A DNA stretch of 64,000 bases from the NCBI RefSeq assembly GCF_046716805.1, contig NZ_JBKJWH010000085.1, forward strand, positions 5,901-69,900. The letters are read 5' to 3'. A model generated the notes under the pieces. The model made no database searches and was not told where the DNA came from. It worked only from the letters and a program-made list of their open reading frames with translations. Source of the stretch: Mycetocola sp. Its GTDB lineage: Bacteria > Actinomycetota > Actinomycetes > Actinomycetales > Microbacteriaceae. Each line of letters begins with the position of its first letter. Positions within the stretch are counted from its first letter, which is position 1. Made by a program: the position numbers and the translations under genes. Positions 1-64,000 of this stretch are shown piece by piece.

Positions 1-156
1 GACTGCTCGAGGCGCGGGTGCACGCCCTCGTCCAGCACAGTGCACGCAGTCACTGACCGAGCACGACTCGATCGGAGGCGAGAAGCAGAAACAGGAGGAC
101 CGGTCGAACCCGCCTGCCGCGTATCCTGAACGAAGGACGAGCGGGGGAGGACGCCC

Positions 157-1023
157 ATGGAATTGACCGACGTGCTCGCCGACCTGTACCTGCGGTCACC
201 GTCCGAGTTCGTGGCAATTCGCACGGCCCGCGTCCGAACGGCCCGAGACGACGGTGACGCCGAGCTTGCGAAACGAATCGGCCGGCTCCCGAAACCTTCT
301 GCGGCCGCCTGGCTCATCAATCTGCTCGCGGCCAGGCGCTCGACCGAGGTCGACGACATCATCGAGCTTGGGACGCTGATTCGTGACGCCGAGAAGAACA
401 TGGATGCCGGCGATCTGCGCCAGCTCGGAAAACAGCGACTGCAGCTCATCCGAGCGCTGGCACAGCAGGGCAGGGCCCTGGCCGCTGAAGCGGACCAGAA
501 GGTGAGCGCCGCCGCGATGCTCGACGTGGAGCAGACACTGCACGCGGCAATGACCGACCCGGCGGCCGCCGACGCCGTGCGAAGCGGACGGCTCCTTCGG
601 GCTTTGTCGTCGAGCGGGATCGAAGCCGTGGACATCGACGGGGCCGTTGCCGAGCCGTCCGTGGACATCGTGCGGGCGCCGAGGCCAACCCTCCAGGTCG
701 TCGAGAACCGTCCGTCCGCCCGCAGGATCGAGGATGCCGAGAAGAAGGCGGAGGAGGCGAAGGCCAGGGCGGCAGAGGCCGACGCCGAACGGGCCGCGAT
801 CCGCGAGCAGCGGACAACGCTCGCCGAGCAGCGTGCCCTGCTCGCGCGGGAACGACAGGAGGCCGCCGACCGGCTTTCGAAGCTCGACGAGCAACTGGCG
901 ATCGCGGAGAGGGAAGACGACGTACTCAGCCGCGCCGCGGCATCCGCCGATCACCGCGCCGACGTGGCGGCGCGCTCCGTGGATCGAGCAGTGGAGCGAC
1001 TTCGATCGCTGAGGAAGGGTTGA
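157..1023 (+). CDS. hypothetical protein with C-terminal Ala/Glu/Arg-rich coiled-coil
   Basis: 288-aa ORF of normal composition. The C-terminal third (KKAEEAKARAAEADAERAAIREQRTTLAEQRALLARERQEAADRLSKLDEQLAIAERE) is heptad-like. The overlapping antisense ORFs are Arg/Pro-rich shadows. No family recognised. Confidence 0.6.
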   Translation: MELTDVLADLYLRSPSEFVAIRTARVRTARDDGDAELAKRIGRLPKPSAAAWLINLLAARRSTEVDDIIELGTLIRDAEKNMDAGDLRQLGKQRLQLIRALAQQGRALAAEADQKVSAAAMLDVEQTLHAAMTDPAAADAVRSGRLLRALSSSGIEAVDIDGAVAEPSVDIVRAPRPTLQVVENRPSARRIEDAEKKAEEAKARAAEADAERAAIREQRTTLAEQRALLARERQEAADRLSKLDEQLAIAEREDDVLSRAAASADHRADVAARSVDRAVERLRSLRKG

Positions 1024-1136
1024 CCGCGGGCAAGAAGTGCAGACAGCCTGAACCGTTTTCGGCCAATACGTGATCTGGAGGCCCTGAGCCCACTATCGTG
1101 CTTAGAGGGGCCACGCCACCCGTCGGAGAGGAAAGC

Positions 1137-1448
1137 ATGGGAAAGCTGCTCTACGGACTTCCGCCTGTTGAGATCGATGCCAGCGATCGTGAGCTGGCTC
1201 ATCTGCGGGTCGTGATGATCACCAAACTTCGGCGCGGCGAGATGTTTGCTTTCGCGGTGGACGGCCGGGTCGAGAACGCCGGCACGGGCCGGCGAATTCT
1301 CTGGGTACATCCCTCTATCCCGCTGCAGTTCCAATTCGATGGAACAGTCGAGGAGAAGCTCAACAGGGAATGGCTTGAGGAGTTGATGTCCGCAGCGAAC
1401 AGCGGCGGGAATCTTCGGCTCACACCGGAACCCAGAGAACACGCCTGA
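1137..1448 (+). CDS. small conserved hypothetical protein (possibly DUF7882-like)
   Basis: ORF 1098-1448. The ATG at 1137 follows GGAGAGGAAAG, and the product starts MGKLLYGLPPVEIDASDRELAHLRVVMITKLRRGEMFAF. The family name comes from memory of similar actinobacterial proteins and is not verified. Confidence 0.55.
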   Translation: MGKLLYGLPPVEIDASDRELAHLRVVMITKLRRGEMFAFAVDGRVENAGTGRRILWVHPSIPLQFQFDGTVEEKLNREWLEELMSAANSGGNLRLTPEPREHA

Positions 1449-1571
1449 GAATGGCGTCCCCGCTGCGGTCAGATATGAGGCTGGACCGACGAAGGCCACA
1501 CGCGTAAACTTGCGCGAACGGCTACCCGAGACCCCGGTCGCCCCATTCCGCTTCTTGGTCTGGAGGACACC

Positions 1572-2669
1572 GTGGCATCCGACGTTCCCGCATCCCTTCC
1601 CAACTCCTCGGGTCCGCCGCGGAGCCGGCCGAACCCGACGAGTGAATTCTCCGAACTGGCGCACAGGATCCAGTCGTCCGGTCTGATGCATCGCCGATAT
1701 ACGTACTACTGGGCCAAACTGCTCGCCGTGCCGATCGCCTTCGGGTTCGCGATCACGGTGTTCGTCCTCGTGGGCGACACCTGGTGGCAGTTGCTCGTCG
1801 CAGCGGGCCTGGCCGTTCTGTTCACGCAGACAGCGTTTCTCGGCCATGACGCCGCGCATCGGCAGATCTTTCGGTCCGGCCGGTGGAACGACTGGACGAG
1901 CCTCGTGATCGGCGACCTGTTCGTTGGCATGAGTTACGGGTGGTGGCAGCACAAGCACACCAGGCATCACGCCAACCCGAACAAGGTGGACAGCGATCCG
2001 GACATCGAACTGCCGGTGATCTCCTTCACCCCCGAACAGGCGGCGAAACGCCGCAACCCGGTCACCGAGTGGGCAGTCGCGCACCAGGGCGCTTTTTTCT
2101 TTCCCATCCTGCTGCTCGAGGGTGTGTCACTCCATGCGTCCAGCGTCCGCCGGGTCTTCAGCCGGGAACACATCGACCGGCGCTGGGTGGAGATTTTTTT
2201 CCTCCTCGTTCGACTGGGCGGTTACCTGACTCTTGTGTTCCTCGTGCTGTCGCCGGGGATCGCTTTCGCCTTCCTTGGGGTTCAACTGGGATTGTTCGGC
2301 TTGTACATGGGTGTCGCATTCGCACCCAACCACAAGGGAATGCCGCTGGTCCCGCGGGACGCGAAGCTGGACTTCCTGCGCAGGCAGGTGCTGATGAGCC
2401 GGAATGTCCGTGGCTCGAGATTTCTCGATGTCGCGCTCGGCGGGCTCAATTATCAGATCGAACATCACCTGTTCCCGTCAATGCCGCGGCCGCACCTGCG
2501 GAGGGCAGCCCCGATCATCGCGGCATACTGTCGGGAACGCGGCGTGACCTACACACAGACCGGGCTGTTTGAGTCATACGGGATCGTGTTGCGGTACATC
2601 AATCGGGTCGGGTTGGGCCAGAGCGACCCGTTTGCGTGCCCGCTGGTCGCCCAACGGTCGTCATTCTGA
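1572..2669 (+). CDS. membrane fatty-acid desaturase (acyl-CoA/acyl-lipid desaturase family)
   Basis: Three histidine boxes are present: HDAAH, HKHTRHH and QIEHHLF. There are N-terminal TM segments, and the GTG start follows GGAGG. Confidence 0.9.
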   Translation: MASDVPASLPNSSGPPRSRPNPTSEFSELAHRIQSSGLMHRRYTYYWAKLLAVPIAFGFAITVFVLVGDTWWQLLVAAGLAVLFTQTAFLGHDAAHRQIFRSGRWNDWTSLVIGDLFVGMSYGWWQHKHTRHHANPNKVDSDPDIELPVISFTPEQAAKRRNPVTEWAVAHQGAFFFPILLLEGVSLHASSVRRVFSREHIDRRWVEIFFLLVRLGGYLTLVFLVLSPGIAFAFLGVQLGLFGLYMGVAFAPNHKGMPLVPRDAKLDFLRRQVLMSRNVRGSRFLDVALGGLNYQIEHHLFPSMPRPHLRRAAPIIAAYCRERGVTYTQTGLFESYGIVLRYINRVGLGQSDPFACPLVAQRSSF

Positions 2670-2688
2670 CCGAGGAAACCACAGGGCG

Positions 2689-3153
2689 TCAGTCTGCGGT
2701 GTGCTCCCCGACGCCGTCGGGACGAGCCTCGTGGTGGCGACGGTCGCGGGTGCGACGGTCCTCCTTCATCTCCGCCTCGAACAGGTGGCGCCTGCCGCCG
2801 ACGAGTTCCTGCCTCGCCTGCTCCTCCGCGGCGACGAAGGCGCTGTAGTAATTCGCGTCGTAATCTTCGACGATCTGAAAGGTCCACCGTCCCTCGATCA
2901 CATTGCGGCCGACGATGTCCCGGTCCATCTTCGCGGCCAGTTCCTCGTGCCCTGCCCGCCTCAGCATCTCGATCGCCTCGCCGAGGGCCAGGTCAGCGGT
3001 GCCGGTAAGGCGATGGAACCCATAGAGATGTCCCCGGGCGTGTTCGACGACTTCGAGAGCTTCCGACAGTTTGCCCAGCGCTTCAACGGTCGCGTCGCTG
3101 ACCCCTTCCGGGCGTCGGTGGGCGGAATCAGGGCCGGAGGCAGAGGAAGTCAT
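2689..3153 (-). CDS. hypothetical protein
   Basis: 154-aa ORF with balanced acidic composition (EALGKLSEALEVVEHARGHLYGFHRLTG...). The plus-strand ORFs across it are Arg/Ser-rich. No family recognised. Confidence 0.6.
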   Translation of the reverse strand: MTSSASGPDSAHRRPEGVSDATVEALGKLSEALEVVEHARGHLYGFHRLTGTADLALGEAIEMLRRAGHEELAAKMDRDIVGRNVIEGRWTFQIVEDYDANYYSAFVAAEEQARQELVGGRRHLFEAEMKEDRRTRDRRHHEARPDGVGEHTAD

Positions 3154-3222
3154 AGCCAGACATTATGCCGCCGAGGCACAACGAACCGCCATCCCTGCGG
3201 GTGATCTGGCAGACTGTGCCGC

Positions 3223-3699
3223 ATGTGCGGAGAAGCCCTCATCGCGTTCGGGAGGACGCTTCCAGGTGTCGTCGTCGACACCGTCGGTGAAGGATCCGGT
3301 GCTCCCGAAATCGCGTGGGGCGATTCATTCTTCTACTACGACCCGGAGAACGACGAACGAAACCGGCTGCATCCGTTCACCACGATCGTCACGAAGAACT
3401 ACACCGGGTTCGACGAGGTGTCCGAGCTGGGCCGATCCGGCGTCTACCGTCTCAACGTCGCCGTCGGTTCGGCCGCGTTCCTCGATCTGCTCGGCTATGC
3501 GCCGAGTGCCCACGCGGAGCACACCGGCGAGTTCGATTACAGCCAGCTCGACGTGTTGTTACCGCACCCCGTGTATGCCGCACAGGGTTGGGTTTCGATC
3601 CTCAACCCGGGGGTGCGGATGCTGGAGACGGCGAAGACGCTCGTCACCCGCGCCCGCGATCTTGCGGCCGGGCGGTACGAGCGCCGGGCGTCGCGCTGA
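3223..3699 (+). CDS. hypothetical protein (possibly DUF6194-like)
   Basis: 158-aa ORF with normal composition (WGDSFFYYDPENDERNRLHPFTTIVTKNYTGFDE...). The family assignment is tentative. Confidence 0.6.
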   Translation: MCGEALIAFGRTLPGVVVDTVGEGSGAPEIAWGDSFFYYDPENDERNRLHPFTTIVTKNYTGFDEVSELGRSGVYRLNVAVGSAAFLDLLGYAPSAHAEHTGEFDYSQLDVLLPHPVYAAQGWVSILNPGVRMLETAKTLVTRARDLAAGRYERRASR

Positions 3700-3789
3700 C
3701 TCCAGCCGGCCTTCCGTTGCCGGCAGTCGAGGTACCGGTGCGTCTCGAGCGCGCGCCACCTGCGGCGACGAGTGCCAGCGCGAGCCCTA

Positions 3790-4164
3790 CGTACGGATCG
3801 ACGGTGCCGAGCAGAAGAAGGAAGTCATCTCGCGGTTGCCCGATACATCTGCGAGAACCGGTACTTCGACGACACCTGGGAGGGCCGACTCACCCGACAT
3901 CGAGGTGCGGCTCGACACCGACTTCTTCGACGAGTCCCGGCCCATCAACAAGAAGGCCGTCGTCGGCCAGGTTCCCGTCCTCTACACCGGCCCTGTCGAC
4001 CGCTACTTCGACTACTCGCATACCGGGACCTGCAGGCGGGGGAGAAGGACCTGTTCTTCGTCGGCCGTCTCGGCACGTACCAGTACCTCGACATGCACAT
4101 GGCCATCGGCTCGGCGCTCTCGATGTGGAACAACAGACTGTCGGCGCTCCTCGGCGGGAATTGA
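3790..4164 (+). pseudogene. glf: UDP-galactopyranose mutase (glf) remnant, 5'-truncated, frameshifted and internally deleted
   Basis: Glf-like peptides alternate between two frames:
- ISRLP (3827-3841)
- RYICENRYFDDTWEG (3841-3885)
- DIEVRLDTDFFDESRPINKKAVVGQVPVLYTGPVDRYFDYS (3896-4018)
- YRDLQAGEKDLFFVGRLGTYQYLDMHMAIGSALSMWNNRL (4021-4161)
They match the C-terminal half of mycobacterial Glf. The FAD-binding N-terminal half is absent. Confidence 0.75.
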
Positions 4165-4277
4165 CCAGCAGTCTTCGGATCACGAACCGCGCCATGGAAG
4201 GGATGGACCGCGAACCATGCGAAAACGACCCTTCGACTTCCGCGGTGACGCTGGGAAGTCAAAGGGCCATCGTGTTG

Positions 4278-4360
4278 TACCGGTGGTGGGACTCGAACCC
4301 ACACGTCCTTTCGAACAAAGCATTTTGAGTGCTCCGCGTCTGCCATTCCGCCACACCGGC
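4278..4360 (-). tRNA. tRNA-Leu (anticodon CAA)
   Basis: The reverse complement reads GCCGGTG-TG-GCGGAATGGCAGACGC-G-GAGCA-CTCAAAA-TGCTT-long variable arm-GTGGGTTCGAGTCCCAC-CACCGGT-A. It has a 7-bp acceptor stem, a GGTTCGAGTCC T-arm and the long extra arm typical of Leu. CCA is not encoded. Confidence 0.9.
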
Positions 4361-4398
4361 GCGTAACAACGAGGACAAGAGTACCGTAGGATTAACGC

Positions 4399-5004
4399 GT
4401 GACCGAGCCAGATGTAACACCCCCAGCCCCGCGCCGAGTTGTCGTAGCCGAAGATGAATCCCTCATTCGACTCGATATCGTCGAGATCCTCCGAGACAAC
4501 GGCTTCGAGGTCGTCGGAGAAGCCGGTGATGGGGAAACCGCTGTGGCCCTCGCCACCGAACTCCGGCCCGACCTGGTCATCATGGACGTGAAGATGCCCC
4601 AGCTCGATGGCATCTCCGCTGCCGAGCGGCTCAACAAGGCTCAGATCGCCCCGGTTGTCCTGCTCACCGCGTTCAGCCAGAAGGAACTGGTCGAGCGCGC
4701 CAGCGAAGCGGGCGCACTCGCGTATGTCGTCAAGCCGTTCACCCCGAACGATCTTCTCCCCGCGATCGAGATCGCCCTCAGCCGTTACCAGCAGATCATC
4801 ACCCTCGAAGCCGAAGTCGCCGACATGGTGGAGCGGTTCGAGACCCGCAAGCTCGTCGACCGTGCCAAGGGCCTGCTCAACGAGAAGATGGGCCTCACCG
4901 AACCGGAAGCGTTCCGCTGGATCCAGAAGGCGTCGATGGACCGCCGCCTGACCATGCACGACGTCGCCCAGGCGATCGTCGAACAGCTCACCGCGAAGAA
5001 GTAG
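4399..5004 (+). CDS. pdtaR: response regulator with ANTAR RNA-binding output domain (PdtaR-like)
   Basis: The receiver domain shows VVVAEDESLIRLDI...DLVIMDVKMP. The C-terminal ANTAR part shows RKLVDRAKGLLNEKMGLTEPEAFRWIQKASMDRRLTMHDVAQAIV. The gene sits upstream of polA, as Rv1626 does in M. tuberculosis. Confidence 0.9.
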   Translation: MTEPDVTPPAPRRVVVAEDESLIRLDIVEILRDNGFEVVGEAGDGETAVALATELRPDLVIMDVKMPQLDGISAAERLNKAQIAPVVLLTAFSQKELVERASEAGALAYVVKPFTPNDLLPAIEIALSRYQQIITLEAEVADMVERFETRKLVDRAKGLLNEKMGLTEPEAFRWIQKASMDRRLTMHDVAQAIVEQLTAKK

Positions 5005-5027
5005 AACCAAGCAGCGCATTGACGCGA

Positions 5028-5058
5028 AACGGGCCGGTTATCCGGCCCGTTCGTCGTT
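5028..5058 (+). terminator. hairpin after pdtaR (putative intrinsic terminator)
   Basis: AACGGGCCGG-TTAT-CCGGCCCGTT forms a perfect 10-bp stem and is followed by CGTCGTT. Confidence 0.6.
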
Positions 5059-5075
5059 AAGTGCCGGATGCCGCA

Positions 5076-5300
5076 GGCTCATCCGTCGCAGATGCCGACT
5101 TCCCGCTCGCAAAACCGGCATCCGGGACGGACGAACGCACCGTCCTGAGATCCGCGCCGGTTCATCCGTCGCAAACGTCGACTTTCGGACACCGAAGCCG
5201 ACATCCGCGACAGACGAACGCGCCGTCATCGCGCCCGACCCGGCTCATCCGTCGCAGATGCCGACTTCCCGCTCGCAAAACCGGCATCTGGGACGGACGA
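5076..5300. repeat. 83-bp tandem repeat, three units (5076, 5159, 5242), each carrying hairpin-forming arms
   Basis: Units 1 and 3 match at 59 of their first 60 nt (GGCTCATCCGTCGCAGATGCCGACTTCCCGCTCGCAAAACCGGCATC[C/T]GGGACGGACGAA). Unit 2 is a diverged copy. The internal inverted repeats are TCCGTC..GATGCCG / CGGCATC..GACGGA. Confidence 0.85.
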
Positions 5301-5311
5301 AGCGGATGCCG

Positions 5312-5734
5312 TCAGCCGGCGGGCAGGTCCTTGATCAGGTTGGTGATCCGGATGGTGGAGCACCTGCGGCCCTGTTCGTCGGTCACCGCGATCTCGTGCA
5401 CGGTCATCGACCGACCCAGGTGGATCGGCGTGCAGACCCCGGTGACGATCCCCGAGGTGGCTGACCGGGTGTGAGTCGCGTTGATGTCGATGCCGACCGC
5501 CAGCTTTCCGGCGCCGGCCCACAGGTTCGCCGACATCGAACCGAGTGACTCACCGAGCACAACGTACGCGCCGCCGTGGAGCAGCATTGCCGGCTGGGTG
5601 TTGCCCTCCACCGGCATCGTCGCTACGGCTCGGTCGACGGAGAATTCGAGGAACTCGATGCCCATCTTTGCCGCAAGCGCACCCCCGCCACGTCGCAGCA
5701 CGTAGTCGAGATCGTTCGGTGTGGTATTGGTCAT
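5312..5734 (-). CDS. hotdog-fold (PaaI-type) thioesterase
   Basis: ORF 5312-5836, with the start moved to the ATG at 5734, which is preceded by GGAGCAAAGG. The sequence MGIEFLEFSVDRAVATMPVEGNTQPAMLLHGGAYVVLGESLGS is typical of PaaI/YdiI thioesterases. Confidence 0.85.
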   Translation of the reverse strand: MTNTTPNDLDYVLRRGGGALAAKMGIEFLEFSVDRAVATMPVEGNTQPAMLLHGGAYVVLGESLGSMSANLWAGAGKLAVGIDINATHTRSATSGIVTGVCTPIHLGRSMTVHEIAVTDEQGRRCSTIRITNLIKDLPAG

Positions 5735-5779
5735 CGTCGCCTTTGCTCCTGCTCGAAACCCACTGTCGCAAGTCGCTTG

Positions 5780-5785
5780 TAGGCT
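5780..5785 (+). promoter_or_regulatory. -10-like hexamer TAGGCT upstream of polA
   Basis: TAGGCT lies 6 nt before the in-frame GTG at 5792 and 3 nt before the GTG at 5789. This is compatible with a leaderless polA mRNA. Confidence 0.35.
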
Positions 5786-5788
5786 GGT

Positions 5789-8455
5789 GTGGTGTCGGAC
5801 AACGAAAAGCCTACCCTCCTCGTCATTGACGGTCATTCCCTAGCATTCCGGGCGTTCTACGCGCTCCCGGTCGACAGTTTCTCGACGAAGGACGGGCAGC
5901 ACACCAACGCCATCCATGGCTTTCTCGCGATGCTCATCAACCTCCTTCGCGACCACAAACCGACGCACATCGCGGTGGCTTTCGACATCTCACGCTCCAG
6001 TTTCCGCACCCGCGAGTACCCGGAGTACAAGGGCACTCGGGGCGAGACCCCTTCAGAGTTCATCGGCCAGGTTCCGCTCCTGCAGGACGCCCTTGCGGCG
6101 ATGAACATCACCACCATCTCGATCGAGGACTACGAGGCCGACGACATCCTCGCCACGCTCTCCGTCCAGGGTAAGGAGCAGGGCTTCCGCGTTCTCGTCG
6201 TCTCCGGCGACCGCGACACAATCCAGCTCGTCAACGACGACGTCACCCTGCTTTACCCGTCGCGCATGGGCGTCTCCGACCTCACCCTCTACGACGCCGC
6301 CAAGGTGATGGAACGGTACGGCATCCAGCCGCACCAGTACCCAGAGGTCGCCGCGCTCGTCGGCGAGACGAGCGACAACCTCCCCGGCGTCCCCAAGGTC
6401 GGCGAGAAGACCGCGGTGAAGTGGCTGAACCTGTACGGCTCGCTCGACGGCATCCTCGAGAACGCCGACAAGATCGGCGGCAAAGTCGGCGAGAGCCTCC
6501 GCGAGCACAAAGACAACGCCATCCGCAACCGCAAGCTCAACCACCTGCTCACCGACGTGACTCTGCCGGTGACCCTCGACACGCTCGTCAAGAAGCCCAT
6601 CGATCAGCAGGCGGTGCGCGACATCTTCGGCCGGCTCGAGCTGCGGACCATGCTGGACCGCCTGTTCAAGGCGGAGGGCGTCGATGAGGAGAGCGAAGCA
6701 TCCGTTTCGCCGTCCGCCGGCGGACTCGCCAGCCCGGTGCCGCAGCAGCTTCTCGACGAGGAGCTCGGCGCCTGGCTCACCCGCGCTGTCGCCGCCCACC
6801 CGAACGGTCTCGGCTTCACCGTCGACGTGCACGAAGGAAAGCCCGCAGGCATGGGCATCTCCACGCCAACGGAGTGCGTGGCCGTCGGCTGGCTTCCCGG
6901 CCGCGCCGACTACGCGCCGTTCGAGGACTGGCTGGCCAGCCCTGCACCGAAGCTGATGAACGACGCCAAGCGGCAGCTCAAGGCGCTCAAGAACGCCGGA
7001 CTTCCGTTCGACGGGCTCGCCTATGACACTCACGTCGCCGGCTGGCTGCTCCGCCCCGGCGGCCAGGACAAGACCCTCTCCGACCTCGTCAGCCGCTATC
7101 TCGACGAAACCCTCCCGGTCTCCGACCCGAACCAGCTCGTCCCGGTGAACGAACCGGCATCCGCACCCGTCGAGGCCTGGTACACGCTCCGGCTCGTCGA
7201 TGCACTCAACGAGGCGCTCGACTCCGGCTCCCGAAACGTGCTCACCTCCATCGAGGTGCCCACCCTGCTCACGATCGTCGACATCGAACTGCGCGGCGTC
7301 ACCGTCAACCACACCCAACTCACCGAATTGAGTGCCGAACTGGCCGCGAAGGCCGCCGACCTGGCATCCCGGGCATACGCGATCATCGGGCACGAAGTAA
7401 ACCTCGGCTCGCCGAAACAGCTGCAGGACGTGCTGTTCAACGAATTGGACATGCCGAAGACCCGCGCGAACAAGACCGGCTTCTCGACGGATGCCGGTGC
7501 GCTGGCCGACCTGCAAGCGTCGAACCCGCATCCTTTCCTCGGGCTCCTCCTCGAACACCGTGACGCGTCGAAGCTGCGCCAGATCGTCGAGACCGTCGAC
7601 AAAGCCATCGGGAGCGACGGCCGGGTCCACACCAGCTACGTGCAGACCGGCACCACCACGGGCCGGATCTCGTCGACCGACCCGAACCTCCAGAACATCC
7701 CCGTTCGCACCGAAGAGGGACGCCGCATCCGGGCATCGTTCGAGGCAGGTGCCGGCTACGAGACGCTGCTCACCGCAGACTACTCACAGATCGAAATGCG
7801 CATCATGGCGCACCTCTCGGGCGACGAAGGGTTGATCGAGGCATTCCGTTCAGGTGAAGACCTGCACCGGTTCGTCGGTTCCCGGATCTTCGGTGTCGAC
7901 CCGGCGGATGTGACGAACGAGATGCGAACGAAGGTCAAGGCGATGTCGTACGGCCTGGCCTACGGGCTCAGTGCGTTCGGGCTGTCGAAACAATTGCGGA
8001 TCGACTCCTCCGAGGCGAAGGCGCTCATGAGCGACTACTTCGCCCGTTTCGGCGCCGTGCGCGACTACCTCCGCAATGTCGTCGAACAGGCCGTCGAAGA
8101 CGGCTACACGACAACCCTCTTCGGCCGCCGCCGGCCGTTCCCAGACTTGAAGAGCCCCAACCGGGTGCTGCGCGACAACGCGCAACGAGCAGCCCTCAAC
8201 GCTCCCATCCAGGGCTCCGCCGCCGACATCATGAAGATCGCCATGATCAACATCGAAGCCGACACTGCGGCTCAGAATCTGGGGTCACGCATGCTCATGC
8301 AGGTGCATGATGAACTGATCTTCGAAGTGGTCGAGGGGGAGTGGGACGCCCTCGAGGCGATTGTCCGCACCCGGATGGCGGGCGCCGCGGACCTGACCGT
8401 GCCGCTCGACGTCCACGTCGGTCGGGGTCACAACTGGGACGCCGCCGCGCACTGA
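5789..8455 (+). CDS. polA: DNA polymerase I
   Basis: 888 aa. The N-terminal 5'-3' exonuclease shows LLVIDGHSLAFRAFYA. The polymerase motifs are RISSTDPNLQNIP, ADYSQIEMRIMAH and QVHDELIFE. The start may instead be the GTG at 5792. Confidence 0.97.
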   Translation: MVSDNEKPTLLVIDGHSLAFRAFYALPVDSFSTKDGQHTNAIHGFLAMLINLLRDHKPTHIAVAFDISRSSFRTREYPEYKGTRGETPSEFIGQVPLLQDALAAMNITTISIEDYEADDILATLSVQGKEQGFRVLVVSGDRDTIQLVNDDVTLLYPSRMGVSDLTLYDAAKVMERYGIQPHQYPEVAALVGETSDNLPGVPKVGEKTAVKWLNLYGSLDGILENADKIGGKVGESLREHKDNAIRNRKLNHLLTDVTLPVTLDTLVKKPIDQQAVRDIFGRLELRTMLDRLFKAEGVDEESEASVSPSAGGLASPVPQQLLDEELGAWLTRAVAAHPNGLGFTVDVHEGKPAGMGISTPTECVAVGWLPGRADYAPFEDWLASPAPKLMNDAKRQLKALKNAGLPFDGLAYDTHVAGWLLRPGGQDKTLSDLVSRYLDETLPVSDPNQLVPVNEPASAPVEAWYTLRLVDALNEALDSGSRNVLTSIEVPTLLTIVDIELRGVTVNHTQLTELSAELAAKAADLASRAYAIIGHEVNLGSPKQLQDVLFNELDMPKTRANKTGFSTDAGALADLQASNPHPFLGLLLEHRDASKLRQIVETVDKAIGSDGRVHTSYVQTGTTTGRISSTDPNLQNIPVRTEEGRRIRASFEAGAGYETLLTADYSQIEMRIMAHLSGDEGLIEAFRSGEDLHRFVGSRIFGVDPADVTNEMRTKVKAMSYGLAYGLSAFGLSKQLRIDSSEAKALMSDYFARFGAVRDYLRNVVEQAVEDGYTTTLFGRRRPFPDLKSPNRVLRDNAQRAALNAPIQGSAADIMKIAMINIEADTAAQNLGSRMLMQVHDELIFEVVEGEWDALEAIVRTRMAGAADLTVPLDVHVGRGHNWDAAAH

Positions 8456-8484
8456 ACTCCGTGACGGGCGGGCGCCACTGTCCT

Positions 8485-10173
8485 ATGCTCGACTCCATGA
8501 CTGAACCCACGCGCGCCCCGTCTGCCGTCGATGCCATCGCCGAGGACTGGGTCGACACGCTCGTCGACCTCGACCCGCTGGTCGGAACGTACATCGGACG
8601 CGCTGAGGCGAACAGCAGGTTCGGCGACTTCTCCCCAGCCGGGCATGACCGGTACGTCGCCGAGGCGAAGCGGACACTGGCCGCGCTCGAGGCGGCACAG
8701 CCCGCCGACGGCATCGATGAGGTCACCAAAACGGATCTTGCCAGCGAGCTGCGCCTCGACCTGGAGAGCGCGGAGGCCCAGCTTCACCTGCGCGACCTCA
8801 ACGTCATCGCATCGCCGGCTCAGGGCATCCGGGAGATCTTCGACATCATGCCGACAGCGACCGTCGACGACTGGGACGACATCTCCACACGGCTGAAGGC
8901 CCTCCCTGGAGCCGTCGCCGGCTACATCGAGACCCTCCGCCTCGGCATCGAACGCGGAGTCACCCCCGCCAAGCGGCAGGTGCGCGAGGTCTTCGAACAG
9001 GCCAAGAAGTACGGCGCAGACGAAGGATTCTTCCTCGGACTGGCCGCCACGGCATCTCCGGCTGAAGGCCAGCTTCCAGCCTCCCTTGCCTCCGACCTCT
9101 CAGCGAACGCCGGGCAGGCCGCCGTCGCCTACCGCTCCCTCGCCGATTTCCTCGCCCATGAGCTTGAGCCGGTCGCCCAGGAACAGGATGCCGTCGGCCG
9201 CGAACTCTACGCCCTTCAGTCACGCAGGTTCCTCGGCGCCACCATCGACCTCGACGAAACGTACGAATGGGGCATCGGCGAGCTCGCCAGCATGGTGGAC
9301 GAGCAGGAATCCATCGCCCGTGAAATCAAAGCCGGCGCGAGCGTCGAGGAAGCCATCGCGTTCCTCGACGGCGAGCCCAGCCGCAAACTGCACGGCACGG
9401 ACGCACTTCAGAAGTGGATGCAGGAAACCAGCGACCGCGCGGTCGCCGAACTCGGGAAGAGCCATTTCGACATCCCCGAAGAGATCCGGACGATCGAATG
9501 CATGATCGCTCCCACCCAGGAGGGCGGCATCTATTACACCGGCCCCACAGATGACTTCTCACGCCCGGGCCGGATGTGGTGGTCGGTGCCCGAGGGTGTC
9601 ACCGAGTTCGATACCTGGCGTGAACTCACGACCGTCTACCACGAGGGCGTCCCCGGTCACCACCTGCAGATCGGCCAGGCGGTGTACAACCGGGCGAAGC
9701 TCAACACCTGGCGGAGGCAGCTGGCCGGAACGTCAGGCCATGCGGAAGGCTGGGCGCTTTACGCCGAGAGGCTGATGGAGCAGCTCGGTTACCTCGACGA
9801 CCCCGCAGACCGGCTCGGGATGCTCGACGGTCAGCGGATGCGTGCGGCGCGCGTGGTGCTCGACATCGGTGTGCACCTCGGCAAACCGCACCCGGACGGC
9901 AGCGGGACGTGGACCGCAGACGACGCGTTCGCGTTCCTCGGCAAGAACGTGAACATGAACGAGGGCTTCGTGCGCTTCGAGGTCAACCGCTATCTCGGCT
10001 GGCCGGGCCAGGCCCCGTCGTACAAGGTCGGACAGCGGATCTGGGAACAGCTCCGCGACGAATACGCACGCCGCGAAGGTGACGCGTTCGACATCAGGGA
10101 GTTCCATAGGAAGGCGCTGGACCTCGGCGGCGTCGGTCTCGACACCCTGAAGCGCTCCCTCCTTGCCGGCTGA
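8485..10173 (+). CDS. DUF885 domain-containing protein
   Basis: ORF 8341-10173 trimmed to the first ATG after the polA stop (MLDSMTEPT...). The HEGVPGHHLQ metallopeptidase-like motif and overall length are typical of DUF885. Confidence 0.85.
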   Translation: MLDSMTEPTRAPSAVDAIAEDWVDTLVDLDPLVGTYIGRAEANSRFGDFSPAGHDRYVAEAKRTLAALEAAQPADGIDEVTKTDLASELRLDLESAEAQLHLRDLNVIASPAQGIREIFDIMPTATVDDWDDISTRLKALPGAVAGYIETLRLGIERGVTPAKRQVREVFEQAKKYGADEGFFLGLAATASPAEGQLPASLASDLSANAGQAAVAYRSLADFLAHELEPVAQEQDAVGRELYALQSRRFLGATIDLDETYEWGIGELASMVDEQESIAREIKAGASVEEAIAFLDGEPSRKLHGTDALQKWMQETSDRAVAELGKSHFDIPEEIRTIECMIAPTQEGGIYYTGPTDDFSRPGRMWWSVPEGVTEFDTWRELTTVYHEGVPGHHLQIGQAVYNRAKLNTWRRQLAGTSGHAEGWALYAERLMEQLGYLDDPADRLGMLDGQRMRAARVVLDIGVHLGKPHPDGSGTWTADDAFAFLGKNVNMNEGFVRFEVNRYLGWPGQAPSYKVGQRIWEQLRDEYARREGDAFDIREFHRKALDLGGVGLDTLKRSLLAG

Positions 10174-10228
10174 TCCCGGGGGGCGATCGTGTGGTCATCG
10201 CCGGGGTTCGGTTTTCTCGACGCTGCCG

Positions 10229-11944
10229 TCAGCGCTGCACAGCGGTTGCGGCGTCCGGCGAGCCCACGTTCCACTCCTGGTATCCCGAGCACCACGCGGA
10301 CTCGGACGACACGATGACGACGCCTGGGTACCCGTCGAGCATGGCTTCGAGCTGGCCCTGGGCCGCGGAATCAAGCCGACCGTCGATGTCGTCAAGCAGC
10401 AGCAATGCCGGGGATCCGAGCATCGCACGGGCCACCATGAGCCCCGCGACCTGTGCCGCGTCCAGCGGAATCCCGCCGCGGCGCAGCTGCGTTTTCGCAC
10501 CGTGATCCAGCGAATCGATGCACAGCCCCAGCCGCCCCGCGACTGCAAGGGCCAGGTCCCGGTTCGCGTCTGGGTGCCGGTACCGCAGCGCGCGCAGCAC
10601 GGTGCCGCGTTCGGGCACCATTGCGGAGTATGCCGCGCCGATGAGCCGGCGTCGTTTCTTCTCTCCCACGGCGCCCGGGATCACCCCGGCCACGACATAG
10701 TCCCATGCCCGGCCTGCAGCGTCCTGTCCCAGGTCACCGACGATGGGGCCCGCGTCCGTGCGCGCGGTGGCCAGTATGTTGAACAGCTCGCCGCGCCGCC
10801 GCGCATCGCCGCCGACCATGCGAATGCGGGCGCCCGGTTCGGCGTCCAACTCAGGGATGGGGTGCGAGTCGATCTCGACTCCGCACAGCCACACCCCGCC
10901 GACGGGTCGGGCCGGGCTCAGGGTCTCCGGTCGCGAAACCATCCTGATCGTTATGTCCTCTCCGGACCTCAGCGTGGTTTCCTCGTCGAGCAACGGGGCA
11001 AGAATGCGTCGGGCGGCCCGGTAGTTCTGCCGGTATTCCACGATGCGCCCCCACTCACCCACTGGCGCCGCGCACAGTCCCAGTAGGGTCAAGGCCGTGG
11101 CGATCTGTCCGGCGTCCAAAGCCACGCTCCTGGCGATGACCACCGCAATGGCGGCGGCCACCAGCGGCATGCCCAGGGAGCAGGCGCGCAACACACCGGC
11201 CAGGCGCGCCCGGTGTACTGCCGCGTCCATAACCTTATGGCCGCTGACTTCCACCCGTGCCAGCTCTCGTGCCACGCCGCCGGACGCGACCACCGCGGAC
11301 GAAGCGGCGACGGTGTCGGCGATACGCGCGGCAAGGTTGCCGCGGTGCCGCCGCAGAACCCGGGCACGTTGAAAGGCGGGTCTGGCGAGCAGGAGCAGCG
11401 CGGCGCCCAGCACCAGCACCGGAAGCCCAAGCGCCGGCGCCAGAAGGGGATTCAGCACCCAGAGGCCGACCATCGAGATGAGAACCAGAGGGATACCGGC
11501 CAGCATCGGGGCGATTCCCTGAGCCACCCAGTTGCGCACCGAGGACAGGTCGTTGCTCGCCCTGGCCACGGTGATGCCCACAGAGGGGGCCTTCCGTGCC
11601 AGCAGCGAGTGAGAGATCAGCGAAACGCGCAACTGTGCCACGTAATGCTGTCCGAGCTTCTCGGCGAACACCCGCTCCAGGTATCGACCGTAGCCGAGCA
11701 CCAGAATCAGCGCGCCGATGCCGGCGACGACGGGGAGCTTCGCGCCGCCGTTCACGAGGCTTCCGACCAGGAGGGCGATCGTCACACCAAGCGCACCGCA
11801 CAGTGTGGCAATGGCCAGCAGCGCGGCAAACAGCGCACGGCGCCTCCCGGTGATGAGCTTCGGCAGCCGCGCTGCGCGACCCCGAATACCGGTGTCCTTC
11901 GCGGAATCCACCGGTTCTGCCGCACCTTCCCGCGTGCCGCCCAT
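10229..11944 (-). CDS. ABC-exporter-like membrane protein (six TM helices) with fully degenerate nucleotide-binding domain
   Basis: ORF 10229-12016, with the start placed at the ATG at 11944, downstream of the preceding gene's stop. About six hydrophobic helices are followed by an NBD-like region in which each motif is altered:
- Walker A is VGGDARRRGE
- the signature is GGIPLDAAQ
- Walker B is LLLLDDID
- the H-loop position is VVIVSSES. Confidence 0.75.
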   Translation of the reverse strand: MGGTREGAAEPVDSAKDTGIRGRAARLPKLITGRRRALFAALLAIATLCGALGVTIALLVGSLVNGGAKLPVVAGIGALILVLGYGRYLERVFAEKLGQHYVAQLRVSLISHSLLARKAPSVGITVARASNDLSSVRNWVAQGIAPMLAGIPLVLISMVGLWVLNPLLAPALGLPVLVLGAALLLLARPAFQRARVLRRHRGNLAARIADTVAASSAVVASGGVARELARVEVSGHKVMDAAVHRARLAGVLRACSLGMPLVAAAIAVVIARSVALDAGQIATALTLLGLCAAPVGEWGRIVEYRQNYRAARRILAPLLDEETTLRSGEDITIRMVSRPETLSPARPVGGVWLCGVEIDSHPIPELDAEPGARIRMVGGDARRRGELFNILATARTDAGPIVGDLGQDAAGRAWDYVVAGVIPGAVGEKKRRRLIGAAYSAMVPERGTVLRALRYRHPDANRDLALAVAGRLGLCIDSLDHGAKTQLRRGGIPLDAAQVAGLMVARAMLGSPALLLLDDIDGRLDSAAQGQLEAMLDGYPGVVIVSSESAWCSGYQEWNVGSPDAATAVQR

Positions 11945-11961
11945 CCGTGCACCTGCAGCGC

Positions 11962-13116
11962 TCACAGCAAGGCGGCGCGCACCGGGATCAGGGCGGCGGC
12001 GACTTCGGGACGGCACAGGTCGTAGGTGACGATGACGGGGACGTCGATCCAGGCCGAGGCCTCCGCGGCGGCCAGGGGCGAAGCGGTGAGCAGGCCGGAG
12101 ACGGCTGCCACCGGCACCGCGGCGTCATGCAGCAGGTCCAGTCCGGCGCGGGCGCCCAGAGCATCCTGAGCTGCGAACACGACGGTGTCCACATAGGTGG
12201 CGAAGAGCGGGTCGCGCAGCAGTCTGGAGGTTTCGCCCTGGTAAAGCCCGTCGGCGATCTCGATGACCACCACATCGGCGCCAAAGGCAGCCTGCTCGTC
12301 GATCATCGCGGCGAGCAGGTTGCGAACCTCTTCGTAGGCGAGCTTGAAGGTGGTGGGGTATCCGAAGTCGGTGAAGTCGCAGACCGGAAACGCACCGGCG
12401 TCGATGAACAGGTTGGGGTCGTTGCCCGCGCCAGTTCCGGTCGCCTTGCCCGCTGCCACAGTGAGACCGGCGTTGGACAGCCCGTTGACCAGGCAGGCGA
12501 GCGTGGTGGACTTGCCCGAGTTCATCGATGTGCCCAGAACGGCGATGACCGGCGGGCGCCGGGAGCCCAGCGCGGCGACCGCGGCCAGTGACGGGCTGCC
12601 GACCTGCAGGGGAGAGAAGTCGCGCAGGTTCACTACGCCCTCCCTGGTTGCCAGGAGGCCGATCGGTTCGATCGCGGTGGCGGCTCCGATCGAAGCGTGT
12701 GTCTCGATCACGTATCCGGCGAGCCCGCCGCCTGCGACGAGGTGGCAGGGCTCGAGGGAATCCGGCACGTGTGCCAGAAACTGGTCAGGGGCGTAGCGGT
12801 TGCCGTATGCGACCATGATCTCCTGGCCGACGAACAAGAGCTGGCGGCGGGAGGTCGGAGATTCCAGCCGCGTGTGCTTGCCCAGTTCTGTGACGCGCGC
12901 AATGACGACATCTCCGGCTTCGGGGTGAACCTCGGACCCGGCCAGCATGTGGAAGTCCTCAGGTCGCTTGGTGAATTCGGTGGCGACAAAACGCGTGGTG
13001 TAGGCGGCCCGGACCTTCACCGCCCGCTCCGCCCCAATCTGTACGCGGGTGTATCGGCCGTCAGTAACCTCACGTGCATCGAGGTCATCGGTGTCGAGGC
13101 TGGGGCTGATGCTCAT
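11962..13116 (-). CDS. P-loop NTPase of unknown function (BioD/CobQ/DUF1611-like GT-x4-GKS motif) with N-terminal beta-rich domain
   Basis: ORF 11962-13209 trimmed to the ATG at 13116, which is preceded by GAAGGA. Walker A is VLGTSMNSGKSTT and the Walker-B-like segment is ADVVVIEIADGL. The stop lies 17 nt upstream of the next gene's start. Confidence 0.7.
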   Translation of the reverse strand: MSISPSLDTDDLDAREVTDGRYTRVQIGAERAVKVRAAYTTRFVATEFTKRPEDFHMLAGSEVHPEAGDVVIARVTELGKHTRLESPTSRRQLLFVGQEIMVAYGNRYAPDQFLAHVPDSLEPCHLVAGGGLAGYVIETHASIGAATAIEPIGLLATREGVVNLRDFSPLQVGSPSLAAVAALGSRRPPVIAVLGTSMNSGKSTTLACLVNGLSNAGLTVAAGKATGTGAGNDPNLFIDAGAFPVCDFTDFGYPTTFKLAYEEVRNLLAAMIDEQAAFGADVVVIEIADGLYQGETSRLLRDPLFATYVDTVVFAAQDALGARAGLDLLHDAAVPVAAVSGLLTASPLAAAEASAWIDVPVIVTYDLCRPEVAAALIPVRAALL

Positions 13117-13256
13117 ATCGGTAATCCTTCTCAGTGCCAGGAACTCCATGCCGCCCCGCTTCGGCCGCAAGCACAATGCCTTGCATTGCTCCCCAGCCTG
13201 CATCGCCAAAGTAAGCGGCAGGTGAACAAACCACGGATGTACTGTTTCGGGATTAC

Positions 13257-13391
13257 GACTGGGAGCAGCTCCGGGACGAGTACTCGCGCCGCCAGGGCGA
13301 CGCCTTCGACATCAAGGAGTTCCACAAGAAGTCGCTGGACCTCGGCGGCGTCGGTGTCGACACCCTGAAGCGCACCCTGCTGGCCGGCTGA
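13257..13391 (+). pseudogene. orphan 3'-terminal fragment (44 codons plus stop) of a second DUF885 gene copy
   Basis: It translates to DWEQLRDEYSRRQGDAFDIKEFHKKSLDLGGVGVDTLKRTLLAG*. The intact gene end at 10039-10173 reads IWEQLRDEYARREGDAFDIREFHRKALDLGGVGLDTLKRSLLAG*. I saw no homology upstream of 13257. Confidence 0.75.
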
Positions 13392-13479
13392 ACGGCCTCC
13401 CGCCCGGTCGCCTCGTCGACGTCCCCACCGCTGGCATGGTGCCAACGGGGTGCTTCATCAACCTGAGACGGTCCAGGAG

Positions 13480-13961
13480 TCAGAAACGCCGGGAGGTGGT
13501 GGAGATGGGACCTGTCTTATCGGCAAACTTGTGGAGCTTGCCATCCTCGGCCGCGCGGAGGCGCGGATGGAACTCGACAATTTCAGGGCACTCGTCGAGC
13601 AGGAAGCGCCGAAATGATGTCCAGGTCAGTACTCCTACGTCGGTGTGGCCACCACGTTCCAGACGCCGAACACCGAGAGCGCGAGGTAGAAGACGAAAGG
13701 CGGAATGTCGTGGGCGATCACGAACAGGGCGGTGAAGGCCGCGGTCGCACTGAGCAGCAAGACTCCGATCCACGTCTCATGCTAAAGGCTGGCCATACCG
13801 AGTAGTGCCAGGCCCGGAAGTGTGAGCCAGACGTACCCCAACCACGGCCCCGCCGGAAGTTCGCCTCGGGCGAATTCCTCGATCCGCCGACCACGACGCG
13901 CACAGGCGACAGCCCATAGCGCCGCTCCCACGAACAACGCGGTTCCGGCGGCAGCTGCCAT
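13480..13961 (-). pseudogene. disrupted small membrane protein gene (in-frame TAG, probable frameshift)
   Basis: From the ATG at 13961 the frame reads MAAAAGTALFVGAALWAVACARRGRRIEEFARGELPAGPWLGYVWLTLPGLALLGMASL, then TAG (13782-13784). It continues in frame as HETWIGVLLLSATAAFTALFVIAHDIPPFVFYLALSVFGVWNVVATPT to a stop at 13635-13637. A further start-less reading frame (..TSFRRFLLDECPEIVEFHPRLRAAEDGKLHKFADKTGPI..) runs on to 13480 in another frame. Confidence 0.4.
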
Positions 13962-14298
13962 TCATCGGTCATGTACCACTCAACTCAGTGACCTGATCTT
14001 TGATGGCGACGCTACGCTGCGGCGTGCCATGACTCAACACCCAGCGTGCACGGTCAGCGCCATCCGCTCCTTCACCGGTGCTCCATTCCGGGGGGTTCGA
14101 CGATGCCGGCGGGTGTCGACGGTGCAGACTGTGCCGACGGGCGCACGTCACGATCGCCGCACCCGTCATCGGTAGGCTCTACAGGTACGGCGGAGCATTC
14201 ACCTACTCCGTCGGCAGCGAGGCGGATGTCGTGAGCTAACACGTTGCCATCGCAGGCATCCGACCGCCCCCGTCCGCCCCTGAACCGGAGACCGCTGA

Positions 14299-15219
14299 AT
14301 GACTCAGATCGCCCTCGTCAGCCATGGCCTGACCGATCCCGCTCTTCGTGATGACGACCTTCCGCTCCTCGTCGACGGTCTCACGCAGGCGGGCCTGCCG
14401 GCGCAGGTGGCGCTCTGGACCGACCCGTCGGTGCGCTGGGAGGACTTCGGCCTCGTGGTTCTCCGTTCGCCGTGGGACTACCCCGACGCCGCTCCGGAGT
14501 TCCTTGCCTGGCTCGACCGCGTGGCATCCGTTGTTCGCGTGCTGAACGCGCCGGCACTGGTCCGCTGGAACATCGACAAGACGTACCTCCGCGAAATCGC
14601 CGCCGCCTCCACCGTTCCGCTGGTGCCGACGACGTTCTGCACCACGCTCGGCGAAGTGGTGACAGCGCTGGCAGTCCTTCGGCCGGGTCGCGTTGTGATC
14701 AAGCCGTCGGTGTCCGCGGGTTCGCAGAACACCGGGTTGTTCGAAGCCGGCGATCCCTCCGTGCTCCTCCTCGCACGGCAGATCCTCGCCCTCGGCAAGG
14801 TTGTGATGGTTCAGCCGGCGATCGACGGGGTGCAGGAGCGCGGGGAGCGTGCCCTCCTCTACTTCAACGGCCGGTTCAGCCACGCGATCTCCAAGGGCCC
14901 GCTGCTGGCCGTGGGCGGGGGACTGCTCGGCGGAACGTACGTCGAGACGATCCACTCGATCAACGCCGAGCCGGCCGAACGTGCCGTCGGTGACGCCCTC
15001 ATCGCTGCGGCCGTCACGGTCCTCCTCGGGCGCGGGTTGTCCGAATCCGATGCCGTTCCTCTTTATGCCCGGATCGATATCGTCGACGACCCCGTCCTCG
15101 GGCCGCTCGTGCTCGAAGCCGAGCTCTTCGAACCGTCGTTGTTTCTCGGCTCCGCGCCGGATGCCGTCGGCAATTTCGTCGCGGCCGTGCGGGAGCGACT
15201 CGCTCCCGAGCCGGTTTGA
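14299..15219 (+). CDS. ATP-grasp domain-containing protein (RimK/glutathione-synthase-like ligase)
   Basis: 306 aa. It has a pre-ATP-grasp N-terminal part and the segments VVIKPSVSAGSQNT and ARIDIVDD...LEAELFEPSLF, characteristic of ATP-grasp folds. The antisense 350-aa ORF is Arg/Gly-rich. Confidence 0.8.
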   Translation: MTQIALVSHGLTDPALRDDDLPLLVDGLTQAGLPAQVALWTDPSVRWEDFGLVVLRSPWDYPDAAPEFLAWLDRVASVVRVLNAPALVRWNIDKTYLREIAAASTVPLVPTTFCTTLGEVVTALAVLRPGRVVIKPSVSAGSQNTGLFEAGDPSVLLLARQILALGKVVMVQPAIDGVQERGERALLYFNGRFSHAISKGPLLAVGGGLLGGTYVETIHSINAEPAERAVGDALIAAAVTVLLGRGLSESDAVPLYARIDIVDDPVLGPLVLEAELFEPSLFLGSAPDAVGNFVAAVRERLAPEPV

Positions 15220-15248
15220 GGCGTCCGTTTGTCGGCCAAGATACTCAT

Positions 15249-15278
15249 TTGCGGCTCGCCCGAGATTCCCGATAGACT
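15249..15278 (+). promoter_or_regulatory. putative rpsA promoter
   Basis: TTGCGG, an 18-nt spacer and TAGACT lie about 115 nt upstream of the rpsA start. This is a motif match only. Confidence 0.35.
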
Positions 15279-15394
15279 GACATGTCACTTTTGTGACGTT
15301 CTATCCGTTCGCCGTGCACGGAAAACACCCTGACAATTCACGATTGGCAGGATCGTGTCGGCCCGAAATCAGTCCTCACTGGAGCAACCACTAC

Positions 15395-16840
15395 ATGACA
15401 ACCGCAACGACCGCCAAGCAGGTCGCTATCAACGACATCGGATCGGCTGAAGACTTCCTGGCCGCGGTCGAGAAAACACTGAAGTTCTTCAACGACGGAG
15501 ACCTCATCGAAGGTACCGTCGTCAAGATCGATCGCGACGAGGTCCTCCTCGATGTCGGCTACAAGACCGAGGGTGTTATTCCCTCGCGCGAACTTTCGAT
15601 CAAGCACGACGTGGACCCCAGCGAGGTCGTCCAGGTCGGCGACATGGTCGAAGCCCTCGTCCTCCAGAAGGAAGACAAAGAAGGTCGTCTCATCCTGTCC
15701 AAGAAGCGCGCACAGTACGAGCGCGCGTGGGGCGACGTTGAGAAGATCAAGGAAACCGATGGCGTCGTGACCGGTTCGGTCATCGAGGTCGTCAAGGGCG
15801 GCCTCATCGTCGACATCGGCCTCCGTGGCTTCCTGCCCGCATCGCTCATCGAGCTGCGCCGGGTTCGCGACCTCACGCCGTACCTCGGCCAGGAGATCGA
15901 AGCCAAGATCCTCGAACTTGACAAGAACCGCAACAACGTTGTGCTTTCGCGTCGCGCGCTGCTCGAGCAGACCCAGTCTGAGAGCCGCACCACGTTCCTG
16001 AACAACCTCCAGAAGGGGCAGGTCCGCAAGGGCGTCGTCTCGTCGATCGTCAACTTCGGTGCGTTCGTCGACCTCGGTGGCGTCGATGGTCTCGTCCACG
16101 TCTCAGAGCTCAGCTGGAAGCACATTGAGCACGCTTCTGAGGTCGTCGAGGTTGGCCAGGAGGTCACCGTCGAGATCCTCGAAGTGGACCTCGACCGTGA
16201 GCGTGTCTCCCTGTCGCTCAAGGCGACGCAGGAAGACCCGTGGCAGGTTTTCGCCCGCACCCACGCCATCGGCCAGGTTGCACCGGGCAAGGTCACCAAG
16301 CTCGTTCCGTTCGGTGCGTTCGTTCGCGTCGCAGACGGCATCGAGGGGCTCGTTCACATCTCCGAGCTCAGCGGCAAGCACGTCGAACTCGCCGAGCAGG
16401 TTGTCTCGGTCAGTGACGAGGTCTTCGTCAAGGTCATCGACATCGACCTCGAACGCCGCCGCATCTCGCTGAGCCTCAAGCAGGCCAACGAAGGCGTCGA
16501 CCCCGAGGGCACCGAGTTCGACCCGGCACTCTACGGAATGCTCACCGAGTACGACGACCAGGGCAACTACAAGTACCCTGAAGGCTTCGACCCGGAGACC
16601 AACGAGTGGAAAGAGGGCTTCGACACCCAGCGCGAGAAGTGGGAGCAGGACTACGCTGCAGCCCAGGCTCGCTGGGAAGCTCACAAGAAGCAGGTTGCGA
16701 CCGCCGCGACGGAAGAGGCCGCAGCAGCGTCCGCCCCTGCCGCGGGTTCGACCTTCTCGAGCGAGACCGCAGGCAGCGGCACCCTCGCAGACGACGAGTC
16801 GCTTGCGGCTCTTCGCGAGAAGCTGACCAGCAACTCTTAA
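15395..16840 (+). CDS. rpsA: 30S ribosomal protein S1
   Basis: Four S1 repeats are present (e.g. GTVVKIDRDEVLLDVGYKTEGVIP and GVVSSIVNFGAFVDLGGVDGLVHVSE). The start was moved to the ATG at 15395, which follows GGAG. Confidence 0.95.
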   Translation: MTTATTAKQVAINDIGSAEDFLAAVEKTLKFFNDGDLIEGTVVKIDRDEVLLDVGYKTEGVIPSRELSIKHDVDPSEVVQVGDMVEALVLQKEDKEGRLILSKKRAQYERAWGDVEKIKETDGVVTGSVIEVVKGGLIVDIGLRGFLPASLIELRRVRDLTPYLGQEIEAKILELDKNRNNVVLSRRALLEQTQSESRTTFLNNLQKGQVRKGVVSSIVNFGAFVDLGGVDGLVHVSELSWKHIEHASEVVEVGQEVTVEILEVDLDRERVSLSLKATQEDPWQVFARTHAIGQVAPGKVTKLVPFGAFVRVADGIEGLVHISELSGKHVELAEQVVSVSDEVFVKVIDIDLERRRISLSLKQANEGVDPEGTEFDPALYGMLTEYDDQGNYKYPEGFDPETNEWKEGFDTQREKWEQDYAAAQARWEAHKKQVATAATEEAAAASAPAAGSTFSSETAGSGTLADDESLAALREKLTSNS

Positions 16841-16849
16841 GCACCATCT

Positions 16850-16894
16850 CACGACGACAGGCCGGTACCGAACAGGGGCCGGCCAGTCGTCGTG
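16850..16894 (+). terminator. long hairpin after rpsA
   Basis: CACGACGACAGGCCGG-13 nt loop-CCGGCCAGTCGTCGTG forms 15 bp with one mismatch. There is no U-tract, which is common in actinobacteria. Confidence 0.5.
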
Positions 16895-16961
16895 GTCCCA
16901 TGCCCACCCCATCCATTCCCCCGCAAGTAGGGGGGCGAGCTGATCCGTCCGACTGCTAACG

Positions 16962-17684
16962 TTGGGCGTGAATGCTGCGAGTTGGGGGCGGCTCCCTGTT
17001 CAAACTAACTACAGAAGGCGCGACGTGGACGTTGGTTCTCTAAGGCAATACCTGGCGACGGACATCTCGAACGAGAAGTCTCTGAGGAACAGTCCCCAGC
17101 AGGAACGAAGCCGCCAGAGTCTCGAAACGGTCCTTCGGGTTTGCGGCGAGATCATCGACGAGTCAGGGCACGCAGGTGTGACGACCGCCGAAGTTGCAAA
17201 ACGCGCCGAGATGGCCATCGGAACGGTCTACCGTTTCTTCCCCGACCGGATCGCCCTCATGCTCGGCGTCTACCAGTACATGCAGGACCAGTACGTCGCC
17301 CTGTGCATCGAGAAGCTGCTCGAAGCGAACCCCGCCACGTGGCAGGAGACGCTGGGGATCATGACCGACACCTCTGTGCTCGCCCGCCGCACCATTCCCG
17401 GTTTCAAGGCAACCCAGTACCGGATCCTCGGTGACGAGGAAGCTCAGGAACAGTACCTCAAGGGATCGAAGGGATTCGTCGCAGCCGTCGCCGGCCTCCT
17501 TGCCCAGTTCGATTTCCCGACAGACGAGCGGTGGCTGGTTCACCTCAACGTCGCGGTTGAGCTTTCCCGCGCCCTGCAGCGGCTCGCCTTCGACGCGTCA
17601 CCGGATGGCGACGCGTGGCTCCTGGCCGAGGCGCGCTCCGTCCCGATCGGTTACCTCGAGGGCCACCTCGTCCCGGTCGCCTGA
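16962..17684 (+). CDS. TetR/AcrR family transcriptional regulator
   Basis: The N-terminal HTH is VTTAEVAKRAEMAIGTVYRFFPDRIAL. The start is uncertain; the GTG at 17025 is an alternative. Confidence 0.8.
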   Translation: MGVNAASWGRLPVQTNYRRRDVDVGSLRQYLATDISNEKSLRNSPQQERSRQSLETVLRVCGEIIDESGHAGVTTAEVAKRAEMAIGTVYRFFPDRIALMLGVYQYMQDQYVALCIEKLLEANPATWQETLGIMTDTSVLARRTIPGFKATQYRILGDEEAQEQYLKGSKGFVAAVAGLLAQFDFPTDERWLVHLNVAVELSRALQRLAFDASPDGDAWLLAEARSVPIGYLEGHLVPVA

Positions 17685-17697
17685 CAGCGCGGACATC

Positions 17698-18306
17698 GTG
17701 TACCTGATCGGCCTGACCGGCGGCATCGCGTCAGGCAAGTCCACCATCGCGAGACGCCTGACAGAACACGGCGCTATCCTCGTCGACGCCGACCAGTTGT
17801 CGCGAGAAGCCGTCGAATCCGGAACGCCCGCGCTGGCTGCAATCGTCGAACGATTCGGCAGGCACGTTCTGAACCCGGACGGCAGCCTCAACCGCGCCGC
17901 GCTCGGCGACATCGTGTTCTCCGACCCCGACGCCCTGGCAACGCTCAACGAGATCGTGCACCCCGCCGTCCGGTCCCTCAGCTCCCAGCGCATCGCCGAG
18001 GCGGAACGCGCTGACCCTGCGGCGGTCGTCGTTTACGACATCCCCCTGCTCGTCGAGTCGCGCAACGAGTACCCCTTCGACCTCATCGTGGTCGCGCAGG
18101 CCACTCCTGCCACCCGGATGGCGCGCCTCACCGAAACGCGCGGTATGCCCGCAGACGAGTCACGTCGACGGATCGACGCGCAGGCGAGCGATGACGAGCG
18201 CCTCGCCGTCGCCGACGTGATCATCGACACCGACGGCAGCCTGGAAAACACGATCGCGCAGGCGGACCGGCTGTGGGAGAGAATCCAGACGGAGAAGGCC
18301 CGATAG
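17698..18306 (+). CDS. coaE: dephospho-CoA kinase
   Basis: VYLIGLTGGIASGKSTIARRL contains the P-loop. The GTG start lies 14 nt after the TetR stop. The gene sits between rpsA and uvrB, as in mycobacteria. Confidence 0.9.
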   Translation: MYLIGLTGGIASGKSTIARRLTEHGAILVDADQLSREAVESGTPALAAIVERFGRHVLNPDGSLNRAALGDIVFSDPDALATLNEIVHPAVRSLSSQRIAEAERADPAAVVVYDIPLLVESRNEYPFDLIVVAQATPATRMARLTETRGMPADESRRRIDAQASDDERLAVADVIIDTDGSLENTIAQADRLWERIQTEKAR

Positions 18307-18337
18307 GGTTCCCCGCTTCATTGTCGGTGCACCTGCT

Positions 18338-18343
18338 TAGACT
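18338..18343 (+). promoter_or_regulatory. -10-like hexamer TAGACT 6 nt upstream of uvrB ATG
   Basis: The sequence reads TAGACT-cgacgt-ATG with no Shine-Dalgarno. This suggests a leaderless transcript. Confidence 0.4.
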
Positions 18344-18349
18344 CGACGT

Positions 18350-20416
<2,067 letters not shown>

Positions 20417-20423
20417 GCCAGGG

Positions 20424-21107
20424 TCAGTCGTCGTTCTCTTCGAAGAGCGGGGCGCCGAGCCCGTGCTCACCGATTAGGGGAACGAAAGTGACGCCGCCGA
20501 GGTCATCCATCCGGGGCAATCGGTCCGGCCCAAGGGTGAAGCGTTTCAGCTTCTGGCCGAAACCGGGCGTGCCGAGGGGCATCACGAGCCGCCCACCGTC
20601 CTTCAACTGCTCCAGCCACGGGTCGGGGACCCGCGGCGCCGCCGCGGCGACGACGATCGCATCATACGGGGCGGCATCCGGCCACCCAAGCGTCCCGTCT
20701 CCGGTCACCACCGAAACGTTCGAGTAGCCGAGCCGTTCGAGCACTTCGCGCGCCCCGTCCGCCAGCTCCGGATGCCGTTCGATCGACACCACGTCCGCCA
20801 CGATCTCGGCCAGAACCGCGGCCGCATAGCCCGAACCGGTGCCGACATCGAGCACGGAACTGCGCTCACCGACTTGCGCAGCTTCCACCGTGAGGGCGAC
20901 GATGTACGGCTGCGAAATCGTCTGCCCTGCGCCGATCGGCAACGGGTGATCCTCATAGGCGCTCGACCGCGACAGCCGGCGAACGAACTCCTCGCGAGGC
21001 ACACGCCGCATCGCGTCGAGGACACGGGGATCCCGGATGCCACGAGCAGCGATCTGGTCCGCCACCATCCGTTCCCTCTTCGCAGCGTAGGCGTCCATAG
21101 CCCTCAT
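20424..21107 (-). CDS. pcm: protein-L-isoaspartate O-methyltransferase
   Basis: The product shows [28 protein letters not shown] and TISQPYIVA, plus the SAM motif [10 protein letters not shown]. The start was trimmed to the ATG at 21107. Confidence 0.85.
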
Positions 21108-21144
21108 TGTGCACCCCGGGGAAGGTGATGTCAGTGGGTCAAAG

Positions 21145-21150
21145 TAGACT
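21145..21150 (+). promoter_or_regulatory. -10-like hexamer TAGACT 6 nt upstream of uvrA GTG
   Basis: The sequence reads TAGACT-cgtgag-GTG (21157). This is the same geometry as at uvrB. Confidence 0.4.
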
Positions 21151-21156
21151 CGTGAG

Positions 21157-24048
21157 GTGTCAATCTCGAAGGTCAACTCCACGTCAAAACTCAGCGTTCG
21201 CGGCGCCCGTGTGCACAACCTGCACAATGTCGACCTCGACATCCCCCGAGACTCCCTCGTGGTCTTCACCGGTTTGTCCGGCTCAGGAAAGTCGTCGCTC
21301 GCCTTCGACACGATCTTCGCTGAAGGCCAGCGCCGCTATGTCGAATCATTGTCGGCGTATGCCCGCCAGTTCCTCGGCCAGGTCGACCGACCAGACGTCG
21401 ACTTCATCGAGGGCCTCAGCCCAGCGGTGTCGATCGACCAGAAATCGACCAACCGCAACCCGCGCTCCACCGTCGGCACGATCACCGAGGTCTACGACTA
21501 CATGCGGCTTCTCTGGGCGCGTATCGGCGTGCCCCACTGCCCGGAATGCGGTGAGCCGATCGAACGACAGACCGTGCAGCAGATCGCCGACCAGCTGATG
21601 GAGCTCGAGGCAGGCACCCGCTACATGGTGATGAGCCCCATCGTGTCGCAGAAGAAGGGCGAGTTCGTCGACCTGTTCAAGGAGCTGGCAGCCAAGGGTT
21701 ACGCCCGAGCCCTCGTCGACGGCGAGCAGGTCCAGCTCAACGAGCCACCCACGCTCAAGAAGTCGTACAAGCACGACATCTCGGTTGTCGTCGACCGGCT
21801 CGTCGCCGGCCCGGACGCCCTCACCCGGCTCACCGACTCGCTCGAAACCGCTCTGGGACTCACCGACGGCGTGGTCCAGATCAAACTCGTCGACGAGGAC
21901 GGCCCTGACGCGGTGCGCTCGTACAGCGAGAAGCTCTCCTGCCCGAACAACCACCCGGTCCAGCTCACCGAAATCGAGCCGCGCACCTTCAGCTTCAACG
22001 CGCCGTTCGGCGCCTGCCCGGAGTGTTCGGGGCTCGGGACCCGCATGTCGGTCGACCAGGACCTGCTCATCGGCGATGAGGACCTCAGCATCGACGACGG
22101 CGTGATCATTCCGTGGACCACACAGGGCAAGGGGCTTTACCAGTACTACGAGAAGCTCCTCGAGGGCCTCGCCCGAGACCTCGACTTCTCCCTTCGGACC
22201 CCGTGGAAGAAACTTCCGGCGAAAGTACAGGAAGCCGTTCTGCGCGGTGAGAATTTCAAGGTGAAGGTCAAGTGGAAGAACCGGTACGGCCGTGAGGTCA
22301 GTTACACCTCCGGCTTCGAGGGCGTCATGCCCTACATCGAACGTCAGTACGCCCAGGCCGAAACCGACGTCCAGCGCGCCCGCTGGGGGGAGTACCTCCG
22401 CGAGATCCCCTGCCCTGTCTGCGACGGCAAGCGGCTCAAACCCGAGGTGCTCAGCGTGCTCATCCACGGCGCCAACATCGCGGATGTCGCCTCACTGAGC
22501 CTCACCGACGCACGCGAGTTCATGGATCAGATGGACCTGACCGACCGCGAAGGAATGATCGCCGCGCAGGTGCTCCGCGAGATCAAGGTCCGACTCGACT
22601 TTTTGATCCAGGTCGGGTTGAACTACCTCAACCTCTCGCGCACCGCCGGCTCGCTCTCCGGCGGCGAGGCGCAGCGCATCCGGCTGGCGACCCAGATCGG
22701 GTCGGGGCTGACCGGTGTTCTCTACGTCCTCGACGAACCGAGCATCGGGCTTCACCAGCGCGACAACCGCCGCCTCATCCAGACCCTCGTCACCCTGCGC
22801 GACCTGGGGAACACGCTCATCGTCGTCGAGCACGACGAGGACACCATCCGGACAGCCGACTGGATCGTCGACATCGGCCCAGGCGCTGGAGTCAACGGTG
22901 GCACCGTGGTGCATTCGGGTTCCTATGACGACCTGCTCGCGAACACGCGGTCACTCACAGGCGATTACCTCTCCGGGCGCAAGGAAATCGAAGTGCCCGA
23001 AACCCGCCGGCCGGTGGATCCGGAGCGGATCGTCACCGTCGTCGGCGCTGAGGCGAACAATCTCCGTAAGGTGACCGTCGAATTCCCCCTCGGAATCTTC
23101 ACCGCGGTGACCGGGGTCAGCGGATCGGGCAAGTCCTCGCTCGTGAACGACGTCCTGTACCGCGTGCTCGCCAACAAGCTCAACGGCGCGAGGAAGCTGC
23201 CCGGGAAGCACACCCGCGTGACCGGTGTGGAGCAACTGGACAAGGTGATCCACGTCGACCAGGCACCGATCGGGCGTACCCCGCGCTCAAACCCGGCCAC
23301 CTACACGGGTGTCTTCGATCGCATCCGCAACCTGTTCTCCGAGACGATCGAGGCGAAGACCCGCGGCTACCTTCCCGGGCGGTTCAGTTTCAACGTCAAG
23401 GGCGGGCGCTGCGAGGCCTGCTCGGGCGACGGCACGATCAAGATCGAGATGAACTTCCTCCCCGATGTCTACGTCGCGTGCGAAGTCTGCGGGGGAGCGC
23501 GGTACAACCGCGACACGCTCTCGGTGCACTACAAGGGCAAGAACATTGCGGAAGTCCTCGACATGCCGATCGCGGAAGCCGCTGACTTCTTCGAGCCCAT
23601 CACGGCGATCCACCGGTACCTCAAGACCCTCGTCGAGGTCGGACTCGGGTACGTCCGGCTCGGCCAGAGTGCCACGACGCTGTCCGGCGGCGAGGCACAG
23701 CGGGTGAAGCTTGCCACAGAACTTCAGCGGCGGACGAACGGCCGGAGCATCTACGTGCTCGACGAACCGACCACCGGGTTGCACTTCGAAGACGTACGCA
23801 AACTCCTGCTCGTGCTCAACAGCCTCGTCGACAAGGGCAACACCGTCATCGTGATTGAGCACAACCTCGACGTGATCAAGTCGGCTGACTGGCTGATCGA
23901 CCTGGGCCCGGAGGGAGGAGCCGGCGGCGGCAAGGTCCTGGCCACAGGAACCCCCGAGAAGCTGGCCACCGTCAAGAAGAGCCACACCGGGTACTACCTC
24001 AAGGAAGTACTGGAGGCGGGCCAGATCGTTGCCCGTAAGGCGGGGTAA
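21157..24048 (+). CDS. uvrA: excinuclease ABC subunit A
   Basis: 963 aa with two ABC modules ([12 protein letters not shown] and [10 protein letters not shown]; [12 protein letters not shown] and [12 protein letters not shown]) and zinc-finger cysteines. Confidence 0.97.
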
Positions 24049-25950
24049 GTGGGCAGAACCCTCAGCTACCGGCCGCGCCCGGGCGAAATCCCGACGAGCC
24101 CTGGCGTGTACCGATTCCGCGACGAGAACTCGCGGGTCCTGTACGTGGGCAAAGCGAAGAATCTGCGTGCCCGGCTCAGCAACTATTTCGCCCCTCTGCC
24201 GAGCCTGCATGAGCGTACACGTCGAATGGTCACCACGGCGCGGAGCGTGGAGTGGACCGTCGTCGGCAGCGACATCGACGCCCTGCAGCTCGAGTACACC
24301 TGGATCAAGGAGTTCGAGCCGCCGTTCAACGTCAAGTTCCGCGACGACAAAACCTACCCGTACCTCGCGGTGACCCTCGCCGACGAAGCCCCGCGGGTGC
24401 TCGTCACTCGGAACCCGCGGATCCGCGGAGCGAAATACTTCGGCCCGTACCCGAAGATCTGGGCGGTTCACGAAACCATCGATCTGATGATCAAAGCGTT
24501 TCCGATCCGCACCTGCTCGGACTCGAGCTACAAACGCGCCATGCAGTCCGGGCGGCCGTGCTTCCCCGGGCAGATCGGGCGCTGCGGCGGTCCCTGCTCC
24601 GGCCGGGCCACGATCGAAGAACACCGCGCCATGGTCAACGACTTCGTCAGCTTCCTGAACGGCAACGACAAACGGTTCGTCACCGAAGCGACGCAGCAGA
24701 TGCGTGAGGCCGCCGCCGTGCAGGACTATGAAGCGGCCGCCCGTTACCGCGACCGGCTCAAAGCGCTCGAATCGGTTCTCGACAAGAGCGCCGTCGTCCT
24801 CAAGGATTCCGTCGACGCCGACCTGTTCGGGCTCGCCCATGACGAGCTTTCCGCAGCCGTCCAGCAGTTCATCGTCCGGGGAGGGCGGATCCGCGGTGTT
24901 CGCTCGTGGACGGTCGACAAGGAGCTCGACCTCTCCACCGCTGAACTCGTCGACAGCGTCCTGCAGCGCGCATACGACTCGGGCGGCGTCGCCGACATCC
25001 CGAAAGAAATTCTGGTCCCCGAGTTGCCTGAAGACGCCGCCGAACTGGAGACCTGGCTCGCCGGGCTCCGCGGCAAGGGCAAGGTGCGGCTCCACACCGC
25101 GCAACGCGGCGAAAAGGCGGCCCTCATGCAGACGGCGGAAATCAACGCAAAGAATTCGCTCATGCTGTACAAGACCAGGCGCAGCGCCGATTTCGTCGCC
25201 CGCTCGCAAGCGCTGACCGATATTCAGGGGGCGATCGGGATGGAGCAGGCACCACTGCGGATCGAATGCTTCGACGTCTCCCACCTGTCCGGGACGAACA
25301 TCGTCGCATCGATGGTCGTGTTCGAGGACGGCCTGCCGCGGAAAGACCAGTACCGCAGGTTCAGCATCGCGGAGTCGACCGACGACACCGAATCGATCTA
25401 CCAGGTCCTGTCGAGGCGTCTCGCGTACCTCAGTGAACCGGTGACGGCGCAGGAGGAGGATGCGGCAGCGGATACGGATCCGGCGTCGGAGGGGGTCGCG
25501 AAGCCCCGCAAATTCGCATACCCGCCGCAACTGCTCATCGTCGACGGCGGGCAACCCCAGGTTCAGGCAGCCCGCCGAGCCCTTCTCGAAGCAGGTCGAA
25601 CAGACATCCAGCTCGTCGGGATGGCCAAGCGGCTTGAAGAAATCTGGCTACCGGACAGCGACTACCCCGTCATCCTTCCGCGCAATTCCGAGGCGCTGTT
25701 CCTCCTTCAGCGGGTGAGAGACGAAGCACACCGCTTCGCCATCACCTACCAGCGGTCGAAACGCCGGGCAGACATTTCCAGCGTTCTCGCCGATATCCCC
25801 GGGCTCGGGCCTGCGAGAGTGAAGGCGCTGCTGCGGCATTTCGGCTCCGTCGCGAAGCTCAAACAGGCCACGCCAGAGGCGATCACCGAAGTCGCCGGTA
25901 TCGGCCCTGCCCTGGCGACGGCCATCCACGCTCAGTTGAACAGTCGGTAG
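24049..25950 (+). CDS. uvrC: excinuclease ABC subunit C
   Basis: The GIY-YIG N-terminus reads [30 protein letters not shown] domain and a C-terminal HhH are present. The GTG start abuts the uvrA stop. Confidence 0.95.
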
Positions 25951-25953
25951 GCT

Positions 25954-26877
25954 GTGGAGGGCAGCCGGACCGAGCCGGTTGCCCGATGGAAAGTGCAGGA
26001 AACGGTGGAACAGCCGATCCCTCAGGAAGTACTGATCGTCACGGGCATGTCGGGAGCCGGCCGCTCAACGGTAGCGAACGCACTGGAGGACCTCGACTGG
26101 TACGTCGTCGACAACCTCCCGCCACAGATGCTCCGTCCGCTCGTCGACCTGGCCGAACGAGCCGGGGGAGAGCTGCCACGCATCGCCGCGGTCGTCGACG
26201 TCCGCGGGCGTGACTTCTTCAGCGACTTTCAGCAGATGATCCAGAAACTTCGCGCCGGCACGAAACTCCGCGTGGTTTTTCTCGACGCAACGGATGACGC
26301 ACTGGTCCGCCGCTTCGATGCCGTCAGACGACCTCACCCGCTGCAAGGCGAAGGAACCATCCTCGACGGCATCGCGCGCGAGCGCGCCCGTACTGCCGCG
26401 ATCCGAGAATCCAGTGACATCATCATCGATACCTCCAGCCTCAACGTGCACCAGCTGGCCACCAAGACGGGCGATCTGTTCGCCGCCGAGGGCACACCGG
26501 GCGTCCGGCTCACCGTCATGAGCTTCGGCTTCAAATACGGGCTCCCATCGGATGCCGACACCGTCGCTGACGCCCGATTCCTGCCCAACCCGTTTTGGGT
26601 TCCGGAGCTACGGCCGCATACTGGACTGGACGCCGAAGTCAGCGACTTCGTGCTGGATCAGCCTGGCGCCCGGGAGTTCCTGGACAGCTATGCGACTGCA
26701 CTCGCCCCGGTTTTGGCCGGGTATCAGCGGGAGAACAAACGTTTCGCCACGTTCGCCATCGGCTGCACGGGCGGGAAACATCGCTCCGTCGCCCTGGCAC
26801 TTCAGCTCGCGGACAAGCTCGCCGAGCTGCCCGGAGTGGCCACGAGCGTCAAACACAGGGATCTGGGACGCGAATAG
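25954..26877 (+). CDS. rapZ: RNase adapter protein RapZ (YvcJ family P-loop protein)
   Basis: VTGMSGAGRST is the Walker A motif. The C-terminal segment GCTGGKHRSVA is typical of RapZ. Confidence 0.9.
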   Translation: MEGSRTEPVARWKVQETVEQPIPQEVLIVTGMSGAGRSTVANALEDLDWYVVDNLPPQMLRPLVDLAERAGGELPRIAAVVDVRGRDFFSDFQQMIQKLRAGTKLRVVFLDATDDALVRRFDAVRRPHPLQGEGTILDGIARERARTAAIRESSDIIIDTSSLNVHQLATKTGDLFAAEGTPGVRLTVMSFGFKYGLPSDADTVADARFLPNPFWVPELRPHTGLDAEVSDFVLDQPGAREFLDSYATALAPVLAGYQRENKRFATFAIGCTGGKHRSVALALQLADKLAELPGVATSVKHRDLGRE

Positions 26878-26925
26878 CAGCGCCCGGTCCGACATTCGAC
26901 TGCAACACACGAGATAGGACAACGA

Positions 26926-27906
26926 TTGGCACTGACTGCTGAGGTCAAAGAAGAACTGGCCGGGATCGTGGAACCGAAGACAGCCGTCCGAGCTGCTGAG
27001 CTGACCTCGATCCTCCGCTTCAGCGGTGGGCTCCACCTCATCTCGAGCCGCATCGCCATCGAATCCGAACTGGAGACCCCGCAGCTCGCCCGTCGTATCC
27101 GCAAGGACCTCGCCGAGCTGTATGGTGTGCGCAGCGACGTCAGCATGACCAGTGGTTCCGGCACCCGCAGGGGAGAGTCCTACCTTGTTCGGGTCCAGGA
27201 AGGCGGCGAGACCCTCGCCCGCCAGACCGGCCTGCTCGACGCCAGGCGCCGCCCGATCCGCGGCCTGCCGAACCGCCTCACGACGGGAACCAAAGCGGAA
27301 CTCGCTGCCGTCTGGCGGGGCGCGTTCCTCGCAGCGGGGAGTCTCACCGATCCGGGTCGCTCAGCGGCCCTGGAGATCACCTGCCCGGGCAACGAATCGG
27401 CGATGGCACTCGTCGGCGCGGCCGGCCGCCTCGGTGTCGCAGCGAAGGCACGGGAAGTCCGTGGCGTTCACCGTGTTGTCGTCCGCGACGGCGAGGCGAT
27501 CAGCGCCATGCTCGTCCTCATGGGGGCACACGGCACGGTGAAGGCCTGGGAGGAATTGCGCCAGCGCCGGGAGGTCCGCGCGACGGCGAACCGGCTGGTC
27601 AACTTCGACGACGCCAACCTGCGCCGGGGGGCGCAGGCCGCCGTCGCCGCCTGCGCCCGGGTCGAACGAGCCATGGAAATCCTCAGCGACGACATCCCGG
27701 AACACCTCCGCTATGCGGGGGAGCTCCGGCTGCGTTTCCGAGACGCCAGCCTCGACGAGCTCGGTCACCACGCAGACCCTCCCATGACGAAGGATGCCAT
27801 CGCCGGGCGGATCCGCCGACTCCTCGCGATGGCGGACAAACGCGCCCAGGATCTCGGGCTTCCCGGGACCGACGCCAACCTCCCGCCCGGGCTCGACGAC
27901 GTCTGA
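26926..27906 (+). CDS. whiA: DNA-binding protein WhiA
   Basis: TTG start. The product begins [13 protein letters not shown] and has a LAGLIDADG-like N-terminal domain and a C-terminal HTH. Confidence 0.92.
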
Positions 27907-28011
27907 TCTGTCCGAGCCTCGCCCCAACGGCTCAGGCGACCTGACTAGACTGGAAATGTCGGCCTGTGCCGCATCACAAGCGGCCGGCGGCACAAGAAGA
28001 GGAGACAAACA

Positions 28012-28638
28012 ATGGCTGAATACACCCTCCCTGACCTCGCGTACGACTACTCGGCACTTGAGCCGAGTATCTCTGGGGCCATCATGGAACTGCACCACTC
28101 GAAGCACCACCAGACCTATGTGACCGGGGCGAACACCGCCCTCGCACAGCTGGCTGAGGCACGGGACTCCGACAACCTCGCCAACGTGAACAAACTTGAG
28201 AAGGACCTCGCCTTCAACCTCGGTGGCCACGTCAACCACTCGATCTTCTGGACCAACCTCTCGCCGAACGGGGGCGACAAGCCGACCGGTGAGCTCGCTG
28301 CCGCGATCGACGAGTTCTTCGGCTCATTCGACAAGTTCCGCGCGCACTTCACCGCAGCCGCCCTCGGCGTCCAGGGTTCCGGCTGGGCTGTGCTCGCCTG
28401 GGACTCGATCGGCCAGAAGCTCATCGTCCAGCAATTCTTCGACCAGCAGTCCAACTTCGCCGCCGGCACCGTTCCGGTGCTGATGCTCGATGTCTGGGAG
28501 CACGCCTACTACCTCGACTACAAGAACGTCCGAGCCGACTACGTCAAGGCGTTCTGGAACATCACCAACTGGGAGAACGTCGAACAGCGTTTCCTCACCG
28601 CCCGCGAGAAGACCGCCGGGCTGCTGCTACTGTCATAA
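28012..28638 (+). CDS. sodA: superoxide dismutase (Mn/Fe family)
   Basis: The product contains [21 protein letters not shown] and [13 protein letters not shown]. The RBS is AGAGGAG. Confidence 0.95.
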
Positions 28639-29745
<1,107 letters not shown>

Positions 29746-29755
29746 AAACGCAGCC

Positions 29756-30973
29756 GTGTCGCTTCGCACTCTCGAATCGCTGGGCTCGCTCGCCGGCACG
29801 CGCATCGTCGTTCGGTGTGACCTCAACGTTCCTCTCCAGGACGGGGTCATTACCGACGACGGGCGCGTGCGCGCATCGCTGCCCACGCTGAAAGCCCTAC
29901 TCGACAACGGTGCGCGAGTTCTCGTGATCTCGCACCTCGGCCGCCCCGACGGCGCCCCCGATGCCCGGTACAGCCTTGCTCCCGTGGCCCAGCGGCTCTC
30001 GGAGCTTCTCGGCTCCGCCGTTCCGTTCGCCTCAGACACCGTCGGGCCTCGGGCACAGAAGGTCGTCGACGCCCTCGAGGACGGCCAGGTCGCCGTTTTG
30101 GAGAACCTCCGCTTCAACCCGGGGGAGACCAGCAAGGATGACGCCGAACGTACCGCGTTCGCGGAGCAGCTTGCTGCCTTCGGTGACGCGTTCGTCTCCG
30201 ACGGATTTGGCGTCGTGCACCGCAAGCAGGCGAGCGTCTACGAGCTCGCGAAGCTCCTGCCGAGCGCAGCCGGGCTGCTCATCTCCACTGAGCTCGAGGT
30301 CCTCGACCGACTCACCGAGTCGCCCGAGCGCCCTTACACCGTCGTCCTCGGCGGATCGAAGGTCTCGGACAAGCTCGGCGTCATCGGCCACCTGCTGCCG
30401 CGCGTCGACACGCTCCTCATCGGAGGCGGCATGCTCTTCACCTTCCTGGCCGCCCAGGGGCACCGGGTGGGCTTGAGCCTCCTCGAACAGGACCAGCTCG
30501 ACACGGTGAAGGGCTACCTCGCCGAAGCCGAAAAGCGTGGCGTCGACATCGTGCTGCCAACGGATGTCGTCGTCGCGGCGTCGTTCAGCGCGGACGCGGA
30601 GCACGTCGTCCAGCCCGCGGACGCCATCGAGGACACCCCATTCGGTGCATCCGGCCTCGGCCTGGACATCGGACCTGAGACGTCCGCCCGCTTCGCCGAC
30701 ATCATCCGCGCATCGAAGACCGTGTTCTGGAACGGCCCGATGGGCGTTTTCGAACTCGCGCCGTTCGCTGCGGGAACTCAGGCTGTCGCGCAGGCACTCA
30801 CCGAGGTCGATGGGCTCAGCGTCGTCGGCGGTGGCGACTCAGCAGCCGCTGTGCGCGCGCTCGGTTTCGAAGACGGTCAATTCGGACACATATCGACCGG
30901 TGGCGGCGCGAGCCTTGAGTTCCTCGAGGGCAAGCGGCTTCCCGGTCTCGAGATTTTAGGATGGCAACAATGA
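29756..30973 (+). CDS. pgk: phosphoglycerate kinase
   Basis: The product contains VRCDLNVPL, HLGRP and GGGDSAAAV. 405 aa. Confidence 0.95.
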   Translation: MSLRTLESLGSLAGTRIVVRCDLNVPLQDGVITDDGRVRASLPTLKALLDNGARVLVISHLGRPDGAPDARYSLAPVAQRLSELLGSAVPFASDTVGPRAQKVVDALEDGQVAVLENLRFNPGETSKDDAERTAFAEQLAAFGDAFVSDGFGVVHRKQASVYELAKLLPSAAGLLISTELEVLDRLTESPERPYTVVLGGSKVSDKLGVIGHLLPRVDTLLIGGGMLFTFLAAQGHRVGLSLLEQDQLDTVKGYLAEAEKRGVDIVLPTDVVVAASFSADAEHVVQPADAIEDTPFGASGLGLDIGPETSARFADIIRASKTVFWNGPMGVFELAPFAAGTQAVAQALTEVDGLSVVGGGDSAAAVRALGFEDGQFGHISTGGGASLEFLEGKRLPGLEILGWQQ

Positions 30974-31764
30974 CATTATCCGTTCGACGGACGCCGCTCA
31001 TCGCGGGCAACTGGAAGATGAACCTGGATCACCTCCAGTCCATCGCTTTCGTGCAGAAACTCGCGTGGGGTCTGGCAGATGCCAAACACGACGTGGCCAG
31101 CGTGGAGGTTGCGGTCTTCCCGCCGTTCACCGACCTGCGCAGCGTGCAGACGCTCGTCGCGGCCGACAAGCTGCCGATCGCGTTCGGCGCGCAAGACCTG
31201 TCCGAGCACGACTCGGGCGCGTACACGGGAGAAATCTCCGGTGCGTTCCTCGCCGCCCTCGACTGCAGCTACGTTCTCATCGGGCACTCCGAACGACGCA
31301 CCCTGCATGCCGAGTCGGACGAGCAGGTCTCCGGCAAAGTCCGTGCCGCGCTGAGGCACAACCTCGTGCCGATCATCTGCGTGGGCGAGACCGCTGAGGA
31401 TCTTGAACAGCACGGTCCGAGCGCCGTGCCCGTCGCACAGTTGAAGGCGGCACTCGCCGGCATCTCATCGACCGTCGACATCGTCGTGGCCTATGAGCCG
31501 GTCTGGGCAATCGGATCGGGCCAGGCGGCTACCCCCGAGCAGGCCGAGCAGGTGGCGGCGGCTCTGCGCGCCGTGCTCGTCGAGACTCTGGGGGAGGACG
31601 TCGCCCAGAAGACGCGCATCCTGTACGGCGGGTCGGTCAAGTCGTCGAACATCGCGGGGTTCATGCGCGAACCCAACGTCGACGGTGCACTTGTCGGCGG
31701 TGCCAGCCTCGACCTGACCGAGTTCTCGAGCATTGTGCGGTACCAGAAGCACGTCGGACTCTGA
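30970..31764 (+). CDS. tpiA: triose-phosphate isomerase
   Basis: The product contains PLIAGNWKMN, IGHSERR and YEPVWAIGSG. The ATG at 30970 forms an ATGA overlap with the pgk stop. The ATG at 30961 is an alternative start. Confidence 0.95.
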   Translation: MTLSVRRTPLIAGNWKMNLDHLQSIAFVQKLAWGLADAKHDVASVEVAVFPPFTDLRSVQTLVAADKLPIAFGAQDLSEHDSGAYTGEISGAFLAALDCSYVLIGHSERRTLHAESDEQVSGKVRAALRHNLVPIICVGETAEDLEQHGPSAVPVAQLKAALAGISSTVDIVVAYEPVWAIGSGQAATPEQAEQVAAALRAVLVETLGEDVAQKTRILYGGSVKSSNIAGFMREPNVDGALVGGASLDLTEFSSIVRYQKHVGL

Positions 31765-31834
31765 CGGCCGCACGCTCACGCTATAATTGAGGGCGGTTCA
31801 TGGAACTCCATGGCCGCCACATGAAAGGTCCTTT

Positions 31835-32086
31835 GTGGAGATACTTCAGGTCGTTCTGCAGGTAGTGCTCGGAATCACGAGCCTCCTGCTCACATTCCTC
31901 ATCCTCTTGCACAAGGGGCGCGGAGGTGGATTGTCGGATATGTTCGGCGGCGGCATGGGTTCGAGCATCGGCTCGTCCGGTGTTGCTGAACGTAACCTCA
32001 ACCGGTTCACCGTCGTACTCGCTCTCGTTTGGTTCAGCTCGATCGTTGCGCTTGGTCTCATCACCAAGTTCTCCGCGGGCGTGTAG
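31835..32086 (+). CDS. secG: preprotein translocase subunit SecG
   Basis: Two TM helices flank LHKGRGGGLSDMFGGG. The GTG at 31835 was chosen within ORF 31787-32086. Confidence 0.85.
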   Translation: MEILQVVLQVVLGITSLLLTFLILLHKGRGGGLSDMFGGGMGSSIGSSGVAERNLNRFTVVLALVWFSSIVALGLITKFSAGV

Positions 32087-32095
32087 GAGGAACAT

Positions 32096-32455
32096 ATGGC
32101 TGCCGGAGGTAGCGCAATTCGTGGTTCACGTGTGGGTGCAGGCCCGATGGGTGAGCAGGACCATGGCTTCCATGCTGATCGCATCGCGGTCTCATACTGG
32201 GACATCCTCGGCAACGAGACGGTTCGGCATTTCTCTGCCAGCCTTCCCGACGACGAGATCCCCGAGACGATCGACAGCCCGTCGTCCGGTCTCCCGGCCG
32301 GCCGCAACCAGGCCAGCCCGCCTGAGGTGGCCAAACTGGAGCCGTACAAGACCCACCTCGCATACGTGAAAGAGCGTCGCACCGAGGAAGAGGCCGAAGC
32401 CCTTCTCGATGAGGCGCTTCAGCAGCTACGTGCGCGGCGCGGAACCGCTCAGTAG
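32096..32455 (+). CDS. rbpA: RNA polymerase-binding protein RbpA
   Basis: The product contains IRGSRVGAGPMGE and KTHLAYVKERR. There is a strong RBS (GGAGGAAC). Confidence 0.85.
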   Translation: MAAGGSAIRGSRVGAGPMGEQDHGFHADRIAVSYWDILGNETVRHFSASLPDDEIPETIDSPSSGLPAGRNQASPPEVAKLEPYKTHLAYVKERRTEEEAEALLDEALQQLRARRGTAQ

Positions 32456-32482
32456 ATCATTATGCTCCGGTGTGACCGGAAC

Positions 32483-32526
32483 CAGGAAGCCCTCGTCGAT
32501 TCCGACGGGGGCTTCCTGCTTTTCAG
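32483..32526. terminator. bidirectional terminator between rbpA and pgl
   Basis: CAGGAAGCCCTCGTCG-ATTC-CGACGGGGGCTTCCTG forms 16 bp with one G-U pair and is followed by CTTTTC. Confidence 0.75.
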
Positions 32527-32535
32527 CGAGCTGGC

Positions 32536-33306
32536 TCAGTAGGTATTGGCGATGAGGTTCTCAGGGACCTCGGATGCGGCGTCTGAGTCGACGAAGAAGA
32601 CCGTCCGTTTGCGGCCCTTCATCCCGGCGATCGGGACTTCGGTGTACGCGGCGCCGGCGAGGGCAAGGCCGAGGACCGATGCTTTATCCGCACCGGAGAG
32701 CGCGACCCAGATCCGCTGTGACGAGTTAATCGCCGGGCGGGTCAGGCTGATACGCTCGGGCGGCGGTTTGGGGGAATTGCGCACTGCCACGACCGTCGCC
32801 TCCCGCTCGAGGACCTCGGGACGGTCCGGGAACAGGGATGCCGTGTGTCCGTCAGGACCGACGCCGAGGAAGGTGATGTCGAATCGGGGCAACGCGTTCT
32901 CGCCGTCGGCGTTCGCCGCAAGTTCGCCCGCATAGGCGGCCGCTGCCGCATCGAGGTCGAGCGCGCCGTCCGAGGACGGGCAGGCGTGGATATTGGCGGC
33001 GGGGATGTCGAGGTGATCGAGCAGGGCCTCACGCGCTTTCACTTCGTTACGCTCAGGGTCTCCGGCCGGGAGCCACCGTTCGTCACCCCACCAGAAGTGC
33101 ACGCGTGACCAGTCGACGCTGTCCCGGGCGGGCGACGCGTTGATGGCACCGAGGATCTTCACCGCGACGCGGCCGCCTTCGAGCACGATGTTGACCCGGT
33201 CAAGCTCGTCGAGCAGGTCGACCGTCTTGGTCAGGAACCGTGCTGTGATGGAGGCGGCGAGGGCGTCGCTGTCGGCGTGCACGAGCACGCGTCGTTCGTT
33301 CGTCAT
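32536..33306 (-). CDS. pgl: 6-phosphogluconolactonase
   Basis: The product contains VLEGGRV, FWGDERW and LGVGPDGHTASLFP. Confidence 0.9.
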   Translation of the reverse strand: MTNERRVLVHADSDALAASITARFLTKTVDLLDELDRVNIVLEGGRVAVKILGAINASPARDSVDWSRVHFWWGDERWLPAGDPERNEVKAREALLDHLDIPAANIHACPSSDGALDLDAAAAAYAGELAANADGENALPRFDITFLGVGPDGHTASLFPDRPEVLEREATVVAVRNSPKPPPERISLTRPAINSSQRIWVALSGADKASVLGLALAGAAYTEVPIAGMKGRKRTVFFVDSDAASEVPENLIANTY

Positions 33307-34265
33307 TGAGTTTTACCTTCCCCGGTGGCGCTCTCCACTCCGAGCTGGCGCACACCCTTGGTGATCACCTCACCGTACAACGAATCGGGGTCGAGTCGGC
33401 GCAGCTCCTCGGCGAGGCAGTCGCGGAGGCTCCGCCTCGGCAGGCTCAGTTCGTGAGTCGGCTGGTTCGGCTGGGTGAGCTTCGCAATGGTGTCGTGCGG
33501 GCGCTCGAGGACGATGTCGCCGGTGGCTCGGGTCAGTCGCACTCCGTGGATCCCGGTGTCGCCTGAACCACGCGGGGTCAACTCCTGCACAACAGGTACC
33601 TGCAGCTGCATCTGCAACCAGGCCGCGAGCAGGACGGTGGACGCCGAGTCGGCGGCACCGGCGACGGTGACACCGGTCACTGGCTCGTACGGTGGCTGGT
33701 CGAGCACCGCGGCGAGCTGGGCCCGCCAGAGGGTCAACCTCGTCCAGGCGAAGTCGGTGTCGCCCGGTGCGTACGAATCGGAGAGGGCGAGAAGGGCGGC
33801 ATGCGGGTCCTCGTGCTCGGAGGCATCCGTTATCCGCCGCTGGGCGATTTGACCGATCGCGGTCTTCGCCACATCGGCCGGCGCCTCGATCGGCCACCAG
33901 GCGACCACCGGTGCGTCCGGCAGGAGCAGGCCGTTGATGAGGCTCACTTCGTTGTCGGCTGCTTCACCGTAGGCGCGCAAAATGATCACTTCGCTCGCTC
34001 CGGCGTCTCCGCCGACCCGGATCTGGGCGTCGATCCTCGCGGTGTCGTCGGCAGTGCCCGGGATGCGGGAGAAGACGAGCACACGCATGGGATGTTCGCG
34101 TGAAGCGTCGTTCGCTGCTTCGATCGCTTCTTCCTCCTCGCCGAGCTGGGACACGATGACGAGAGTGAGCACGCGCCCGAGCGCGACCGCCCCGCCGTCT
34201 TCCCGCAGGGTGACAAGTCGCTTCGACAGTTTGCTGATGGTGGTGTCGGGCAGATCGACAATCAT
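33303..34265 (-). CDS. opcA: glucose-6-phosphate dehydrogenase assembly protein OpcA
   Basis: The product begins MIVDLPDTTISKLSKRLVTLRED. The start was trimmed so that its ATG overlaps the zwf stop. It lies between zwf and pgl. Confidence 0.88.
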   Translation of the reverse strand: MIVDLPDTTISKLSKRLVTLREDGGAVALGRVLTLVIVSQLGEEEEAIEAANDASREHPMRVLVFSRIPGTADDTARIDAQIRVGGDAGASEVIILRAYGEAADNEVSLINGLLLPDAPVVAWWPIEAPADVAKTAIGQIAQRRITDASEHEDPHAALLALSDSYAPGDTDFAWTRLTLWRAQLAAVLDQPPYEPVTGVTVAGAADSASTVLLAAWLQMQLQVPVVQELTPRGSGDTGIHGVRLTRATGDIVLERPHDTIAKLTQPNQPTHELSLPRRSLRDCLAEELRRLDPDSLYGEVITKGVRQLGVESATGEGKTQ

Positions 34266-35806
34266 GGTCGCCTCCAGGTGCGTCCGTCGCGGGCGAGAAG
34301 CTCGTCGGCGGAATTCGGGCCCCAGGAGCCCGGCAGGTACTGTTCGAGAGGACCGCCCTGAGCGGCCCAGTATTCTTCGATCGGGTCGAGGATCTTCCAC
34401 GACAGTTCGACCTCCGCATGACGCGGGAACAGCGGCGGGTCTCCGAGCAGCACGTCGAGGATGAGCCGTTCGTAGGCCTCAGGACTCGCCTCGGTGAAGG
34501 CGTGGCCGTAGCCGAAGTCCATCGTCACGTCACGAACCTGGGTGCCTGCCCCTGGAACCTTCGATCCGAAGCGGATGGTGACACCCTCATCGGGCTGCAC
34601 ACGGATCACGAGCGCGTTCTGGCCAAGCTCAGACGTCTGGCTTTCGGCGAAGAGGAACTGTGGCGCCCGTTTGAACACGACGGCGATCTCGGTCACCCGG
34701 CGGCCGAGGCGCTTGCCTGCACGCAGGTAGAACGGAACCCCGTCCCAGCGTCGTGTCTTGATGTCAAGACGCATGGCCGCGTAGGTCTCGGTCGTCGATT
34801 CAGGCGACATGCCGTCTTCCTCGAGGAACCCTGGGACCTTCTCGCCGCCCTGCCAGCCGCCCGCGTACTGTCCCCGAGCGGTCGCTGTCCCGAGGTCCTC
34901 CGGCAGGCTGACCGCCGCGAGCACCTTCTCCTTCTCAGCGCGCAGGTCCTTCGCGTCGAAGGAGAGCGGCTCCTCCATCGCCGTGAGGGCGAGGAGCTGC
35001 AGGATGTGGTTCTGAATGACGTCGCGCGCCGCCCCGATCCCGTCGTAATACCCGGCACGTCCACCGACGCCGATGTCCTCGGCCATGCTGATCTGGACGT
35101 GGTCGACGTAGTGCGAGTTCCAGATCGGCTCGAACATCTGGTTGGCGAAGCGCAGCGCGAGGATGTTCTGCACCGTCTCCTTGCCCAGATAGTGGTCGAT
35201 CCGGAAGACGGAGTCCGGCGGGAAGACCGATTCGACGACGGTGTTCAGCTCACGAGCGGTCTTCAGGTTGGACCCGAACGGCTTCTCGATGACCACACGG
35301 CGCCACTGGCCCTCGCTGGCGTCTGCCAGCCCGGAACGTCGCAGCTGTTCGGTGACCGCGGGGAACGCCTTCGGCGGGATCGACAGGTAGAACGCATGGT
35401 TGCCCATGGTGCCCCGTTCGGCGTCCAGCTGCTCGACGGTCTCCTTGAGGTGCTCGAAAGCCTGGTCGTCACTGAATTCACCCGGGACGAAACGGATGCC
35501 CTGGGCGAGCTGATTCCAGACCTCTTCCCGGTATTCCGTGCGCGCGTACGACTTCACCGCTTCATGAACGACCTCCATGAAGTCCTGATCCTCCCAGTCC
35601 CTCCTGGCGAAACCAACCAGGGAGAAACCGGGAGGAAGCAGTCCTCGGTTCGCGAGGTCATACACGGCAGGCATCAGCTTCTTGCGCGACAGGTCACCTG
35701 TCACACCGAAAATGATGAGCCCGCTCGGCCCGGCGATGCGGTTCAAACGACGATCAGAATCCAGCCGCAGTGGGTTGAATTCGGGGGTGATATCCACCGG
35801 GGACAT
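34262..35806 (-). CDS. zwf: glucose-6-phosphate dehydrogenase
   Basis: The product contains FGVTGDLSRKKL, RIDHYLGKE and EKPFG. Confidence 0.95.
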   Translation of the reverse strand: MSPVDITPEFNPLRLDSDRRLNRIAGPSGLIIFGVTGDLSRKKLMPAVYDLANRGLLPPGFSLVGFARRDWEDQDFMEVVHEAVKSYARTEYREEVWNQLAQGIRFVPGEFSDDQAFEHLKETVEQLDAERGTMGNHAFYLSIPPKAFPAVTEQLRRSGLADASEGQWRRVVIEKPFGSNLKTARELNTVVESVFPPDSVFRIDHYLGKETVQNILALRFANQMFEPIWNSHYVDHVQISMAEDIGVGGRAGYYDGIGAARDVIQNHILQLLALTAMEEPLSFDAKDLRAEKEKVLAAVSLPEDLGTATARGQYAGGWQGGEKVPGFLEEDGMSPESTTETYAAMRLDIKTRRWDGVPFYLRAGKRLGRRVTEIAVVFKRAPQFLFAESQTSELGQNALVIRVQPDEGVTIRFGSKVPGAGTQVRDVTMDFGYGHAFTEASPEAYERLILDVLLGDPPLFPRHAEVELSWKILDPIEEYWAAQGGPLEQYLPGSWGPNSADELLARDGRTWRRP

Positions 35807-35838
35807 GCAGCTCCTAGGTAACGGCCAACCAGCGACCG

Positions 35839-37449
35839 CTAGTTGATGGCCTCAAACAGTGACACGATGTTGTTCTCCGGGTCCGTCAGGTGAAGCGTGA
35901 CGACCGGCCGACCGGCATCCGCGAGCACGCTCGCGTCGCCCTGCGCCTGTGCCTGGATCAGCTGGCCGAAGGTGAACGGGCGACCAGGAACGTCCAGGTC
36001 GATGGGGGAGTCCTGGGTGATCTGCAGGAACACGCCTACCGCTGGACCGCCCTTGTGGAACTGACCGGTGGAGTGCAGGAACCTGGGGCCCCACCCGAAG
36101 GTGACCGGCCGTCCGGCCACGCCCGCGAGCATGCTGCGGATGCCTTCCAGCTGGGGGAGCGCGACCCGGTCGACGTAGGCCTGCACCGCGAGGTAGCCGT
36201 TGTCGTCGAGCTGAGCGATCAACGCGTCGATCGCCTGCTTCACCGTCGTCGCCTGGCCCAGTACCGTCGCGTCGCCGCGTACGTCGATGCCGTTCTCGGC
36301 GAACAGCGGCGCTGTCGACTCGGGGCGCGCGTCGAGGAGGCCGCGGGTTGCGATCTTGGCAGATTCGACGTCGGGCTGGTCGAAGGGGTTGATGCCGAGG
36401 ATCCGTCCGGCAATCACTGTCGCGTATTCCCAGACCAGGATCTGTGCGCCGAGCGTGCCGGACACGAGGATCTCGCCCTCGTGGCGGTCGCGCGGGAACA
36501 GGTGCAGCTGGGTCGCGTCATCGACCAGCCGGACCACCTGGACGTCGGCGTATTCGCCGGAGAGTTCCGGGGCGAACGTGTCGACGACGACGGGGAGCAG
36601 TCCTGTGCCCTGCTTACCGGTGGACTCGGCCAGAAGCTGTTCTGCCCAGTCGGGAAATCCGACGATGTGCGTGCCGTCGGCGACGATGGCCAGCTTGTCG
36701 CGAAGCGGGCTCGTTCCGGCGATCGCCGCGCCGAGGATCAGGCCCGGGTTGTGCTTGTCATCGATCGACAGCTCGACGGCGACCGAATCGGCCTCGTCAA
36801 GAAGCGCACCGACGTCGACGCCCGCCAGCCCTGACGGCACGAGGCCGAAGGCGGTGAGCGCTGAGTACCGGCCTCCGACGTTCGGGTCGGCGTTGAAGAC
36901 GCGGTAGCCGGCTTCACGGGCGGATGCATCGAGCGGCGAGCCCGGGTCGGTCACGACGATGATGCGGCCGCGCGGGTCGATTCCGGCGTCGGTGAACGCC
37001 TTTTCGTACGCGCGACGCTGGCTGTCGGTCTCCACGGTCGATCCGGACTTCGACGAGACGACGAGGGCGGATGCCTCAAGCCGGTCGGCGAGGGCCGCGA
37101 GGACCTGTCCTGGGGCTGTCGAGTCGAGAACCGTGAGGTTGCCGCCCAGGGTGCGGGTGATGACCTCGGGCGCGAGCGACGAGCCGCCCATCCCGGCGAG
37201 GACGATGTGCTCCACTCCTGCTTCCGTCAGTTCGGCGCGAAGCGCCTCGATCTGGGGAATCAGAGGACGCGAGACCGTGGTTGCCTCGGTCCAGCCGAGA
37301 CGTCTGGACGCTTCATCCTCCGAGTCAGGACCCCACAAAGCGGCGTCCTGACCCGTGATCCCCGAGGCAACCATGTCGGCCACGAGAGTGGGCATGACCG
37401 CGTCCACGGCAGCCTGTGCGGCGCCGGAGACGTGGATCTTGAAGCTCAT
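35839..37449 (-). CDS. pgi: glucose-6-phosphate isomerase
   Basis: 536 aa with SIS-type PGI features ([12 protein letters not shown] and [12 protein letters not shown]). Its start overlaps the tal stop. Confidence 0.9.
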
Positions 37450-38558
37450 TTTGCGGCCGCCAGCGACTGGGTGACGGTGTCGAGGAGTTCGTTCCAGGAG
37501 ACGATGAACTTCTCAACGCCCTCCTTCTCGAGGAGCGCGGTGACATCGTCATACGAAATACCGAGGCCTGCGATGGCGTCCATGACCTTGTTGGCCTCGT
37601 CATACGAACCGGTGACGGTGTCGCCATCGATCTTGCCGTGGTCGAAGGTGGCCTCGAGGGTCTTCTCAGGCATCGTGTTGACGACGCCCTCGGCGACAAG
37701 CTGGGTCACGTACAGGGTGTCGGGCAGGCTCGGGTCCTTAACACCGGTCGACGCCCAGAGCGGACGCTGCTTGTTCGCGCCGGCGGCGAGCAGGCCCGCT
37801 GCGCGCTCTGATGCGAACGTCTGCTCGAAGGCCTCGTACGCCAGCTGGGCGTTGGCGACGCCCGCCTTGCTCTTGAGCGCGAGCGCTTCGTCCGTGCCGA
37901 CGGCCACGAGGCGCTTGTCGATCTCCGTGTCGACACGCGACACGAAGAAGGAGGCGACGGAGTGGATGGTGGACAGGTCGATGCCTGCGGCCTTGGCCTG
38001 CTCGAGACCGGTGAGGTAGGCGTTCATGACCTCGCGGTAACGCTGCAGGCTGAAGATGAGTGTCACGTTGACGCTGATGCCTGCGCCGATCGCCGCGGTG
38101 ATGGCTTCGAGGCCCTCAACAGTTGCCGGAATCTTGATCATCACGTTGGGCTTGTCGATCTTCGCCCAGAGTGACTTTGCTTCCGCGATGGTCGCTGCGG
38201 CGTCGTTGGCGAGGCGCGGCTCGACCTCGATCGACACCCGGCCGTCGAAACCGTGGGTGGCGTCGTAGATCGGGCGGAACAGGTCGGCGGCGCGGGCGAC
38301 GTCGGCGGTGGTGATCTCGAAGACCGCCTCGGTGACATCCTTGCCGGCAGCCGCGAGTTCGGAAACCTGCTCGGCGTAGCTTTCACCGTTGCTGAGCGCA
38401 CCGGCGAAGATGGTCGGGTTGGTGGTGACCCCGACGACGTTGCGGGTGTCGATGAGTTGCTGCAGGCTGCCCGAGTCCATGCGGCCTCGGGAAAGGTCGT
38501 CGAGCCAGATGCTGACGCCGGCGGCGGAAAGCTGGGCGGTGGGGGTGTTCTCAGTCAT
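37446..38558 (-). CDS. tal: transaldolase
   Basis: Actinobacterial long-form Tal, with [17 protein letters not shown] and IKIPAT. Confidence 0.95.
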
Positions 38559-38579
38559 GATTTCTCCTTGTGCCCGGCG

Positions 38580-40670
38580 TTACTTGCCGAGCGTTTCTTT
38601 GGCGGCGGCGACGACGGCTTCAGTGGTGATGCCGAACTCGCGGAACAGGGTCTTGTAGTCGGCGGATGCGCCGAAGTGTTCGATCGACACGGAGCGGCCG
38701 GCGTCGCCGACGATGCTCTTCCAGGTCAGGGCAAGTCCGGCCTCGACCGAAACCCGCGCGGTGATCTCCGCGGGGAGAACCTTCTCCTGATACGCGGCAT
38801 CCTGCTCCTCGAACCATTCGAGACAGGGCACCGAGACGACGCGGGCGTTCACACCGTCGGCCTTGAGCGCTTCGCGGGCGTTCACGGCCAGCTGCACCTC
38901 AGACCCGGTGGCGATGAGGATCACGTCGGGGGTTCCGTTGGGAGCTTCGGCGAGGATGTACGCACCCTTTGCGACGTTTGACGCAGCGGCGAAGGTCTCG
39001 CCGGTTGCTTCGCCGGTACCCCGTTCGAACACCGGGATGTTCTGGCGGGTCAGCGCGATGCCGGCCGGGCCGCCGCGGCGGGTGAGGATCTCCTGCCAGG
39101 CGTAGCCGACCTCGTTGGCGTCGCCGGGGCGGACGACCGCGAGGTTCGGGATGGCGCGGAGGGTAGCGAGCTGCTCGATCGGCTGGTGTGTCGGGCCGTC
39201 TTCGCCGAGCGCGACGGAGTCGTGCGTCCAGACGAAGATCGAGGGCACGTTCATCAGAGCTGCGAGCCGGACGGCCGGACGCATGTAGTCGCTGAAGATG
39301 AGGAACGTTCCACCGTAGGCGCGGGTGGGACCGTGCAGGACGATGCCGTTGAGGATCGCGGCCATGGCGTGCTCGCGGATGCCGAAGTGCAGCACGCGGC
39401 CGTACTCGTTGCCGGTCCATTCACCGGTGGAGTGCTCGCTCGGAACGAATGAGGCGGCACCTTCGATGGTGGTGTTGTTGGATTCCGCGAGGTCCGCTGA
39501 ACCACCCCAGAGTTCGGGGATGACTGGTCCGAGAGCGTTGAGCACCTTTCCGGATGCCGCACGCGTTGACACGTCCTTGCCTGGTTCGAAGACCGGAAGC
39601 GCGTCTTCGACGCCGTCCGGAAGTTCACCGGTGAGCAGGCGGTCGAGCAGGGCACCCTTTTCCGGGTTTGCGGTCTTCCAGGCGTCGAAGCCCTTCTGCC
39701 ATTCCGCCCGGTCGGCTGCGCCGCGATCGACGGCCTTGCGGGTGTGGGCGAGGACCTCATCCGAGACGACGAAGCTTTCAGCCGGGTCGAAGCCGAGGAC
39801 TTCCTTCACCGCGGCGAGTTCGTCTGCACCGAGTGCTGAACCGTGGATCTTTCCGGTGTTCTGCTTCTTCGGGCTGGGCCAGCCGATGATCGTCTTGAGG
39901 ATGATCAGCGAGGGGCGGTCGGTTTCGGCCTTCGCCGCCTCGATGGCGTCGTTGAGGGCATGAATGTCCTCGACGTAGTCGCCGGTCTTCTTCCAGTCAA
40001 CCGTCTGCACGTGCCAGTTGTACGCCTCGTACCGCTTGGCGACGTCTTCGGTGAAAGCAATGTTGGTGTCGTCTTCGATCGAAATCTGGTTGCTGTCGTA
40101 GATGGCAATCAGGTTGCCGAGCTGCTGGTGGCCGGCGAGCGAGGATGCCTCGCTGGTGATGCCTTCCTGCAGGTCGCCGTCACCGGCGACGACGTAGACG
40201 AAGTGGTCGAACGGGCTCTTGCCGACCGCCGTGTCGGGGTCGAGCAGGCCGCGCTCGTAGCGCGCCGCGTAGGCGAAGCCAACGGCTGAGGCGAGTCCCT
40301 GACCGAGCGGGCCTGTGGTGATTTCCACGCCGTCGGTGTGACCGAATTCGGGGTGACCCGGGGTGAGTGAGCCCCAGGTGCGCAGCGCCTTGAGGTCGTC
40401 GAGTTCGAGTCCGTAACCACCCAGGTACAGCTGGACGTACTGCGTCAGCGAGCTGTGGCCGACGGAGAGCACGAAGCGGTCCCGGCCGAGCCAGTGCTGA
40501 TCACGTGGATCGCGCCGCATGACCTTTTGGAAGAGCAGGTAAGCGGCGGGGGCGAGGCTCATTGCCGTGCCCGGGTGGCCGTTCCCAACCTTCTCGACCG
40601 CATCCGCTGCGAGGAGGCGGGCGGTGTCTACCGCCGTGTTGTCAATGGAATCCCATTGCAAAGCTGCCAC
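38580..40670 (-). CDS. tkt: transketolase
   Basis: The product contains GNGHPGTAMSLAP, GDGDLQEGI and GEDGPTHQPIEQ. Confidence 0.97.
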   Translation of the reverse strand: MAALQWDSIDNTAVDTARLLAADAVEKVGNGHPGTAMSLAPAAYLLFQKVMRRDPRDQHWLGRDRFVLSVGHSSLTQYVQLYLGGYGLELDDLKALRTWGSLTPGHPEFGHTDGVEITTGPLGQGLASAVGFAYAARYERGLLDPDTAVGKSPFDHFVYVVAGDGDLQEGITSEASSLAGHQQLGNLIAIYDSNQISIEDDTNIAFTEDVAKRYEAYNWHVQTVDWKKTGDYVEDIHALNDAIEAAKAETDRPSLIILKTIIGWPSPKKQNTGKIHGSALGADELAAVKEVLGFDPAESFVVSDEVLAHTRKAVDRGAADRAEWQKGFDAWKTANPEKGALLDRLLTGELPDGVEDALPVFEPGKDVSTRAASGKVLNALGPVIPELWGGSADLAESNNTTIEGAASFVPSEHSTGEWTGNEYGRVLHFGIREHAMAAILNGIVLHGPTRAYGGTFLIFSDYMRPAVRLAALMNVPSIFVWTHDSVALGEDGPTHQPIEQLATLRAIPNLAVVRPGDANEVGYAWQEILTRRGGPAGIALTRQNIPVFERGTGEATGETFAAASNVAKGAYILAEAPNGTPDVILIATGSEVQLAVNAREALKADGVNARVVSVPCLEWFEEQDAAYQEKVLPAEITARVSVEAGLALTWKSIVGDAGRSVSIEHFGASADYKTLFREFGITTEAVVAAAKETLGK

Positions 40671-40950
40671 TTTAGTGACCCTTCTGATCGAAATCGTCGG
40701 GCCATCTCTGGCCCGCCGATGAGGCGCGTAACACGCACATTGGCTTCATTGGCTCCGCCGGACGCGACCCGTCCCGCAAGGAGAGCAGGAAGAACATAGC
40801 GCCGCGAACGGTTAAGGCGAGCGTCTCCAGTATAGGGAACCCCGCATCCCGGTGGCGTGATGGTTACGTCGAACGGCGAGCCCGCCGGCGGCCATGCCCT
40901 CGCGGAGTTCTCGCCTAGAATGGGGAGGCAAGCCACCGGTTAGAGGAGCG

Positions 40951-41871
40951 ATGAACATTGCTGTAGAAGACCGCGTCACGCCACAACGCGTGAACGCCGT
41001 CGACAAGGTCAAGGGGTACATCTCCCTCACGAAACCCCGTGTGATGGAACTTCTCCTGGTGACGACCATCCCCGTGATGATCCTCGCGCAGGGCGGCATC
41101 CCCGATCTCTGGCTCGTCCTCGCAACGGTCATCGGCGGATCGCTCAGCGCCGGATCCGCCGGTGCGTTCAACTGTTACATCGACCGCGACATCGACAAGG
41201 TGATGAAGCGCACGAGCAACCGCCCGCTGGTCACCGGCGTGCTGAGCCCCCGCGAAGCGCTCGTTTTCTCCTGGGCGCTCGCGGTGGCATCCACCGTGTG
41301 GCTGTATCTGACCACGAACCCGCTCACAGCGGCGCTCTCGGTCGGTGCCATCTTCTTCTACGTCGTGGTTTACACGCTCTGGCTCAAGCGCTGGACTCCG
41401 CAAAACATCATCTGGGGCGGCATCGCGGGCTGCTTCCCGGTGCTCATCGGCTGGTCCGCGGTCGCGAACTCACTGAACTGGGCACCGTTCATCCTTTTTG
41501 CCGTGGTGTTCCTGTGGACGCCGCCGCACTACTGGCCGCTGTCGATGAAGTACCGCGACGATTACAAGTCGGCCGGGGTTCCGATGCTCTCCGTGGTCCG
41601 CGGCCGCGCGCAGGTGGGACTTCAGGTCATTCTGTACGCCTGGGCAACGGTGGCCTGCTCGCTGCTTCTTATCCCGGTCGCCTCGATGGGGATCGTCTAC
41701 ACGGTCGTCGCCGTGGCATCCGGTGGCTGGTTCGTCTTCGAGACCCACCGCCTGTACAACCTGGCGATCCGACACGAGAAGGTTTCGCCGATGCGCGTCT
41801 TCCACGGGTCGATCAGCTATCTCACTCTGCTGTTCCTGGCCGTGGGCATCGACCCCCTGCTTCCGTTCTGA
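40951..41871 (+). CDS. ctaB: protoheme IX farnesyltransferase (heme O synthase)
   Basis: UbiA-family motifs are present ([20 protein letters not shown] and PPHYW). The ATG at 40951 follows AGAGGAG. Confidence 0.92.
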
Positions 41872-42067
41872 TCGACTGAATTGGGTGCTCGCTGCTGAGG
41901 CTCCGTTCCCGTTACCGGTGGAGAGGTTTGTGACGCGACTCGAGTAACTGAGGGGACCCCAAGTGCCGTTCCGCCTGTTCGGGAATGACAATTCGGGACC
42001 CCCTCAATTCCGCGAACGACACGTGGGGACTCCTCAAAGTGCTACCGGACCACGCCGGCCGAGCGAT

Positions 42068-43027
42068 CTACGACGCCCGAAGCGCCTCAGCCGGCTCCAC
42101 ACCAGCGGGTACAGCGGTCGACGTCTTGAGGTTGAGCACGGTCACCGTCATGGCGGCCGCGAGCACACAGGCCAGGACCATGTGCAGGCCGACGAGGATC
42201 TCGGGGAGCCCCATCCTCGACTGGGCCACACCGACAACAATCTGTACGCCCTCAACGGCGAGCAGGAGCGTCGACGGGAAACGGAGACCCTGCACCGGGA
42301 GCAGCCAGGCGGCCGCGACGATCACCACGGTCAGTGCCAGGGTGATGTAAGCCGGCCAGGAGTGCACATGCTGCAGCGATTCGGGGTCGAGGCCGTTGCG
42401 CGCGGCACCCTTGTCTCCGGCATGCGGACCTGACCCAGTGGTGAGGATGCCGACAAGGATGGTCACCGCGACGAAGAACGAGGCCGCGTGCGTGGTCGCT
42501 GCAAGCCAAACCGGCGCAGCCAGAACCCGCTGGCCGTTGCCGCGATACACCCGGAAGACGAGTACGGCGGCGAGCACGACGAGCACAATGCTGAGCACGA
42601 AGTGCAGACCCACGACGTATGGGTTGAGTCCGCTGAGCACGGTGATGCCGCCGACGACGGCCTGGAACAGCACGCTGCACGCCGGGATGACGGTGAGGAT
42701 GAAGAGATCCTTGCGCTGCTTGCGGTACTTCAGCACGAACAGGAGCGCGAAGATCGCAATGATCTGGAGCACGAAGAACAGGGTGCGGTTGCCGAATTCG
42801 ATCACCCCGTGGATGCCCATCTCGGGCGTCGAGACGAAGGATTCGGCTGTGCACCTCGGCCACGTGGGGCAGCCGAGTCCTGAACCGGTGAGCCGCACGG
42901 CGCCCCCTGTGCCGACGAGCGTGGTCTGCGCCGCGAGGTTCAACCACGCCACCACACGGACCCGACGGTCGACGTTTGTCGGGAGCCAGTTCCAGAAGCG
43001 TCTGGCGGCCTGAGCGATCGTATTCAC
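42068..43027 (-). CDS. ctaA: heme A synthase (COX15/CtaA family)
   Basis: The product has the GSGLGCPTWPRC motif, multiple TM helices and conserved His residues. The GTG at 43027, preceded by GAGGAA, was chosen within ORF 42068-43096. Confidence 0.85.
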   Translation of the reverse strand: MNTIAQAARRFWNWLPTNVDRRVRVVAWLNLAAQTTLVGTGGAVRLTGSGLGCPTWPRCTAESFVSTPEMGIHGVIEFGNRTLFFVLQIIAIFALLFVLKYRKQRKDLFILTVIPACSVLFQAVVGGITVLSGLNPYVVGLHFVLSIVLVVLAAVLVFRVYRGNGQRVLAAPVWLAATTHAASFFVAVTILVGILTTGSGPHAGDKGAARNGLDPESLQHVHSWPAYITLALTVVIVAAAWLLPVQGLRFPSTLLLAVEGVQIVVGVAQSRMGLPEILVGLHMVLACVLAAAMTVTVLNLKTSTAVPAGVEPAEALRAS

Positions 43028-43299
43028 TGTCGGGTGTTCCTCTACGTGAGTTGTTACTGTGACTGGGTCGTCGCCTGCTGCTATTTGCCGCCACAACCTG
43101 TAGAATCGAAGGGTTCAAGCATTTAAGTCTGGCGCTCGCCAGCGAACGGCGCGGGAGCAGCGCGGCCCCCGTCCTTGAACAATTGTAGATACGCAAATCA
43201 GCCGCCCGCACATTCCTGAGCAACACCTGTTGTTCCGGCGTGCGTGGGAATGCGACGCGCAGAAATCCTGTTACGCAGCTGAGAAGGAAAGAGGTTGAC

Positions 43300-44718
<1,419 letters not shown>

Positions 44719-45936
44719 ATGACGATCTCCGCGCCGGAAGCAACAACCACGAAGCTCGAGAACACCGGGCAACTGGGGTACAAGAAGCACACCGACGGCG
44801 GATGGGGACTCGTCCCGATCCAAACCCGTTCCGAACGGTTCGCATCGACGAACGTCGACGATTTCCCCGCCGTCACCGGTCGTGAAGCGGTCTGGAAGCT
44901 CACCCCGATCGACCGGGTGGCCGGCCTGATCGACGGGCCGCTCGACGGCAGCGAGTACGACGTCGACGCGACCCTGGCCGCCGGCTTCGACGTGAGCTGG
45001 GTTGACCGCACCGACGCTCGGATCGGCACAGCAGGCACACCTGAAGAGCGCGCATCGGCGAACGCCTGGACACAGTTCGACAAAGCCCTGGCCATCACCG
45101 TCTCCGGCGAAGAGACGAGCACCCTCCGCGTCCGCCGCTCCGCGCTCGGCACCGGCGCACGCGCTGCGCACGTGATCATCGAAGCCAAGCCGTTCAGCAC
45201 CGGCCTCGTCATCCTCGCCAACAGCGGTCAGGCACAACTGACCGAGAACGTCGAGATTCTCGTCGGCGACGGCGCCAACCTCACGGTCGTCACCGTGCAG
45301 CAGTGGGACGATGACGCCGTGCACCTCGCGTCGCATTTCACCACCGTCGGCCGCGACGCTCGCATCAAGCACGTCGTCGTCACTCTTGGCGGCAGCGTCG
45401 TCCGCGTGAACCCCTCGACACACCTCAACGCCCAGGGCGGAGAGGTCGAAGCTCTCGGTCTCTATTTCGCGGATGCCGGTCAGCACCTCGAACAGCAGGT
45501 TTACGTCGACCACGACGCACCGCACACCCGCAGCCGCGTCACCTACAAGGGCGCCCTCCAGGGTGCGGGCGCACGCACCGTGTGGATCGGCGACGTGCTC
45601 ATCCGCCAGACAGCGACGGGCACGGACAGCTACGAACAGAACCGTAACCTCGTCCTCACCGACGGAACCCGTGCAGACTCCGTACCCAACCTCGAAATCG
45701 AGACCGGTGACATCGCCGGTGCCGGCCACGCAAGCGCGACCGGCCGTTTCGATGACGAACAGTTGTTCTACCTGCAGGCTCGCGGCATCCCTGAAGAAGA
45801 GGCACGCCGCCTCGTCGTGCGCGGATTCCTCACCGAGATCGTGCAGCAGATCGGTGACGCCGCGCTCGAGGAACGGCTTGAAATCGCCATCGAGGAAGAA
45901 CTGAACGGAACCAGCCTGTCGACGGACGGACGCTAA
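44719..45936 (+). CDS. sufD: Fe-S cluster assembly protein SufD
   Basis: The gene directly follows sufB. The C-terminal segment FDDEQLFYLQARGIPEEEARRLVVRGF is typical of SufD. Confidence 0.9.
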   Translation: MTISAPEATTTKLENTGQLGYKKHTDGGWGLVPIQTRSERFASTNVDDFPAVTGREAVWKLTPIDRVAGLIDGPLDGSEYDVDATLAAGFDVSWVDRTDARIGTAGTPEERASANAWTQFDKALAITVSGEETSTLRVRRSALGTGARAAHVIIEAKPFSTGLVILANSGQAQLTENVEILVGDGANLTVVTVQQWDDDAVHLASHFTTVGRDARIKHVVVTLGGSVVRVNPSTHLNAQGGEVEALGLYFADAGQHLEQQVYVDHDAPHTRSRVTYKGALQGAGARTVWIGDVLIRQTATGTDSYEQNRNLVLTDGTRADSVPNLEIETGDIAGAGHASATGRFDDEQLFYLQARGIPEEEARRLVVRGFLTEIVQQIGDAALEERLEIAIEEELNGTSLSTDGR

Positions 45937-45938
45937 GC

Positions 45939-46262
45939 GTGGCTGAACTTGTCTGCGCCCTCCGCGACCTCAAGGTCAACGAGGCTAAACGCGTCGTCGT
46001 CGGCGGCAAGTCGATCGCCCTTGTGCTCGACGGCAACGGGGATGTCCACGCAATCGGTGACACCTGCACCCACGGTGACATCTCGCTCTCGGAGGGGTTC
46101 GTCGAGAACGACACCCTTGAGTGCTGGGCGCACGGCTCCCAATTCTCCCTGCTCACGGGCAAGCCACTGTCGCTTCCCGCCTACGAACCCGTCCCGGTCT
46201 ACCTCGTGGAGCTGACCGACGGCAACATTTTCATCGACCCGACCGTAACGAAAGAGATCTGA
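45939..46262 (+). CDS. Rieske (2Fe-2S) ferredoxin-like protein
   Basis: The Rieske ligand motifs are CTHGDISL and CWAHGSQF. 107 aa, embedded between sufD and sufC. Confidence 0.85.
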   Translation: MAELVCALRDLKVNEAKRVVVGGKSIALVLDGNGDVHAIGDTCTHGDISLSEGFVENDTLECWAHGSQFSLLTGKPLSLPAYEPVPVYLVELTDGNIFIDPTVTKEI

Positions 46263-46266
46263 GCTC

Positions 46267-47031
46267 ATGGCTGTACTTGAAATCCGCGACCTGCACGTCA
46301 GTGTCCAGACCGAACAGGGATCCAAGCCCATCCTGCGCGGCGTCGACCTCACCATCAAGAAGGGCGAGACCCACGCCATCATGGGCCCCAACGGCTCCGG
46401 CAAGTCGACGCTCGCGTACACCATCGCCGGCCACCCGAAGTACACGGTCGACTCCGGGTCGATCACCCTCGACGGCCAGGACGTTCTCGCGATGACCGTC
46501 GACGAACGCGCCCGCGCCGGTCTTTTCCTCGCCATGCAGTACCCGGTGGAGATCCCCGGTGTCACTGTCACGAACTTCCTTCGCACCGCCAAGACCGCCA
46601 TCGACGGTGAAGCACCGCCCATCCGTCACTGGATCAAGGACGTCAGATCCTCGATGAAGAACCTTCGGATGGACTCGACCTTCGCCGAGCGCAACGTCAA
46701 CGAGGGCTTCTCGGGTGGCGAGAAGAAGCGCCACGAGATCCTCCAGATGGAGCTGCTCAAGCCGACCTTCGCCGTTCTCGACGAGACGGACTCCGGCCTC
46801 GACGTTGATGCGCTCAAGATCGTCTCCGAGGGCGTGAACCGTGCCAAGGAAAATACCAACCTCGGCGTCCTCCTGATCACCCACTACACGCGCATCCTCC
46901 GCTACATCAAACCGGACTTCGTGCACGTCTTCGTTGACGGCCGCATCGCCGAACAGGGTGGCCCTGAGCTGGCCGACCGTCTCGAGGACGAGGGCTACGA
47001 CCGCTTCCTCGGCAACGAAGCGACGGCGTAA
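46267..47031 (+). CDS. sufC: Fe-S cluster assembly ATPase SufC
   Basis: The ABC motifs are GPNGSGKSTL, FSGGEKKR and VLDETDSGLD. Confidence 0.95.
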   Translation: MAVLEIRDLHVSVQTEQGSKPILRGVDLTIKKGETHAIMGPNGSGKSTLAYTIAGHPKYTVDSGSITLDGQDVLAMTVDERARAGLFLAMQYPVEIPGVTVTNFLRTAKTAIDGEAPPIRHWIKDVRSSMKNLRMDSTFAERNVNEGFSGGEKKRHEILQMELLKPTFAVLDETDSGLDVDALKIVSEGVNRAKENTNLGVLLITHYTRILRYIKPDFVHVFVDGRIAEQGGPELADRLEDEGYDRFLGNEATA

Positions 47032-47040
47032 GCTTCGATC

Positions 47041-47370
47041 ATGGTGACCACACTGAGCCCTCAGCGCTTCGACGAAGTCGAAGAAGCCCTCAAGGAAGTG
47101 ATGGATCCCGAGCTCGGGATCAACATCGTCGACCTCGGGTTGATCTACGACCTCGGCTGGGACGACGAGAACGACGCGCTCATCATCCACATGACGTTGA
47201 CCTCCGCCGGATGCCCACTCACCGATGTTCTCGAGGAACAGACCGCCCAGGCGCTTGACGGCGTCGTCGAGGCGTTCCGGATCAACTGGGTCTGGATGCC
47301 GCCGTGGGGTCCCGAGAAAATCACCGATGACGGCCGCGACATGATGCGGGCGCTCGGCTTCTCGATCTGA
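47041..47370 (+). CDS. metal-sulfur cluster assembly factor (DUF59/SufT-like)
   Basis: The product contains VMDPELGINIVDLGLIYD..LTSAGCPL, which is characteristic of DUF59. Confidence 0.85.
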   Translation: MVTTLSPQRFDEVEEALKEVMDPELGINIVDLGLIYDLGWDDENDALIIHMTLTSAGCPLTDVLEEQTAQALDGVVEAFRINWVWMPPWGPEKITDDGRDMMRALGFSI

Positions 47371-47397
47371 CCCGGTTCCAGAAGATATCGTCGGAGC

Positions 47398-48609
47398 ATG
47401 ACAGCTGTCTCCTCCGACCCGATCGACGTCCTGCGTTCCCGGACGAGCGAGAAGTGGGCTGAACACCACTCCGACGTTCTGCCGATGTTCGTCGCAGAGA
47501 TGGATTATCCGCTCGCCGAGCCGATCCGCCGCGCCCTGCACGCGGCGGTCGATCGGGGAGATGCGGGCTACGTCGCGTCAGCAAACCCACTGCCCGACGC
47601 TTTCAGGGGCTACACCCGCCGACGATGGCACTGGGACCTGTCGTCGGCCACCCTTCTGACAACGGCCGACGTGAGCATGGGGATCGTCGAGATCCTCCGG
47701 CGCGTCACGATGCCCGGCAGCCCTGTGGTGATCACCCCGCCGGTGTATCCGCCGTTCTTCGACCTCCTGGCTGAAGCCGGCGCATCCGTCGCTGCCGTTC
47801 CCTTGCGCGACGCCGGCGACGGTCTGAGGCTCGACTTCGCCGCTCTGGAGTCGGCGTTCGCGGCCGGAGCACGCGCATTCCTTCTCTGCAACCCTCACAA
47901 CCCGCTCGGTTCCCCGCACAGCAGGAACGAGCTCGAGCGGGTGGCCGACCTCGCGGCCTCCTACGGTGTGACCGTGATCAGCGACGAGATCCACGCACCG
48001 CTGACCCAGCCGGACGCGACCTTCACGCCGTACCTCAGCGTCTCGGCGTCCGCGCGCGCTTCGGGGTTTGCCGTGCACTCGGCCAGTAAGGCATGGAACA
48101 TCGCGGGCCTCAAGTGCGCCATTATGGTGGCCGAGGGGGAGGGGCCGGTCAAAGTCCTCGACCGGATGCCGTTCGAGGTTGCCTGGCGGACGGGCCAGTT
48201 CGGCATGCTGGCCAGCGTGGCGGCGTACACCGACGGTCAGGAGTGGCTCGACGGCGTGCTTGAGGCGATCGCCCGCAACCTCGACCTGCTCGACCGCCTG
48301 CTCCGGGAGCACCTGCCGGAAGTGACCTGGCGCCGACCCGACGCGAGTTACCTGGCCTGGCTCGACTTCCGGGGCCGCGGGTGGGGGAGCGATCCCGCCG
48401 AACGGATCCTCCGAGAGGCGAAAGTCGCCCTCAGCCCGGGGCCGGGCTTCGGTGAACCCGGCGCCGGGTTCGCGCGGATGAACATCGCCTGCTCCCCTGA
48501 GTTGCTCGAGCAGGCGATCCGACGGATCGCCTCCATCCCACCCGGAGCGAGCGCCGCAGAGCCCGGTGCCCGAACCGGTCCGGGCGAGCTTCCAGCCCCG
48601 ACAACGTAG
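47398..48609 (+). CDS. PLP-dependent aminotransferase, MalY/PatB-type cystathionine beta-lyase family
   Basis: Class I/II aminotransferase layout. The PLP-lysine motif is HSASKAWNIAGLK, and the N-terminus (SEKWAEHHSDVLPMFVAEMDYP) is typical of MalY/PatB. Confidence 0.85.
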   Translation: MTAVSSDPIDVLRSRTSEKWAEHHSDVLPMFVAEMDYPLAEPIRRALHAAVDRGDAGYVASANPLPDAFRGYTRRRWHWDLSSATLLTTADVSMGIVEILRRVTMPGSPVVITPPVYPPFFDLLAEAGASVAAVPLRDAGDGLRLDFAALESAFAAGARAFLLCNPHNPLGSPHSRNELERVADLAASYGVTVISDEIHAPLTQPDATFTPYLSVSASARASGFAVHSASKAWNIAGLKCAIMVAEGEGPVKVLDRMPFEVAWRTGQFGMLASVAAYTDGQEWLDGVLEAIARNLDLLDRLLREHLPEVTWRRPDASYLAWLDFRGRGWGSDPAERILREAKVALSPGPGFGEPGAGFARMNIACSPELLEQAIRRIASIPPGASAAEPGARTGPGELPAPTT

Positions 48610-48673
48610 ACTGTTGGGTCGACCCCTTTGTTTTGCGCCGTTTTTTGGCGCGCCGTCAAGAATTGGACCTGCT

Positions 48674-50272
48674 TTGCTGAGTGTGCACGATCTCGAAATT
48701 CGCGTCGGGGCACGGGTTCTCATGGACGACGTCAACTTCCGCGTCTCCGACGGCGACAAGATCGGCCTGGTCGGCCGCAACGGCGCAGGCAAGACCACGC
48801 TGACCAAGGTCCTCGCCGGAGAACTTCAGCCATCGAACGGCAAAGTCGAACGTTCAGGCGAACTGGGCTACCTTCCGCAGGACCCACGCTCCGGCGACCC
48901 CGAGGAGCTCGCGCGGACTCGCATTCTCAACGCCCGCGGGCTCGGCAGCCTGGTGCTCGGCATGCAGGAAGCCACCATGGGCATGGCGTCGACGGATGCC
49001 GCGATCAGCGCCGCCGCGATGAAGAAGTACGGCAACCTCGAAGAGCGGTTCCAGATGCTCGGCGGCTATGCGGCCGAAGCGGAGGCCGCGTCGATCGCGA
49101 GCAACCTCAACCTGCCGGACCGGATCCTCGACCAGCAGCTGAAGACTCTGTCTGGCGGCCAGCGCCGACGGATCGAACTCGCCCGGATCCTGTTCTCCGA
49201 CGCCCGCACGATGATCCTCGACGAACCGACAAACCACCTCGATGCCGACTCGGTGACCTGGCTTCGTGAGTTCCTCAAGACCTACACCGGCGGGTTCATC
49301 GTGATCACCCACGACGTGGAACTCGTCGGCGAGACCGTCAACAAGGTGTTCTACCTCGACGGCAACCGTCAGGTCATCGACGTCTACAACATGAATTGGA
49401 AGAACTACCAGCGCCAGCGCGAAGCCGACGAGGAACGACGCAAGAAGGAACGCGTCAACGTTGAGAAGAAGGCGACGTCGCTTCAGCTCCAGGCTGCGCG
49501 ATTCGGCGCCAAGGCGTCCAAGGCTGCCTCAGCGCACCAGATGGTCGCGCGTGCCGAGAAGATGCTCTCGGGGCTCGACGAGGTGCGCACCGTCGAGCGG
49601 GTCGCCAAACTGCGTTTCCCCGACCCAGCTCCGTGCGGCCGGACACCGCTGATGGCGTCGAACCTGTCGCGCAGCTACGGCTCGCTGGAGATCTTCACCG
49701 CTGTCGATCTTGCCGTTGACCGCGGCTCCAAGGTCGTCGTTCTCGGCCTCAACGGCGCCGGGAAGACGACGCTGCTGCGGATCCTCGCGGGCGTCGACAA
49801 ACCGGACACCGGGCAGGTCGAACCAGGCCACGGTCTTCGGATCGGCTACTTCGCGCAGGAGCACGAAACGCTCGACGTCAAGCGCAGCGTGCTCGAGAAC
49901 ATGGTGTCGAGTTCACCGAACATCACCGAGACCGAAGCACGCAAGGTCCTCGGATCGTTCCTGTTCACCGGTGACGACTCACATAAGCCGGCCGGAGTGC
50001 TCTCCGGCGGAGAGAAGACGCGACTGGCACTCGCCATGATCGTCGTCTCCGGGGCGAACGTGCTTCTGCTGGATGAGCCCACGAACAACCTCGACCCAGC
50101 CAGCCGCGCCGAGATCCTCGACGCACTGGCACATTTCACGGGCGCTGTCGTCCTGGTCAGCCACGATGAGGGTGCCGTTCAGGCGCTCAACCCGGAGCGG
50201 GTCCTCATCCTGCCCGACGGTGTGGAGGACCACTGGAACAAGGACTACCTGGAACTCATCGAGCTGGCCTGA
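48674..50272 (+). CDS. ABC-F family ATPase (two NBDs, no TMD)
   Basis: The motifs are GRNGAGKTTL / LSGGQRRR / ILDEPTNHLD and GLNGAGKTTL / LSGGEKTR / LLDEPTNNLD, with a charged linker between the NBDs. The TTG at 48674 or the GTG at 48683 is the start, chosen after the preceding gene's stop. Confidence 0.9.
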   Translation: MLSVHDLEIRVGARVLMDDVNFRVSDGDKIGLVGRNGAGKTTLTKVLAGELQPSNGKVERSGELGYLPQDPRSGDPEELARTRILNARGLGSLVLGMQEATMGMASTDAAISAAAMKKYGNLEERFQMLGGYAAEAEAASIASNLNLPDRILDQQLKTLSGGQRRRIELARILFSDARTMILDEPTNHLDADSVTWLREFLKTYTGGFIVITHDVELVGETVNKVFYLDGNRQVIDVYNMNWKNYQRQREADEERRKKERVNVEKKATSLQLQAARFGAKASKAASAHQMVARAEKMLSGLDEVRTVERVAKLRFPDPAPCGRTPLMASNLSRSYGSLEIFTAVDLAVDRGSKVVVLGLNGAGKTTLLRILAGVDKPDTGQVEPGHGLRIGYFAQEHETLDVKRSVLENMVSSSPNITETEARKVLGSFLFTGDDSHKPAGVLSGGEKTRLALAMIVVSGANVLLLDEPTNNLDPASRAEILDALAHFTGAVVLVSHDEGAVQALNPERVLILPDGVEDHWNKDYLELIELA

Positions 50273-50406
50273 GTCCTCCCCGCCGGTGTAGCCGACCACC
50301 GGAAGCACCGACTACCTGGAACTCATCGAGCTGGCCTGAGTCCTCCGCGACGGTGTAGCCGACCACCGGAAGCACAGACTACCTGGAACTCATCGAGCTG
50401 GCCTGA
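50243..50406. repeat. 67-bp tandem repeat (2.4 copies) containing the ABC-F stop-codon end plus a small hairpin
   Basis: The units start at 50243, 50310 and 50377. Units 1 and 2 match at 64 of 67 nt, and the 30 nt of partial unit 3 are identical. Each unit begins GACTACCTGGAACTCATCGAGCTGGCCTGA (DYLELIELA*). Full units carry CCGGTG-tagccga-CACCGG. Confidence 0.9.
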
Positions 50407-50414
50407 CGATGTGG

Positions 50415-51260
50415 TCAGCGAACGGATGCGTCGAGGATGTCGTCCTCCACGTCGGCGTCCGAGCGTTTCGCGACGCGCTTTCGTTCCCGCTCCGCCGCGC
50501 GAGCCTGCTCTGCAGGGTCGTCGGCATTGAGGTGACGGTATTCCTCACGGATCGCGTAGCCGAGGAAAGCGAACCCGAGCAGGCCGAAGACGATCCACTG
50601 CAGGGCATACGACAGGTGTGACCCCTCGTCGAGTTCCGGCTTGAGCGCCGGAAGCGGACGCGCGTCGACGGGAGCCGGCGTCTCGGATGCCATCAACCCG
50701 TATGCACCGGTGTAGACCGGGGTATCGAGCCGGTCGTCGAACTGGGACAGCTCAACGGTCGCGATCTGGCCCTCAGCGGCGCTTCGTCCCTGCAGGGCCG
50801 GTTCACCCGGCTTCAGGCGTGCCGTCACCGTCACCTCACCGGTCGGTGGGGCGGGCACAACGTCGGGCAGATCCTGCGCATTGCCGGTCGGAAGCCATCC
50901 CCGATCGACGATGAAGACGCTGCCGTCCGACACCTGCAGCGGAGTGAGCACCTCGAAACCCGGCTGCCCGTTACGGGGCCGGTTGCGCACGAGGACCTGG
51001 TCTTCGACCAGGTAGCTGCCGGTGACAGTGACGGGGGTCCATTCCAGGTCGTCGTCCCAGGCATCGGTGGAGGGCAGGACGTTGTCGAGCGGAATCGGAT
51101 CGTTCTCATAATTGTCGAGAACACGCGAGTTCTCGAGCTTCTTCTCGTCCAGCCGCGACACCTGCCAGTTGGACAGCAGCACACAGACGACCGCGAAGAC
51201 GACGGCGACGGCCAGGTAGCCGAACCACCGCTTGCTGATCACGAATCGCCAGTTGCTCAA
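50415..51260 (-). CDS. SURF1 family cytochrome oxidase biogenesis protein
   Basis: An N-terminal TM segment is followed by SNWQVSRL, and there is a C-terminal TM segment (HLSYALQWIVFG). Confidence 0.85.
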   Translation of the reverse strand: MSNWRFVISKRWFGYLAVAVVFAVVCVLLSNWQVSRLDEKKLENSRVLDNYENDPIPLDNVLPSTDAWDDDLEWTPVTVTGSYLVEDQVLVRNRPRNGQPGFEVLTPLQVSDGSVFIVDRGWLPTGNAQDLPDVVPAPPTGEVTVTARLKPGEPALQGRSAAEGQIATVELSQFDDRLDTPVYTGAYGLMASETPAPVDARPLPALKPELDEGSHLSYALQWIVFGLLGFAFLGYAIREEYRHLNADDPAEQARAAERERKRVAKRSDADVEDDILDASVR

Positions 51261-51481
51261 GAAACGTCCTTCGGGGTCAGGGGGAGTGTGGTCACGGGGA
51301 AATCCCGTGCGGTGAGGAAATCGTGCAGGTAGCTCCTGTGCTCATCGCACGCGAGCCAGACCTTCACCCGGTCCTCGGCGTGGATCTTCGGATTGCGCCA
51401 CTCGATCCGCCATCCGGCCGTGGCGGGGCAACCGGCCCGGGAACAGGTGAACTGCCCGGGCTCCTGGAACAATCCGATCAT
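51257..51481 (-). CDS. small conserved hypothetical protein (Cys/His-containing)
   Basis: 74 aa. It overlaps its neighbours at both ends, which suggests operon coupling. C-x4-C and C-x2-H spacing is present (FTCSRAGCP..LACDEH). Confidence 0.65.
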   Translation of the reverse strand: MIGLFQEPGQFTCSRAGCPATAGWRIEWRNPKIHAEDRVKVWLACDEHRSYLHDFLTARDFPVTTLPLTPKDVS

Positions 51482-51780
51482 GACGCCTGTCGGTCCTCGG
51501 CGTCGTCCTCAGGCGCTTTCCGCTCAGGAATGGCGACGACACCGCCTGGGCGCAGCACTGTCGTGTCCGCAGTGGGCGCACCGACGTTGGCGAGGACGAC
51601 CGCGACGTACGGCAGGCAGATCGCCCCGGCGGCGCACACGAAAAGCCACCAGCCATCGACGAACAGCATCATCACCAGGCACACCACACGAATGCTCATA
51701 GCAATCGTGTACTTGAGCATTCGTGCTCGCCGGTCGGCATCAGGCGACGGCGGCAATGAAGTGATGGATGGCTGTTTCAT
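51478..51780 (-). CDS. DUF3099 domain-containing membrane protein
   Basis: A two-TM hairpin (IRVVCLVMMLFVDGWWLFVCAAGAICLPYVAVVLAN) typical of DUF3099. Confidence 0.8.
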   Translation of the reverse strand: MKQPSITSLPPSPDADRRARMLKYTIAMSIRVVCLVMMLFVDGWWLFVCAAGAICLPYVAVVLANVGAPTADTTVLRPGGVVAIPERKAPEDDAEDRQAS

Positions 51781-51880
51781 TCACTCCAAGACTACGCTTG
51801 TTTGCGCACCCCCAGCAGGGTTCACGGCGGAATCCCCGGACTCGCATTCGCTGGGATCCACTCCACACCGGAAGGCCGAC

Positions 51881-52606
51881 ATGCCCCACTCTGAGAACTC
51901 TTCCCCGCGCACGGTACTCGTCACAGGGGGGAACCGCGGAATCGGCTACGCCATCGCAGAGGAGTTCGTCGCGCGCGGTCACCGTGTAGCCGTCACCGCC
52001 CGGTCGGGCGACGGCCCGGCCGGAAGCCTCACCGTCCGCGCGGACGTCACCGACGCCGACTCCATCGATGCCGCGTTCAGCGAGATCGAGCAGAAGCTCG
52101 GACCGGTCGAGGTCGTGATCGCGAACGCGGGGATCACCCGCGACACGCTTTTGATGCGCATGAGCGACGACGACTTCGACAGCGTTGTGAACACGAACCT
52201 CGGCGGATCGTTCCGCGTGGTCAAGCGCGCGTCCAAGGGCATGCTGAAGGCCCGGTTCGGCCGGATCGTGCTCATTTCGAGCGTCGTCGGCCTGTACGGC
52301 GGCCCCGGCCAGGTGAATTACGCCGCGTCGAAGGCCGGTCTCGTGGGAATGGCCCGCTCGATCACGCGTGAACTCGGCGCTCGGGGCATCACCGCCAACG
52401 TGATCGCTCCCGGTTTCATCGAAACGGACATGACCGCTGAACTGCCCGAGGCGACCCAGGCGGAGTACAAGAAGGGCATCCCAGCCGGGCGGTTCGCGAC
52501 TCCCGCCGAGGTGGCGAAGGTCGTCGCGTGGATCGCCGGCGAGGATGCCGGTTACATCTCAGGCGCGGTCATCCCGGTCGACGGCGGCCTCGGGATGGGG
52601 CACTAG
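51881..52606 (+). CDS. fabG: 3-oxoacyl-ACP reductase FabG (SDR)
   Basis: The SDR motifs are VTGGNRGIG, NAG and YAASKAG. The ATG at 51881 follows GGAAGG, within the longer ORF 51323-52606. Confidence 0.9.
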   Translation: MPHSENSSPRTVLVTGGNRGIGYAIAEEFVARGHRVAVTARSGDGPAGSLTVRADVTDADSIDAAFSEIEQKLGPVEVVIANAGITRDTLLMRMSDDDFDSVVNTNLGGSFRVVKRASKGMLKARFGRIVLISSVVGLYGGPGQVNYAASKAGLVGMARSITRELGARGITANVIAPGFIETDMTAELPEATQAEYKKGIPAGRFATPAEVAKVVAWIAGEDAGYISGAVIPVDGGLGMGH

Positions 52607-52613
52607 CCCCGGG

Positions 52614-53285
52614 TCAGCCGCGCAGACCGAGCAGCGGCAGCACGTCGGCGAGGTCGACGTGGTCGATGACCACGTCGGCCCGCTCGCGAACGGCAGGTTT
52701 GGCGTTGAATGCGACACTGAGCCCGGCGACGCCCATCATCAACAGATCATTCGCGCCGTCGCCGATCGCGACCGTCCTCGAGGCCGGCACGCCGGCATCC
52801 GCTGCCCATTCGAGAAGGGCGGATGCCTTCGCGTCTGCGTCGACGATCGGACCGTCGACGCGCCCGGACAGGAGACTGCCGGACACCTCGAGCCGGTTGG
52901 CTCGCCAGACGTCGAGCCCGAGTGTCGCGGCGAGGGGATCGAGCAGTTCGTGGAAGCCGCCAGACACGACGCCGACCCGGCCCCCGGCAGCCTGGATTCC
53001 CGCGATGAGCTGGTGCACGCCGCGAGTGGGACGGATTCGGGCCGACACGGTCCGGAAGACGGACTCGTGCAGTCCGGCGAGGGTCGCGACGCGGCCGCGA
53101 AGGCTTTCCGCGAAGTCCAGTTCGCCGCGCATGGCGCGTTCGGTCACGTCAGCGACGAGGGCGAGCGAGCCGGCCTCCTCGGCGAGGAGTTCGATGACTT
53201 CGTTTTCGATCAGGGTGGAGTCGGCGTCGAGCACGACAAGGAACCGGGCCGGCGCCTGGGGCGACGGCGGAAGGGTGGAGCTCAT
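52614..53285 (-). CDS. serB: HAD-family phosphoserine phosphatase (SerB-like)
   Basis: The HAD motifs are [18 protein letters not shown] and GDGANDL. There is a 4-nt overlap with the glgC stop. Confidence 0.8.
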
Positions 53286-54526
53286 CGGGAGACGCGCACT
53301 CCCTTGCCCACCACGGTGAGTCCTGAGTCGGTCACGGTGAAGCCACGGGCGCGGTCACGGTCGTGGTCGACCCCGATGGCGGCGCCGTCCTCGACGACGA
53401 CATCCTTGTCGAGGATCGCCCGCTTCACCAAGGCATCCGGTCCGACGAGCACACGGTCGAACAGCACCGAGTCGACGACCTTCGCACCGGACTCGACGTT
53501 CGACCAGGCCCCGAGGACGCTGCGTTCAATATGTGCACCGGAGATGAGCGAGCCGAGCGAAACAATCGAATCGATGACCTGGCCGAGGTTGCCCTTCGCG
53601 TCGCGGACGAACTTCGCCGGAGGGGAATTCAGCTGCTGGCTGAAGATCGGCCACTCGCTGTTGTACAGATTGAAGATGGGCAGAGTGGAGATGAGGTCCT
53701 GGTGGGCTTCGAAGAATGAGTCGATCGTTCCCACGTCACGCCAGTAGTACCGGTCACGGTCCGTTGACCCTGGCACGGTGTTGTTCTTGAGGTCGAACAC
53801 GCCGGCGTCGCCTCGAGCAACGAAGTCGGGGATGATGTCGCCGCCCATGTCGTGGTTGGAATCCGTCCGCTCGCCGTCGCGGGTCACGGCGTCGATGAGC
53901 GCGTCGGTGTTGAAGACGTAGTTGCCCATCGACGCGAGGACCTCGTGTGGTGCGTCGGCGAGCCCTTCGGCGTTGATCGGCTTTTCGAGGAACTCAGCGA
54001 TCCTCGTCGGGTCGTTCTTGTCGAGCTGGATCACGCCGAACTGGTCGCTGAGCTCGATCGGCTGGCGGATCGCCGCGACGGTTGCACCGCGCCCCGAATC
54101 GATGTGGGCCTGGACCATGTCGCGGAAGTCCATCCGGTACACGTGGTCGGCACCGACGACGACGACGATGTCGGGCTTCTCGTCACGGATGAGGTTGAGG
54201 CTCTGCAGGATCGCGTCGGCTGAGCCGGAAAACCAGCGTTTTCCGAGCCGCTGCTGGGCGGGCACCGAGGCGACGTAGGAGTTGAGGAGGCCGGACAAGC
54301 GCCAGGTCTGCGACACGTGGCGGTCGAGGCTGTGTGACTTGTATTGCGTCAGGACGACGATCTGGGTGAAGCCGGAGTTGATCAGGTTGGAGAGCGCGAA
54401 GTCGATGAGACGGTACTGCCCGGCGAACGGTACAGCGGGTTTTGCCCGGTCCGCGGTCAGCGGCATCAGGCGTTTCCCTTCGCCGCCAGCGAGGACAATG
54501 CCAAAAATCTTCTTCATCGCGACCAT
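53282..54526 (-). CDS. glgC: glucose-1-phosphate adenylyltransferase
   Basis: The product contains [14 protein letters not shown] and the left-handed beta-helix C-terminus. The ATG at 54517 is an alternative start. Confidence 0.95.
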
Positions 54527-54532
54527 GCCCCC

Positions 54533-54538
54533 AGACTA
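54533..54538 (-). promoter_or_regulatory. -10-like hexamer TAGTCT 6 nt upstream of glgC ATG
   Basis: On the minus strand the sequence reads TAGTCT-gggggc-ATG (54526). Confidence 0.35.
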
Positions 54539-54559
54539 GAGGCAACCCCATACCTGTAC

Positions 54560-54565
54560 TAGCTT
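54560..54565 (+). promoter_or_regulatory. -10-like hexamer TAGCTT 6 nt upstream of glgA ATG
   Basis: The sequence reads TAGCTT-cgtgac-ATG (54572). Confidence 0.35.
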
Positions 54566-54571
54566 CGTGAC

Positions 54572-55759
54572 ATGCGAGTTGATCTTCTTACCCGGGAATA
54601 CCCACCAGAAATCTACGGCGGGGCCGGTGTGCACGTCGCCGAGCTCGTCTCGGCCATGCGAGGGGAGATTGACGTCACTGTGCGCTGCTTCGGTGCTGAC
54701 CGCAGCGAAGCGAACACGTTCGCGTATCAAGTCCCGACTGAGCTGGCCGGTGCGAACGGTGCGCTGACCACGCTCGGCACCGACCTGCTGATGGCGCAGG
54801 ATGCCGCGGGAGCCGACCTTGTGCACTCGCACACCTGGTACGCGAACGGCGCCGGGCACGTTGCGAAACTGCTGCACGGCATCCCGCACGTCGTGTCGGC
54901 GCACAGCCTCGAGCCGCTGCGCCCGTGGAAGGCGGAACAGCTCGGCGGCGGATACCGCGTCTCGAGCTGGATCGAGAAGACCGCGTTCGAAGCGGCGGAT
55001 GCGGTCATCGCCGTGAGCAATGGCATGCGGCGTGACATCCTCCGCAGCTATCCCGCACTGGACGAGTCCCGCGTTCACACCATCTACAACGGCATCGACC
55101 TCGCCGCCTGGCAGAGGGTGCACGACGACGAGCTGGTGCGTTCGCTCGGAATCGACCCGACGCGTCCCAGCGTCGTCTTCGTCGGCCGGATCACCCGGCA
55201 GAAGGGCTTGCCGTATCTCCTTCGCGCCGCCGCGATGCTGCCGGCGGAAGTGCAGCTCGTGCTGTGTGCCGGGGCACCAGACACGCCAGAAATCCTCGCG
55301 GAGGTCGAGGCCGGGGTTCGGGAACTGGCGAAGGAACGATCCGGGGTGGTGTGGATCGACCGGCTGCTGCCGCGGAACGAGCTGTGCGCCGTGCTCACCG
55401 CCGCAACCACGTTCGTCTGCCCGTCGGTCTATGAACCCCTCGGCATCGTCAACCTGGAGGCGATGGCCTGCGGTGCAGCTGTTGTCGGGACCGCCACCGG
55501 TGGCATCCCTGAGGTCGTCGAGGACGGTGTCACCGGCCGCCTTGTCCCCATCGAGCAGGTCACGGACGGCACGGGGACACCCGTCGACCCCGATCGTTTC
55601 GTCGCTGATCTCGCCGCGGCCCTCACCGAGGTCGTCTCGGATCCGGATGCCGCGAAGGCGATGGGCGAGGCGGGGCGCCTCCGAGCCGAGCGCGACTTCA
55701 GCTGGGATCGGATCGGCCGCGAGACCATTGCGCTCTACCGCTCGATTCTGGCGCGCTGA
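54572..55759 (+). CDS. glgA: GT4 glycogen synthase / alpha-maltose-1-phosphate synthase (GlgA/GlgM type)
   Basis: The product begins MRVDLLTREYPPEIYGGAGVHV and contains EPLGIVNLEAMACG. The gene is divergent from glgC. Confidence 0.92.
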   Translation: MRVDLLTREYPPEIYGGAGVHVAELVSAMRGEIDVTVRCFGADRSEANTFAYQVPTELAGANGALTTLGTDLLMAQDAAGADLVHSHTWYANGAGHVAKLLHGIPHVVSAHSLEPLRPWKAEQLGGGYRVSSWIEKTAFEAADAVIAVSNGMRRDILRSYPALDESRVHTIYNGIDLAAWQRVHDDELVRSLGIDPTRPSVVFVGRITRQKGLPYLLRAAAMLPAEVQLVLCAGAPDTPEILAEVEAGVRELAKERSGVVWIDRLLPRNELCAVLTAATTFVCPSVYEPLGIVNLEAMACGAAVVGTATGGIPEVVEDGVTGRLVPIEQVTDGTGTPVDPDRFVADLAAALTEVVSDPDAAKAMGEAGRLRAERDFSWDRIGRETIALYRSILAR

Positions 55760-55809
55760 CGGGCGAGCCACGGCACGGCCGACCGGATCGGACGGATAGG
55801 CTAGAGGAC

Positions 55810-56592
55810 ATGTCGAGCGTTTTGCAGTTGAGTGACGTGTCCGTTGTGCGCAATGGCCGTGCGATCGTGAATTCCGTGTCGTGGACCGTCGAGGGGGACC
55901 AGCGCTGGGTGGTGCTCGGGCCCAACGGGGCGGGAAAGACCACCATCCTGCAGCTCTCCTCGACCCTCATGCACCCCAGCTCGGGAACCGTCGAGATCCT
56001 CGACTCCGAGCTCGGCAAGGTCGACGTCTTCGAACTGCGCCCGCGGATCGGGATCGCTTCGACGGCCATGGCCCGACGTGTTCCGTTCGAGGAGACCGTG
56101 CTCGACGTCGTCATGACCGCCGCTTATTCGGTCACCGGCCGCTGGAACGAGGATTACGAGGACATCGACGTGAAGCGTGCTCGGCGCGTTCTCGCTGAGT
56201 GGCACCTCGAAGGTCTCGCTGAGCGCCAGTTCGGAACCCTCAGCGACGGCGAACAGAAGCGCGTGCAGATCGCACGGTCGGTCATGACCGACCCGGAACT
56301 GCTCCTGCTCGACGAGCCCGCCGCCAGCCTCGACCTCGGCGCGCGCGAAGAACTCGTCAAGCTGCTCGGTGGTTACGCCCAGTCGCAGGAATCTCCGGCC
56401 ATCGTGATGGTCACCCACCACGTCGAGGAAGTCCCGGTCGGTTTCACCCACGCCCTGCTGCTCAACGACGGCAAGGTCGTGGCATCCGGCCCGATCGCCG
56501 AGGCCCTCACAAGCGAGACTCTGACGGAGACCTTCGGCCTCCCGATCGAACTGAGCACGACCGACGGCCGTTACAGCGCGCGTGCCCAGTGA
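55810..56592 (+). CDS. ABC transporter ATP-binding protein (orphan, no adjacent permease)
   Basis: The ABC motifs are GPNGAGKTT, LSDGEQKR and LLLLDEP. Confidence 0.85.
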   Translation: MSSVLQLSDVSVVRNGRAIVNSVSWTVEGDQRWVVLGPNGAGKTTILQLSSTLMHPSSGTVEILDSELGKVDVFELRPRIGIASTAMARRVPFEETVLDVVMTAAYSVTGRWNEDYEDIDVKRARRVLAEWHLEGLAERQFGTLSDGEQKRVQIARSVMTDPELLLLDEPAASLDLGAREELVKLLGGYAQSQESPAIVMVTHHVEEVPVGFTHALLLNDGKVVASGPIAEALTSETLTETFGLPIELSTTDGRYSARAQ

Positions 56593-56707
56593 CGCTCGGC
56601 ATCTGATAAAGTAGGTAGCTGGCCCGATGGCCATACGCTTTCTTGCCGCGCAGTCCGTGCGAGCGAGACTGAAACACAATCTCCTCTTACCTCACAAGGA
56701 AGTCCTC

Positions 56708-56959
56708 ATGAAGACTGACATCCACCCCGACTACAAGCCGGTTGTTTTCCGCGACCTCGCATCAGGTGCGACGTTCCTCACGCGCTCAACCGTGGGCAGC
56801 TCGAAGACCATGGAGTGGGAGGACGGCAACGTCTACCCCGTCATCGACGTCGAGATCTCTTCCGAGTCGCACCCGTTCTACACGGGCAAGCAGCGCATCA
56901 TGGACTCCGCAGGACGCGTCGAAAAGTTCAACAAGCGCTTCAAGGGCTTCGGCAACTAA
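56708..56959 (+). CDS. rpmE2: 50S ribosomal protein L31, type B (no CxxC zinc motif)
   Basis: The product begins [14 protein letters not shown] and contains HPFYTGKQ. There are no cysteine pairs. The RBS is AAGGAAG. Confidence 0.92.
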
Positions 56960-56975
56960 CCGACCTCTTTTTCGC

Positions 56976-57015
56976 AAAGACCCGCATTCTTCGGACTGCG
57001 GGTCTTTGTCGTCGG
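56976..57015 (+). terminator. hairpin terminator after rpmE2
   Basis: AAAGACCCGCA-10 nt loop-TGCGGGTCTTT forms an 11-bp stem. Confidence 0.6.
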
Positions 57016-57179
57016 TGGGCGCAGGGCCGCCCCATCTGGGTGCAAGGGCACGTATTCACCCGGTCCGGACCCACTCACCAGGTCCACCGGATGACGACGT
57101 CCGGAGCGAGTGAGTACATCGCGCGACGTGCCCGCCCTCGGCCCGCCGGCTGGGCGCATCGGCGGTGGGTGGGGTGCTC

Positions 57180-57911
57180 TCAGCGCACCGGCCAGCCGGT
57201 GGATGCCACGAAGGTGGCGTCTCGCGTGCGGCGCATGTAATCCTGGAAACTGTCTGCCTGGTCCTGGCACCAGCCCGCCTGCAACCGGTGCAGCTCGAGA
57301 GCGTCGACGTCGAGGGCGCGCGCGTGGGTGCGGGCGATGGCCAGCGCCACCCGCCCGGCGGCGATGGCGTCGGCGCCCGCATCATGCGCCTCAGTGAGCT
57401 CGACGCCATAGTGGAGTGCCGCCGCCTCGAGGGTCCGCTTGCCCTTGCGGTAGCGGTCCATGGCCTTGTCGATGACGAGCGGGTCGATCACCGGGGTGGG
57501 CTCGACGAGCGGCACCACGTGGTGCCTCACCGACTCGTGGAACAGCAGCGACAGGTCGTACGGGGCGTTGTAGATGACAACGGGAATGCCGGCGTCGAAG
57601 TAGCCGCGCAGTTCGGCGACGATCTCGGCGACGACGGCAGCGGCGGGCCTGCCCTCTGCCCTCGCCCGTTCGGTACTGATCCCGTGCACGGCTGTCGCCT
57701 GCTCAGGGATTTCGATACCAGGGTCAGCGAGCCAGTCACGCCGGTGCAGCACGTCACCCCGTCCGTTCAACAGCCCAACGTTCGCGCTGACGATGCGACT
57801 CGTGATCACGTCGATACCGGTTGTCTCCAGATCGAAGACGGCAAGGGACTCCGACCACGGTGTTACTGCTGTTGTCTGCACGGGCGCAACGTTAGGGCGG
57901 ACCACCGACAT
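57180..57911 (-). CDS. DEDDh 3'-5' exonuclease (DnaQ/epsilon-like domain protein)
   Basis: The exonuclease motifs are Exo I FDLETTG, Exo II YNAPYDL and Exo III HDAGADA. The start was trimmed to the ATG at 57911, after the treS stop. Confidence 0.85.
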   Translation of the reverse strand: MSVVRPNVAPVQTTAVTPWSESLAVFDLETTGIDVITSRIVSANVGLLNGRGDVLHRRDWLADPGIEIPEQATAVHGISTERARAEGRPAAAVVAEIVAELRGYFDAGIPVVIYNAPYDLSLLFHESVRHHVVPLVEPTPVIDPLVIDKAMDRYRKGKRTLEAAALHYGVELTEAHDAGADAIAAGRVALAIARTHARALDVDALELHRLQAGWCQDQADSFQDYMRRTRDATFVASTGWPVR

Positions 57912-57919
57912 GTCGTCGC

Positions 57920-59668
57920 TCACGCGTGACGCCGCTGAGAGAAGGGGGAGTCGGTCGGACGTGCCACGTGGAGCCAATAGAAGCTCTGCGTCGCGATGGT
58001 GAGGGTCACTTCGCCGTTCTCGTCGAACGGCGGGAACTCCCCGCCACCGAACAGGTCGAATAGCCGGCAGCCGGCGAGCTCGGGGGCGATGATCTTCGTC
58101 GCGATCGGGTGGTGCGAGAAGCTGAAGACACAGAGGATGTCTTCCTTCTCATCCCCGATGTGACCTCCGGAGTGCCCACCTGTTCCCGAGTAGCTGCGGA
58201 CGAAACTGAGAACGGATTCGTGATCGTTCGCGACGACCTCGACGCTGCCGAGCCCGAACGCCGGGTGCCCCTTGCGCACATGGATCACATTGCGCACCCA
58301 GTGCAGCAGCGATCGCGACTGGGCAAGCTGTGATTCGACGTTCACGAGGGTGTAGTTGAAGACGAGGGACTGGACCACAGGGAGGTACAGTTTGCCGGGG
58401 TCAGCCGACGAGAAACCGGCGTTGCGGTCGGGCGTCCATTGCATGGGCGTGCGGGACGAATCACGGTCAGCGAGCCAGATGTTGTCGCCCATGCCGATTT
58501 CGTCGCCATAGTAGATGAACGGGCTCCCGGGCAGGGAGAACAGCAGCGCATGGGCGAGTTCGAGCTCGGCACGCGAGTTGTCCAGCAGGGGAGCGAGGCG
58601 ACGACGGATACCGATGTTCGCGCGCATCCGCGGATCGTATGCGTACCAGCCATACATGGCCTGGCGGTATTCCTCACTCACCATCTCGAGCGTGAGTTCG
58701 TCGTGGTTGCGCAGGAACACGGCCCAGCCGGCCCACTCAGGCACGTCGGTCGTCTCAGAGAGCACACGCACGAGCTCCTCAGCCTGCTGTGACCGCAGCG
58801 AGTAGAAGATCCGCGGCATCACCGGGAAGTCGAACGCCATGTGGCATTCGGGCTCTTCGTCCGTGCCGAAGAACGCCGCCACTTCACGCGGCCACTGGTT
58901 CGCCTCAGCGATCATGACCCGGCCGGGGTACTCCAGGTCGACCATCGCACGGAGCTTCTTGATGAAGGCGTGCGTCTCAGGTTCACCCTCGCCGTTGCCG
59001 CCGTCGGATTCGTAGAGGTACGGGATGGCGTCCAGCCGGAACCCGTCCACGCCCATGTCGAGCCAGAACCGGACGATGTCGAACATGGCGTCATGGACGG
59101 CCGGGTTCTCGTAGTTGAGGTCGGGCTGGTGCGAGAAGAACCGGTGGAAGAAGAACTGGCGTCTCACCGGGTCGAACGCCCAGTTGGAATCCTCGGTGTC
59201 TGTGAAGATGATGCGGATGTCCGGGTACTTCTCGTCGGTGTCACTCCAGACGTAGAAGTCGCCGTATGGGCCGTCCGGATCTTCGCGCGATTCGCGGAAC
59301 CAGTCATGCTGGTCGGAGGTGTGGTTGAGCGGCATGTCGATGATGATGCGCATGTTCCGCTCGTGAGCCTTCGTCACGAGGTCCTTGAACTCGTCGACGG
59401 TACCGAACTCGGGAAGAATCGACCGGTAGTCGGAGACGTCGTAGCCGCCGTCGCGCAGCGGTGAGGTGAAGAACGGGGGCAACCAGAGCGCGTCGACGCC
59501 GAGCCACTGGAGGTAGTCCAGCCGGCTGGTGAGACCCTGCAGGTCGCCGGCGCCGTCCCCGTTGCTGTCGACGTACGACCGCACCATCACCTCGTAGAAA
59601 ATGGCCCGGCGATACCACAGGGGGTCGCGGGCGAGGCCGGGAAGTTGGATGGGCGCGGTGAATGTCAC
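57920..59668 (-). CDS. treS: maltose alpha-D-glucosyltransferase / trehalose synthase
   Basis: GH13 motifs are present (AIFYEVMVRSYVDSNGDGAGDLQG, GFRLDAIPYL and FLRNHDELTLE). 582 aa, with no fused maltokinase. Confidence 0.93.
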   Translation of the reverse strand: MTFTAPIQLPGLARDPLWYRRAIFYEVMVRSYVDSNGDGAGDLQGLTSRLDYLQWLGVDALWLPPFFTSPLRDGGYDVSDYRSILPEFGTVDEFKDLVTKAHERNMRIIIDMPLNHTSDQHDWFRESREDPDGPYGDFYVWSDTDEKYPDIRIIFTDTEDSNWAFDPVRRQFFFHRFFSHQPDLNYENPAVHDAMFDIVRFWLDMGVDGFRLDAIPYLYESDGGNGEGEPETHAFIKKLRAMVDLEYPGRVMIAEANQWPREVAAFFGTDEEPECHMAFDFPVMPRIFYSLRSQQAEELVRVLSETTDVPEWAGWAVFLRNHDELTLEMVSEEYRQAMYGWYAYDPRMRANIGIRRRLAPLLDNSRAELELAHALLFSLPGSPFIYYGDEIGMGDNIWLADRDSSRTPMQWTPDRNAGFSSADPGKLYLPVVQSLVFNYTLVNVESQLAQSRSLLHWVRNVIHVRKGHPAFGLGSVEVVANDHESVLSFVRSYSGTGGHSGGHIGDEKEDILCVFSFSHHPIATKIIAPELAGCRLFDLFGGGEFPPFDENGEVTLTIATQSFYWLHVARPTDSPFSQRRHA

Positions 59669-59786
59669 TGGGTACCGATTCCGTGTCTGGGGGGCGTGAG
59701 GTGTGAGTCCTCGGGTTCGTCGGGATCGAGTCTATGGGGAGCACCGTTCGGCGGCCGGGAACGAAAAGCCTAAACTGGGATTGCCC

Positions 59787-60683
59787 ATGACTGTTCGCTC
59801 CCCATACTCCGCGCGACTCGATCGCATCCCCGTCTCTCGGCGATCCGTCCGCACCGGCGGAAGCCTCACCAGCTACTGGGAGTACGGGCAACCGGGAGAT
59901 GCGCCGACGATCGTCATGGTCCACGGATTCCGGGGCGACCACCACGGTCTCGAACCGGTGGTCGCTCACCTCGAAGGCTTCCACATTCTCAGCCCAGACC
60001 TCCCCGGCTTCGGCGAGTCGGAGCCGCTGGGGAGGATCCACGACATCGACGGATACGCGACCTGGCTGAATGAGTTCGTGTCGGCGGTGGATCTTGCTGA
60101 GCCGCCGGTGATCCTCGGTCACTCCTTCGGGTCGATCGTCGTCTCCGCCGCCCTCGCACGGACCCCCTTGCGCGCCCCGCGGGTGGTCCTCGTCAACCCG
60201 ATCGCTGCGCCGGCACTCGCCGGGCCACGCGGCATCCTCACCAGGCTCGCAGTTTTCTACTACCTGGTGGGTGCCCGGCTGCCCGAACGACTCGGCTTCG
60301 CTCTGCTGCGCAACCGGGCGATCGTGCGGATGATGAGCGTGACCATGGCGAAGACGAAGGACAAAGGCCTCCGCCGCTGGATCCACAACCAGCACGACCT
60401 CTACTTCAGCGCCTTCGGTAACCGGGCCGTCGTGCTTGAAGCGTTCAAGGCATCCGTCGGTGACGACGTCAGCGAGTTTGCCGCCGACATCGTCGACCGT
60501 ACGCTGCTGATCGCCGCTGACCAGGACGACATCACGCCGATCGCGGCACAGCACACCCTGGTCAGGCGGTTCCCGGACGCGACACTCGAGATCCTCCCCG
60601 GCGTCGGCCATCTCATTCACTACGAGGTCCCCGGCCAGGCGGCGGAGCTCATCCGTCGCTTCCTGGCGGAGGACCCGGCGTGA
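59787..60683 (+). CDS. alpha/beta hydrolase
   Basis: The product contains the HG oxyanion motif (VMVHGFRGDHH), the nucleophile elbow GHSFGS and a C-terminal GVGHLIHYE. The ATG at 59787 lies within the longer ORF. Confidence 0.8.
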   Translation: MTVRSPYSARLDRIPVSRRSVRTGGSLTSYWEYGQPGDAPTIVMVHGFRGDHHGLEPVVAHLEGFHILSPDLPGFGESEPLGRIHDIDGYATWLNEFVSAVDLAEPPVILGHSFGSIVVSAALARTPLRAPRVVLVNPIAAPALAGPRGILTRLAVFYYLVGARLPERLGFALLRNRAIVRMMSVTMAKTKDKGLRRWIHNQHDLYFSAFGNRAVVLEAFKASVGDDVSEFAADIVDRTLLIAADQDDITPIAAQHTLVRRFPDATLEILPGVGHLIHYEVPGQAAELIRRFLAEDPA

Positions 60684-61282
60684 AGCTTCTCGTCGACTGC
60701 CGCTGGGTGACGGAGAACCCCGATGACCAGCTCAGCCGGAGAACCCGCGGAATCGTCCACGCCCTCGCTGAACGCCGCTCGTTCGTGATGATCGTCGGCC
60801 CGACCACAGCCCTCGACCTCCTGCCAGCCCTGCCCTGGGAACTGCTGCCATCGCCGTACAGTCCGGCTGAGTTGTTCACCGGGAGGAAACTCAACAGCAT
60901 CGGTGCCGACGTGGTCTTCACGCCGGCACCCGGTCTGATGGGCCTCGGGCGCCGGTTCGGCCTGCTCGTCGCCGGCGGCACGCCGCACTGTTCCGAAGAC
61001 GCTCACCCGCTGCATCGGCTGCTCACGTGGCCGTGGCGATTCCGATTCACGCGAAGCTGGATGATGCGGTCCGCCGACGTGGTTCTCGGGGTGTCGGGAG
61101 CGCAACAGCGGCTTCTGCTCGGCGACAGTTCCGCCGACCAACAGGTTGTGACCCTGCACACCGAGGATGCGGCTAGCGTGTCGCCCGACGCGTGGCGGGA
61201 GTCTGCTGCACAGTTGGACGCCGTCATCGACGACGAGTACGCCGCTGTGCAAGCCAGACGGGACGCCGCCGGGGACCGCTGA
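60680..61282 (+). CDS. hypothetical protein resembling only the N-terminal half of a GT-B glycosyltransferase
   Basis: The GTG overlaps the upstream stop (GTGA). The sequence MKLLVDCRWV...GIVHALAERRSFVMIV..ADVVFTPAPG resembles a GT4 N-domain. No C-terminal sugar-donor domain is present. Confidence 0.5.
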   Translation: MKLLVDCRWVTENPDDQLSRRTRGIVHALAERRSFVMIVGPTTALDLLPALPWELLPSPYSPAELFTGRKLNSIGADVVFTPAPGLMGLGRRFGLLVAGGTPHCSEDAHPLHRLLTWPWRFRFTRSWMMRSADVVLGVSGAQQRLLLGDSSADQQVVTLHTEDAASVSPDAWRESAAQLDAVIDDEYAAVQARRDAAGDR

Positions 61283-61470
61283 GCGGTCGAATGCACTGGC
61301 GAAGACGACTGCGAACCGTGCGATTCCCGGTTCTGCCGCCGATGACCTCCGCGCCTCTCGCGCTGCAGCCCCCTTCACCGCACGCTCCACAGGAGAAACC
61401 GCGGCCGTCGAACGCTCGACAGGAAGAACTGACACTCTCGCGACCACCCGCCCTGCTGAGCGTCTGCCGG

Positions 61471-62319
61471 TCAGTCCAGGAGTCGATCGGCAAGCGCCGC
61501 GAGGGTCTCCGACGCACCGGCGTTCAGTTTCACGGTGGCGCGGGAATCGCCCTTCGTTTCGCCACGGTTGATGATGACGATCGGGCGCTTGCTCCGCCTG
61601 GCGTGTTCGAGCAGACGGATGCCGGAATTCACGACGAGCGAGGAACCGGCGATCACCAGGGCGTCCGCCTGGCCGACGAGGTCCCGAGCCTCTGAAAACT
61701 TGTCCGTCGGCACGAACTCGCCGAAAAACACGACGTCCGGTTTCAACGCGCCGCCGCACACCGAGCAGGCCGGCGCAACGAAATCGTCGACGTGGCTGAT
61801 TTCGGCGTCGCCGTCCGGGTTGAGGGTGACGGCATCCGGCTGGGACAGCCAGGGGTTCTCGGAGTCGATGCGTGCGGCGATGCTGGAGCGTGCGAAGGTC
61901 TGGCCGCAGTCCAGACAGTGCACCCGGTCCATCGAACCGTGCAGGTCGACGACCCGCCGGGAACCGGCACGGACGTGGAGCCCGTCGACGTTCTGGGTGA
62001 CCACCCCGGGAACCAGGCCGGCTTCTTCCAGTGTCGCGAGCATCCGGTGTCCTGCGTTGGGCGTCGCAGCGTCGAACAGCGCCCAGCCCAGGTGGCTGCC
62101 CGCCCAGTAGCGTTTGCGCGATGCGTCGTCGAGGAGGAATTGCGACACGGTCATCGGCGTGCGTTTCGGGGCCCCGGCACCGCGGTAATCGGGAATGCCC
62201 GAGTCGGTGCTGACGCCGGCCCCGGTGAGGACAGCGAACGTGCCCCCGGACAGGACGGCGTAGGCTGCATCGAGTCCGCGTTCGTCCAACTCCGGCGTCA
62301 ATCCGGTGATCATGGTCAT
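61471..62319 (-). CDS. cobB: NAD-dependent protein deacylase (Sir2 family)
   Basis: The product contains GAGVSTDSGIPDYRG, QNVDGLH and the zinc ribbon CLDCG...CSVCGG. The start was trimmed to the ATG at 62319, within the 600-aa ORF. Confidence 0.9.
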   Translation of the reverse strand: MTMITGLTPELDERGLDAAYAVLSGGTFAVLTGAGVSTDSGIPDYRGAGAPKRTPMTVSQFLLDDASRKRYWAGSHLGWALFDAATPNAGHRMLATLEEAGLVPGVVTQNVDGLHVRAGSRRVVDLHGSMDRVHCLDCGQTFARSSIAARIDSENPWLSQPDAVTLNPDGDAEISHVDDFVAPACSVCGGALKPDVVFFGEFVPTDKFSEARDLVGQADALVIAGSSLVVNSGIRLLEHARRSKRPIVIINRGETKGDSRATVKLNAGASETLAALADRLLD

Positions 62320-62430
62320 TAGGCCTTTCGAGAACCCGCCCCTGCCTCGAGGGTAAATGATCCAGATGTCGGAATTGTTTCGGCGGGCGGGCCTTGTTCT
62401 GAGAATACGCCACCACCCGAAGGAACCACC

Positions 62431-63252
62431 GTGCACATCGTCCCCATCTCGAATCTCGACGTCGAGGGACTCTCCGACTTCGCGCGGCTGACGGATGTCG
62501 CGCTGCGGCGCGTGCAGGAACCGGAAGGCGGCCTGTACATCGCTGAGTCGCACAAGGTCATCGCGCGGGCGATCGCCGCGGGGCACCAGCCCCGGTCGAT
62601 CCTGCTGCAGGAACAGTGGCTGCCGGATGTGGAACCGCTGCTCGAGCAATTCCCGGACGTTCCCGTCTACGTCGGCTCGTCGGATGTGCTCGAGAGCCTC
62701 ACCGGGTACCACATGCACCGCGGCGCCCTGGCCGCCATGCACCGCCCAGCGCTGCCCAGTATGGAGGACCTGCTGGCGGATGCCACACGCGTGGTCATCC
62801 TCGAGGACATCGTCGACCACACCAACGTGGGTGCGATCTTCCGCTCGGTTGCCGGGCTCGGAGCAGATGCGGTGCTCATCACCCCCCGCTGCGCCGACCC
62901 TCTCTACCGCCGGAGCGTGCGCGTCAGCATGGGGACGGTGCTCCAGGTCCCGTGGACCCGGATGCCTGAGTGGCCGGAGGCTCGGCGGATCCTCGACGCC
63001 GCCGGGTTCCACGTCGCAGCGCTCGCGCTCGACGACCGGGCAGTGACGCTCGACCGGTTCGCCGCGAATCCGCCCAACCGGGTGGCGCTGACCCTGGGCA
63101 CCGAGGGTGATGGTCTCAGCAGGCAGGCCCTCGAAGCGGCCGATTCGACGGTGGTCATCCCGATGCTCCACGGCGTGGATTCGCTCAACGTCGCGTCCGC
63201 CAGCGCGGTGGCGCTGTGGGCGCTCCGGAGGTCGCCCTCTACAGCCGACTGA
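62431..63252 (+). CDS. TrmH/SpoU family RNA 2'-O-methyltransferase
   Basis: SpoU motifs are present (ILEDIVDHTNVGAIFRS, LGTEGDGLS and IPMLHGVDSLNVASASAV). Confidence 0.85.
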   Translation: MHIVPISNLDVEGLSDFARLTDVALRRVQEPEGGLYIAESHKVIARAIAAGHQPRSILLQEQWLPDVEPLLEQFPDVPVYVGSSDVLESLTGYHMHRGALAAMHRPALPSMEDLLADATRVVILEDIVDHTNVGAIFRSVAGLGADAVLITPRCADPLYRRSVRVSMGTVLQVPWTRMPEWPEARRILDAAGFHVAALALDDRAVTLDRFAANPPNRVALTLGTEGDGLSRQALEAADSTVVIPMLHGVDSLNVASASAVALWALRRSPSTAD

Positions 63253-63304
63253 CCCTCCTGGGGTCGTCAGCAAACCGCAGGCCTCCCGCCGCTAGAATTG
63301 GCCG

Positions 63305-64000
63305 GTGCCGAATCCCAGCCCATCTTCTCCCGAACGGGTGTACAGACGCAGGCGGGTGACGGTCTTCGGGATTCTTGCCGTCGTGCTTCTCGTCCTCGGC
63401 TACATTTCGATTGCTGTTCTGCGCCCGATCCCCGCAAATGCCGCCCAGCTCGAGACGACGGCACCGATCAGCCAGCCGGCGACTCCACTCCAGTGGCCCG
63501 ATTACGGTACAGGGGCGATCGGCGCGGTCGGTATCGACGGCATCCTCGGGGACTCGGGCATCCAGCAGTCCACACCCATGGCCAGCATCACCAAGACCGT
63601 GACCGCCCTCGTCGTGCTCGACAGGATGCCGCTGGCAGCGGGCGAAAACGGCCCTGAACTGACTTTGACCGAGGCGGACGCCGGCATCTACTCGCAGACG
63701 ATCGCCGAGGGAGGATCAGCGGCCCCCGTTGTGCCCGGGTCGGTCTTCAGCGAACGCCAGCTGCTCCAGGCCATGATGCTTCCATCGGCCAACAACTACA
63801 GCATCACCCTGGTGACCTGGGCGTTCGGCTCGATGCCCGCGTTCCTGCAAGCCGCGAGCGACTGGCTCGCGGCCCACGACCTCGCCGGCACCCACATCGC
63901 TGACTCAAGCGGGCTCGACAGCGACAGCCGCTCCACCCCCGCCGACCTCGTCACGATCGGCAAGCTCGCGCTCGAACACCCGGTCCTCTCTGAGGTCGTC
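63305..64000 (+). CDS. D-alanyl-D-alanine carboxypeptidase (S11 serine peptidase), 3'-truncated by the window end
   Basis: This frame-2 reading frame is not in the ORF track because it runs off the window. It has an N-terminal TM segment (VTVFGILAVVLLVLGYISIAV), the SxxK motif SITK (63584-63595) and the SxN motif LPSANNY. The start is uncertain (GTG at 63305, 63338 or 63356). Confidence 0.8.
   Translation, partial: MPNPSPSSPERVYRRRRVTVFGILAVVLLVLGYISIAVLRPIPANAAQLETTAPISQPATPLQWPDYGTGAIGAVGIDGILGDSGIQQSTPMASITKTVTALVVLDRMPLAAGENGPELTLTEADAGIYSQTIAEGGSAAPVVPGSVFSERQLLQAMMLPSANNYSITLVTWAFGSMPAFLQAASDWLAAHDLAGTHIADSSGLDSDSRSTPADLVTIGKLALEHPVLSEVV

Follow-up and report, generated by a model that had tools for sequence, protein, structure and literature searches.

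Prophages and genomic islands integrate at the 3' end of genes, where the element carries a replacement end and direct repeats (attL/attR) come to flank it. Integration hotspots flanked by core genes are reportedly maintained by homologous recombination (e.g. Oliveira et al., 2017). Another route into the chromosome, homology-facilitated illegitimate recombination (HFIR), has been documented in the experimental literature (de Vries and Wackernagel, 2002; Prudhomme et al., 2002; Meier and Wackernagel, 2003; as listed in PMC5361080), including a case in Escherichia coli conjugation (PMC3240628). An HFIR-like mechanism has been proposed for the displacement of rhs C-terminal ends (Jackson et al., 2009) and for the sequential displacement of T6SS effector-immunity modules (Kirchberger et al., 2017, PMC5361080).

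The window analyzed here is the whole 64,000-nt stretch of Mycetocola sp. DNA (GCF_046716805.1, NZ_JBKJWH010000085.1:5901-69900), and all positions are counted from its first letter. Between polA and rpsA it holds a DUF885 gene whose 3' end recurs beyond a foreign two-gene operon, the cargo. The topology of this locus matches the HFIR and orphaned-3'-end models as these are outlined in PMC5361080 and PMC3240628, and the locus clearly exemplifies a process already known and does not represent a novel type of element. Like HFIR products, it has a one-sided homologous anchor, a non-homologous far end and no recombinase gene; recipient sequence is kept beside the illegitimate joint, and the foreign segment measures a few kilobases. 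Whereas HFIR was defined experimentally in transformable species, the locus is read from its footprint in a genus without known uptake route, and, unlike in HFIR, the anchor-bearing fragment would itself have to be mosaic, with Micrococcaceae cargo joined to Mycetocola DNA. With the rhs and T6SS systems the locus shares a conserved 5' anchor that brings a new 3' end and leaves the old one orphaned downstream. Those systems, however, combine hypervariable toxin 3' ends with immunity genes in selected arrays formed by a recurrent process, whereas here two 87%-alike ends of a conserved single-copy gene reflect a single event with one decaying, partnerless orphan. The locus was not assigned to such displacement arrays: the topology is the same, but toxin ends, immunity genes and arrays are absent from it. 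Core-gene hotspots resemble it in the hypervariable spacer between core genes (DUF885/polA and rpsA), in gene content that is patchy even between close relatives and in lacking mobile-element genes; yet allele replacement by double crossover in a hotspot leaves no duplicated gene end, and the locus keeps the scar of a one-sided event.

The polA–rpsA interval

The conserved anchors are polA on the left (5789-8455, plus strand, identified by domain match) and rpsA on the right (15395-16840, plus strand, four S1 domains, 94–96% nucleotide identity to relatives). A stretch of 6.9 kb separates the polA stop (8455) from the likely rpsA start (15395), as in the original prediction. The intact DUF885 gene (8485-10173, plus strand) encodes a protein of 562 amino acids with a full-length PF05960 match (E = 1e-161) and 95% amino acid identity to P0121; its start at 8485 (MLDSMTEP) was chosen from homologues. 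It lies beside polA in 79 of 80 related genomes. At the other end, g306 (14299-15219, plus strand), a DcsG-like ATP-grasp gene by an NF058666 match of 227 bits that is below cut-off, lies upstream of rpsA as a conserved gene of Mycetocola (loci L001–L004, L085, L086 and L106–L108). Across Microbacteriaceae the interval conserves both DUF885 and g306, and its lineage-specific portion amounts to about 4.1 kb only (10220-14278). The view of the interval as an accessory pocket therefore applies to the variable spacer from DUF885 to rpsA and not to the interval as a whole.

The genes polA, rpsA, coaE and uvrB are equidistant from L085 and L001. DUF885, in contrast, is 3% nearer L085 than L001, and within it 8900-9500 is 92–95% identical to L085 and 85–86% to L001. 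This excess affinity, despite the equidistance of the other genes, shows that DUF885 has exchanged alleles with an L085-like lineage. The g306 gene is at roughly equal distance from L085, L001 and L106, and the left and right flanks do not differ in their affinities, L085 and L001 being about equally near and both nearer than L106.

The repeated DUF885 end

A repeat search of 7000-16000 found its largest direct repeat at 10041-10173 and 13259-13391 (133 nt, spacing 3218). Copy I (10041-10173, plus strand) comprises the last 43 codons and the stop of the intact DUF885 gene, and copy O (13259-13391, plus strand) is an untranslatable, decaying orphan 3' end. Pairwise alignment of 10039-10173 with 13257-13391 is gapless, and I and O are 87.2% identical over 133 nt, which bears out the predicted same-orientation recurrence; BLAST of O against the whole window (E = 4e-42) revealed no third copy of the DUF885 end. 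The 17 nucleotide differences fall on codon positions 1, 2 and 3 in the numbers 5, 2 and 10, and 15 of the 43 homologous codons differ, 8 synonymously and 7 non-synonymously. Eight of 44 amino acids had been said to differ; this count took in a first codon (I/D) outside the homology, and the figure is 7 within 43. The claim of mostly synonymous changes is barely true. Identical runs of 23 and 17 nt fall where the coding sequence is most conserved, in a stretch that does not vary among 85 homologues. Copy I is as near to O as to L085 (17 differences each). Both I and O carry two derived states, 68A and 97T, that are absent from every relative, and both terminate in Gly, shared by only 7 homologues scored at that position. 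The common 68A and 97T and the equal distances also fit an in-lineage origin or gene conversion.

Relatives align collinearly with copy I and all the DNA to its left, at 85–88% and without a break; against L085 the collinear alignment spans 5253-10219 at 88% identity and runs through I. Identity shows no breakpoint at or near 10041. Copy O has a sharp left edge at 13259, where the alignments of all 88 relatives begin (junction J2, 13258/13259), and upstream of it no DUF885 continuation was found in any frame. On the right, homology ends with the stop codon or no more than about 7 nt past it, and from there the sequences downstream of I and of O part. Copy O aligns collinearly with the L106/L107 DUF885 end. 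An in-frame stop lies just upstream of it, it has no start codon, and no plus-strand ORF terminates at 13391. Because the boundary is sharp and nothing DUF885-like lies upstream, the alignments support O as a displaced gene end and not a decayed full paralogue, in agreement with the original prediction.

Copy O is decaying, as seen from substitutions at conserved residues and from excess strain-level polymorphism. The substitutions A26S and L34V affect residues that are invariant in 85 homologues, and R24K introduces a Lys that never occurs at position 24 in these homologues (79 Arg, 6 Ser). Of five differences from a second assembly, two fall in the 104 nt of O covered (p = 0.025), and the second assembly keeps the ancestral Leu codon in O.

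Relics beside each copy

Copy I is followed by E stub 1 (10174-10219, plus strand), the first approximately 46 nt of an epimerase/DUF1731 gene, E, whose protein comprises PF01370 and PF08338. The stub aligns with L085 11690-11740 at about 78% identity, codon-by-codon collinear, until homology stops at TTTCTCG; with its start codon gone and a 2-nt deletion, it is dead. In L085, E lies directly 3' of DUF885, and I and E stub 1 keep the same 5-nt spacing.

Copy O is followed by a different series. A spacer relic (13392-13634), the 3' part of which (approximately 13567-13622) is homologous to the L107 DUF885–M192 spacer, precedes the M192 pseudogene (13635-13965, minus strand), derived from a membrane protein of 192 amino acids in relatives (homologues P0268–P0296, up to 83%; blastn 77–79%). 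This pseudogene is interrupted by an in-frame TAG (13782-13784) and has lost about 290 nt internally, and its upstream region reaches approximately 14043. There follow a 3' remnant of about 54 codons of the DUF4166 gene X (14060-14239, plus strand; tblastn E = 1e-7, profile E = 1e-8) and E stub 2 (14233-14262, plus strand, from alignment), which retains roughly 10 codons from the start of the epimerase gene, with a TAA among them. The rest of E is deleted down to its final 5 nt or so, the right-hand L085 homology restarts at 14279 (L085 12662), and g306 and rpsA come next. Neither E stub 1 nor the series of relics at 13392-14265 was noticed in the original prediction.

The O-side order is that of L106/L107 (spacer, M192, X 3' remnant, g306) with an E stub as in L003; the M192 gene of L106–L108 likewise sits between DUF885 and g306. 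X (PF13761) is placed between DUF885 and E in other Microbacteriaceae, and comparable X remnants occur in L003, L019, L106, L107 and probably L001. The survival of such 3' remnants in L106, L107 and probably L001 marks the O-side layout as ancestral for the clade and the L085-type layout as the exception. The two E stubs agree at only about 17 of 27 aligned bases (approximately 63%, by hand count), as against 87% between I and O, and the identity of stub 1 to L085 is about 78%; the stubs thus come from different alleles. Since the relic sets differ, being L085-type on the I side and L106/L003-type on the O side, two structurally different alleles of the DUF885–rpsA spacer appear to have been joined, with the foreign cargo at the joint. 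The bracketed unit had been taken for an insert; its acquisition stands, but it is not self-contained, each copy carrying its own, different downstream relics.

The cargo operon

Exactly two intact genes, both on the minus strand, lie between I and O, as originally reported. Cargo gene 1 (11962-13116) encodes a 384-amino acid DUF1611-like P-loop protein that is 100% identical to P0001 and has its next-best matches, at 82–84% amino acid identity, in Paeniglutamicibacter-type contigs. The NCBI name is DUF1611, despite a PF07755 score below threshold (18.7 bits over 36 residues only, gathering cut-off 25); the predicted structure (AF2 pLDDT 88.6) has a C-terminal domain with the SIMIBI NTPase fold. 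Cargo gene 2 (10229-12016) encodes an ABC exporter-like half-transporter (PF00664) with a type IV transmembrane domain and a degenerate nucleotide-binding domain, in which a GK[ST] Walker A motif is absent. It gives weak matches to CydC/MsbA models and PDB matches to BmrA/ABCB1, and shares 68–72% amino acid identity with the Paeniglutamicibacter partner gene.

Alignments of both sides place junction J1, between E stub 1 and the cargo, at 10220-10228, and cargo homology begins at most 10 nt past the ABC stop codon. At the other end, the upstream (promoter/leader) region of the operon (13117-13258, minus strand) is cargo-borne, as alignment with L082, L083, L089 and L091 indicates. Cargo homology ends about 125–140 nt upstream of the P-loop start codon: blastn reaches 13184 and Paeniglutamicibacter homology approximately 13240, some 18 nt short of J2.

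The nearest Micrococcaceae contigs found are 78% identical to the cargo in nucleotides. Besides the window's own protein, no named Microbacteriaceae occur among the best 120 cargo homologues, and neither the operon nor a second DUF885 end was present in any of the 88 related loci, so the block is an acquisition, as predicted. The alignments thus show a tightly trimmed two-gene operon of foreign origin, from another bacterial family. Its nearest relatives occupy a conserved syntenic chromosomal context in Paeniglutamicibacter (Micrococcaceae), near which no DUF885, E or X sequence was found. Because this context is ordinary and offers no DUF885 handle, the cargo is evidently not an element targeting DUF885. 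A domain search of the interval found no integrase, excisionase, transposase or recombinase, confirming the absence already noted for integrase and transposase; no inverted terminal repeats or tRNA occur in the interval, and no close plasmid copies of the cargo were found.

Origin of the locus

The most likely reading of the locus is HFIR ("3'-end displacement"), with O as the displaced, decaying resident end. That two alleles were joined by recombinase-free, one-sided homologous recombination, in whichever polarity, is quite probable. For the specific account of a three-source mosaic, with homologous recombination on one side, illegitimate recombination on the other, O resident and I imported, we estimate a probability of roughly 0.55. 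The resident allele would have been polA-DUF885-M192-X remnant-E-g306-rpsA, as partly still seen in L106/L107, L003 and L001. The incoming fragment would have come from a related Mycetocola-type lineage with DUF885 abutting E (the L085 layout), which had earlier trapped a Paeniglutamicibacter-type operon with its promoter in E at +46. On the left the fragment may have paired with the resident polA/DUF885, while at its right end, which lacked homology, an illegitimate joint formed within the resident DUF885, 133 nt short of the stop codon. DUF885 would have stayed intact because I, a complete 3' end, arrived on the incoming DNA along with E stub 1 and the cargo, and the resident final 133 nt (O) would have moved 3.2 kb downstream with their own downstream DNA. 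Decay presumably followed, through substitutions in O, the stop and deletion in M192 and the internal deletion of E. Three features expected of HFIR are found: I and the DNA leftward of it are continuous with recipient-homologous DNA, Paeniglutamicibacter-type DNA up to approximately 13240 gives way at J2 to DUF885 from 13259, and the alleles of the I and O sides are distinguishable. A further expected mark, about 3–10 nt of microhomology at the illegitimate joint, would have to be read from the parental sequences. Just as parsimonious is a variant in which the cargo first broke the resident DUF885 at -133 and the gene was later repaired by an L085-type allele, with J1 as the result.

Neither the proposed pre-insertion allele, such as had been envisaged as a check, nor an E::cargo donor was found in 80 GTDB relatives, 14 metagenome loci and protein-database contexts. 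We therefore infer the donor and the polarity (O resident, I imported), as we do the order of events and the recombination mechanism. The lack of a break in identity around 10041 and the derived states common to I and O also speak against this account. The original prediction that the insert "brings" a replacement end holds under the favored polarity and fails in the mirror case, in which an L085-type resident, to which I and E are native, held the cargo in E at +46, and O was imported. An L106/L003-type fragment starting by chance 133 nt before the DUF885 stop would then have been anchored on the right at E/g306/rpsA and joined illegitimately to the right end of the cargo. This yields the same final structure with as many illegitimate joints; as the flanks share the same affinities, neither is marked as foreign, and g306, about equidistant from L085, L001 and L106, is equally neutral. 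It is nevertheless unlikely, given that the O-side layout is the ancestral one by the X 3' remnants of L001, L106 and L107, that DUF885 itself has excess affinity to L085, and that importing a dead end with relics has no selective rationale, whereas cargo import or DUF885 repair has one. Copying of the DUF885 3' end in situ when the cargo inserted, either as a long target duplication or through tandem duplication during break repair, followed by divergence, would account for I and O being mutually nearest or joint-nearest, with 68A and 97T as unique synonymous states in common and the rare terminal Gly. It is improbable, though: 133 nt far exceeds any transposase target duplication, the 13% I/O divergence is at species level (I and L085 also differ by 13%), and an extra exact deletion would be needed to recreate the L085 spacing. 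The downstream partners also differ (E for I; spacer, M192, X remnant and its own E stub for O), with E stubs only about 63% identical, so that the relic sets do not repeat one flanking order on the same side, as a local tandem duplication would.

Direct repeats of a gene 3' end around foreign DNA, with the target gene intact, are also the classic footprint of prophage or island integration, and the identical runs of 23 and 17 nt could recall attL/attR of an element that carried the replacement end and later lost its integrase. Such a remnant is highly improbable here. The bracketed DNA contains only the ABC-like and P-loop genes, with no integrase, excisionase or relic of one; the identical runs fall in the most conserved coding stretch; and the cargo is not element-like, being a bare chromosomal operon whose relatives lie in conserved, non-mobile context without a DUF885 copy, with no close plasmid copies. 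There is no recurrence at the site (no insertion at this position or second DUF885 end in 88 other loci), and an attP-borne end fails to explain why E stub 1, a piece of the resident downstream gene, lies between repeat and cargo. A transposon with target-site duplication, recognized by a short (2–14 bp) exact duplication, terminal inverted repeats and a transposase, was rejected, the repeat being 133 nt long and 87% identical and both other features missing. An assembly artefact, in which two strain variants and a Micrococcaceae contig were fused into a chimera, is scarcely credible. The window may be a metagenome-assembled genome, as the protein that it matches is annotated just as 'Mycetocola sp.' on a contig of 74.9 kb, and J1 is seen in this one metagenome-derived assembly only; J2, however, recurs at 99.7% identity in a separate Logan assembly (L081), neither junction lies within a shared repeat able to mislead an assembler, the cargo is just 78% identical to any Micrococcaceae contig found, and stubs, pseudogene and internal deletions reflect biological decay and not mis-joins.

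Beyond the favored HFIR reading, it is very doubtful that the 133-nt DUF885 end and E stub serve as the "homology handle" of a recombinase-free, self-complementing and homology-guided cassette, in which a circular or linear unit of handle plus operon would move among Mycetocola by Campbell-type single crossover or one-sided homologous recombination. Were this so, the target gene would always be restored, and the direct repeats would permit precise RecA-mediated excision.

A diverged copy of the DUF885 3' end

The last 133 bases of the intact DUF885 gene (copy I, 10041-10173) recur at 13259-13391 as an orphan copy (O). In a gap-free alignment the two are 87.2% identical (17 of the 133 nt differ), and they form the largest repeat of the region (BLAST within the window, E = 4e-42), confirming by both pairwise alignment and BLAST the direct repeat described in the original prediction. 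No third copy of the DUF885 end was found by BLAST within the window. The gene that ends in I is an intact, full-length DUF885 gene (PF05960, E = 1e-161). O lies outside any ORF, lacks a start codon and is preceded closely by an in-frame stop. On the left it is sharply delimited: alignments to O begin at base 13259 in 88 of 88 relatives, and no reading frame continues DUF885 upstream of that base, which speaks against the decayed full paralogue that the original prediction named as a refutation. On the right, homology ends with the stop codon or no more than about 7 nt beyond it. As anticipated, exactly two minus-strand genes, both intact, lie between the copies, namely an ABC exporter-like gene (10229-12016) and a P-loop protein gene (11962-13116), and no integrase, transposase or other recombinase domain is encoded there.

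The codon changes between I and O had been described as mostly synonymous; over the 43 common codons, 8 are indeed synonymous, but 7 are non-synonymous, which is near parity. O carries the substitutions R24K, A26S and L34V; among 85 homologues, A26 and L34 are invariant and position 24 is never Lys (79 Arg, 6 Ser). A second assembly of the same species (L081) differs at 2 of the 104 O bases that it covers (13307 and 13356) and at 3 of 1865 bases of the two-gene cargo, so that two of five differences fall inside O (p = 0.025). L081 retains the ancestral Leu34 codon at 13356, so changes in the orphan are still building up between strains. Judged by these substitutions, O is plainly decaying. Two unique derived synonymous states are common to I and O, which could be due to gene conversion, to chance or to a donor that was a very near relative.

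Different partners downstream of the two copies

The central finding is that I and O have unlike downstream flanks. Homology to the JGI metagenome contig L085 runs 46 nt past I, into the start of the L085 epimerase/DUF1731 gene (E), and the 5-nt spacing from DUF885 stop to E start is that of L085. This remnant (E stub 1, 10174-10219, delimited by alignment to L085) is about 78% identical to L085, has lost its start codon and carries a 2-nt deletion. I sits in an L085-type layout, with DUF885 abutting E.

Downstream of O, window positions 13259-14298 align collinearly with the interval from DUF885 to the DcsG-like ATP-grasp gene g306 in three Mycetocola-like contigs (L106-L108), in which a gene for a 192-aa membrane protein (M192) lies directly between DUF885 and g306. 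The order after O is a spacer relic, an M192 pseudogene, a 3' remnant of the DUF4166 gene (X), a second E stub, a near-complete deletion of E, and g306. The pseudogene is a minus-strand pseudo-ORF (13635-13961) that matches the M192 family at up to 83% identity and has an in-frame TAG and an internal deletion of about 290 nt. The X remnant comprises the last ~54 codons (profile E = 1e-8), and E stub 2 about 10 codons with a stop codon inside. About 17 of 27 aligned bases match between the two E stubs (~63%, counted by hand from the alignment). By its flanks, O sits where the full DUF885 gene ends in L106/L003-type layouts.

Several other readings of this gap were rejected. A decayed epimerase gene was considered, but tblastn with the L085 E protein against 13380-14310 returned only noise, and the gap is instead occupied by the M192 pseudogene, the X remnant and E stub 2. 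An apparent similarity to g306 directly after the O stop was lost in multiple alignment. Inverted X fragments on the minus strand (HPRLRA, GVWNVVATP) were in an order inconsistent with X and at chance level (E ~ 2). Between O and the M192 pseudogene, a short stretch (13567-13622) is similar to the DUF885-M192 spacer of L107 and looks like the C-terminus of a plus-strand ORF that was lost (…MELDNFRALVEQEAPK, then a stop).

The cargo operon

The P-loop protein (384 aa, 13116-11962) is identical to one annotated 'Mycetocola sp.', and its next relatives, at 82-84% identity, are paired with the same ABC-like partner and share a conserved gene neighbourhood (in order, His_Phos_1/EamA, the gene pair, TetR and an ABC-2 permease). 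Housekeeping genes on the contigs of those relatives cluster at >= 90% with Paeniglutamicibacter (Micrococcaceae). Among the best 120 P-loop homologues, no named Microbacteriaceae were found other than the window's own protein, and no DUF885, E or X sequence was found at the relatives' loci. Nucleotide homology of the cargo (~78%) begins at most 10 nt past the ABC stop codon; its other limit lies ~125-140 nt before the P-loop start codon, no more than ~18 nt away from O. Being so tightly bounded at both ends, the cargo corresponds to one cleanly trimmed operon with its promoter, in which both genes are full-length. A metagenome scan with the P-loop protein yielded nothing closer than 83% and no DUF885 context, a plasmid search matched the cargo only at <= 40% identity with no close plasmid copy, and the PADLOC defence-system library gave no meaningful match.

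Base composition, proposed as a check of the block against its flanks, does not set it apart. GC is 68% in the cargo versus 65% in the window and GC3 0.80-0.82 versus 0.82-0.86; composition was thus rejected as a sign of foreign origin, being close to that of the window and not diagnostic. In Paeniglutamicibacter, too, the GC content of the gene pair is above that of the genome around it.

The confident model of the P-loop protein (pLDDT 88.6) contains a SIMIBI-class NTPase domain (FtsY/SRP54, dethiobiotin synthetase, HypB), preceded by a predicted beta-rich domain with no match; this N-terminal domain was called novel. PDB sequence searches with the protein or its profile found nothing significant. 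The ABC-like partner folds as a type IV ABC exporter, and its nucleotide-binding domain lacks a canonical Walker A motif. Across the loci compared (L082, L083, L089, L091, L093-L104) the two form a conserved actinobacterial gene pair, overlapping or abutting in every locus seen.

Origin of the structure

The window belongs to a Mycetocola (Microbacteriaceae). Its DUF885 protein is 95% identical to that of L085; the values for M. miduiensis (L001) and M. manganoxydans (L086) are 92% and 91%. polA and DUF885 are adjacent in 79 of 80 related genomes, which makes DUF885 a regular member of the polA-rpsA interval rather than an accessory gene; the idea of an accessory pocket holds for the DUF885-to-rpsA spacer, in which relatives carry varied combinations of E, X, M192 and g306, or almost nothing. 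The two-gene block was found within 10 kb of the locus in 0 of 80 related genomes, and a second DUF885 end in 0 of 88 loci.

By these alignments, two structurally different alleles of one locus have been joined, and DNA of Micrococcaceae type lies where they meet. Neither a simple insertion nor a duplication, be it of a target site or a local tandem one, can give I and O different downstream partners unless an extra, exact deletion recreated the L085 spacing. Nothing supports a site-specific element: an integrase is lacking, no other of the 88 loci shows use of the site, relatives of the cargo have no copy of the target, and E stub 1 intervenes between repeat and cargo. Most likely is recombinase-free, one-sided homologous recombination at a hypervariable core-gene spacer. 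A fragment consisting of DUF885 through I, the E stub and the cargo would have paired by homology on its left side, while the opposite end would have joined illegitimately 133 nt inside the resident gene (homology-facilitated illegitimate recombination). The originally proposed insertion with a replacement end is accordingly partly right in topology and probably in polarity, but the block is not a discrete element. The same 'orphaned 3' end' topology has been proposed for rhs loci and T6SS effector-immunity arrays (PMC5361080; PMC3240628).

As to polarity, the preferred reading is that O is the resident end and was displaced. L106, L107 and probably L001 still have 3' remnants of X, so the O-side layout is ancestral for the clade and the L085 layout the exception. 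The DUF885 gene lies nearer to L085 than would be expected from the backbone, which is equidistant, with the largest excess in 8900-9500, and these two points, together with the decay of O, argue for O as the resident. The mirror arrangement, import of the O side with a right-hand anchor, would give the same structure and is the less likely alternative. Sliding windows show no identity breakpoint near 10041, and g306 is saturated at ~75% to all relatives and too diverged to inform polarity. Within DUF885, 8900-9500 is 92-95% identical to L085 and 85-86% to L001, and polA, rpsA, coaE and uvrB are equidistant from both; the tract looks like a homologous recombination patch shared with the L085 lineage.

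Neither a pre-insertion allele (80 related genomes and metagenome loci) nor a donor with the cargo in E (related genomes and metagenome loci) was found. The junction of E stub 1 and cargo (10220-10228) is seen in this assembly only; that of the cargo upstream region and O (13258/13259) recurs at 99.7% identity in a Logan assembly made independently. The genome may have been assembled from a metagenome, but a chimera is unlikely because neither junction lies in a repeat and the relics represent biological decay.

Laboratory work and toxin loci have provided well-documented footprints of one-sided (homology-facilitated illegitimate) recombination. To our knowledge, such footprints have rarely been resolved at an ordinary housekeeping locus in environmental Actinomycetota. 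The locus appears to be a natural, well-resolved example of this known process and does not reveal a new kind of element. As every piece has an assignable source (an operon of Micrococcaceae type and two alleles of a hypervariable spacer between core genes), it documents cross-family transfer into the chromosome without mobile-element machinery, and shows how a conserved gene can survive when DNA is inserted into its own 3' end. In addition, the DUF885-rpsA spacer of Microbacteriaceae emerges as a recombination hotspot. Two predictions follow, namely an O-type end in the pre-insertion allele and loss of the operon through RecA-mediated recombination between the repeats.

The DUF885-to-rpsA spacer

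Comparison of L001-L004, L006, L008, L019, L038, L047, L076, L085, L086, L088 and L106-L108 showed this spacer (window 10174-15394) to be a hotspot of rearrangement throughout Microbacteriaceae. Several lineages have independently lost X from the 5' side, and in every case its final ~30-55 codons remain directly before the next gene. No RNA element was detected by an Rfam scan of 9900-15400 (E <= 1), the only tRNAs lie at 4277 and 38281, and promoter and terminator scans remained at chance level. The g306 gene (14299-15219) matches NF058666 at 227 bits, below the 360 cut-off, and evolves far faster than its neighbours (72-77% nucleotide identity between close species versus 94-96% for rpsA). 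The longest rpsA ORF begins at a GTG 34 codons upstream of the start in most relatives' calls (window 15293-15394). The gene is called at 481 aa in L085, L087 and L106-L107 and at 515 aa in L086, and the true start is probably near 15395.

What the first reader, a model, noticed from the sequence alone, without database searches (positions are those of the whole stretch)
10229..11944. ABC-exporter-like protein whose nucleotide-binding domain has lost every catalytic motif
The protein has the six-helix TMD plus C-terminal NBD layout of type I ABC exporters, but all ATP-handling motifs are altered:
- Walker A reads VGGDARRRGE, with no GK[ST]
- the Q-loop glutamine is absent
- the signature reads GGIPLDAAQ instead of LSGGQ
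- Walker B is LLLLDD, with Asp in place of the catalytic Glu
- the H-loop histidine is replaced (VVIVSSES)
Heterodimeric ABC exporters with one degenerate site are well known. A stand-alone half-transporter with a completely dead NBD and no partner half-transporter nearby is unusual. It may act as a scaffold or sensor, or it may be powered by another NTPase. The reading frame is intact, so it does not look like a recent pseudogene.
Basis: partly seen in the sequence, partly recalled or inferred. Interest (0 to 1): 0.65.

Follow-up and report, generated by a model that had tools for sequence, protein, structure and literature searches.

The report
ATP-blind ABC exporter paired with P-loop protein
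This intact gene encodes an ABC-exporter-shaped membrane protein that has lost every ATP-binding motif. It always sits directly behind a gene for an unrelated P-loop nucleotide-binding protein, forming a widespread, uncharacterised two-gene unit in which the transporter's own ATPase has been lost several times independently.

Summary
The minus-strand ORF 10229-11944 (571 aa) has a six-helix ABC_membrane domain and a C-terminal domain with the NBD fold. Its Walker A, A-loop, Q-loop, signature, catalytic Glu and H-loop are all gone.

It is not a pseudogene. About 90 orthologues across Actinomycetota keep the same dead domain, with dN/dS of 0.10-0.44.

It is not stand-alone either. In 77 of 77 informative genome loci it lies directly downstream of a 384-aa BioD/DUF1611-like P-loop protein with an intact Walker A (window 11962-13116). 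No second ABC half-transporter lies nearby in any locus.

Proteobacterial and metagenomic relatives have the same gene pair, but many of them keep a canonical Walker A/B/H-loop. A rough tree shows at least four independent Walker A losses. So the P-loop partner came first and the ABC ATPase was lost repeatedly afterwards.

In those relatives the partner is often next to, and sometimes fused to, a serine alpha/beta-hydrolase.

In this window the pair is a 3.1-kb cassette bracketed by a 133-nt duplication of the DUF885 gene's 3' end.

My best reading is a partner-dependent, non-ATP-hydrolysing export or scaffold module. Substrate and energy coupling remain inferred. I found no literature on it.

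The parts
10229..11944 (-). Gene for the 571-aa ABC-exporter-fold protein with an ATP-site-less NBD-like domain
   Evidence: Translation; Pfam ABC_membrane only; AF2 pLDDT 85.7 and Foldseek full-length matches to type IV ABC exporters; 94 orthologues.
10967..11863 (-). Transmembrane domain with six long helices (residues 28-326). Includes the family motifs LPxLxxGxRR, AEKLGQxY, GITVARxTNDLSSVRNW, RRxRGxLA and EYRQN.
   Evidence: AF2 helices H33-64, H69-115, H122-164, H168-213, H224-273 and H278-326; conserved columns.
10265..10897 (-). NBD-like domain (residues 350-560). The fold is kept and the ATP motifs are lost.
   Evidence: Foldseek alignments span it; phmmer against PDB covers residues 446-538; dN/dS 0.10-0.44.
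10787..10816 (-). Walker A remnant VGGDARRRGE (no GK[ST])
   Evidence: hhalign to P0097 SGDNGSGKST; motif table; coordinates checked.
10571..10642 (-). Q-loop position (IGAAYSAMV, no Gln), followed by the family-specific conserved motif ERGTVLRALRYRHP
   Evidence: E445, R446, G447, R451, Y455, R456 and P458 are at least 90% conserved.
10451..10477 (-). Signature-motif remnant GGIPLDAAQ (LDAAQ in place of LSGGQ). The X-loop-like T..L..GG just upstream is conserved.
10388..10405 (-). Walker B remnant LLLLDD (Asp kept, catalytic Glu replaced by Asp), followed by a D-loop-like GRLD
10298..10321 (-). H-loop region VVIVSSES (no His)
11962..13116 (-). Partner gene for a 384-aa protein. It has an N-terminal all-beta domain (about residues 17-160) and a C-terminal BioD/DUF1611/SRP-GTPase-like (SIMIBI) P-loop domain. 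Its stop codon lies 17 nt before the ABC-like ATG.
   Evidence: AF2 pLDDT 90.5; Foldseek hits to SRP54/FtsY, dethiobiotin synthetase and TM0796/2g0t; 54-66% identity across genera; sub-threshold Pfam DUF1611 hit; NCBI name 'DUF1611 domain-containing protein'.
12505..12534 (-). Intact Walker A of the partner, GTSMNSGKST. Other invariant motifs are AGKATGTGAG (12430-12465 region), DFTDFG and EIADG (12247-12261).
   Evidence: Invariant columns in A4/A5; coordinates checked.
10041..10173 (+). Left copy of the 133-nt direct repeat. It is the true 3' end of the DUF885 gene, stop codon included.
   Evidence: the repeat finder D1; alignment and translation.
13259..13391 (+). Right copy of the direct repeat (87% identical). 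It is an orphan DUF885 C-terminal 43 codons plus a stop. Together the two copies bracket the two-gene cassette.

Best explanation
The ORF encodes an intact, selectively maintained type IV (ABCB-like) ABC-exporter-fold half-transporter.

Its C-terminal domain keeps two things. One is the NBD fold. The other is the set of elements that in ABC exporters contact the TMD coupling helices: an X-loop-like T..L..GG and the stretch after the Q-loop. It has lost every residue that contacts ATP, so it cannot bind or hydrolyse ATP in the ABC manner.

It is the distal gene of a two-gene cassette. The proximal gene encodes a BioD/DUF1611-like P-loop protein with an intact nucleotide site.

I infer that the two work as one unit. 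The P-loop protein does the only nucleotide-dependent step, most likely ATP-dependent activation or ligation of a small substrate. In other phyla it does this together with a serine alpha/beta-hydrolase to which it is sometimes fused. The reaction would take place at the cytoplasmic face of a homodimer of the ABC-like protein. That homodimer would provide the membrane path, or the membrane anchoring, for the product without hydrolysing ATP itself. This amounts to partner-coupled or facilitated export.

Shown: motif loss, fold, purifying selection, strict synteny, repeated independent ATP-site loss within the family, fusions of the partner to the hydrolase, and transfer of the pair as a cassette.

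Inferred: a physical complex, homodimerisation, the direction of transport, the substrate, and how energy is coupled.
For: - Motif loss and register.
- Exporter fold including the NBD.
- Purifying selection: among 77 actinobacterial sequences the NBD-like domain is 39.5% identical on average and the TMD 45%. dN/dS for the NBD-like domain is 0.10-0.44 in 15 close pairs.
- Strict pairing in Actinomycetota: the ABC-like gene lies immediately downstream on the same strand in 76 of 77 informative genome loci by an automatic rule, and the 77th has it. The loci span Micrococcales, Propionibacteriales, Corynebacterium, Prauserella, Arcanobacterium and others.
- Gene spacing: called genes overlap by 1-14 nt or are 7-17 nt apart. 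One locus, L007, has a called gap of 387 nt.
- Flanks: all other flanking genes differ, and no second ABC_membrane gene occurs in any locus.
- Pairing outside Actinomycetota: 46 of 54 informative metagenome loci have the same adjacency.
- Gradient of ATP-site states in those loci: 24 fully canonical, 11 with Walker A only, about 10 with no Walker A. An NJ tree on the TMD shows at least 4 separate Walker A losses.
- Partner nucleotide site: Walker A is intact in all 15 representatives I read from an unbiased search of 1.84 billion proteins, which found 1669 relatives.
- Partner fold: BioD, DUF1611 and SRP-GTPase-like.
- Fusions: the partner is fused to the alpha/beta-hydrolase in both orders (P0342; P0267 and P0308). 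The hydrolase has an intact GxSxG...D...H triad.
- Cassette: the pair is bracketed by a 133-nt duplication, and similarity to other Paeniglutamicibacter loci stops at the cassette's edges.
Against: - There is no direct evidence that the two proteins touch. No partner-ABC fusion appeared among the long representatives that I scanned or read from the 150 best, and I could not run a complex prediction.
- The partner also accompanies fully canonical ABC relatives, so it is not simply a substitute motor.
- The alpha/beta-hydrolase is absent from all 85 actinobacterial loci and from the window. The actinobacterial system may therefore work differently from the proteobacterial one.
- A canonical ABC half-transporter encoded elsewhere in the genome cannot be excluded from a 64-kb window.
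- The substrate is entirely unknown.
- The NJ tree behind the count of independent losses is a rough distance tree on about 300 columns.
Confidence: 0.45

Rival explanations
1. Hybrid motor. The P-loop partner docks on the dead NBD-like domains, and its NTP-dependent dimerisation and hydrolysis cycle drives the inward/outward switching of the ABC TMDs. It would functionally replace the ABC ATPase, as ArsA energises ArsB.
For: The ATP site was lost repeatedly and independently only in this partner-associated family. The NBD fold and the TMD-coupling elements are retained under selection. The gene junctions are tight or overlapping. The partner belongs to the SIMIBI class, many of whose members dimerise on NTP binding (plus general knowledge).
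Against: The partner's P-loop (GT[SA]MN[SA]GK[ST]) and its Lys/Glu motifs resemble BioD/CobQ-type enzymes, not the deviant Walker A ATPases of the ArsA/MinD type. It co-occurs with fully competent ABC ATPases. Its fusions are to a hydrolase, not to the transporter. There is no precedent for a non-ABC motor on an ABC TMD.
Confidence: 0.2
2. Silent half of a heterodimer. The protein pairs with a canonical ABC half-transporter encoded elsewhere in the genome, which supplies the single active ATP site.
For: Heterodimeric exporters with one degenerate site are common (review PMC7756269). The D-loop-like LD and the Walker B Asp are often retained.
Against: In known heterodimers the two genes are adjacent and the degenerate subunit keeps Walker A and binds ATP. 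Here Walker A is absent in all of about 80 orthologues and no second ABC_membrane gene occurs in about 85 loci. With neither Walker A nor a signature motif in this subunit, both composite sites of such a heterodimer would be defective. The pair moves as a two-gene cassette without any such partner.
Confidence: 0.1
3. Non-transport role. The ABC-like protein is a membrane scaffold, receptor or regulator, as SUR and CFTR are ABC proteins that are not pumps. It would tether or gate the P-loop enzyme at the membrane and translocate nothing.
For: The energy source is lost completely. Several relatives have truncated NBD-like domains (L094, L113, L117, L119 and L125). Some partner homologues carry their own N-terminal TM segments (P0266, P0276) or a receiver domain (P0235). 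ECF sigma genes lie next to the cluster in proteobacteria.
Against: The TMD is the best conserved part of the ABC-like protein, with charged motifs lining the intracellular helices, as expected for a working translocation pathway. Canonical relatives look like ordinary pumps.
Confidence: 0.15
4. Decaying gene or assembly artefact. The NBD is degenerate because the gene is dying, or because the contig is chimeric.
For: A few orthologues are split or truncated (L041, L054, L064, L070). The window comes from a soil metagenome.
Against: The frame is intact. Conservation spans several orders and dN/dS is well below 1. Contig depth is even across the cassette in run X1 (9.2-10.7). The longest identical run I can see in the alignment of the two repeat copies is about 23 nt, which makes a repeat-mediated misjoin unlikely.
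Confidence: 0.03

Closest known systems
Heterodimeric type IV ABC exporters with one degenerate ATP site (TM287/288, TmrAB, BmrCD, EfrCD, PatAB, TAP1/2)
   Same: Same overall fold: a six-helix TMD plus a C-terminal NBD (Foldseek E about 1e-18). The catalytic Glu, the H-loop His and the signature motif are substituted.
   Different: Those proteins keep Walker A and bind ATP at the degenerate site (PMC7756269). They are encoded next to a canonical partner half. Here Walker A, the A-loop and the Q-loop are gone as well, and there is no adjacent ABC partner.
SbmA/BacA-type transporters (from memory: ABC-exporter-like TMD without an NBD, driven by the proton gradient) and Rv1819c
   Same: A precedent for an ABC-exporter-type TMD that works without ABC ATP hydrolysis.
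   Different: SbmA has no NBD at all. This protein keeps a folded, conserved NBD-like domain. Pfam returned only ABC_membrane at E up to 0.01, so no other family, SbmA/BacA-type included, was hit. SbmA/BacA also has no conserved P-loop partner gene (from memory).
Canonical-site relatives of the same family (P0095 Roseitalea, P0097, Sulfitobacter plasmid WP_138925336)
   Same: Same N-terminal LPxLxxGxRR and GQxY motifs. Same non-canonical Q-loop region (..GSL) and LSxGE-type signature. Same P-loop partner gene directly upstream (hhalign E 2.9e-40).
   Different: They retain GxxGxGK[ST], hhhhDE and the H-loop His. Their clusters also carry an alpha/beta-hydrolase, and often an Asp/Asn beta-hydroxylase-like gene and an ECF sigma factor.
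Dethiobiotin synthetase (BioD) / DUF1611 (TM0796, PDB 2g0t) / SRP-type GTPases, for the partner protein
   Same: SIMIBI P-loop fold (Foldseek E 1e-5 to 2e-4). GT[SD]xxxGK[ST] P-loop, a conserved Lys after strand 2, and an E.(A/G)(D/G)G Walker B-like motif (the motif comparison with BioD is from memory).
   Different: The Pfam DUF1611 hit is below threshold (18.7 against 25). The N-terminal domain is an all-beta domain with no Pfam or PDB sequence match. Per Pfam's naming, DUF1611 proteins carry a separate N-terminal domain.
ArsA-ArsB (from memory: a SIMIBI ATPase energising a membrane carrier)
   Same: A conceptual precedent for a soluble SIMIBI NTPase gene next to, and working with, a transporter that lacks its own ATPase.
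   Different: ArsA has the deviant Walker A and a duplicated architecture. ArsB is not an ABC-fold protein. No homology was tested or claimed.

Membership tests
Type IV (ABCB-like) ABC exporter half-transporter | Six-helix ABC_membrane TMD | tested here: met
   Pfam PF00664 at 30.6 bits against a cutoff of 28. Six long helices in the AF2 model. Foldseek matches to PCAT1, MsbA and TmrAB.
Type IV (ABCB-like) ABC exporter half-transporter | C-terminal domain with the NBD (RecA-like plus helical) fold | tested here: met
   Foldseek alignments cover 540-590 columns, C-terminal domain included. phmmer against PDB aligns residues 446-538 to the signature/Walker B region.
Type IV (ABCB-like) ABC exporter half-transporter | Walker A GxxGxGK[ST] | tested here: not met
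   VGGDARRRGE lies opposite SGDNGSGKST. The motif is absent in all of about 80 actinobacterial orthologues.
Type IV (ABCB-like) ABC exporter half-transporter | Walker B hhhhD followed by the catalytic Glu | tested here: not met
   The sequence is LLLLDD. The Asp is kept and the Glu is replaced. The position is variable across orthologues.
Type IV (ABCB-like) ABC exporter half-transporter | Signature LSGGQ, Q-loop Gln and H-loop His | tested here: not met
   LDAAQ, AAYSAMV and SSES respectively. There is no Pfam ABC_tran hit at E up to 0.01.
Type IV (ABCB-like) ABC exporter half-transporter | ATP binding and hydrolysis coupled to transport | not testable with these tools
   Needs biochemistry.
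Heterodimeric ABC exporter with one degenerate site | A gene for a canonical partner half-transporter adjacent to it | tested here: not met
   No second hit to the family HMM with a TMD in about 85 loci or in the 64-kb window.
Heterodimeric ABC exporter with one degenerate site | The degenerate subunit still has Walker A and binds ATP | tested here: not met
   No Walker A. The definition comes from PMC7756269.
DUF1611 / BioD-like (DTBS-like) P-loop proteins (the partner, 11962-13116) | P-loop GTxxxxGK[ST] in a SIMIBI fold | tested here: met
   GTSMNSGKST is invariant. Foldseek hits to BioD, 2g0t and SRP54/FtsY.
DUF1611 / BioD-like (DTBS-like) P-loop proteins (the partner, 11962-13116) | Match to the Pfam DUF1611 model above its gathering score | tested here: not met
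   18.7 bits against a cutoff of 25, over 36 residues only. NCBI nevertheless names the orthologues 'DUF1611 domain-containing protein'.
Known anti-phage defence systems (considered because it is a mobile two-gene cassette: NTPase plus membrane protein) | Match to a PADLOC model | tested here: not met
   Only a 13.6-bit generic hit for the ABC-like protein and none for the partner.

The most novel reading that the evidence does not exclude
The pair is a hybrid transporter. A BioD/DUF1611-like SIMIBI NTPase has taken over as the energy-transducing subunit of an ABC-exporter membrane domain, and the former NBD is reduced to a nucleotide-free adaptor. This would be a replacement of the ABC motor caught at several evolutionary stages, since canonical, half-dead and fully dead NBDs all coexist in one family.
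Probability: 0.2. Interest if true: 0.85.

Novelty: new variant of a known kind. Interest (0 to 1): 0.62.

Why it matters
ABC exporters are defined by ATP-driven NBD dimerisation, and even 'degenerate' sites in known exporters still bind ATP. This family has discarded the whole ATP site at least four times while keeping the NBD fold under selection. It has always done so next to the same unrelated P-loop protein.

If that reading holds, the family offers a natural experiment on what an NBD does apart from hydrolysing ATP. It also points to an uncharacterised system present in hundreds of species: at least 561 species genomes and 1669 protein clusters for the partner. Its components are a P-loop enzyme, an ABC-fold membrane protein and, outside Actinomycetota, a serine hydrolase.

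The pair is small and self-contained, and orthologues occur in cultured genera such as Glutamicibacter, Micrococcus and Corynebacterium. The questions are therefore open to direct experiment.

Tried and rejected
- **Misaligned motifs or a hidden Walker A.** Rejected by three independent alignments.
- **Pseudogene.** Rejected by conservation and dN/dS.
- **A third conserved gene in actinobacterial loci.** All-against-all clustering of flanking ORFs found only the two cassette genes in every locus. The next cluster, a two-component system, occurs in 26 related loci only. An HMM of the proteobacterial alpha/beta-hydrolase found nothing in the actinobacterial loci or the window.
- **Whether Actinomycetota carry that hydrolase elsewhere in the genome.** The last protein search listed only proteobacterial top hits, so this is unresolved.
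- **Riboswitch or ncRNA around the cassette.** No Rfam match at E up to 1 in 9800-15400.
- **Promoter and terminator scan.** Nothing above the shuffled expectation.
- **Known defence system.** No PADLOC match.
- **Identity of the partner's N-terminal beta domain.** No Pfam family. No PDB sequence match; the best was an S1/OB-like stretch at E 0.7. The Foldseek hits listed align only about 190-260 columns, which suggests they cover the P-loop domain alone.
- **DUF885 next to the cassette in other genomes, as a possible donor arrangement.** None found.
- **An empty-site allele in the source metagenome.** One low-depth contig in X2 skips 10014 to 13287, but it carries 39 unmatched letters and is probably a different DUF885 homologue. 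Inconclusive.
- **Literature.** 'DUF1611' gave two irrelevant papers. 'dethiobiotin synthetase-like' plus 'ABC transporter' gave none.
- **Complex prediction.** Not possible.
Full report
**What is at the coordinates.** The finding is a minus-strand ORF with ATG at 11944 and a stop at 10229-10231, encoding 571 aa. The window has about 65% G+C. The closest homologues are from Paeniglutamicibacter (72-74% identity). The sequence comes from a soil metagenome.

Pfam gives only ABC_membrane (30.6 bits, cutoff 28) and no ABC_tran. NCBIfam gives weak partial hits far below cutoff: CydC and MsbA for the TMD, and PrtD, HlyB and CydD for residues about 446-537.

**Are the motifs really lost?** Three alignments agree.
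- phmmer against PDB aligns residues 446-538 to the signature/Walker B/D-loop region of ABCB19, ABCB1 and BmrA. This puts LDAAQ opposite LSGGQ and LLLLDD opposite LLLLDE.
- hhalign of a 94-sequence family profile against P0097, a relative with a canonical site, has probability 100 and E 2.9e-40. It aligns the whole length and puts VGGDARRRGE opposite SGDNGSGKST and SSES opposite ASHR.
- An HMM alignment of about 80 orthologues plus four canonical relatives gives the same register.

The A-loop aromatic residue also has no conserved counterpart in the family consensus.

The AF2 model (pLDDT 85.7) has six long helices and a mixed alpha/beta C-terminal domain. It matches full-length type IV ABC exporters at E 1e-20 to 1e-17.

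**Is it decaying?** No.
- Orthologues in Micrococcales, Propionibacteriales, Corynebacterium, Prauserella, Arcanobacterium, Brevibacterium and Dermabacteraceae all lack Walker A.
- They share non-canonical conserved motifs in the NBD-like domain: ERG...R..RYR.P, T.L..GG.PL, ARA and YPG.
- Mean pairwise identity is 39.5% for the NBD-like domain and 45% for the TMD.
- In 15 close pairs, dN/dS is 0.10-0.44 for the NBD-like domain and 0.02-0.34 for the TMD.

From general knowledge of ABC exporter structures, the retained T..L..GG (X-loop position) and the stretch after the Q-loop are the parts of an NBD that grip the TMD coupling helices. The conserved residues thus look like coupling and fold residues rather than nucleotide residues. 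This is an inference, because I had no access to the model's coordinates.

**It is not stand-alone.** The ORF just upstream on the same strand is 11962-13116 (384 aa), and its stop lies 17 nt before the ABC-like ATG. It has an invariant P-loop, GTSMNSGKST.

- In Glutamicibacter, Georgenia, Promicromonospora, Nocardioides and Microlunatus the same two genes are adjacent while every other neighbour differs. In the first four the genes overlap by 4-14 nt or lie 7-8 nt apart. In Microlunatus the called gap is 387 nt.
- A scan of one genome per species with the partner protein found at least 561 genomes.
- In the best 80 loci the ABC-like gene is immediately downstream in 76 of 77 informative cases by an automatic rule. 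The 77th has it.
- No locus has a second ABC_membrane gene. Nor does the 64-kb window.

The partner is more conserved than the ABC-like protein: 57% mean identity.

**What the partner is.** The AF2 model has pLDDT 90.5.
- The C-terminal domain (about residues 190-384) is a SIMIBI-class P-loop domain. Foldseek hits include SRP54/FtsY G domains, dethiobiotin synthetase and TM0796 (PDB 2g0t, a DUF1611 protein).
- Pfam hits to DUF1611, AAA_26, CbiA and MobB are all below threshold.
- The motif set is GT[SA]MN[SA]GK[ST], a conserved Lys in AGKATGTG, and EIADG. From memory this resembles the BioD/CobQ type of ATP-dependent ligase rather than the deviant-Walker-A ATPases.
- The N-terminal all-beta domain has no detectable relative.

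**The wider family changes the interpretation.** The few non-actinobacterial hits of the first search (P0095-P0098) have canonical Walker A, Walker B-Glu and H-loop. They also share the family's N-terminal and TMD motifs, its Gln-less Q-loop and its LSxGE signature.

These relatives also have the partner gene. It is directly upstream in a metagenome locus (L088) and two genes upstream in Roseitalea (L091). Annotated plasmids show the same arrangement:
- Sulfitobacter: Asp/Asn beta-hydroxylase-like gene, alpha/beta-hydrolase-like gene, 'DUF1611', ABC protein with a canonical site.
- Paracoccus liaowanqingii: ECF sigma factor, alpha/beta-hydrolase, 'dethiobiotin synthase', ABC protein with no Walker A and a truncated NBD.

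A metagenome scan with the proteobacterial partner gave 80 more loci. In 46 of 54 informative ones the ABC gene is directly downstream. The ATP-site states of their ABC proteins are as follows:

| ATP-site state | Loci |
|---|---|
| Fully canonical (Walker A, Walker B-Glu, H-loop His) | 24 |
| Walker A and Walker B-Glu, no H-loop His | 3 |
| Walker A and H-loop His, no catalytic Glu | 1 |
| Walker A only | 11 |
| No Walker A | 10 |

Several further sequences with truncated NBDs are not counted in the table.

A distance tree on the TMD places the Walker-A-less forms in at least four separate clades. The actinobacterial clade is one of them, and fully canonical forms are basal (a rough tree).

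Two conclusions follow. The partner association predates the loss of the ABC ATPase. Within this partner-associated family the ATPase has been dispensable again and again.

**Further functional links.** An unbiased profile search of 1.84 billion representative proteins found 1669 partner relatives.
- Among the longer ones, the partner is fused to the alpha/beta-hydrolase in both orders (P0342; P0267 and P0308).
- It is also found fused to a receiver domain (P0235) or to N-terminal TM segments (P0266, P0276).
- No ABC fusion appeared among the long representatives I checked.
- The hydrolase has an intact Ser-Asp-His pattern. It is itself sometimes fused to an Asp/Asn-hydroxylase-like domain.
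- It is absent from the actinobacterial loci. Whether it lies elsewhere in those genomes is unresolved.

**Local anatomy.** A 133-nt direct repeat (10041-10173 and 13259-13391, 87% identical) brackets the pair exactly.
- The left copy is the real 3' end of the DUF885 gene.
- The right copy is an orphan encoding the last 43 codons plus a stop.
- Similarity to other Paeniglutamicibacter loci covers only about 10160-13233, and their flanks are different.
- G+C is 69% in the 10001-12000 bin, against about 65% for the window.

This is the footprint of a single-crossover or site-specific insertion of a roughly 3.1-kb two-gene cassette from a diverged donor. It supports the view that the pair is a self-sufficient unit. 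Contig depth in the source run is even across the cassette.

**Mechanism.** Several things are shown: a folded, selected, ATP-blind ABC-exporter-fold protein, and an obligate genomic partner with an intact nucleotide site. The ABC ATP site has been lost recurrently in that context. The partner is linked to a hydrolase, and the pair moves as a cassette.

My best inference (confidence 0.45) is this. The partner performs the only nucleotide-dependent step, probably ATP-dependent activation or ligation of a small molecule. The ABC-like homodimer provides the membrane path or anchoring for that product without hydrolysing ATP.

Rivals:
- The partner is a true replacement motor (0.2).
- The ABC-like protein is a non-transporting scaffold or regulator (0.15).
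- It is the silent half of a heterodimer whose partner is encoded elsewhere (0.1).
- It is decaying or an assembly artefact (0.03).

Known degenerate-site exporters keep Walker A, bind ATP and have adjacent partner genes (PMC7756269). None of these holds here.

**Novelty.** I found no paper on this pair. I rate it a new variant of a known kind: the fold and ancestry are plainly those of an ABC exporter, while the complete, recurrent and selected loss of the ATP site next to a fixed non-ABC P-loop partner is not described. Interest is 0.62.

Noticed in passing
window 10041-10173 and 13259-13391: A 133-nt direct repeat, 87% identical. It is the 3' end of the DUF885 gene plus an orphan copy of its last 43 codons and stop. 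The two copies bracket the two-gene cassette exactly, and there is no integrase between them. It looks like a single-crossover insertion of foreign DNA.
   Followed up: yes
window 13392-14298: About 0.9 kb lies between the orphan repeat copy and the next plausible gene. It contains only short, Arg/Ser-rich ORFs of doubtful coding value, no Rfam match and no tRNA. That is unusually long for an intergenic stretch in this genome.
   Followed up: partly
window 14299-15219 (+): A 306-aa ORF just upstream of rpsA has no Pfam hit at E up to 0.01. A longer antisense ORF (14236-15288, minus strand) is probably spurious. Its identity was not pursued.
   Followed up: no
window 8341-10173 (+) against 5789-8455 (+): The mechanical DUF885 ORF overlaps the end of polA by 115 nt. 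The Pfam match starts at residue 79, so the true start is probably downstream of 8455.
   Followed up: no
L088-L094, P0342, P0267, P0308, P0423-P0427: Outside Actinomycetota the pair belongs to a larger cluster. It includes a serine alpha/beta-hydrolase (fused to the partner in both orders in some lineages), an Asp/Asn beta-hydroxylase-like protein (fused to the hydrolase in some) and often an ECF sigma factor with a downstream hypothetical gene. The whole cluster appears uncharacterised.
   Followed up: partly
L041, L054, L064 (split ORFs); L070 (NBD-like domain cut short): A few orthologues of the ABC-like gene are split into two ORFs or truncated. Two of the four loci (L054, L064) are MAG contigs. 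These could be sequencing errors or genuine decay in some lineages.
   Followed up: no
L095 (Bacillus paranthracis plasmid NZ_CP116206.1), 6944-7972: A distant DUF1611-like relative of the partner (94 bits) sits in a different context, without an ABC gene. Its neighbours are a PEP mutase family protein, ATP-grasp proteins, TauD, a TPP-dependent enzyme and PyrB. That context hints at an enzymatic role for this protein family in small-molecule biosynthesis.
   Followed up: no
L001/L002 and 26 related loci, upstream of the pair: In Glutamicibacter, other Paeniglutamicibacter and some Arthrobacter, a histidine kinase/response regulator pair, a Trans_reg_C protein and a His_Phos_1 phosphatase lie just upstream of the cassette. 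This may simply be shared ancestry, or it may be regulation. The window's copy lacks them.
   Followed up: no
window 21148-24045, 46249-47028, 48566-50272, 55810-56592: These are the other ABC-type NBD proteins in the window: a UvrA-like double-NBD ORF, a soluble ABC ATPase, an ABC-F protein and another soluble ABC ATPase. All carry the Walker A pattern, and the first three also carry an LSGGQ-type signature. None is fused to an exporter TMD.
   Followed up: partly

Follow-up and report, generated by a model that had tools for sequence, protein, structure and literature searches.

A conserved two-gene cassette pairs a predicted SIMIBI-class P-loop NTPase with an ABC-exporter-like protein carrying a degenerate NBD

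Two genes lie side by side on the minus strand of the window, the whole 64,000-nucleotide stretch of Mycetocola sp. DNA that was analysed. The first gene of the cassette (11962..13116, minus strand) encodes a P-loop protein and was delimited using the ORF, sequence, homologues, an AlphaFold2 model and dN/dS. Its reading frame begins with an ATG at 13116 and ends with a TGA stop at 11964–11962, giving 384 amino acids plus the stop; the ORF of the original prediction proved genuine, although the length given, 385 aa, had included the stop codon. A longer TTG-initiated version extends to 13209, with the ATG start favoured because the closest homologues have a common N-terminus of MSIS/MSIT. Homologues numbered 1995 at E ≤ 1e-3, the best non-self match showed 84% identity, and dN/dS against Paeniglutamicibacter homologues was 0.17–0.20. 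Judged from these comparisons the ORF is a genuine gene and a chance ORF is excluded. Sequencing runs in which the sequence occurred were soil-metagenome DNA runs only. A spacer of 17 nt (11945..11961, minus strand, read from the sequence) separates the stop codon from the ATG of the second gene at 11944, exactly the spacing first noted. This second gene (10229..11944, minus strand) encodes an ABC-exporter-like protein of 571 aa with a six-TM type-IV-exporter-like TMD and a degenerate NBD.

The two genes are bracketed by direct repeats of 133 nt, identified by repeat search and alignment, which are 87% identical and whose alignment includes a common TGA. Copy 1 (10041..10173, plus strand) constitutes the 3' end and stop of an intact DUF885-like gene (ORF 8341–10173), and copy 2 (13259..13391, plus strand) is an orphan remnant of the 3' end of that gene. 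An upstream non-coding stretch (13117..13258, minus strand) is carried with the cassette and presumably provides the promoter and RBS; no sigma-70 consensus was found in it. A scan for promoters and terminators detected no terminator-like site on the minus strand and nothing informative there, and an Rfam search of the cassette region returned neither riboswitches nor other RNAs. At the nucleotide level, the match to cassettes in relatives was confined to 10249–13233. Both the flanking repeats and the limits of this similarity agree with the earlier description of the two genes as the whole inserted block and, on the evidence of its sequence context, the cassette was acquired horizontally here and is probably a horizontally mobile two-gene operon.

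The AlphaFold2 model of the P-loop protein (pLDDT 89.7) consisted of an N-terminal half that was almost all-beta, bearing out the predicted beta-rich character, and a C-terminal half with an alpha/beta P-loop fold. The N-terminal beta-rich domain (12592..13071, minus strand; approximately residues 16–175) was defined by DSSP of the model and by conservation, and contains the family-wide motifs GDxVxARV, RYAPDQF and (A/G)GG together with an invariant His. The R, Y, D and Q of RYAPDQF are, like this His, invariant polar residues. Residues 1–185 had no match in Pfam, and a Foldseek search of the PDB with the isolated N-domain model (pLDDT 91.8) produced no fold match (best E 0.57, TM ≤ 0.24).

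The C-terminal SIMIBI-type P-loop NTPase domain (11983..12561, minus strand; approximately residues 186–378) was assigned by Foldseek and sub-threshold profiles. The predicted Walker A stretch VLGTSMNSGKSTT was located at residues 193–205 (window 12505–12540), with the motif GTSMNSGKST itself read from the sequence at residues 195–204 (12505..12534, minus strand). The form G[TS]SMNSGK[ST] was present in 75/75 actinobacterial homologues, and the G, GK and T of this Walker A are invariant in the P-loop family. The predicted VVVIEIADGL strand was likewise found, at residues 282–291; the Walker-B-like segment VVVIEIADG (12247..12273, minus strand; residues 282–290) is followed by a conserved QGET. 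Residues E286, A288, D289, G290, Q293 and T296 were invariant in alignment A1 and conserved across the P-loop family, in which the Lys of a GK-TGTG loop and the E-x-ADG strand are also invariant. When the C-domain was compared with the PDB by Foldseek, FtsY/SRP54 and dethiobiotin synthetase were matched at E values of about 1e-5, and the top 50 matches were all FtsY/SRP54/SR-alpha or dethiobiotin synthetase. The best superposition was obtained with dethiobiotin synthetase (E 1.6e-5 to 1e-4, TM(target) 0.55–0.57, rmsd 5.2–6.2 Å across ~220–245 columns), and SRP GTPases superposed poorly (rmsd about 10 Å). By this comparison, which had been proposed as a check, the C-domain has a SIMIBI NTPase fold that comes closest to dethiobiotin synthetase, and the N-domain is left without a PDB counterpart. 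Sequence searches of the PDB, using both the single protein and a profile, gave no match to the P-loop protein below E 0.09. With a canonical Walker A and fold matches restricted to SIMIBI proteins, the modelled P-loop protein belongs to the SIMIBI class.

All Pfam and NCBIfam matches of the P-loop protein were sub-threshold. The BioD/CobQ/DUF1611-type nature first ascribed to its Walker A and B motifs is reflected in these matches, which were to DUF1611_C, AAA_26, CbiA and MobB only, and in the SIMIBI assignment by Foldseek. DUF1611_C scored 18.8 bits (E 0.0011) against a gathering score of 25 bits, with the alignment limited to residues 187–222, a stretch of 36 residues corresponding to profile positions 11–46 of 201. 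DUF1611_N was not matched in Pfam; this domain is Rossmann-like in Pfam, whereas the N-domain in the AlphaFold2 model is all-beta. The NCBI automated name for homologues of the P-loop protein is DUF1611, and the family is also labelled MobB. Because of the sub-threshold score, the missing DUF1611_N and the all-beta N-domain, the name DUF1611 does not represent a true family assignment, although a GT-x4-GK[ST] Walker A and a SIMIBI fold are common to both. Membership of AAA_26 (BioD-like) was rejected at 13.6 bits against a cut-off of 27, and that of CbiA at 11.9 bits against 25.4; in distant members of the P-loop family AAA_26/CbiA scores reached 21–22 bits. MobB was rejected both as TIGR00176 (15.7 bits, cut-off 76.2) and as PF03205, which gave 22–24 bits against 26.6 in distant members only and was the strongest Pfam match there. 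The Walker A, LGTSMNSGKST, lacks the signature Lys of KGGxGK[ST], and an ArsA/MinD-type dimer ATPase was rejected on this basis. A search of PADLOC-DB 2.0 gave no match for the P-loop protein and a chance-level match of 13.6 bits for the ABC-like protein, and a search of a literature collection on DUF1611, DgcN/PF07755 and SIMIBI proteins with an ABC exporter found nothing relevant there.

As in BioD and the N-terminal domains of CobQ and CobB, a GT precedes the Walker A of the P-loop protein, a conserved Lys occupies the loop that follows strand two, and an acidic hhhhE-x-x-(D/G)G strand is present. In contrast to BioD and CobQ, it has an additional beta domain of 175 residues with no known counterpart, and its gene is linked to that of a membrane protein with an ABC fold. 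Enzymes of the BioD/CobQ type phosphorylate a carboxyl or carbamate oxygen, leading to formation of C–N bonds. Since no match reached a curated threshold, BioD-like chemistry in the P-loop protein is suggested by likeness of fold and motif.

The TMD of the ABC-like protein contains six hydrophobic segments and matched Pfam ABC_membrane PF00664 (E 3.6e-7, 30.6 bits against a cut-off of 28), and NCBIfam matches were weak and of CydC/MsbA type. The protein is homologous over its full length to an intact ABC exporter adjoining a distant P-loop homologue. Among intact ABC relatives the best NCBIfam scores were against LssB, CydC and MsbA-related models; as all scores lay far below curated cut-offs, the ABC partner forms a separate subfamily. 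No Pfam match to ABC_tran PF00005 was found in the protein. Its degenerate NBD (10229..10954, minus strand; approximately residues 331–571), defined from sequence and family alignment, has GGDARRRGE in place of Walker A, RRGGIPL as a signature-like stretch and LLLLDD as Walker B. When motifs were scored using regular expressions on longest ORFs, none of 69 actinobacterial ABC partners had a Walker A of the form G-x4-GK[ST] and 66 of the 69 lacked hhhhD[DE]. In the Actinomycetota clade, to which the window pair belongs, the H-loop, the Walker A and the catalytic residue of Walker B have all gone from the NBD, with Q-loop-like and signature-like stretches preserved. The ORF was nevertheless intact in all 69 actinobacterial sequences examined, across many genera, and dN/dS was 0.18–0.22 for the TMD and 0.30–0.32 for the NBD. 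By these sequence measures the dead NBD is under purifying selection and is kept as a structural domain. The partner thus resembles type-IV exporters (CydDC, MsbA and LssB-type type I secretion) in its ABC_membrane TMD and differs in that the actinobacterial proteins have no competent ATP-binding motifs. SbmA/BacA, which has a type-IV ABC-exporter fold that functions without ATP hydrolysis by its own NBD, provides a further parallel as an ABC-exporter-fold TMD lacking a working NBD. Unlike SbmA, the partner retains a dead NBD under selection, and we know of no dedicated soluble P-loop partner for SbmA.

To follow the pairing across genomes, 80 of more than 561 genomic matches and 80 of more than 546 metagenomic matches were surveyed as loci. 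An ABC homologue was located directly downstream on the same strand in 79/80 actinobacterial genome loci, the sole exception being a contig that ends 211 nt past the P-loop gene. Only the P-loop and ABC genes were universal in this neighbourhood, with the next commonest gene cluster present in 22 loci, and pairwise identities of the two proteins co-varied (Pearson 0.90). The gap between the P-loop stop and the longest ABC ORF in relatives was often −4 or −1 nt, or less than ~25 nt. The near-constant adjacency on one strand, mostly with overlaps of 1–4 nt or small gaps, and the absence of a universal third gene confirm the two-gene unit of the original prediction. That the two families clearly co-occur across genomes is the opposite of the survey outcome that had been named as evidence against a link between them. 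Among distant metagenomic loci offering 4 kb or more of downstream sequence, where P-loop identity was 33–36%, an ABC homologue was found in 30 of 37; the remaining 7 lacked a full homologue, comprising one with the TMD only (L152) and six with none. The pair was also present in a cyanobacterial genome, Chlorogloeopsis, and in a gammaproteobacterial genome of the Competibacteraceae. Overall, the P-loop gene immediately precedes this transporter gene in numerous bacterial phyla. Culturable carriers of the pair include Glutamicibacter (for example G. arilaitensis), Paeniglutamicibacter, Micrococcus, Corynebacterium and Nostoc.

Distant partners differed from those of Actinomycetota in the state of the NBD: an intact Walker A was found in 32/36 distant ABC partners, most of which also had LSGGQ and hhhhDE. 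As other phyla pair the P-loop family with an exporter whose NBD is intact, the partnership predates loss of the NBD motifs. On the P-loop tree, a simple NJ tree without support values, NBD motifs were missing or the NBD was absent on at least three separate branches, and the P-loop partner was retained each time; in lineage L152 the TMD stands alone next to the P-loop gene. Retention of the P-loop gene on these branches suggests that the NBD ATPase is dispensable in the module. Replacement of a lost ATPase by the P-loop protein, as first put forward, sits poorly with the intact-NBD pairs of other phyla, whereas repeated NBD loss means that provision of energy or chemistry in trans still stands as a hypothesis drawn from sequence.

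Fusions and accessory genes were found in part of the family. Fusions of the P-loop protein with a PHA-depolymerase-like alpha/beta hydrolase occurred with either partner first (P0168, P0214 and P0245), and in 10 loci a hydrolase of this kind followed the ABC gene. In other lineages the P-loop and ABC genes are separated by genes for a PGA_cap protein, which weakly matched the NCBIfam model of MslH, a lasso-peptide epimerase, and for a HExxH peptidase resembling M36. The larger cluster of Chlorogloeopsis comprises P-loop, ABC, PGA_cap, OprB and M36 genes. Associations with hydrolase, peptidase and PGA_cap proteins favour a link between the family and the processing of cargo. Receiver-domain fusions occurred among distant P-loop homologues (P0415 and P0455), and two-component systems were encoded just upstream in one cyanobacterial and one gammaproteobacterial genome. 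Among 28 long family representatives no P-loop–ABC fusion was found; identifiable added regions were an alpha/beta hydrolase or a transposase fragment, and the rest had no identifiable added domain. A search for hydrolase, M36, PGA_cap and HTTM genes in the window and near actinobacterial cassettes returned only one locus (L078), with HTTM and one unnamed protein. No conserved precursor-peptide-like ORF was found upstream, where gene clusters were regulators or lineage-specific genes, and neither a precursor peptide nor any other substrate gene was detected.

We consider that there is about an even chance that this two-gene operon encodes a BioD/CobQ-like SIMIBI NTPase acting as a cargo-activating enzyme together with a dedicated ABC-fold translocator. 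In this scheme the cytoplasmic P-loop protein would carry out phosphoryl activation or ligation of the cargo on the inner side of the membrane, in the manner of BioD/CobQ-type enzymes and at the expense of ATP or a different NTP, and the ABC-fold protein would then carry this cargo across the membrane. ATP-dependent phosphoryl activation by the P-loop protein is predicted from motif conservation, with a peptide or some other small carboxylate as the probable cargo. The analysis shows the anatomy, the class of fold, the conserved pairing, an NBD that was ancestrally intact and repeatedly lost, purifying selection and the limits of the cassette; that the P-loop protein is catalytic, what the cargo is, whether the two proteins touch and which way transport runs are the parts of this scheme that we infer. 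In most phyla the translocator retains ATPase motifs of its own; in Actinomycetota of this clade the P-loop protein would be the only nucleotide-hydrolysing component, and directionality may arise through the chemistry it performs or through direct coupling instead of NBD dimerisation. Given a dead NBD and no obvious power source, the membrane protein might act as a sensor, a channel or an importer rather than as an exporter. As the pairing and an intact P-loop gene persist where NBD motifs have been lost, as they have in this genome, the two proteins resemble a membrane system of two parts that has not been described before. A stronger statement, that it represents an undescribed class of ABC-fold transport with a BioD-like NTPase as obligate partner and, in several lineages, as sole nucleotide user replacing an NBD lost on at least three branches, is speculative and somewhat unlikely. 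Hydrolysis of ATP by the exporter's own NBDs is the defining feature of ABC exporters, and supply of chemistry or energy by a soluble NTPase would, if true, constitute a new mode of coupling for the ABC fold. In that case a function would also be assigned to a widespread family mislabelled 'DUF1611' or 'MobB' that has a domain unmatched among solved structures. As the module is small, portable and present in culturable genera, the question is directly testable.

Energy supply in trans, as originally suggested, is the first alternative to such a cargo-activating enzyme: the P-loop protein would dock on its ABC-fold partner at the cytoplasmic domains, its NTP hydrolysis driving or gating transport, and in Actinomycetota would fully replace the dead NBD. 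The presence of the P-loop partner on every one of the at least three branches without NBD motifs or NBD, including the TMD-only lineage L152, is consistent with this, and the conserved dead NBD (dN/dS about 0.3, Q-loop-like and signature-like stretches preserved) could serve as a docking platform. In many relatives the ABC ORF overlaps the P-loop stop by 1–4 nt, and such overlaps are typical of translationally coupled subunits. A known parallel is ArsA, a soluble SIMIBI ATPase with a deviant Walker A and a duplicated MinD-like architecture that energises ArsB, a carrier without an ABC fold. As in ArsA–ArsB, a soluble SIMIBI NTPase is encoded beside a transporter without a working ATPase, but here the partner is ABC-fold, the duplicated MinD-like architecture is absent, and a GT-x4-GKS Walker A stands in place of the deviant KGGxGK[ST] form that characterises dimer ATPases of the ArsA/MinD type. 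A fully competent NBD in the partner of most phyla argues for a P-loop role independent of replacing the NBD, the invariant polar residues of the N-domain and the hydrolase fusions suggest an enzyme rather than a motor subunit, and the 28 long representatives contained no P-loop–ABC fusion. Energy supply in trans is on balance unlikely.

A regulatory switch, in which the P-loop protein would be of MobB/SRP type and would govern how the membrane protein is assembled, targeted or gated while leaving the cargo untouched, is quite improbable. FtsY/SRP54 gave the top Foldseek E-values and MobB the strongest Pfam match in distant members (22–24 bits against 26.6), and both the receiver domains of P0415 and P0455 and the two-component systems upstream in cyanobacterial and gammaproteobacterial genomes could reflect regulation. 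However, the GTP-specificity motif [NT]KxD was not found among conserved columns, rmsd was about 10 Å on SRP GTPases compared with 5–6 Å on dethiobiotin synthetase, and a switch explains neither the fusions to a hydrolase nor an N-domain of such size and high conservation. Finally, decay of the ABC-like gene as a relic or pseudogene hitch-hiking beside an unrelated enzyme gene, with functionally meaningless adjacency, would fit the missing NBD catalytic motifs and horizontal acquisition of the cassette but is extremely improbable, the dN/dS values of TMD and NBD and the 69/69 intact ORFs having led to its rejection and adjacency being kept in 79/80 loci despite changing surroundings.

The P-loop gene at 11962-13116 (reverse strand) is followed by a gene for an ABC-like protein at 10229-11944, and the conservation of this two-gene cassette was surveyed across genomes. 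When one genome per species was scanned, more than 561 loci of the P-loop gene came up, and the best 80 were analysed. All 80 were from Actinomycetota, with carriers including Paeniglutamicibacter, Glutamicibacter, Arthrobacter, Micrococcus, Citricoccus, Janibacter, Nocardioides, Promicromonospora, Corynebacterium, Arcanobacterium, Brevibacterium, Prauserella, Luteococcus and members of the Dermabacteraceae. An ABC-like homologue lay directly downstream on the same strand in 79 of these best 80 loci, the lone exception being a contig that ends 211 nt past the P-loop gene. With the longest downstream ORF taken as the partner, the two genes often overlapped by 4 nt or 1 nt or lay less than about 25 nt apart. 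When all neighbouring ORFs were clustered the two cassette genes were the only universal ones, the next commonest cluster occurring in 22 loci, and pairwise identities of the two proteins co-varied (Pearson 0.90). The genes flanking the cassette in the window (DUF885-like, ATP-grasp, polA and rpsA) were absent from its vicinity in other loci, save for polA about 7 kb away in one. A histidine kinase and response regulator were present within 3-5 kb in approximately 20 actinobacterial loci.

A profile search run exhaustively over 1.8 billion cluster representatives found 1672 clusters at E<=1e-3, of which 485 reach E<=1e-30, with named members, labelled DUF1611, MobB or hypothetical, in Cyanobacteria (Crocosphaera, Chlorogloeopsis, Nostoc), Desulfosarcina, Chloroflexales, Competibacteraceae and Acidobacteriota-type MAGs (Pyrinomonadaceae, Polarisedimenticolaceae). 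Of 80 metagenomic loci that surround distant members (G+C 36-73%), 37 have at least 4 kb downstream, and 30 of these 37 carry an ABC homologue. One distant partner aligned over its full length with the ABC-like protein of the window (24% identity, E 1e-23) and shares family-specific motifs of the transmembrane domain (TMD) with it. The pairing is real and old. Two architectures recur at distant loci, the P-loop gene being followed either by the ABC gene, often with a PHA-depolymerase-like alpha/beta hydrolase next, or by an M36-like HExxH peptidase, a PGA_cap protein (weak NCBIfam match to the lasso-peptide epimerase MslH) and then the ABC gene. Both arrangements were confirmed by complete genomes, the Chlorogloeopsis cluster comprising a two-component system, P-loop, ABC, a 172-aa protein, PGA_cap, an OprB porin and M36, and that of Competibacteraceae a histidine kinase and sigma-54 regulator, P-loop, ABC and Esterase_PHB. 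The hydrolase also occurs as a fusion with the P-loop protein, in either order (cluster representatives P0168 and P0214; P0245), or as a gene just past the ABC gene (loci L121, L145, L147, L153, L162 and L167); one representative sequence inspected had no obvious signal peptide, so the enzyme is probably cytoplasmic. These hydrolase, peptidase and PGA_cap links suggest that the cargo may be a peptide or some other small molecule open to hydrolysis. Receiver domains fused to some P-loop homologues (P0415, P0455), together with the two-component neighbours, hint at phosphorelay regulation of the pair; such systems lie directly upstream in L165 (Chlorogloeopsis fritschii, 6539-8645) and L167/L168 (Competibacteraceae, 5971-8783). 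Insertion sequences seem to land repeatedly at the junction after the P-loop gene, as metagenomic gene calls for P0174, P0206 and P0209 continue into fragments of Mutator-family transposases, and at L154:1595-3139 the P-loop gene is directly followed by an rve integrase gene.

The ABC-like gene of the window starts at ATG 11944 on the same strand, 17 nt past the P-loop stop as predicted, and encodes a 571-aa protein with six membrane segments by hydropathy scan. Its sole Pfam match was to the ABC exporter transmembrane profile PF00664 (3.6e-7), and no ABC_tran domain was detected; NCBIfam matches to models of CydC, MsbA and type I secretion were weak and well under their cut-offs. A canonical Walker A is present in the nucleotide-binding domain (NBD) of 32/36 distant partners, most of which also have LSGGQ and hhhhDE. 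Actinobacterial partners have a Walker A in 0/69 cases, the aligned region being unconserved, and lack the Walker B acidic pair in 66/69; they retain a Q-loop-like ERGT..RA.RYR.PD, a signature-like LRRGGEPL and the hydrophobic strand of Walker B. In an NJ tree of P-loop proteins the actinobacterial clade is monophyletic with every partner NBD dead, its sister has intact partner NBDs, and dead ones are found again in a separate clade (L119, L134, L159). In the low-G+C metagenomic lineage L152 the partner (9121-10182, forward strand) is an ABC_membrane TMD of 353 aa without an NBD, directly followed by an ECF sigma-factor gene. As these three cases are placed apart in the tree, NBD chemistry was apparently lost on three or more occasions, with the P-loop gene retained every time. 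The dead NBD is not in neutral decay: against four Paeniglutamicibacter-type homologues, dN/dS was 0.18-0.22 for the TMD, 0.17-0.20 for the P-loop gene and 0.30-0.32 for the NBD.

The P-loop ORF is real and runs from ATG 13116 to the TGA at 11964-11962, encoding 384 amino acids, the 385 of the original prediction having counted the stop codon. The longest ORF reaches upstream to TTG 13209, but ATG 13116 is the likely start since the closest homologues share an MSIS/MSIT N-terminus. Both predicted motifs are present, Walker A VLGTSMNSGKSTT at residues 193-205 and the Walker-B-like VVVIEIADGL at residues 282-291. In the AlphaFold2 model (pLDDT 89.7, pTM 0.87; alignment of 24 homologues) the N-terminal half, expected to be beta-rich, is almost all-beta and the C-terminal half alpha/beta. 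Foldseek with the full model returned SIMIBI-class NTPases exclusively, in agreement with the class first proposed; FtsY/SRP54 gave the lowest E-values yet superposed poorly (rmsd ~10 A), the best superposition being with dethiobiotin synthetase (TM target 0.55-0.57, rmsd 5-6 A). Modelled by itself (pLDDT 91.8), the N-terminal domain had no PDB fold match (best E 0.57, TM <=0.24), and single-sequence and profile searches with the protein found no PDB sequence match. No Pfam or NCBIfam assignment was above threshold, AAA_26 (13.6 bits), CbiA (11.9 bits) and MobB (TIGR00176, 15.7 bits) being sub-threshold. Homologues are automatically named 'DUF1611 domain-containing protein' by NCBI; DUF1611 membership was rejected, since DUF1611_C scored 18.8 bits against a cut-off of 25 and aligned just 36 residues, so that the name reflects a marginal match at the P-loop only. 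In an alignment of the window protein with 106 cluster representatives, whose identity to it falls as low as 33%, conserved C-domain features were the Walker A, the Lys in a GK-TGTGxGxD loop, DFTDxG and the E-x-ADG strand followed by Q-x-ET, and those of the N-domain were GDxVxARV, RYAPDQ(F), (A/G)GG and a His. BioD/CobQ-type enzymes are marked by three features: a Walker A preceded by GT, a Lys that follows strand 2, and an acidic strand of the form E-x-x-(D/G)G. In the distant homologue P0258 GTSPGAASNAS replaces the Walker A GTSMNSGKST, a sequence indicating that the P-loop protein itself is degenerate on occasion.

We favour, with moderate confidence, a two-component module in which a BioD-like NTPase would act, at the cytoplasmic face, on a cargo that a dedicated translocator of the ABC fold would carry; in Actinomycetota, where the translocator has lost its own ATPase, the P-loop protein would be the sole nucleotide-using part. 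A functional link between the two proteins, as originally predicted, is strongly supported by comparative genomics. The partnership is older than the loss of NBD motifs, and the mechanism then proposed, energy or ligation in trans, is unproven. Powering of the ABC-like partner by the P-loop NTPase, by analogy with ArsA/ArsB, would suit the repeated NBD loss and is a live if rather unlikely rival. It is disfavoured by a Walker A that is canonical rather than deviant, by invariant residues of enzyme-like character, by the fusions to a hydrolase and by the working NBD of most partners elsewhere. A purely regulatory switch is less likely still, and meaningless adjacency highly improbable. Nothing like the pair was found in the searched literature or a defence-system library, as anticipated. 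The pair represents a variant ABC-fold system that combines a dedicated partner of the SIMIBI class, apparent repeated loss of the NBD and a domain unmatched among solved structures.

The prediction that the two genes form the whole inserted block was borne out, as direct repeats of the 3' end of the DUF885-like gene (133 nt, 87% identical) flank exactly that pair, one copy at 10041-10173 including the stop of the intact gene (8341-10173) and an orphan copy at 13259-13391, both on the forward strand. At the nucleotide level the closest relatives resemble the window (77-81%) over 10249-13233 only, and in those relatives the cassette sits between unrelated genes (EamA and TetR). Together these features indicate that the two genes and about 120 nt of upstream sequence act as a transferable unit. 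The cassette apparently entered by recombination involving the DUF885-like gene end; the repeat looks like the scar of this insertion, and the divergence between its copies suggests that one arrived with the foreign DNA. Searches of the cassette strand gave no riboswitch, terminator or promoter consensus. The approximately 900 nt (13392-14298) that separate the DUF885 remnant from the ATP-grasp-like gene (14299-15219) contain no ORF above about 117 aa and no Rfam match, with a weak third-position G+C signal at about 13520-13760. This stretch could represent a gene in decay, a small gene or intergenic DNA of unusual length. Across the entire window Rfam matched a single feature at the gathering threshold, a tRNA gene at 4278-4360 (reverse strand). 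The window sequence was found in soil-metagenome DNA runs only.
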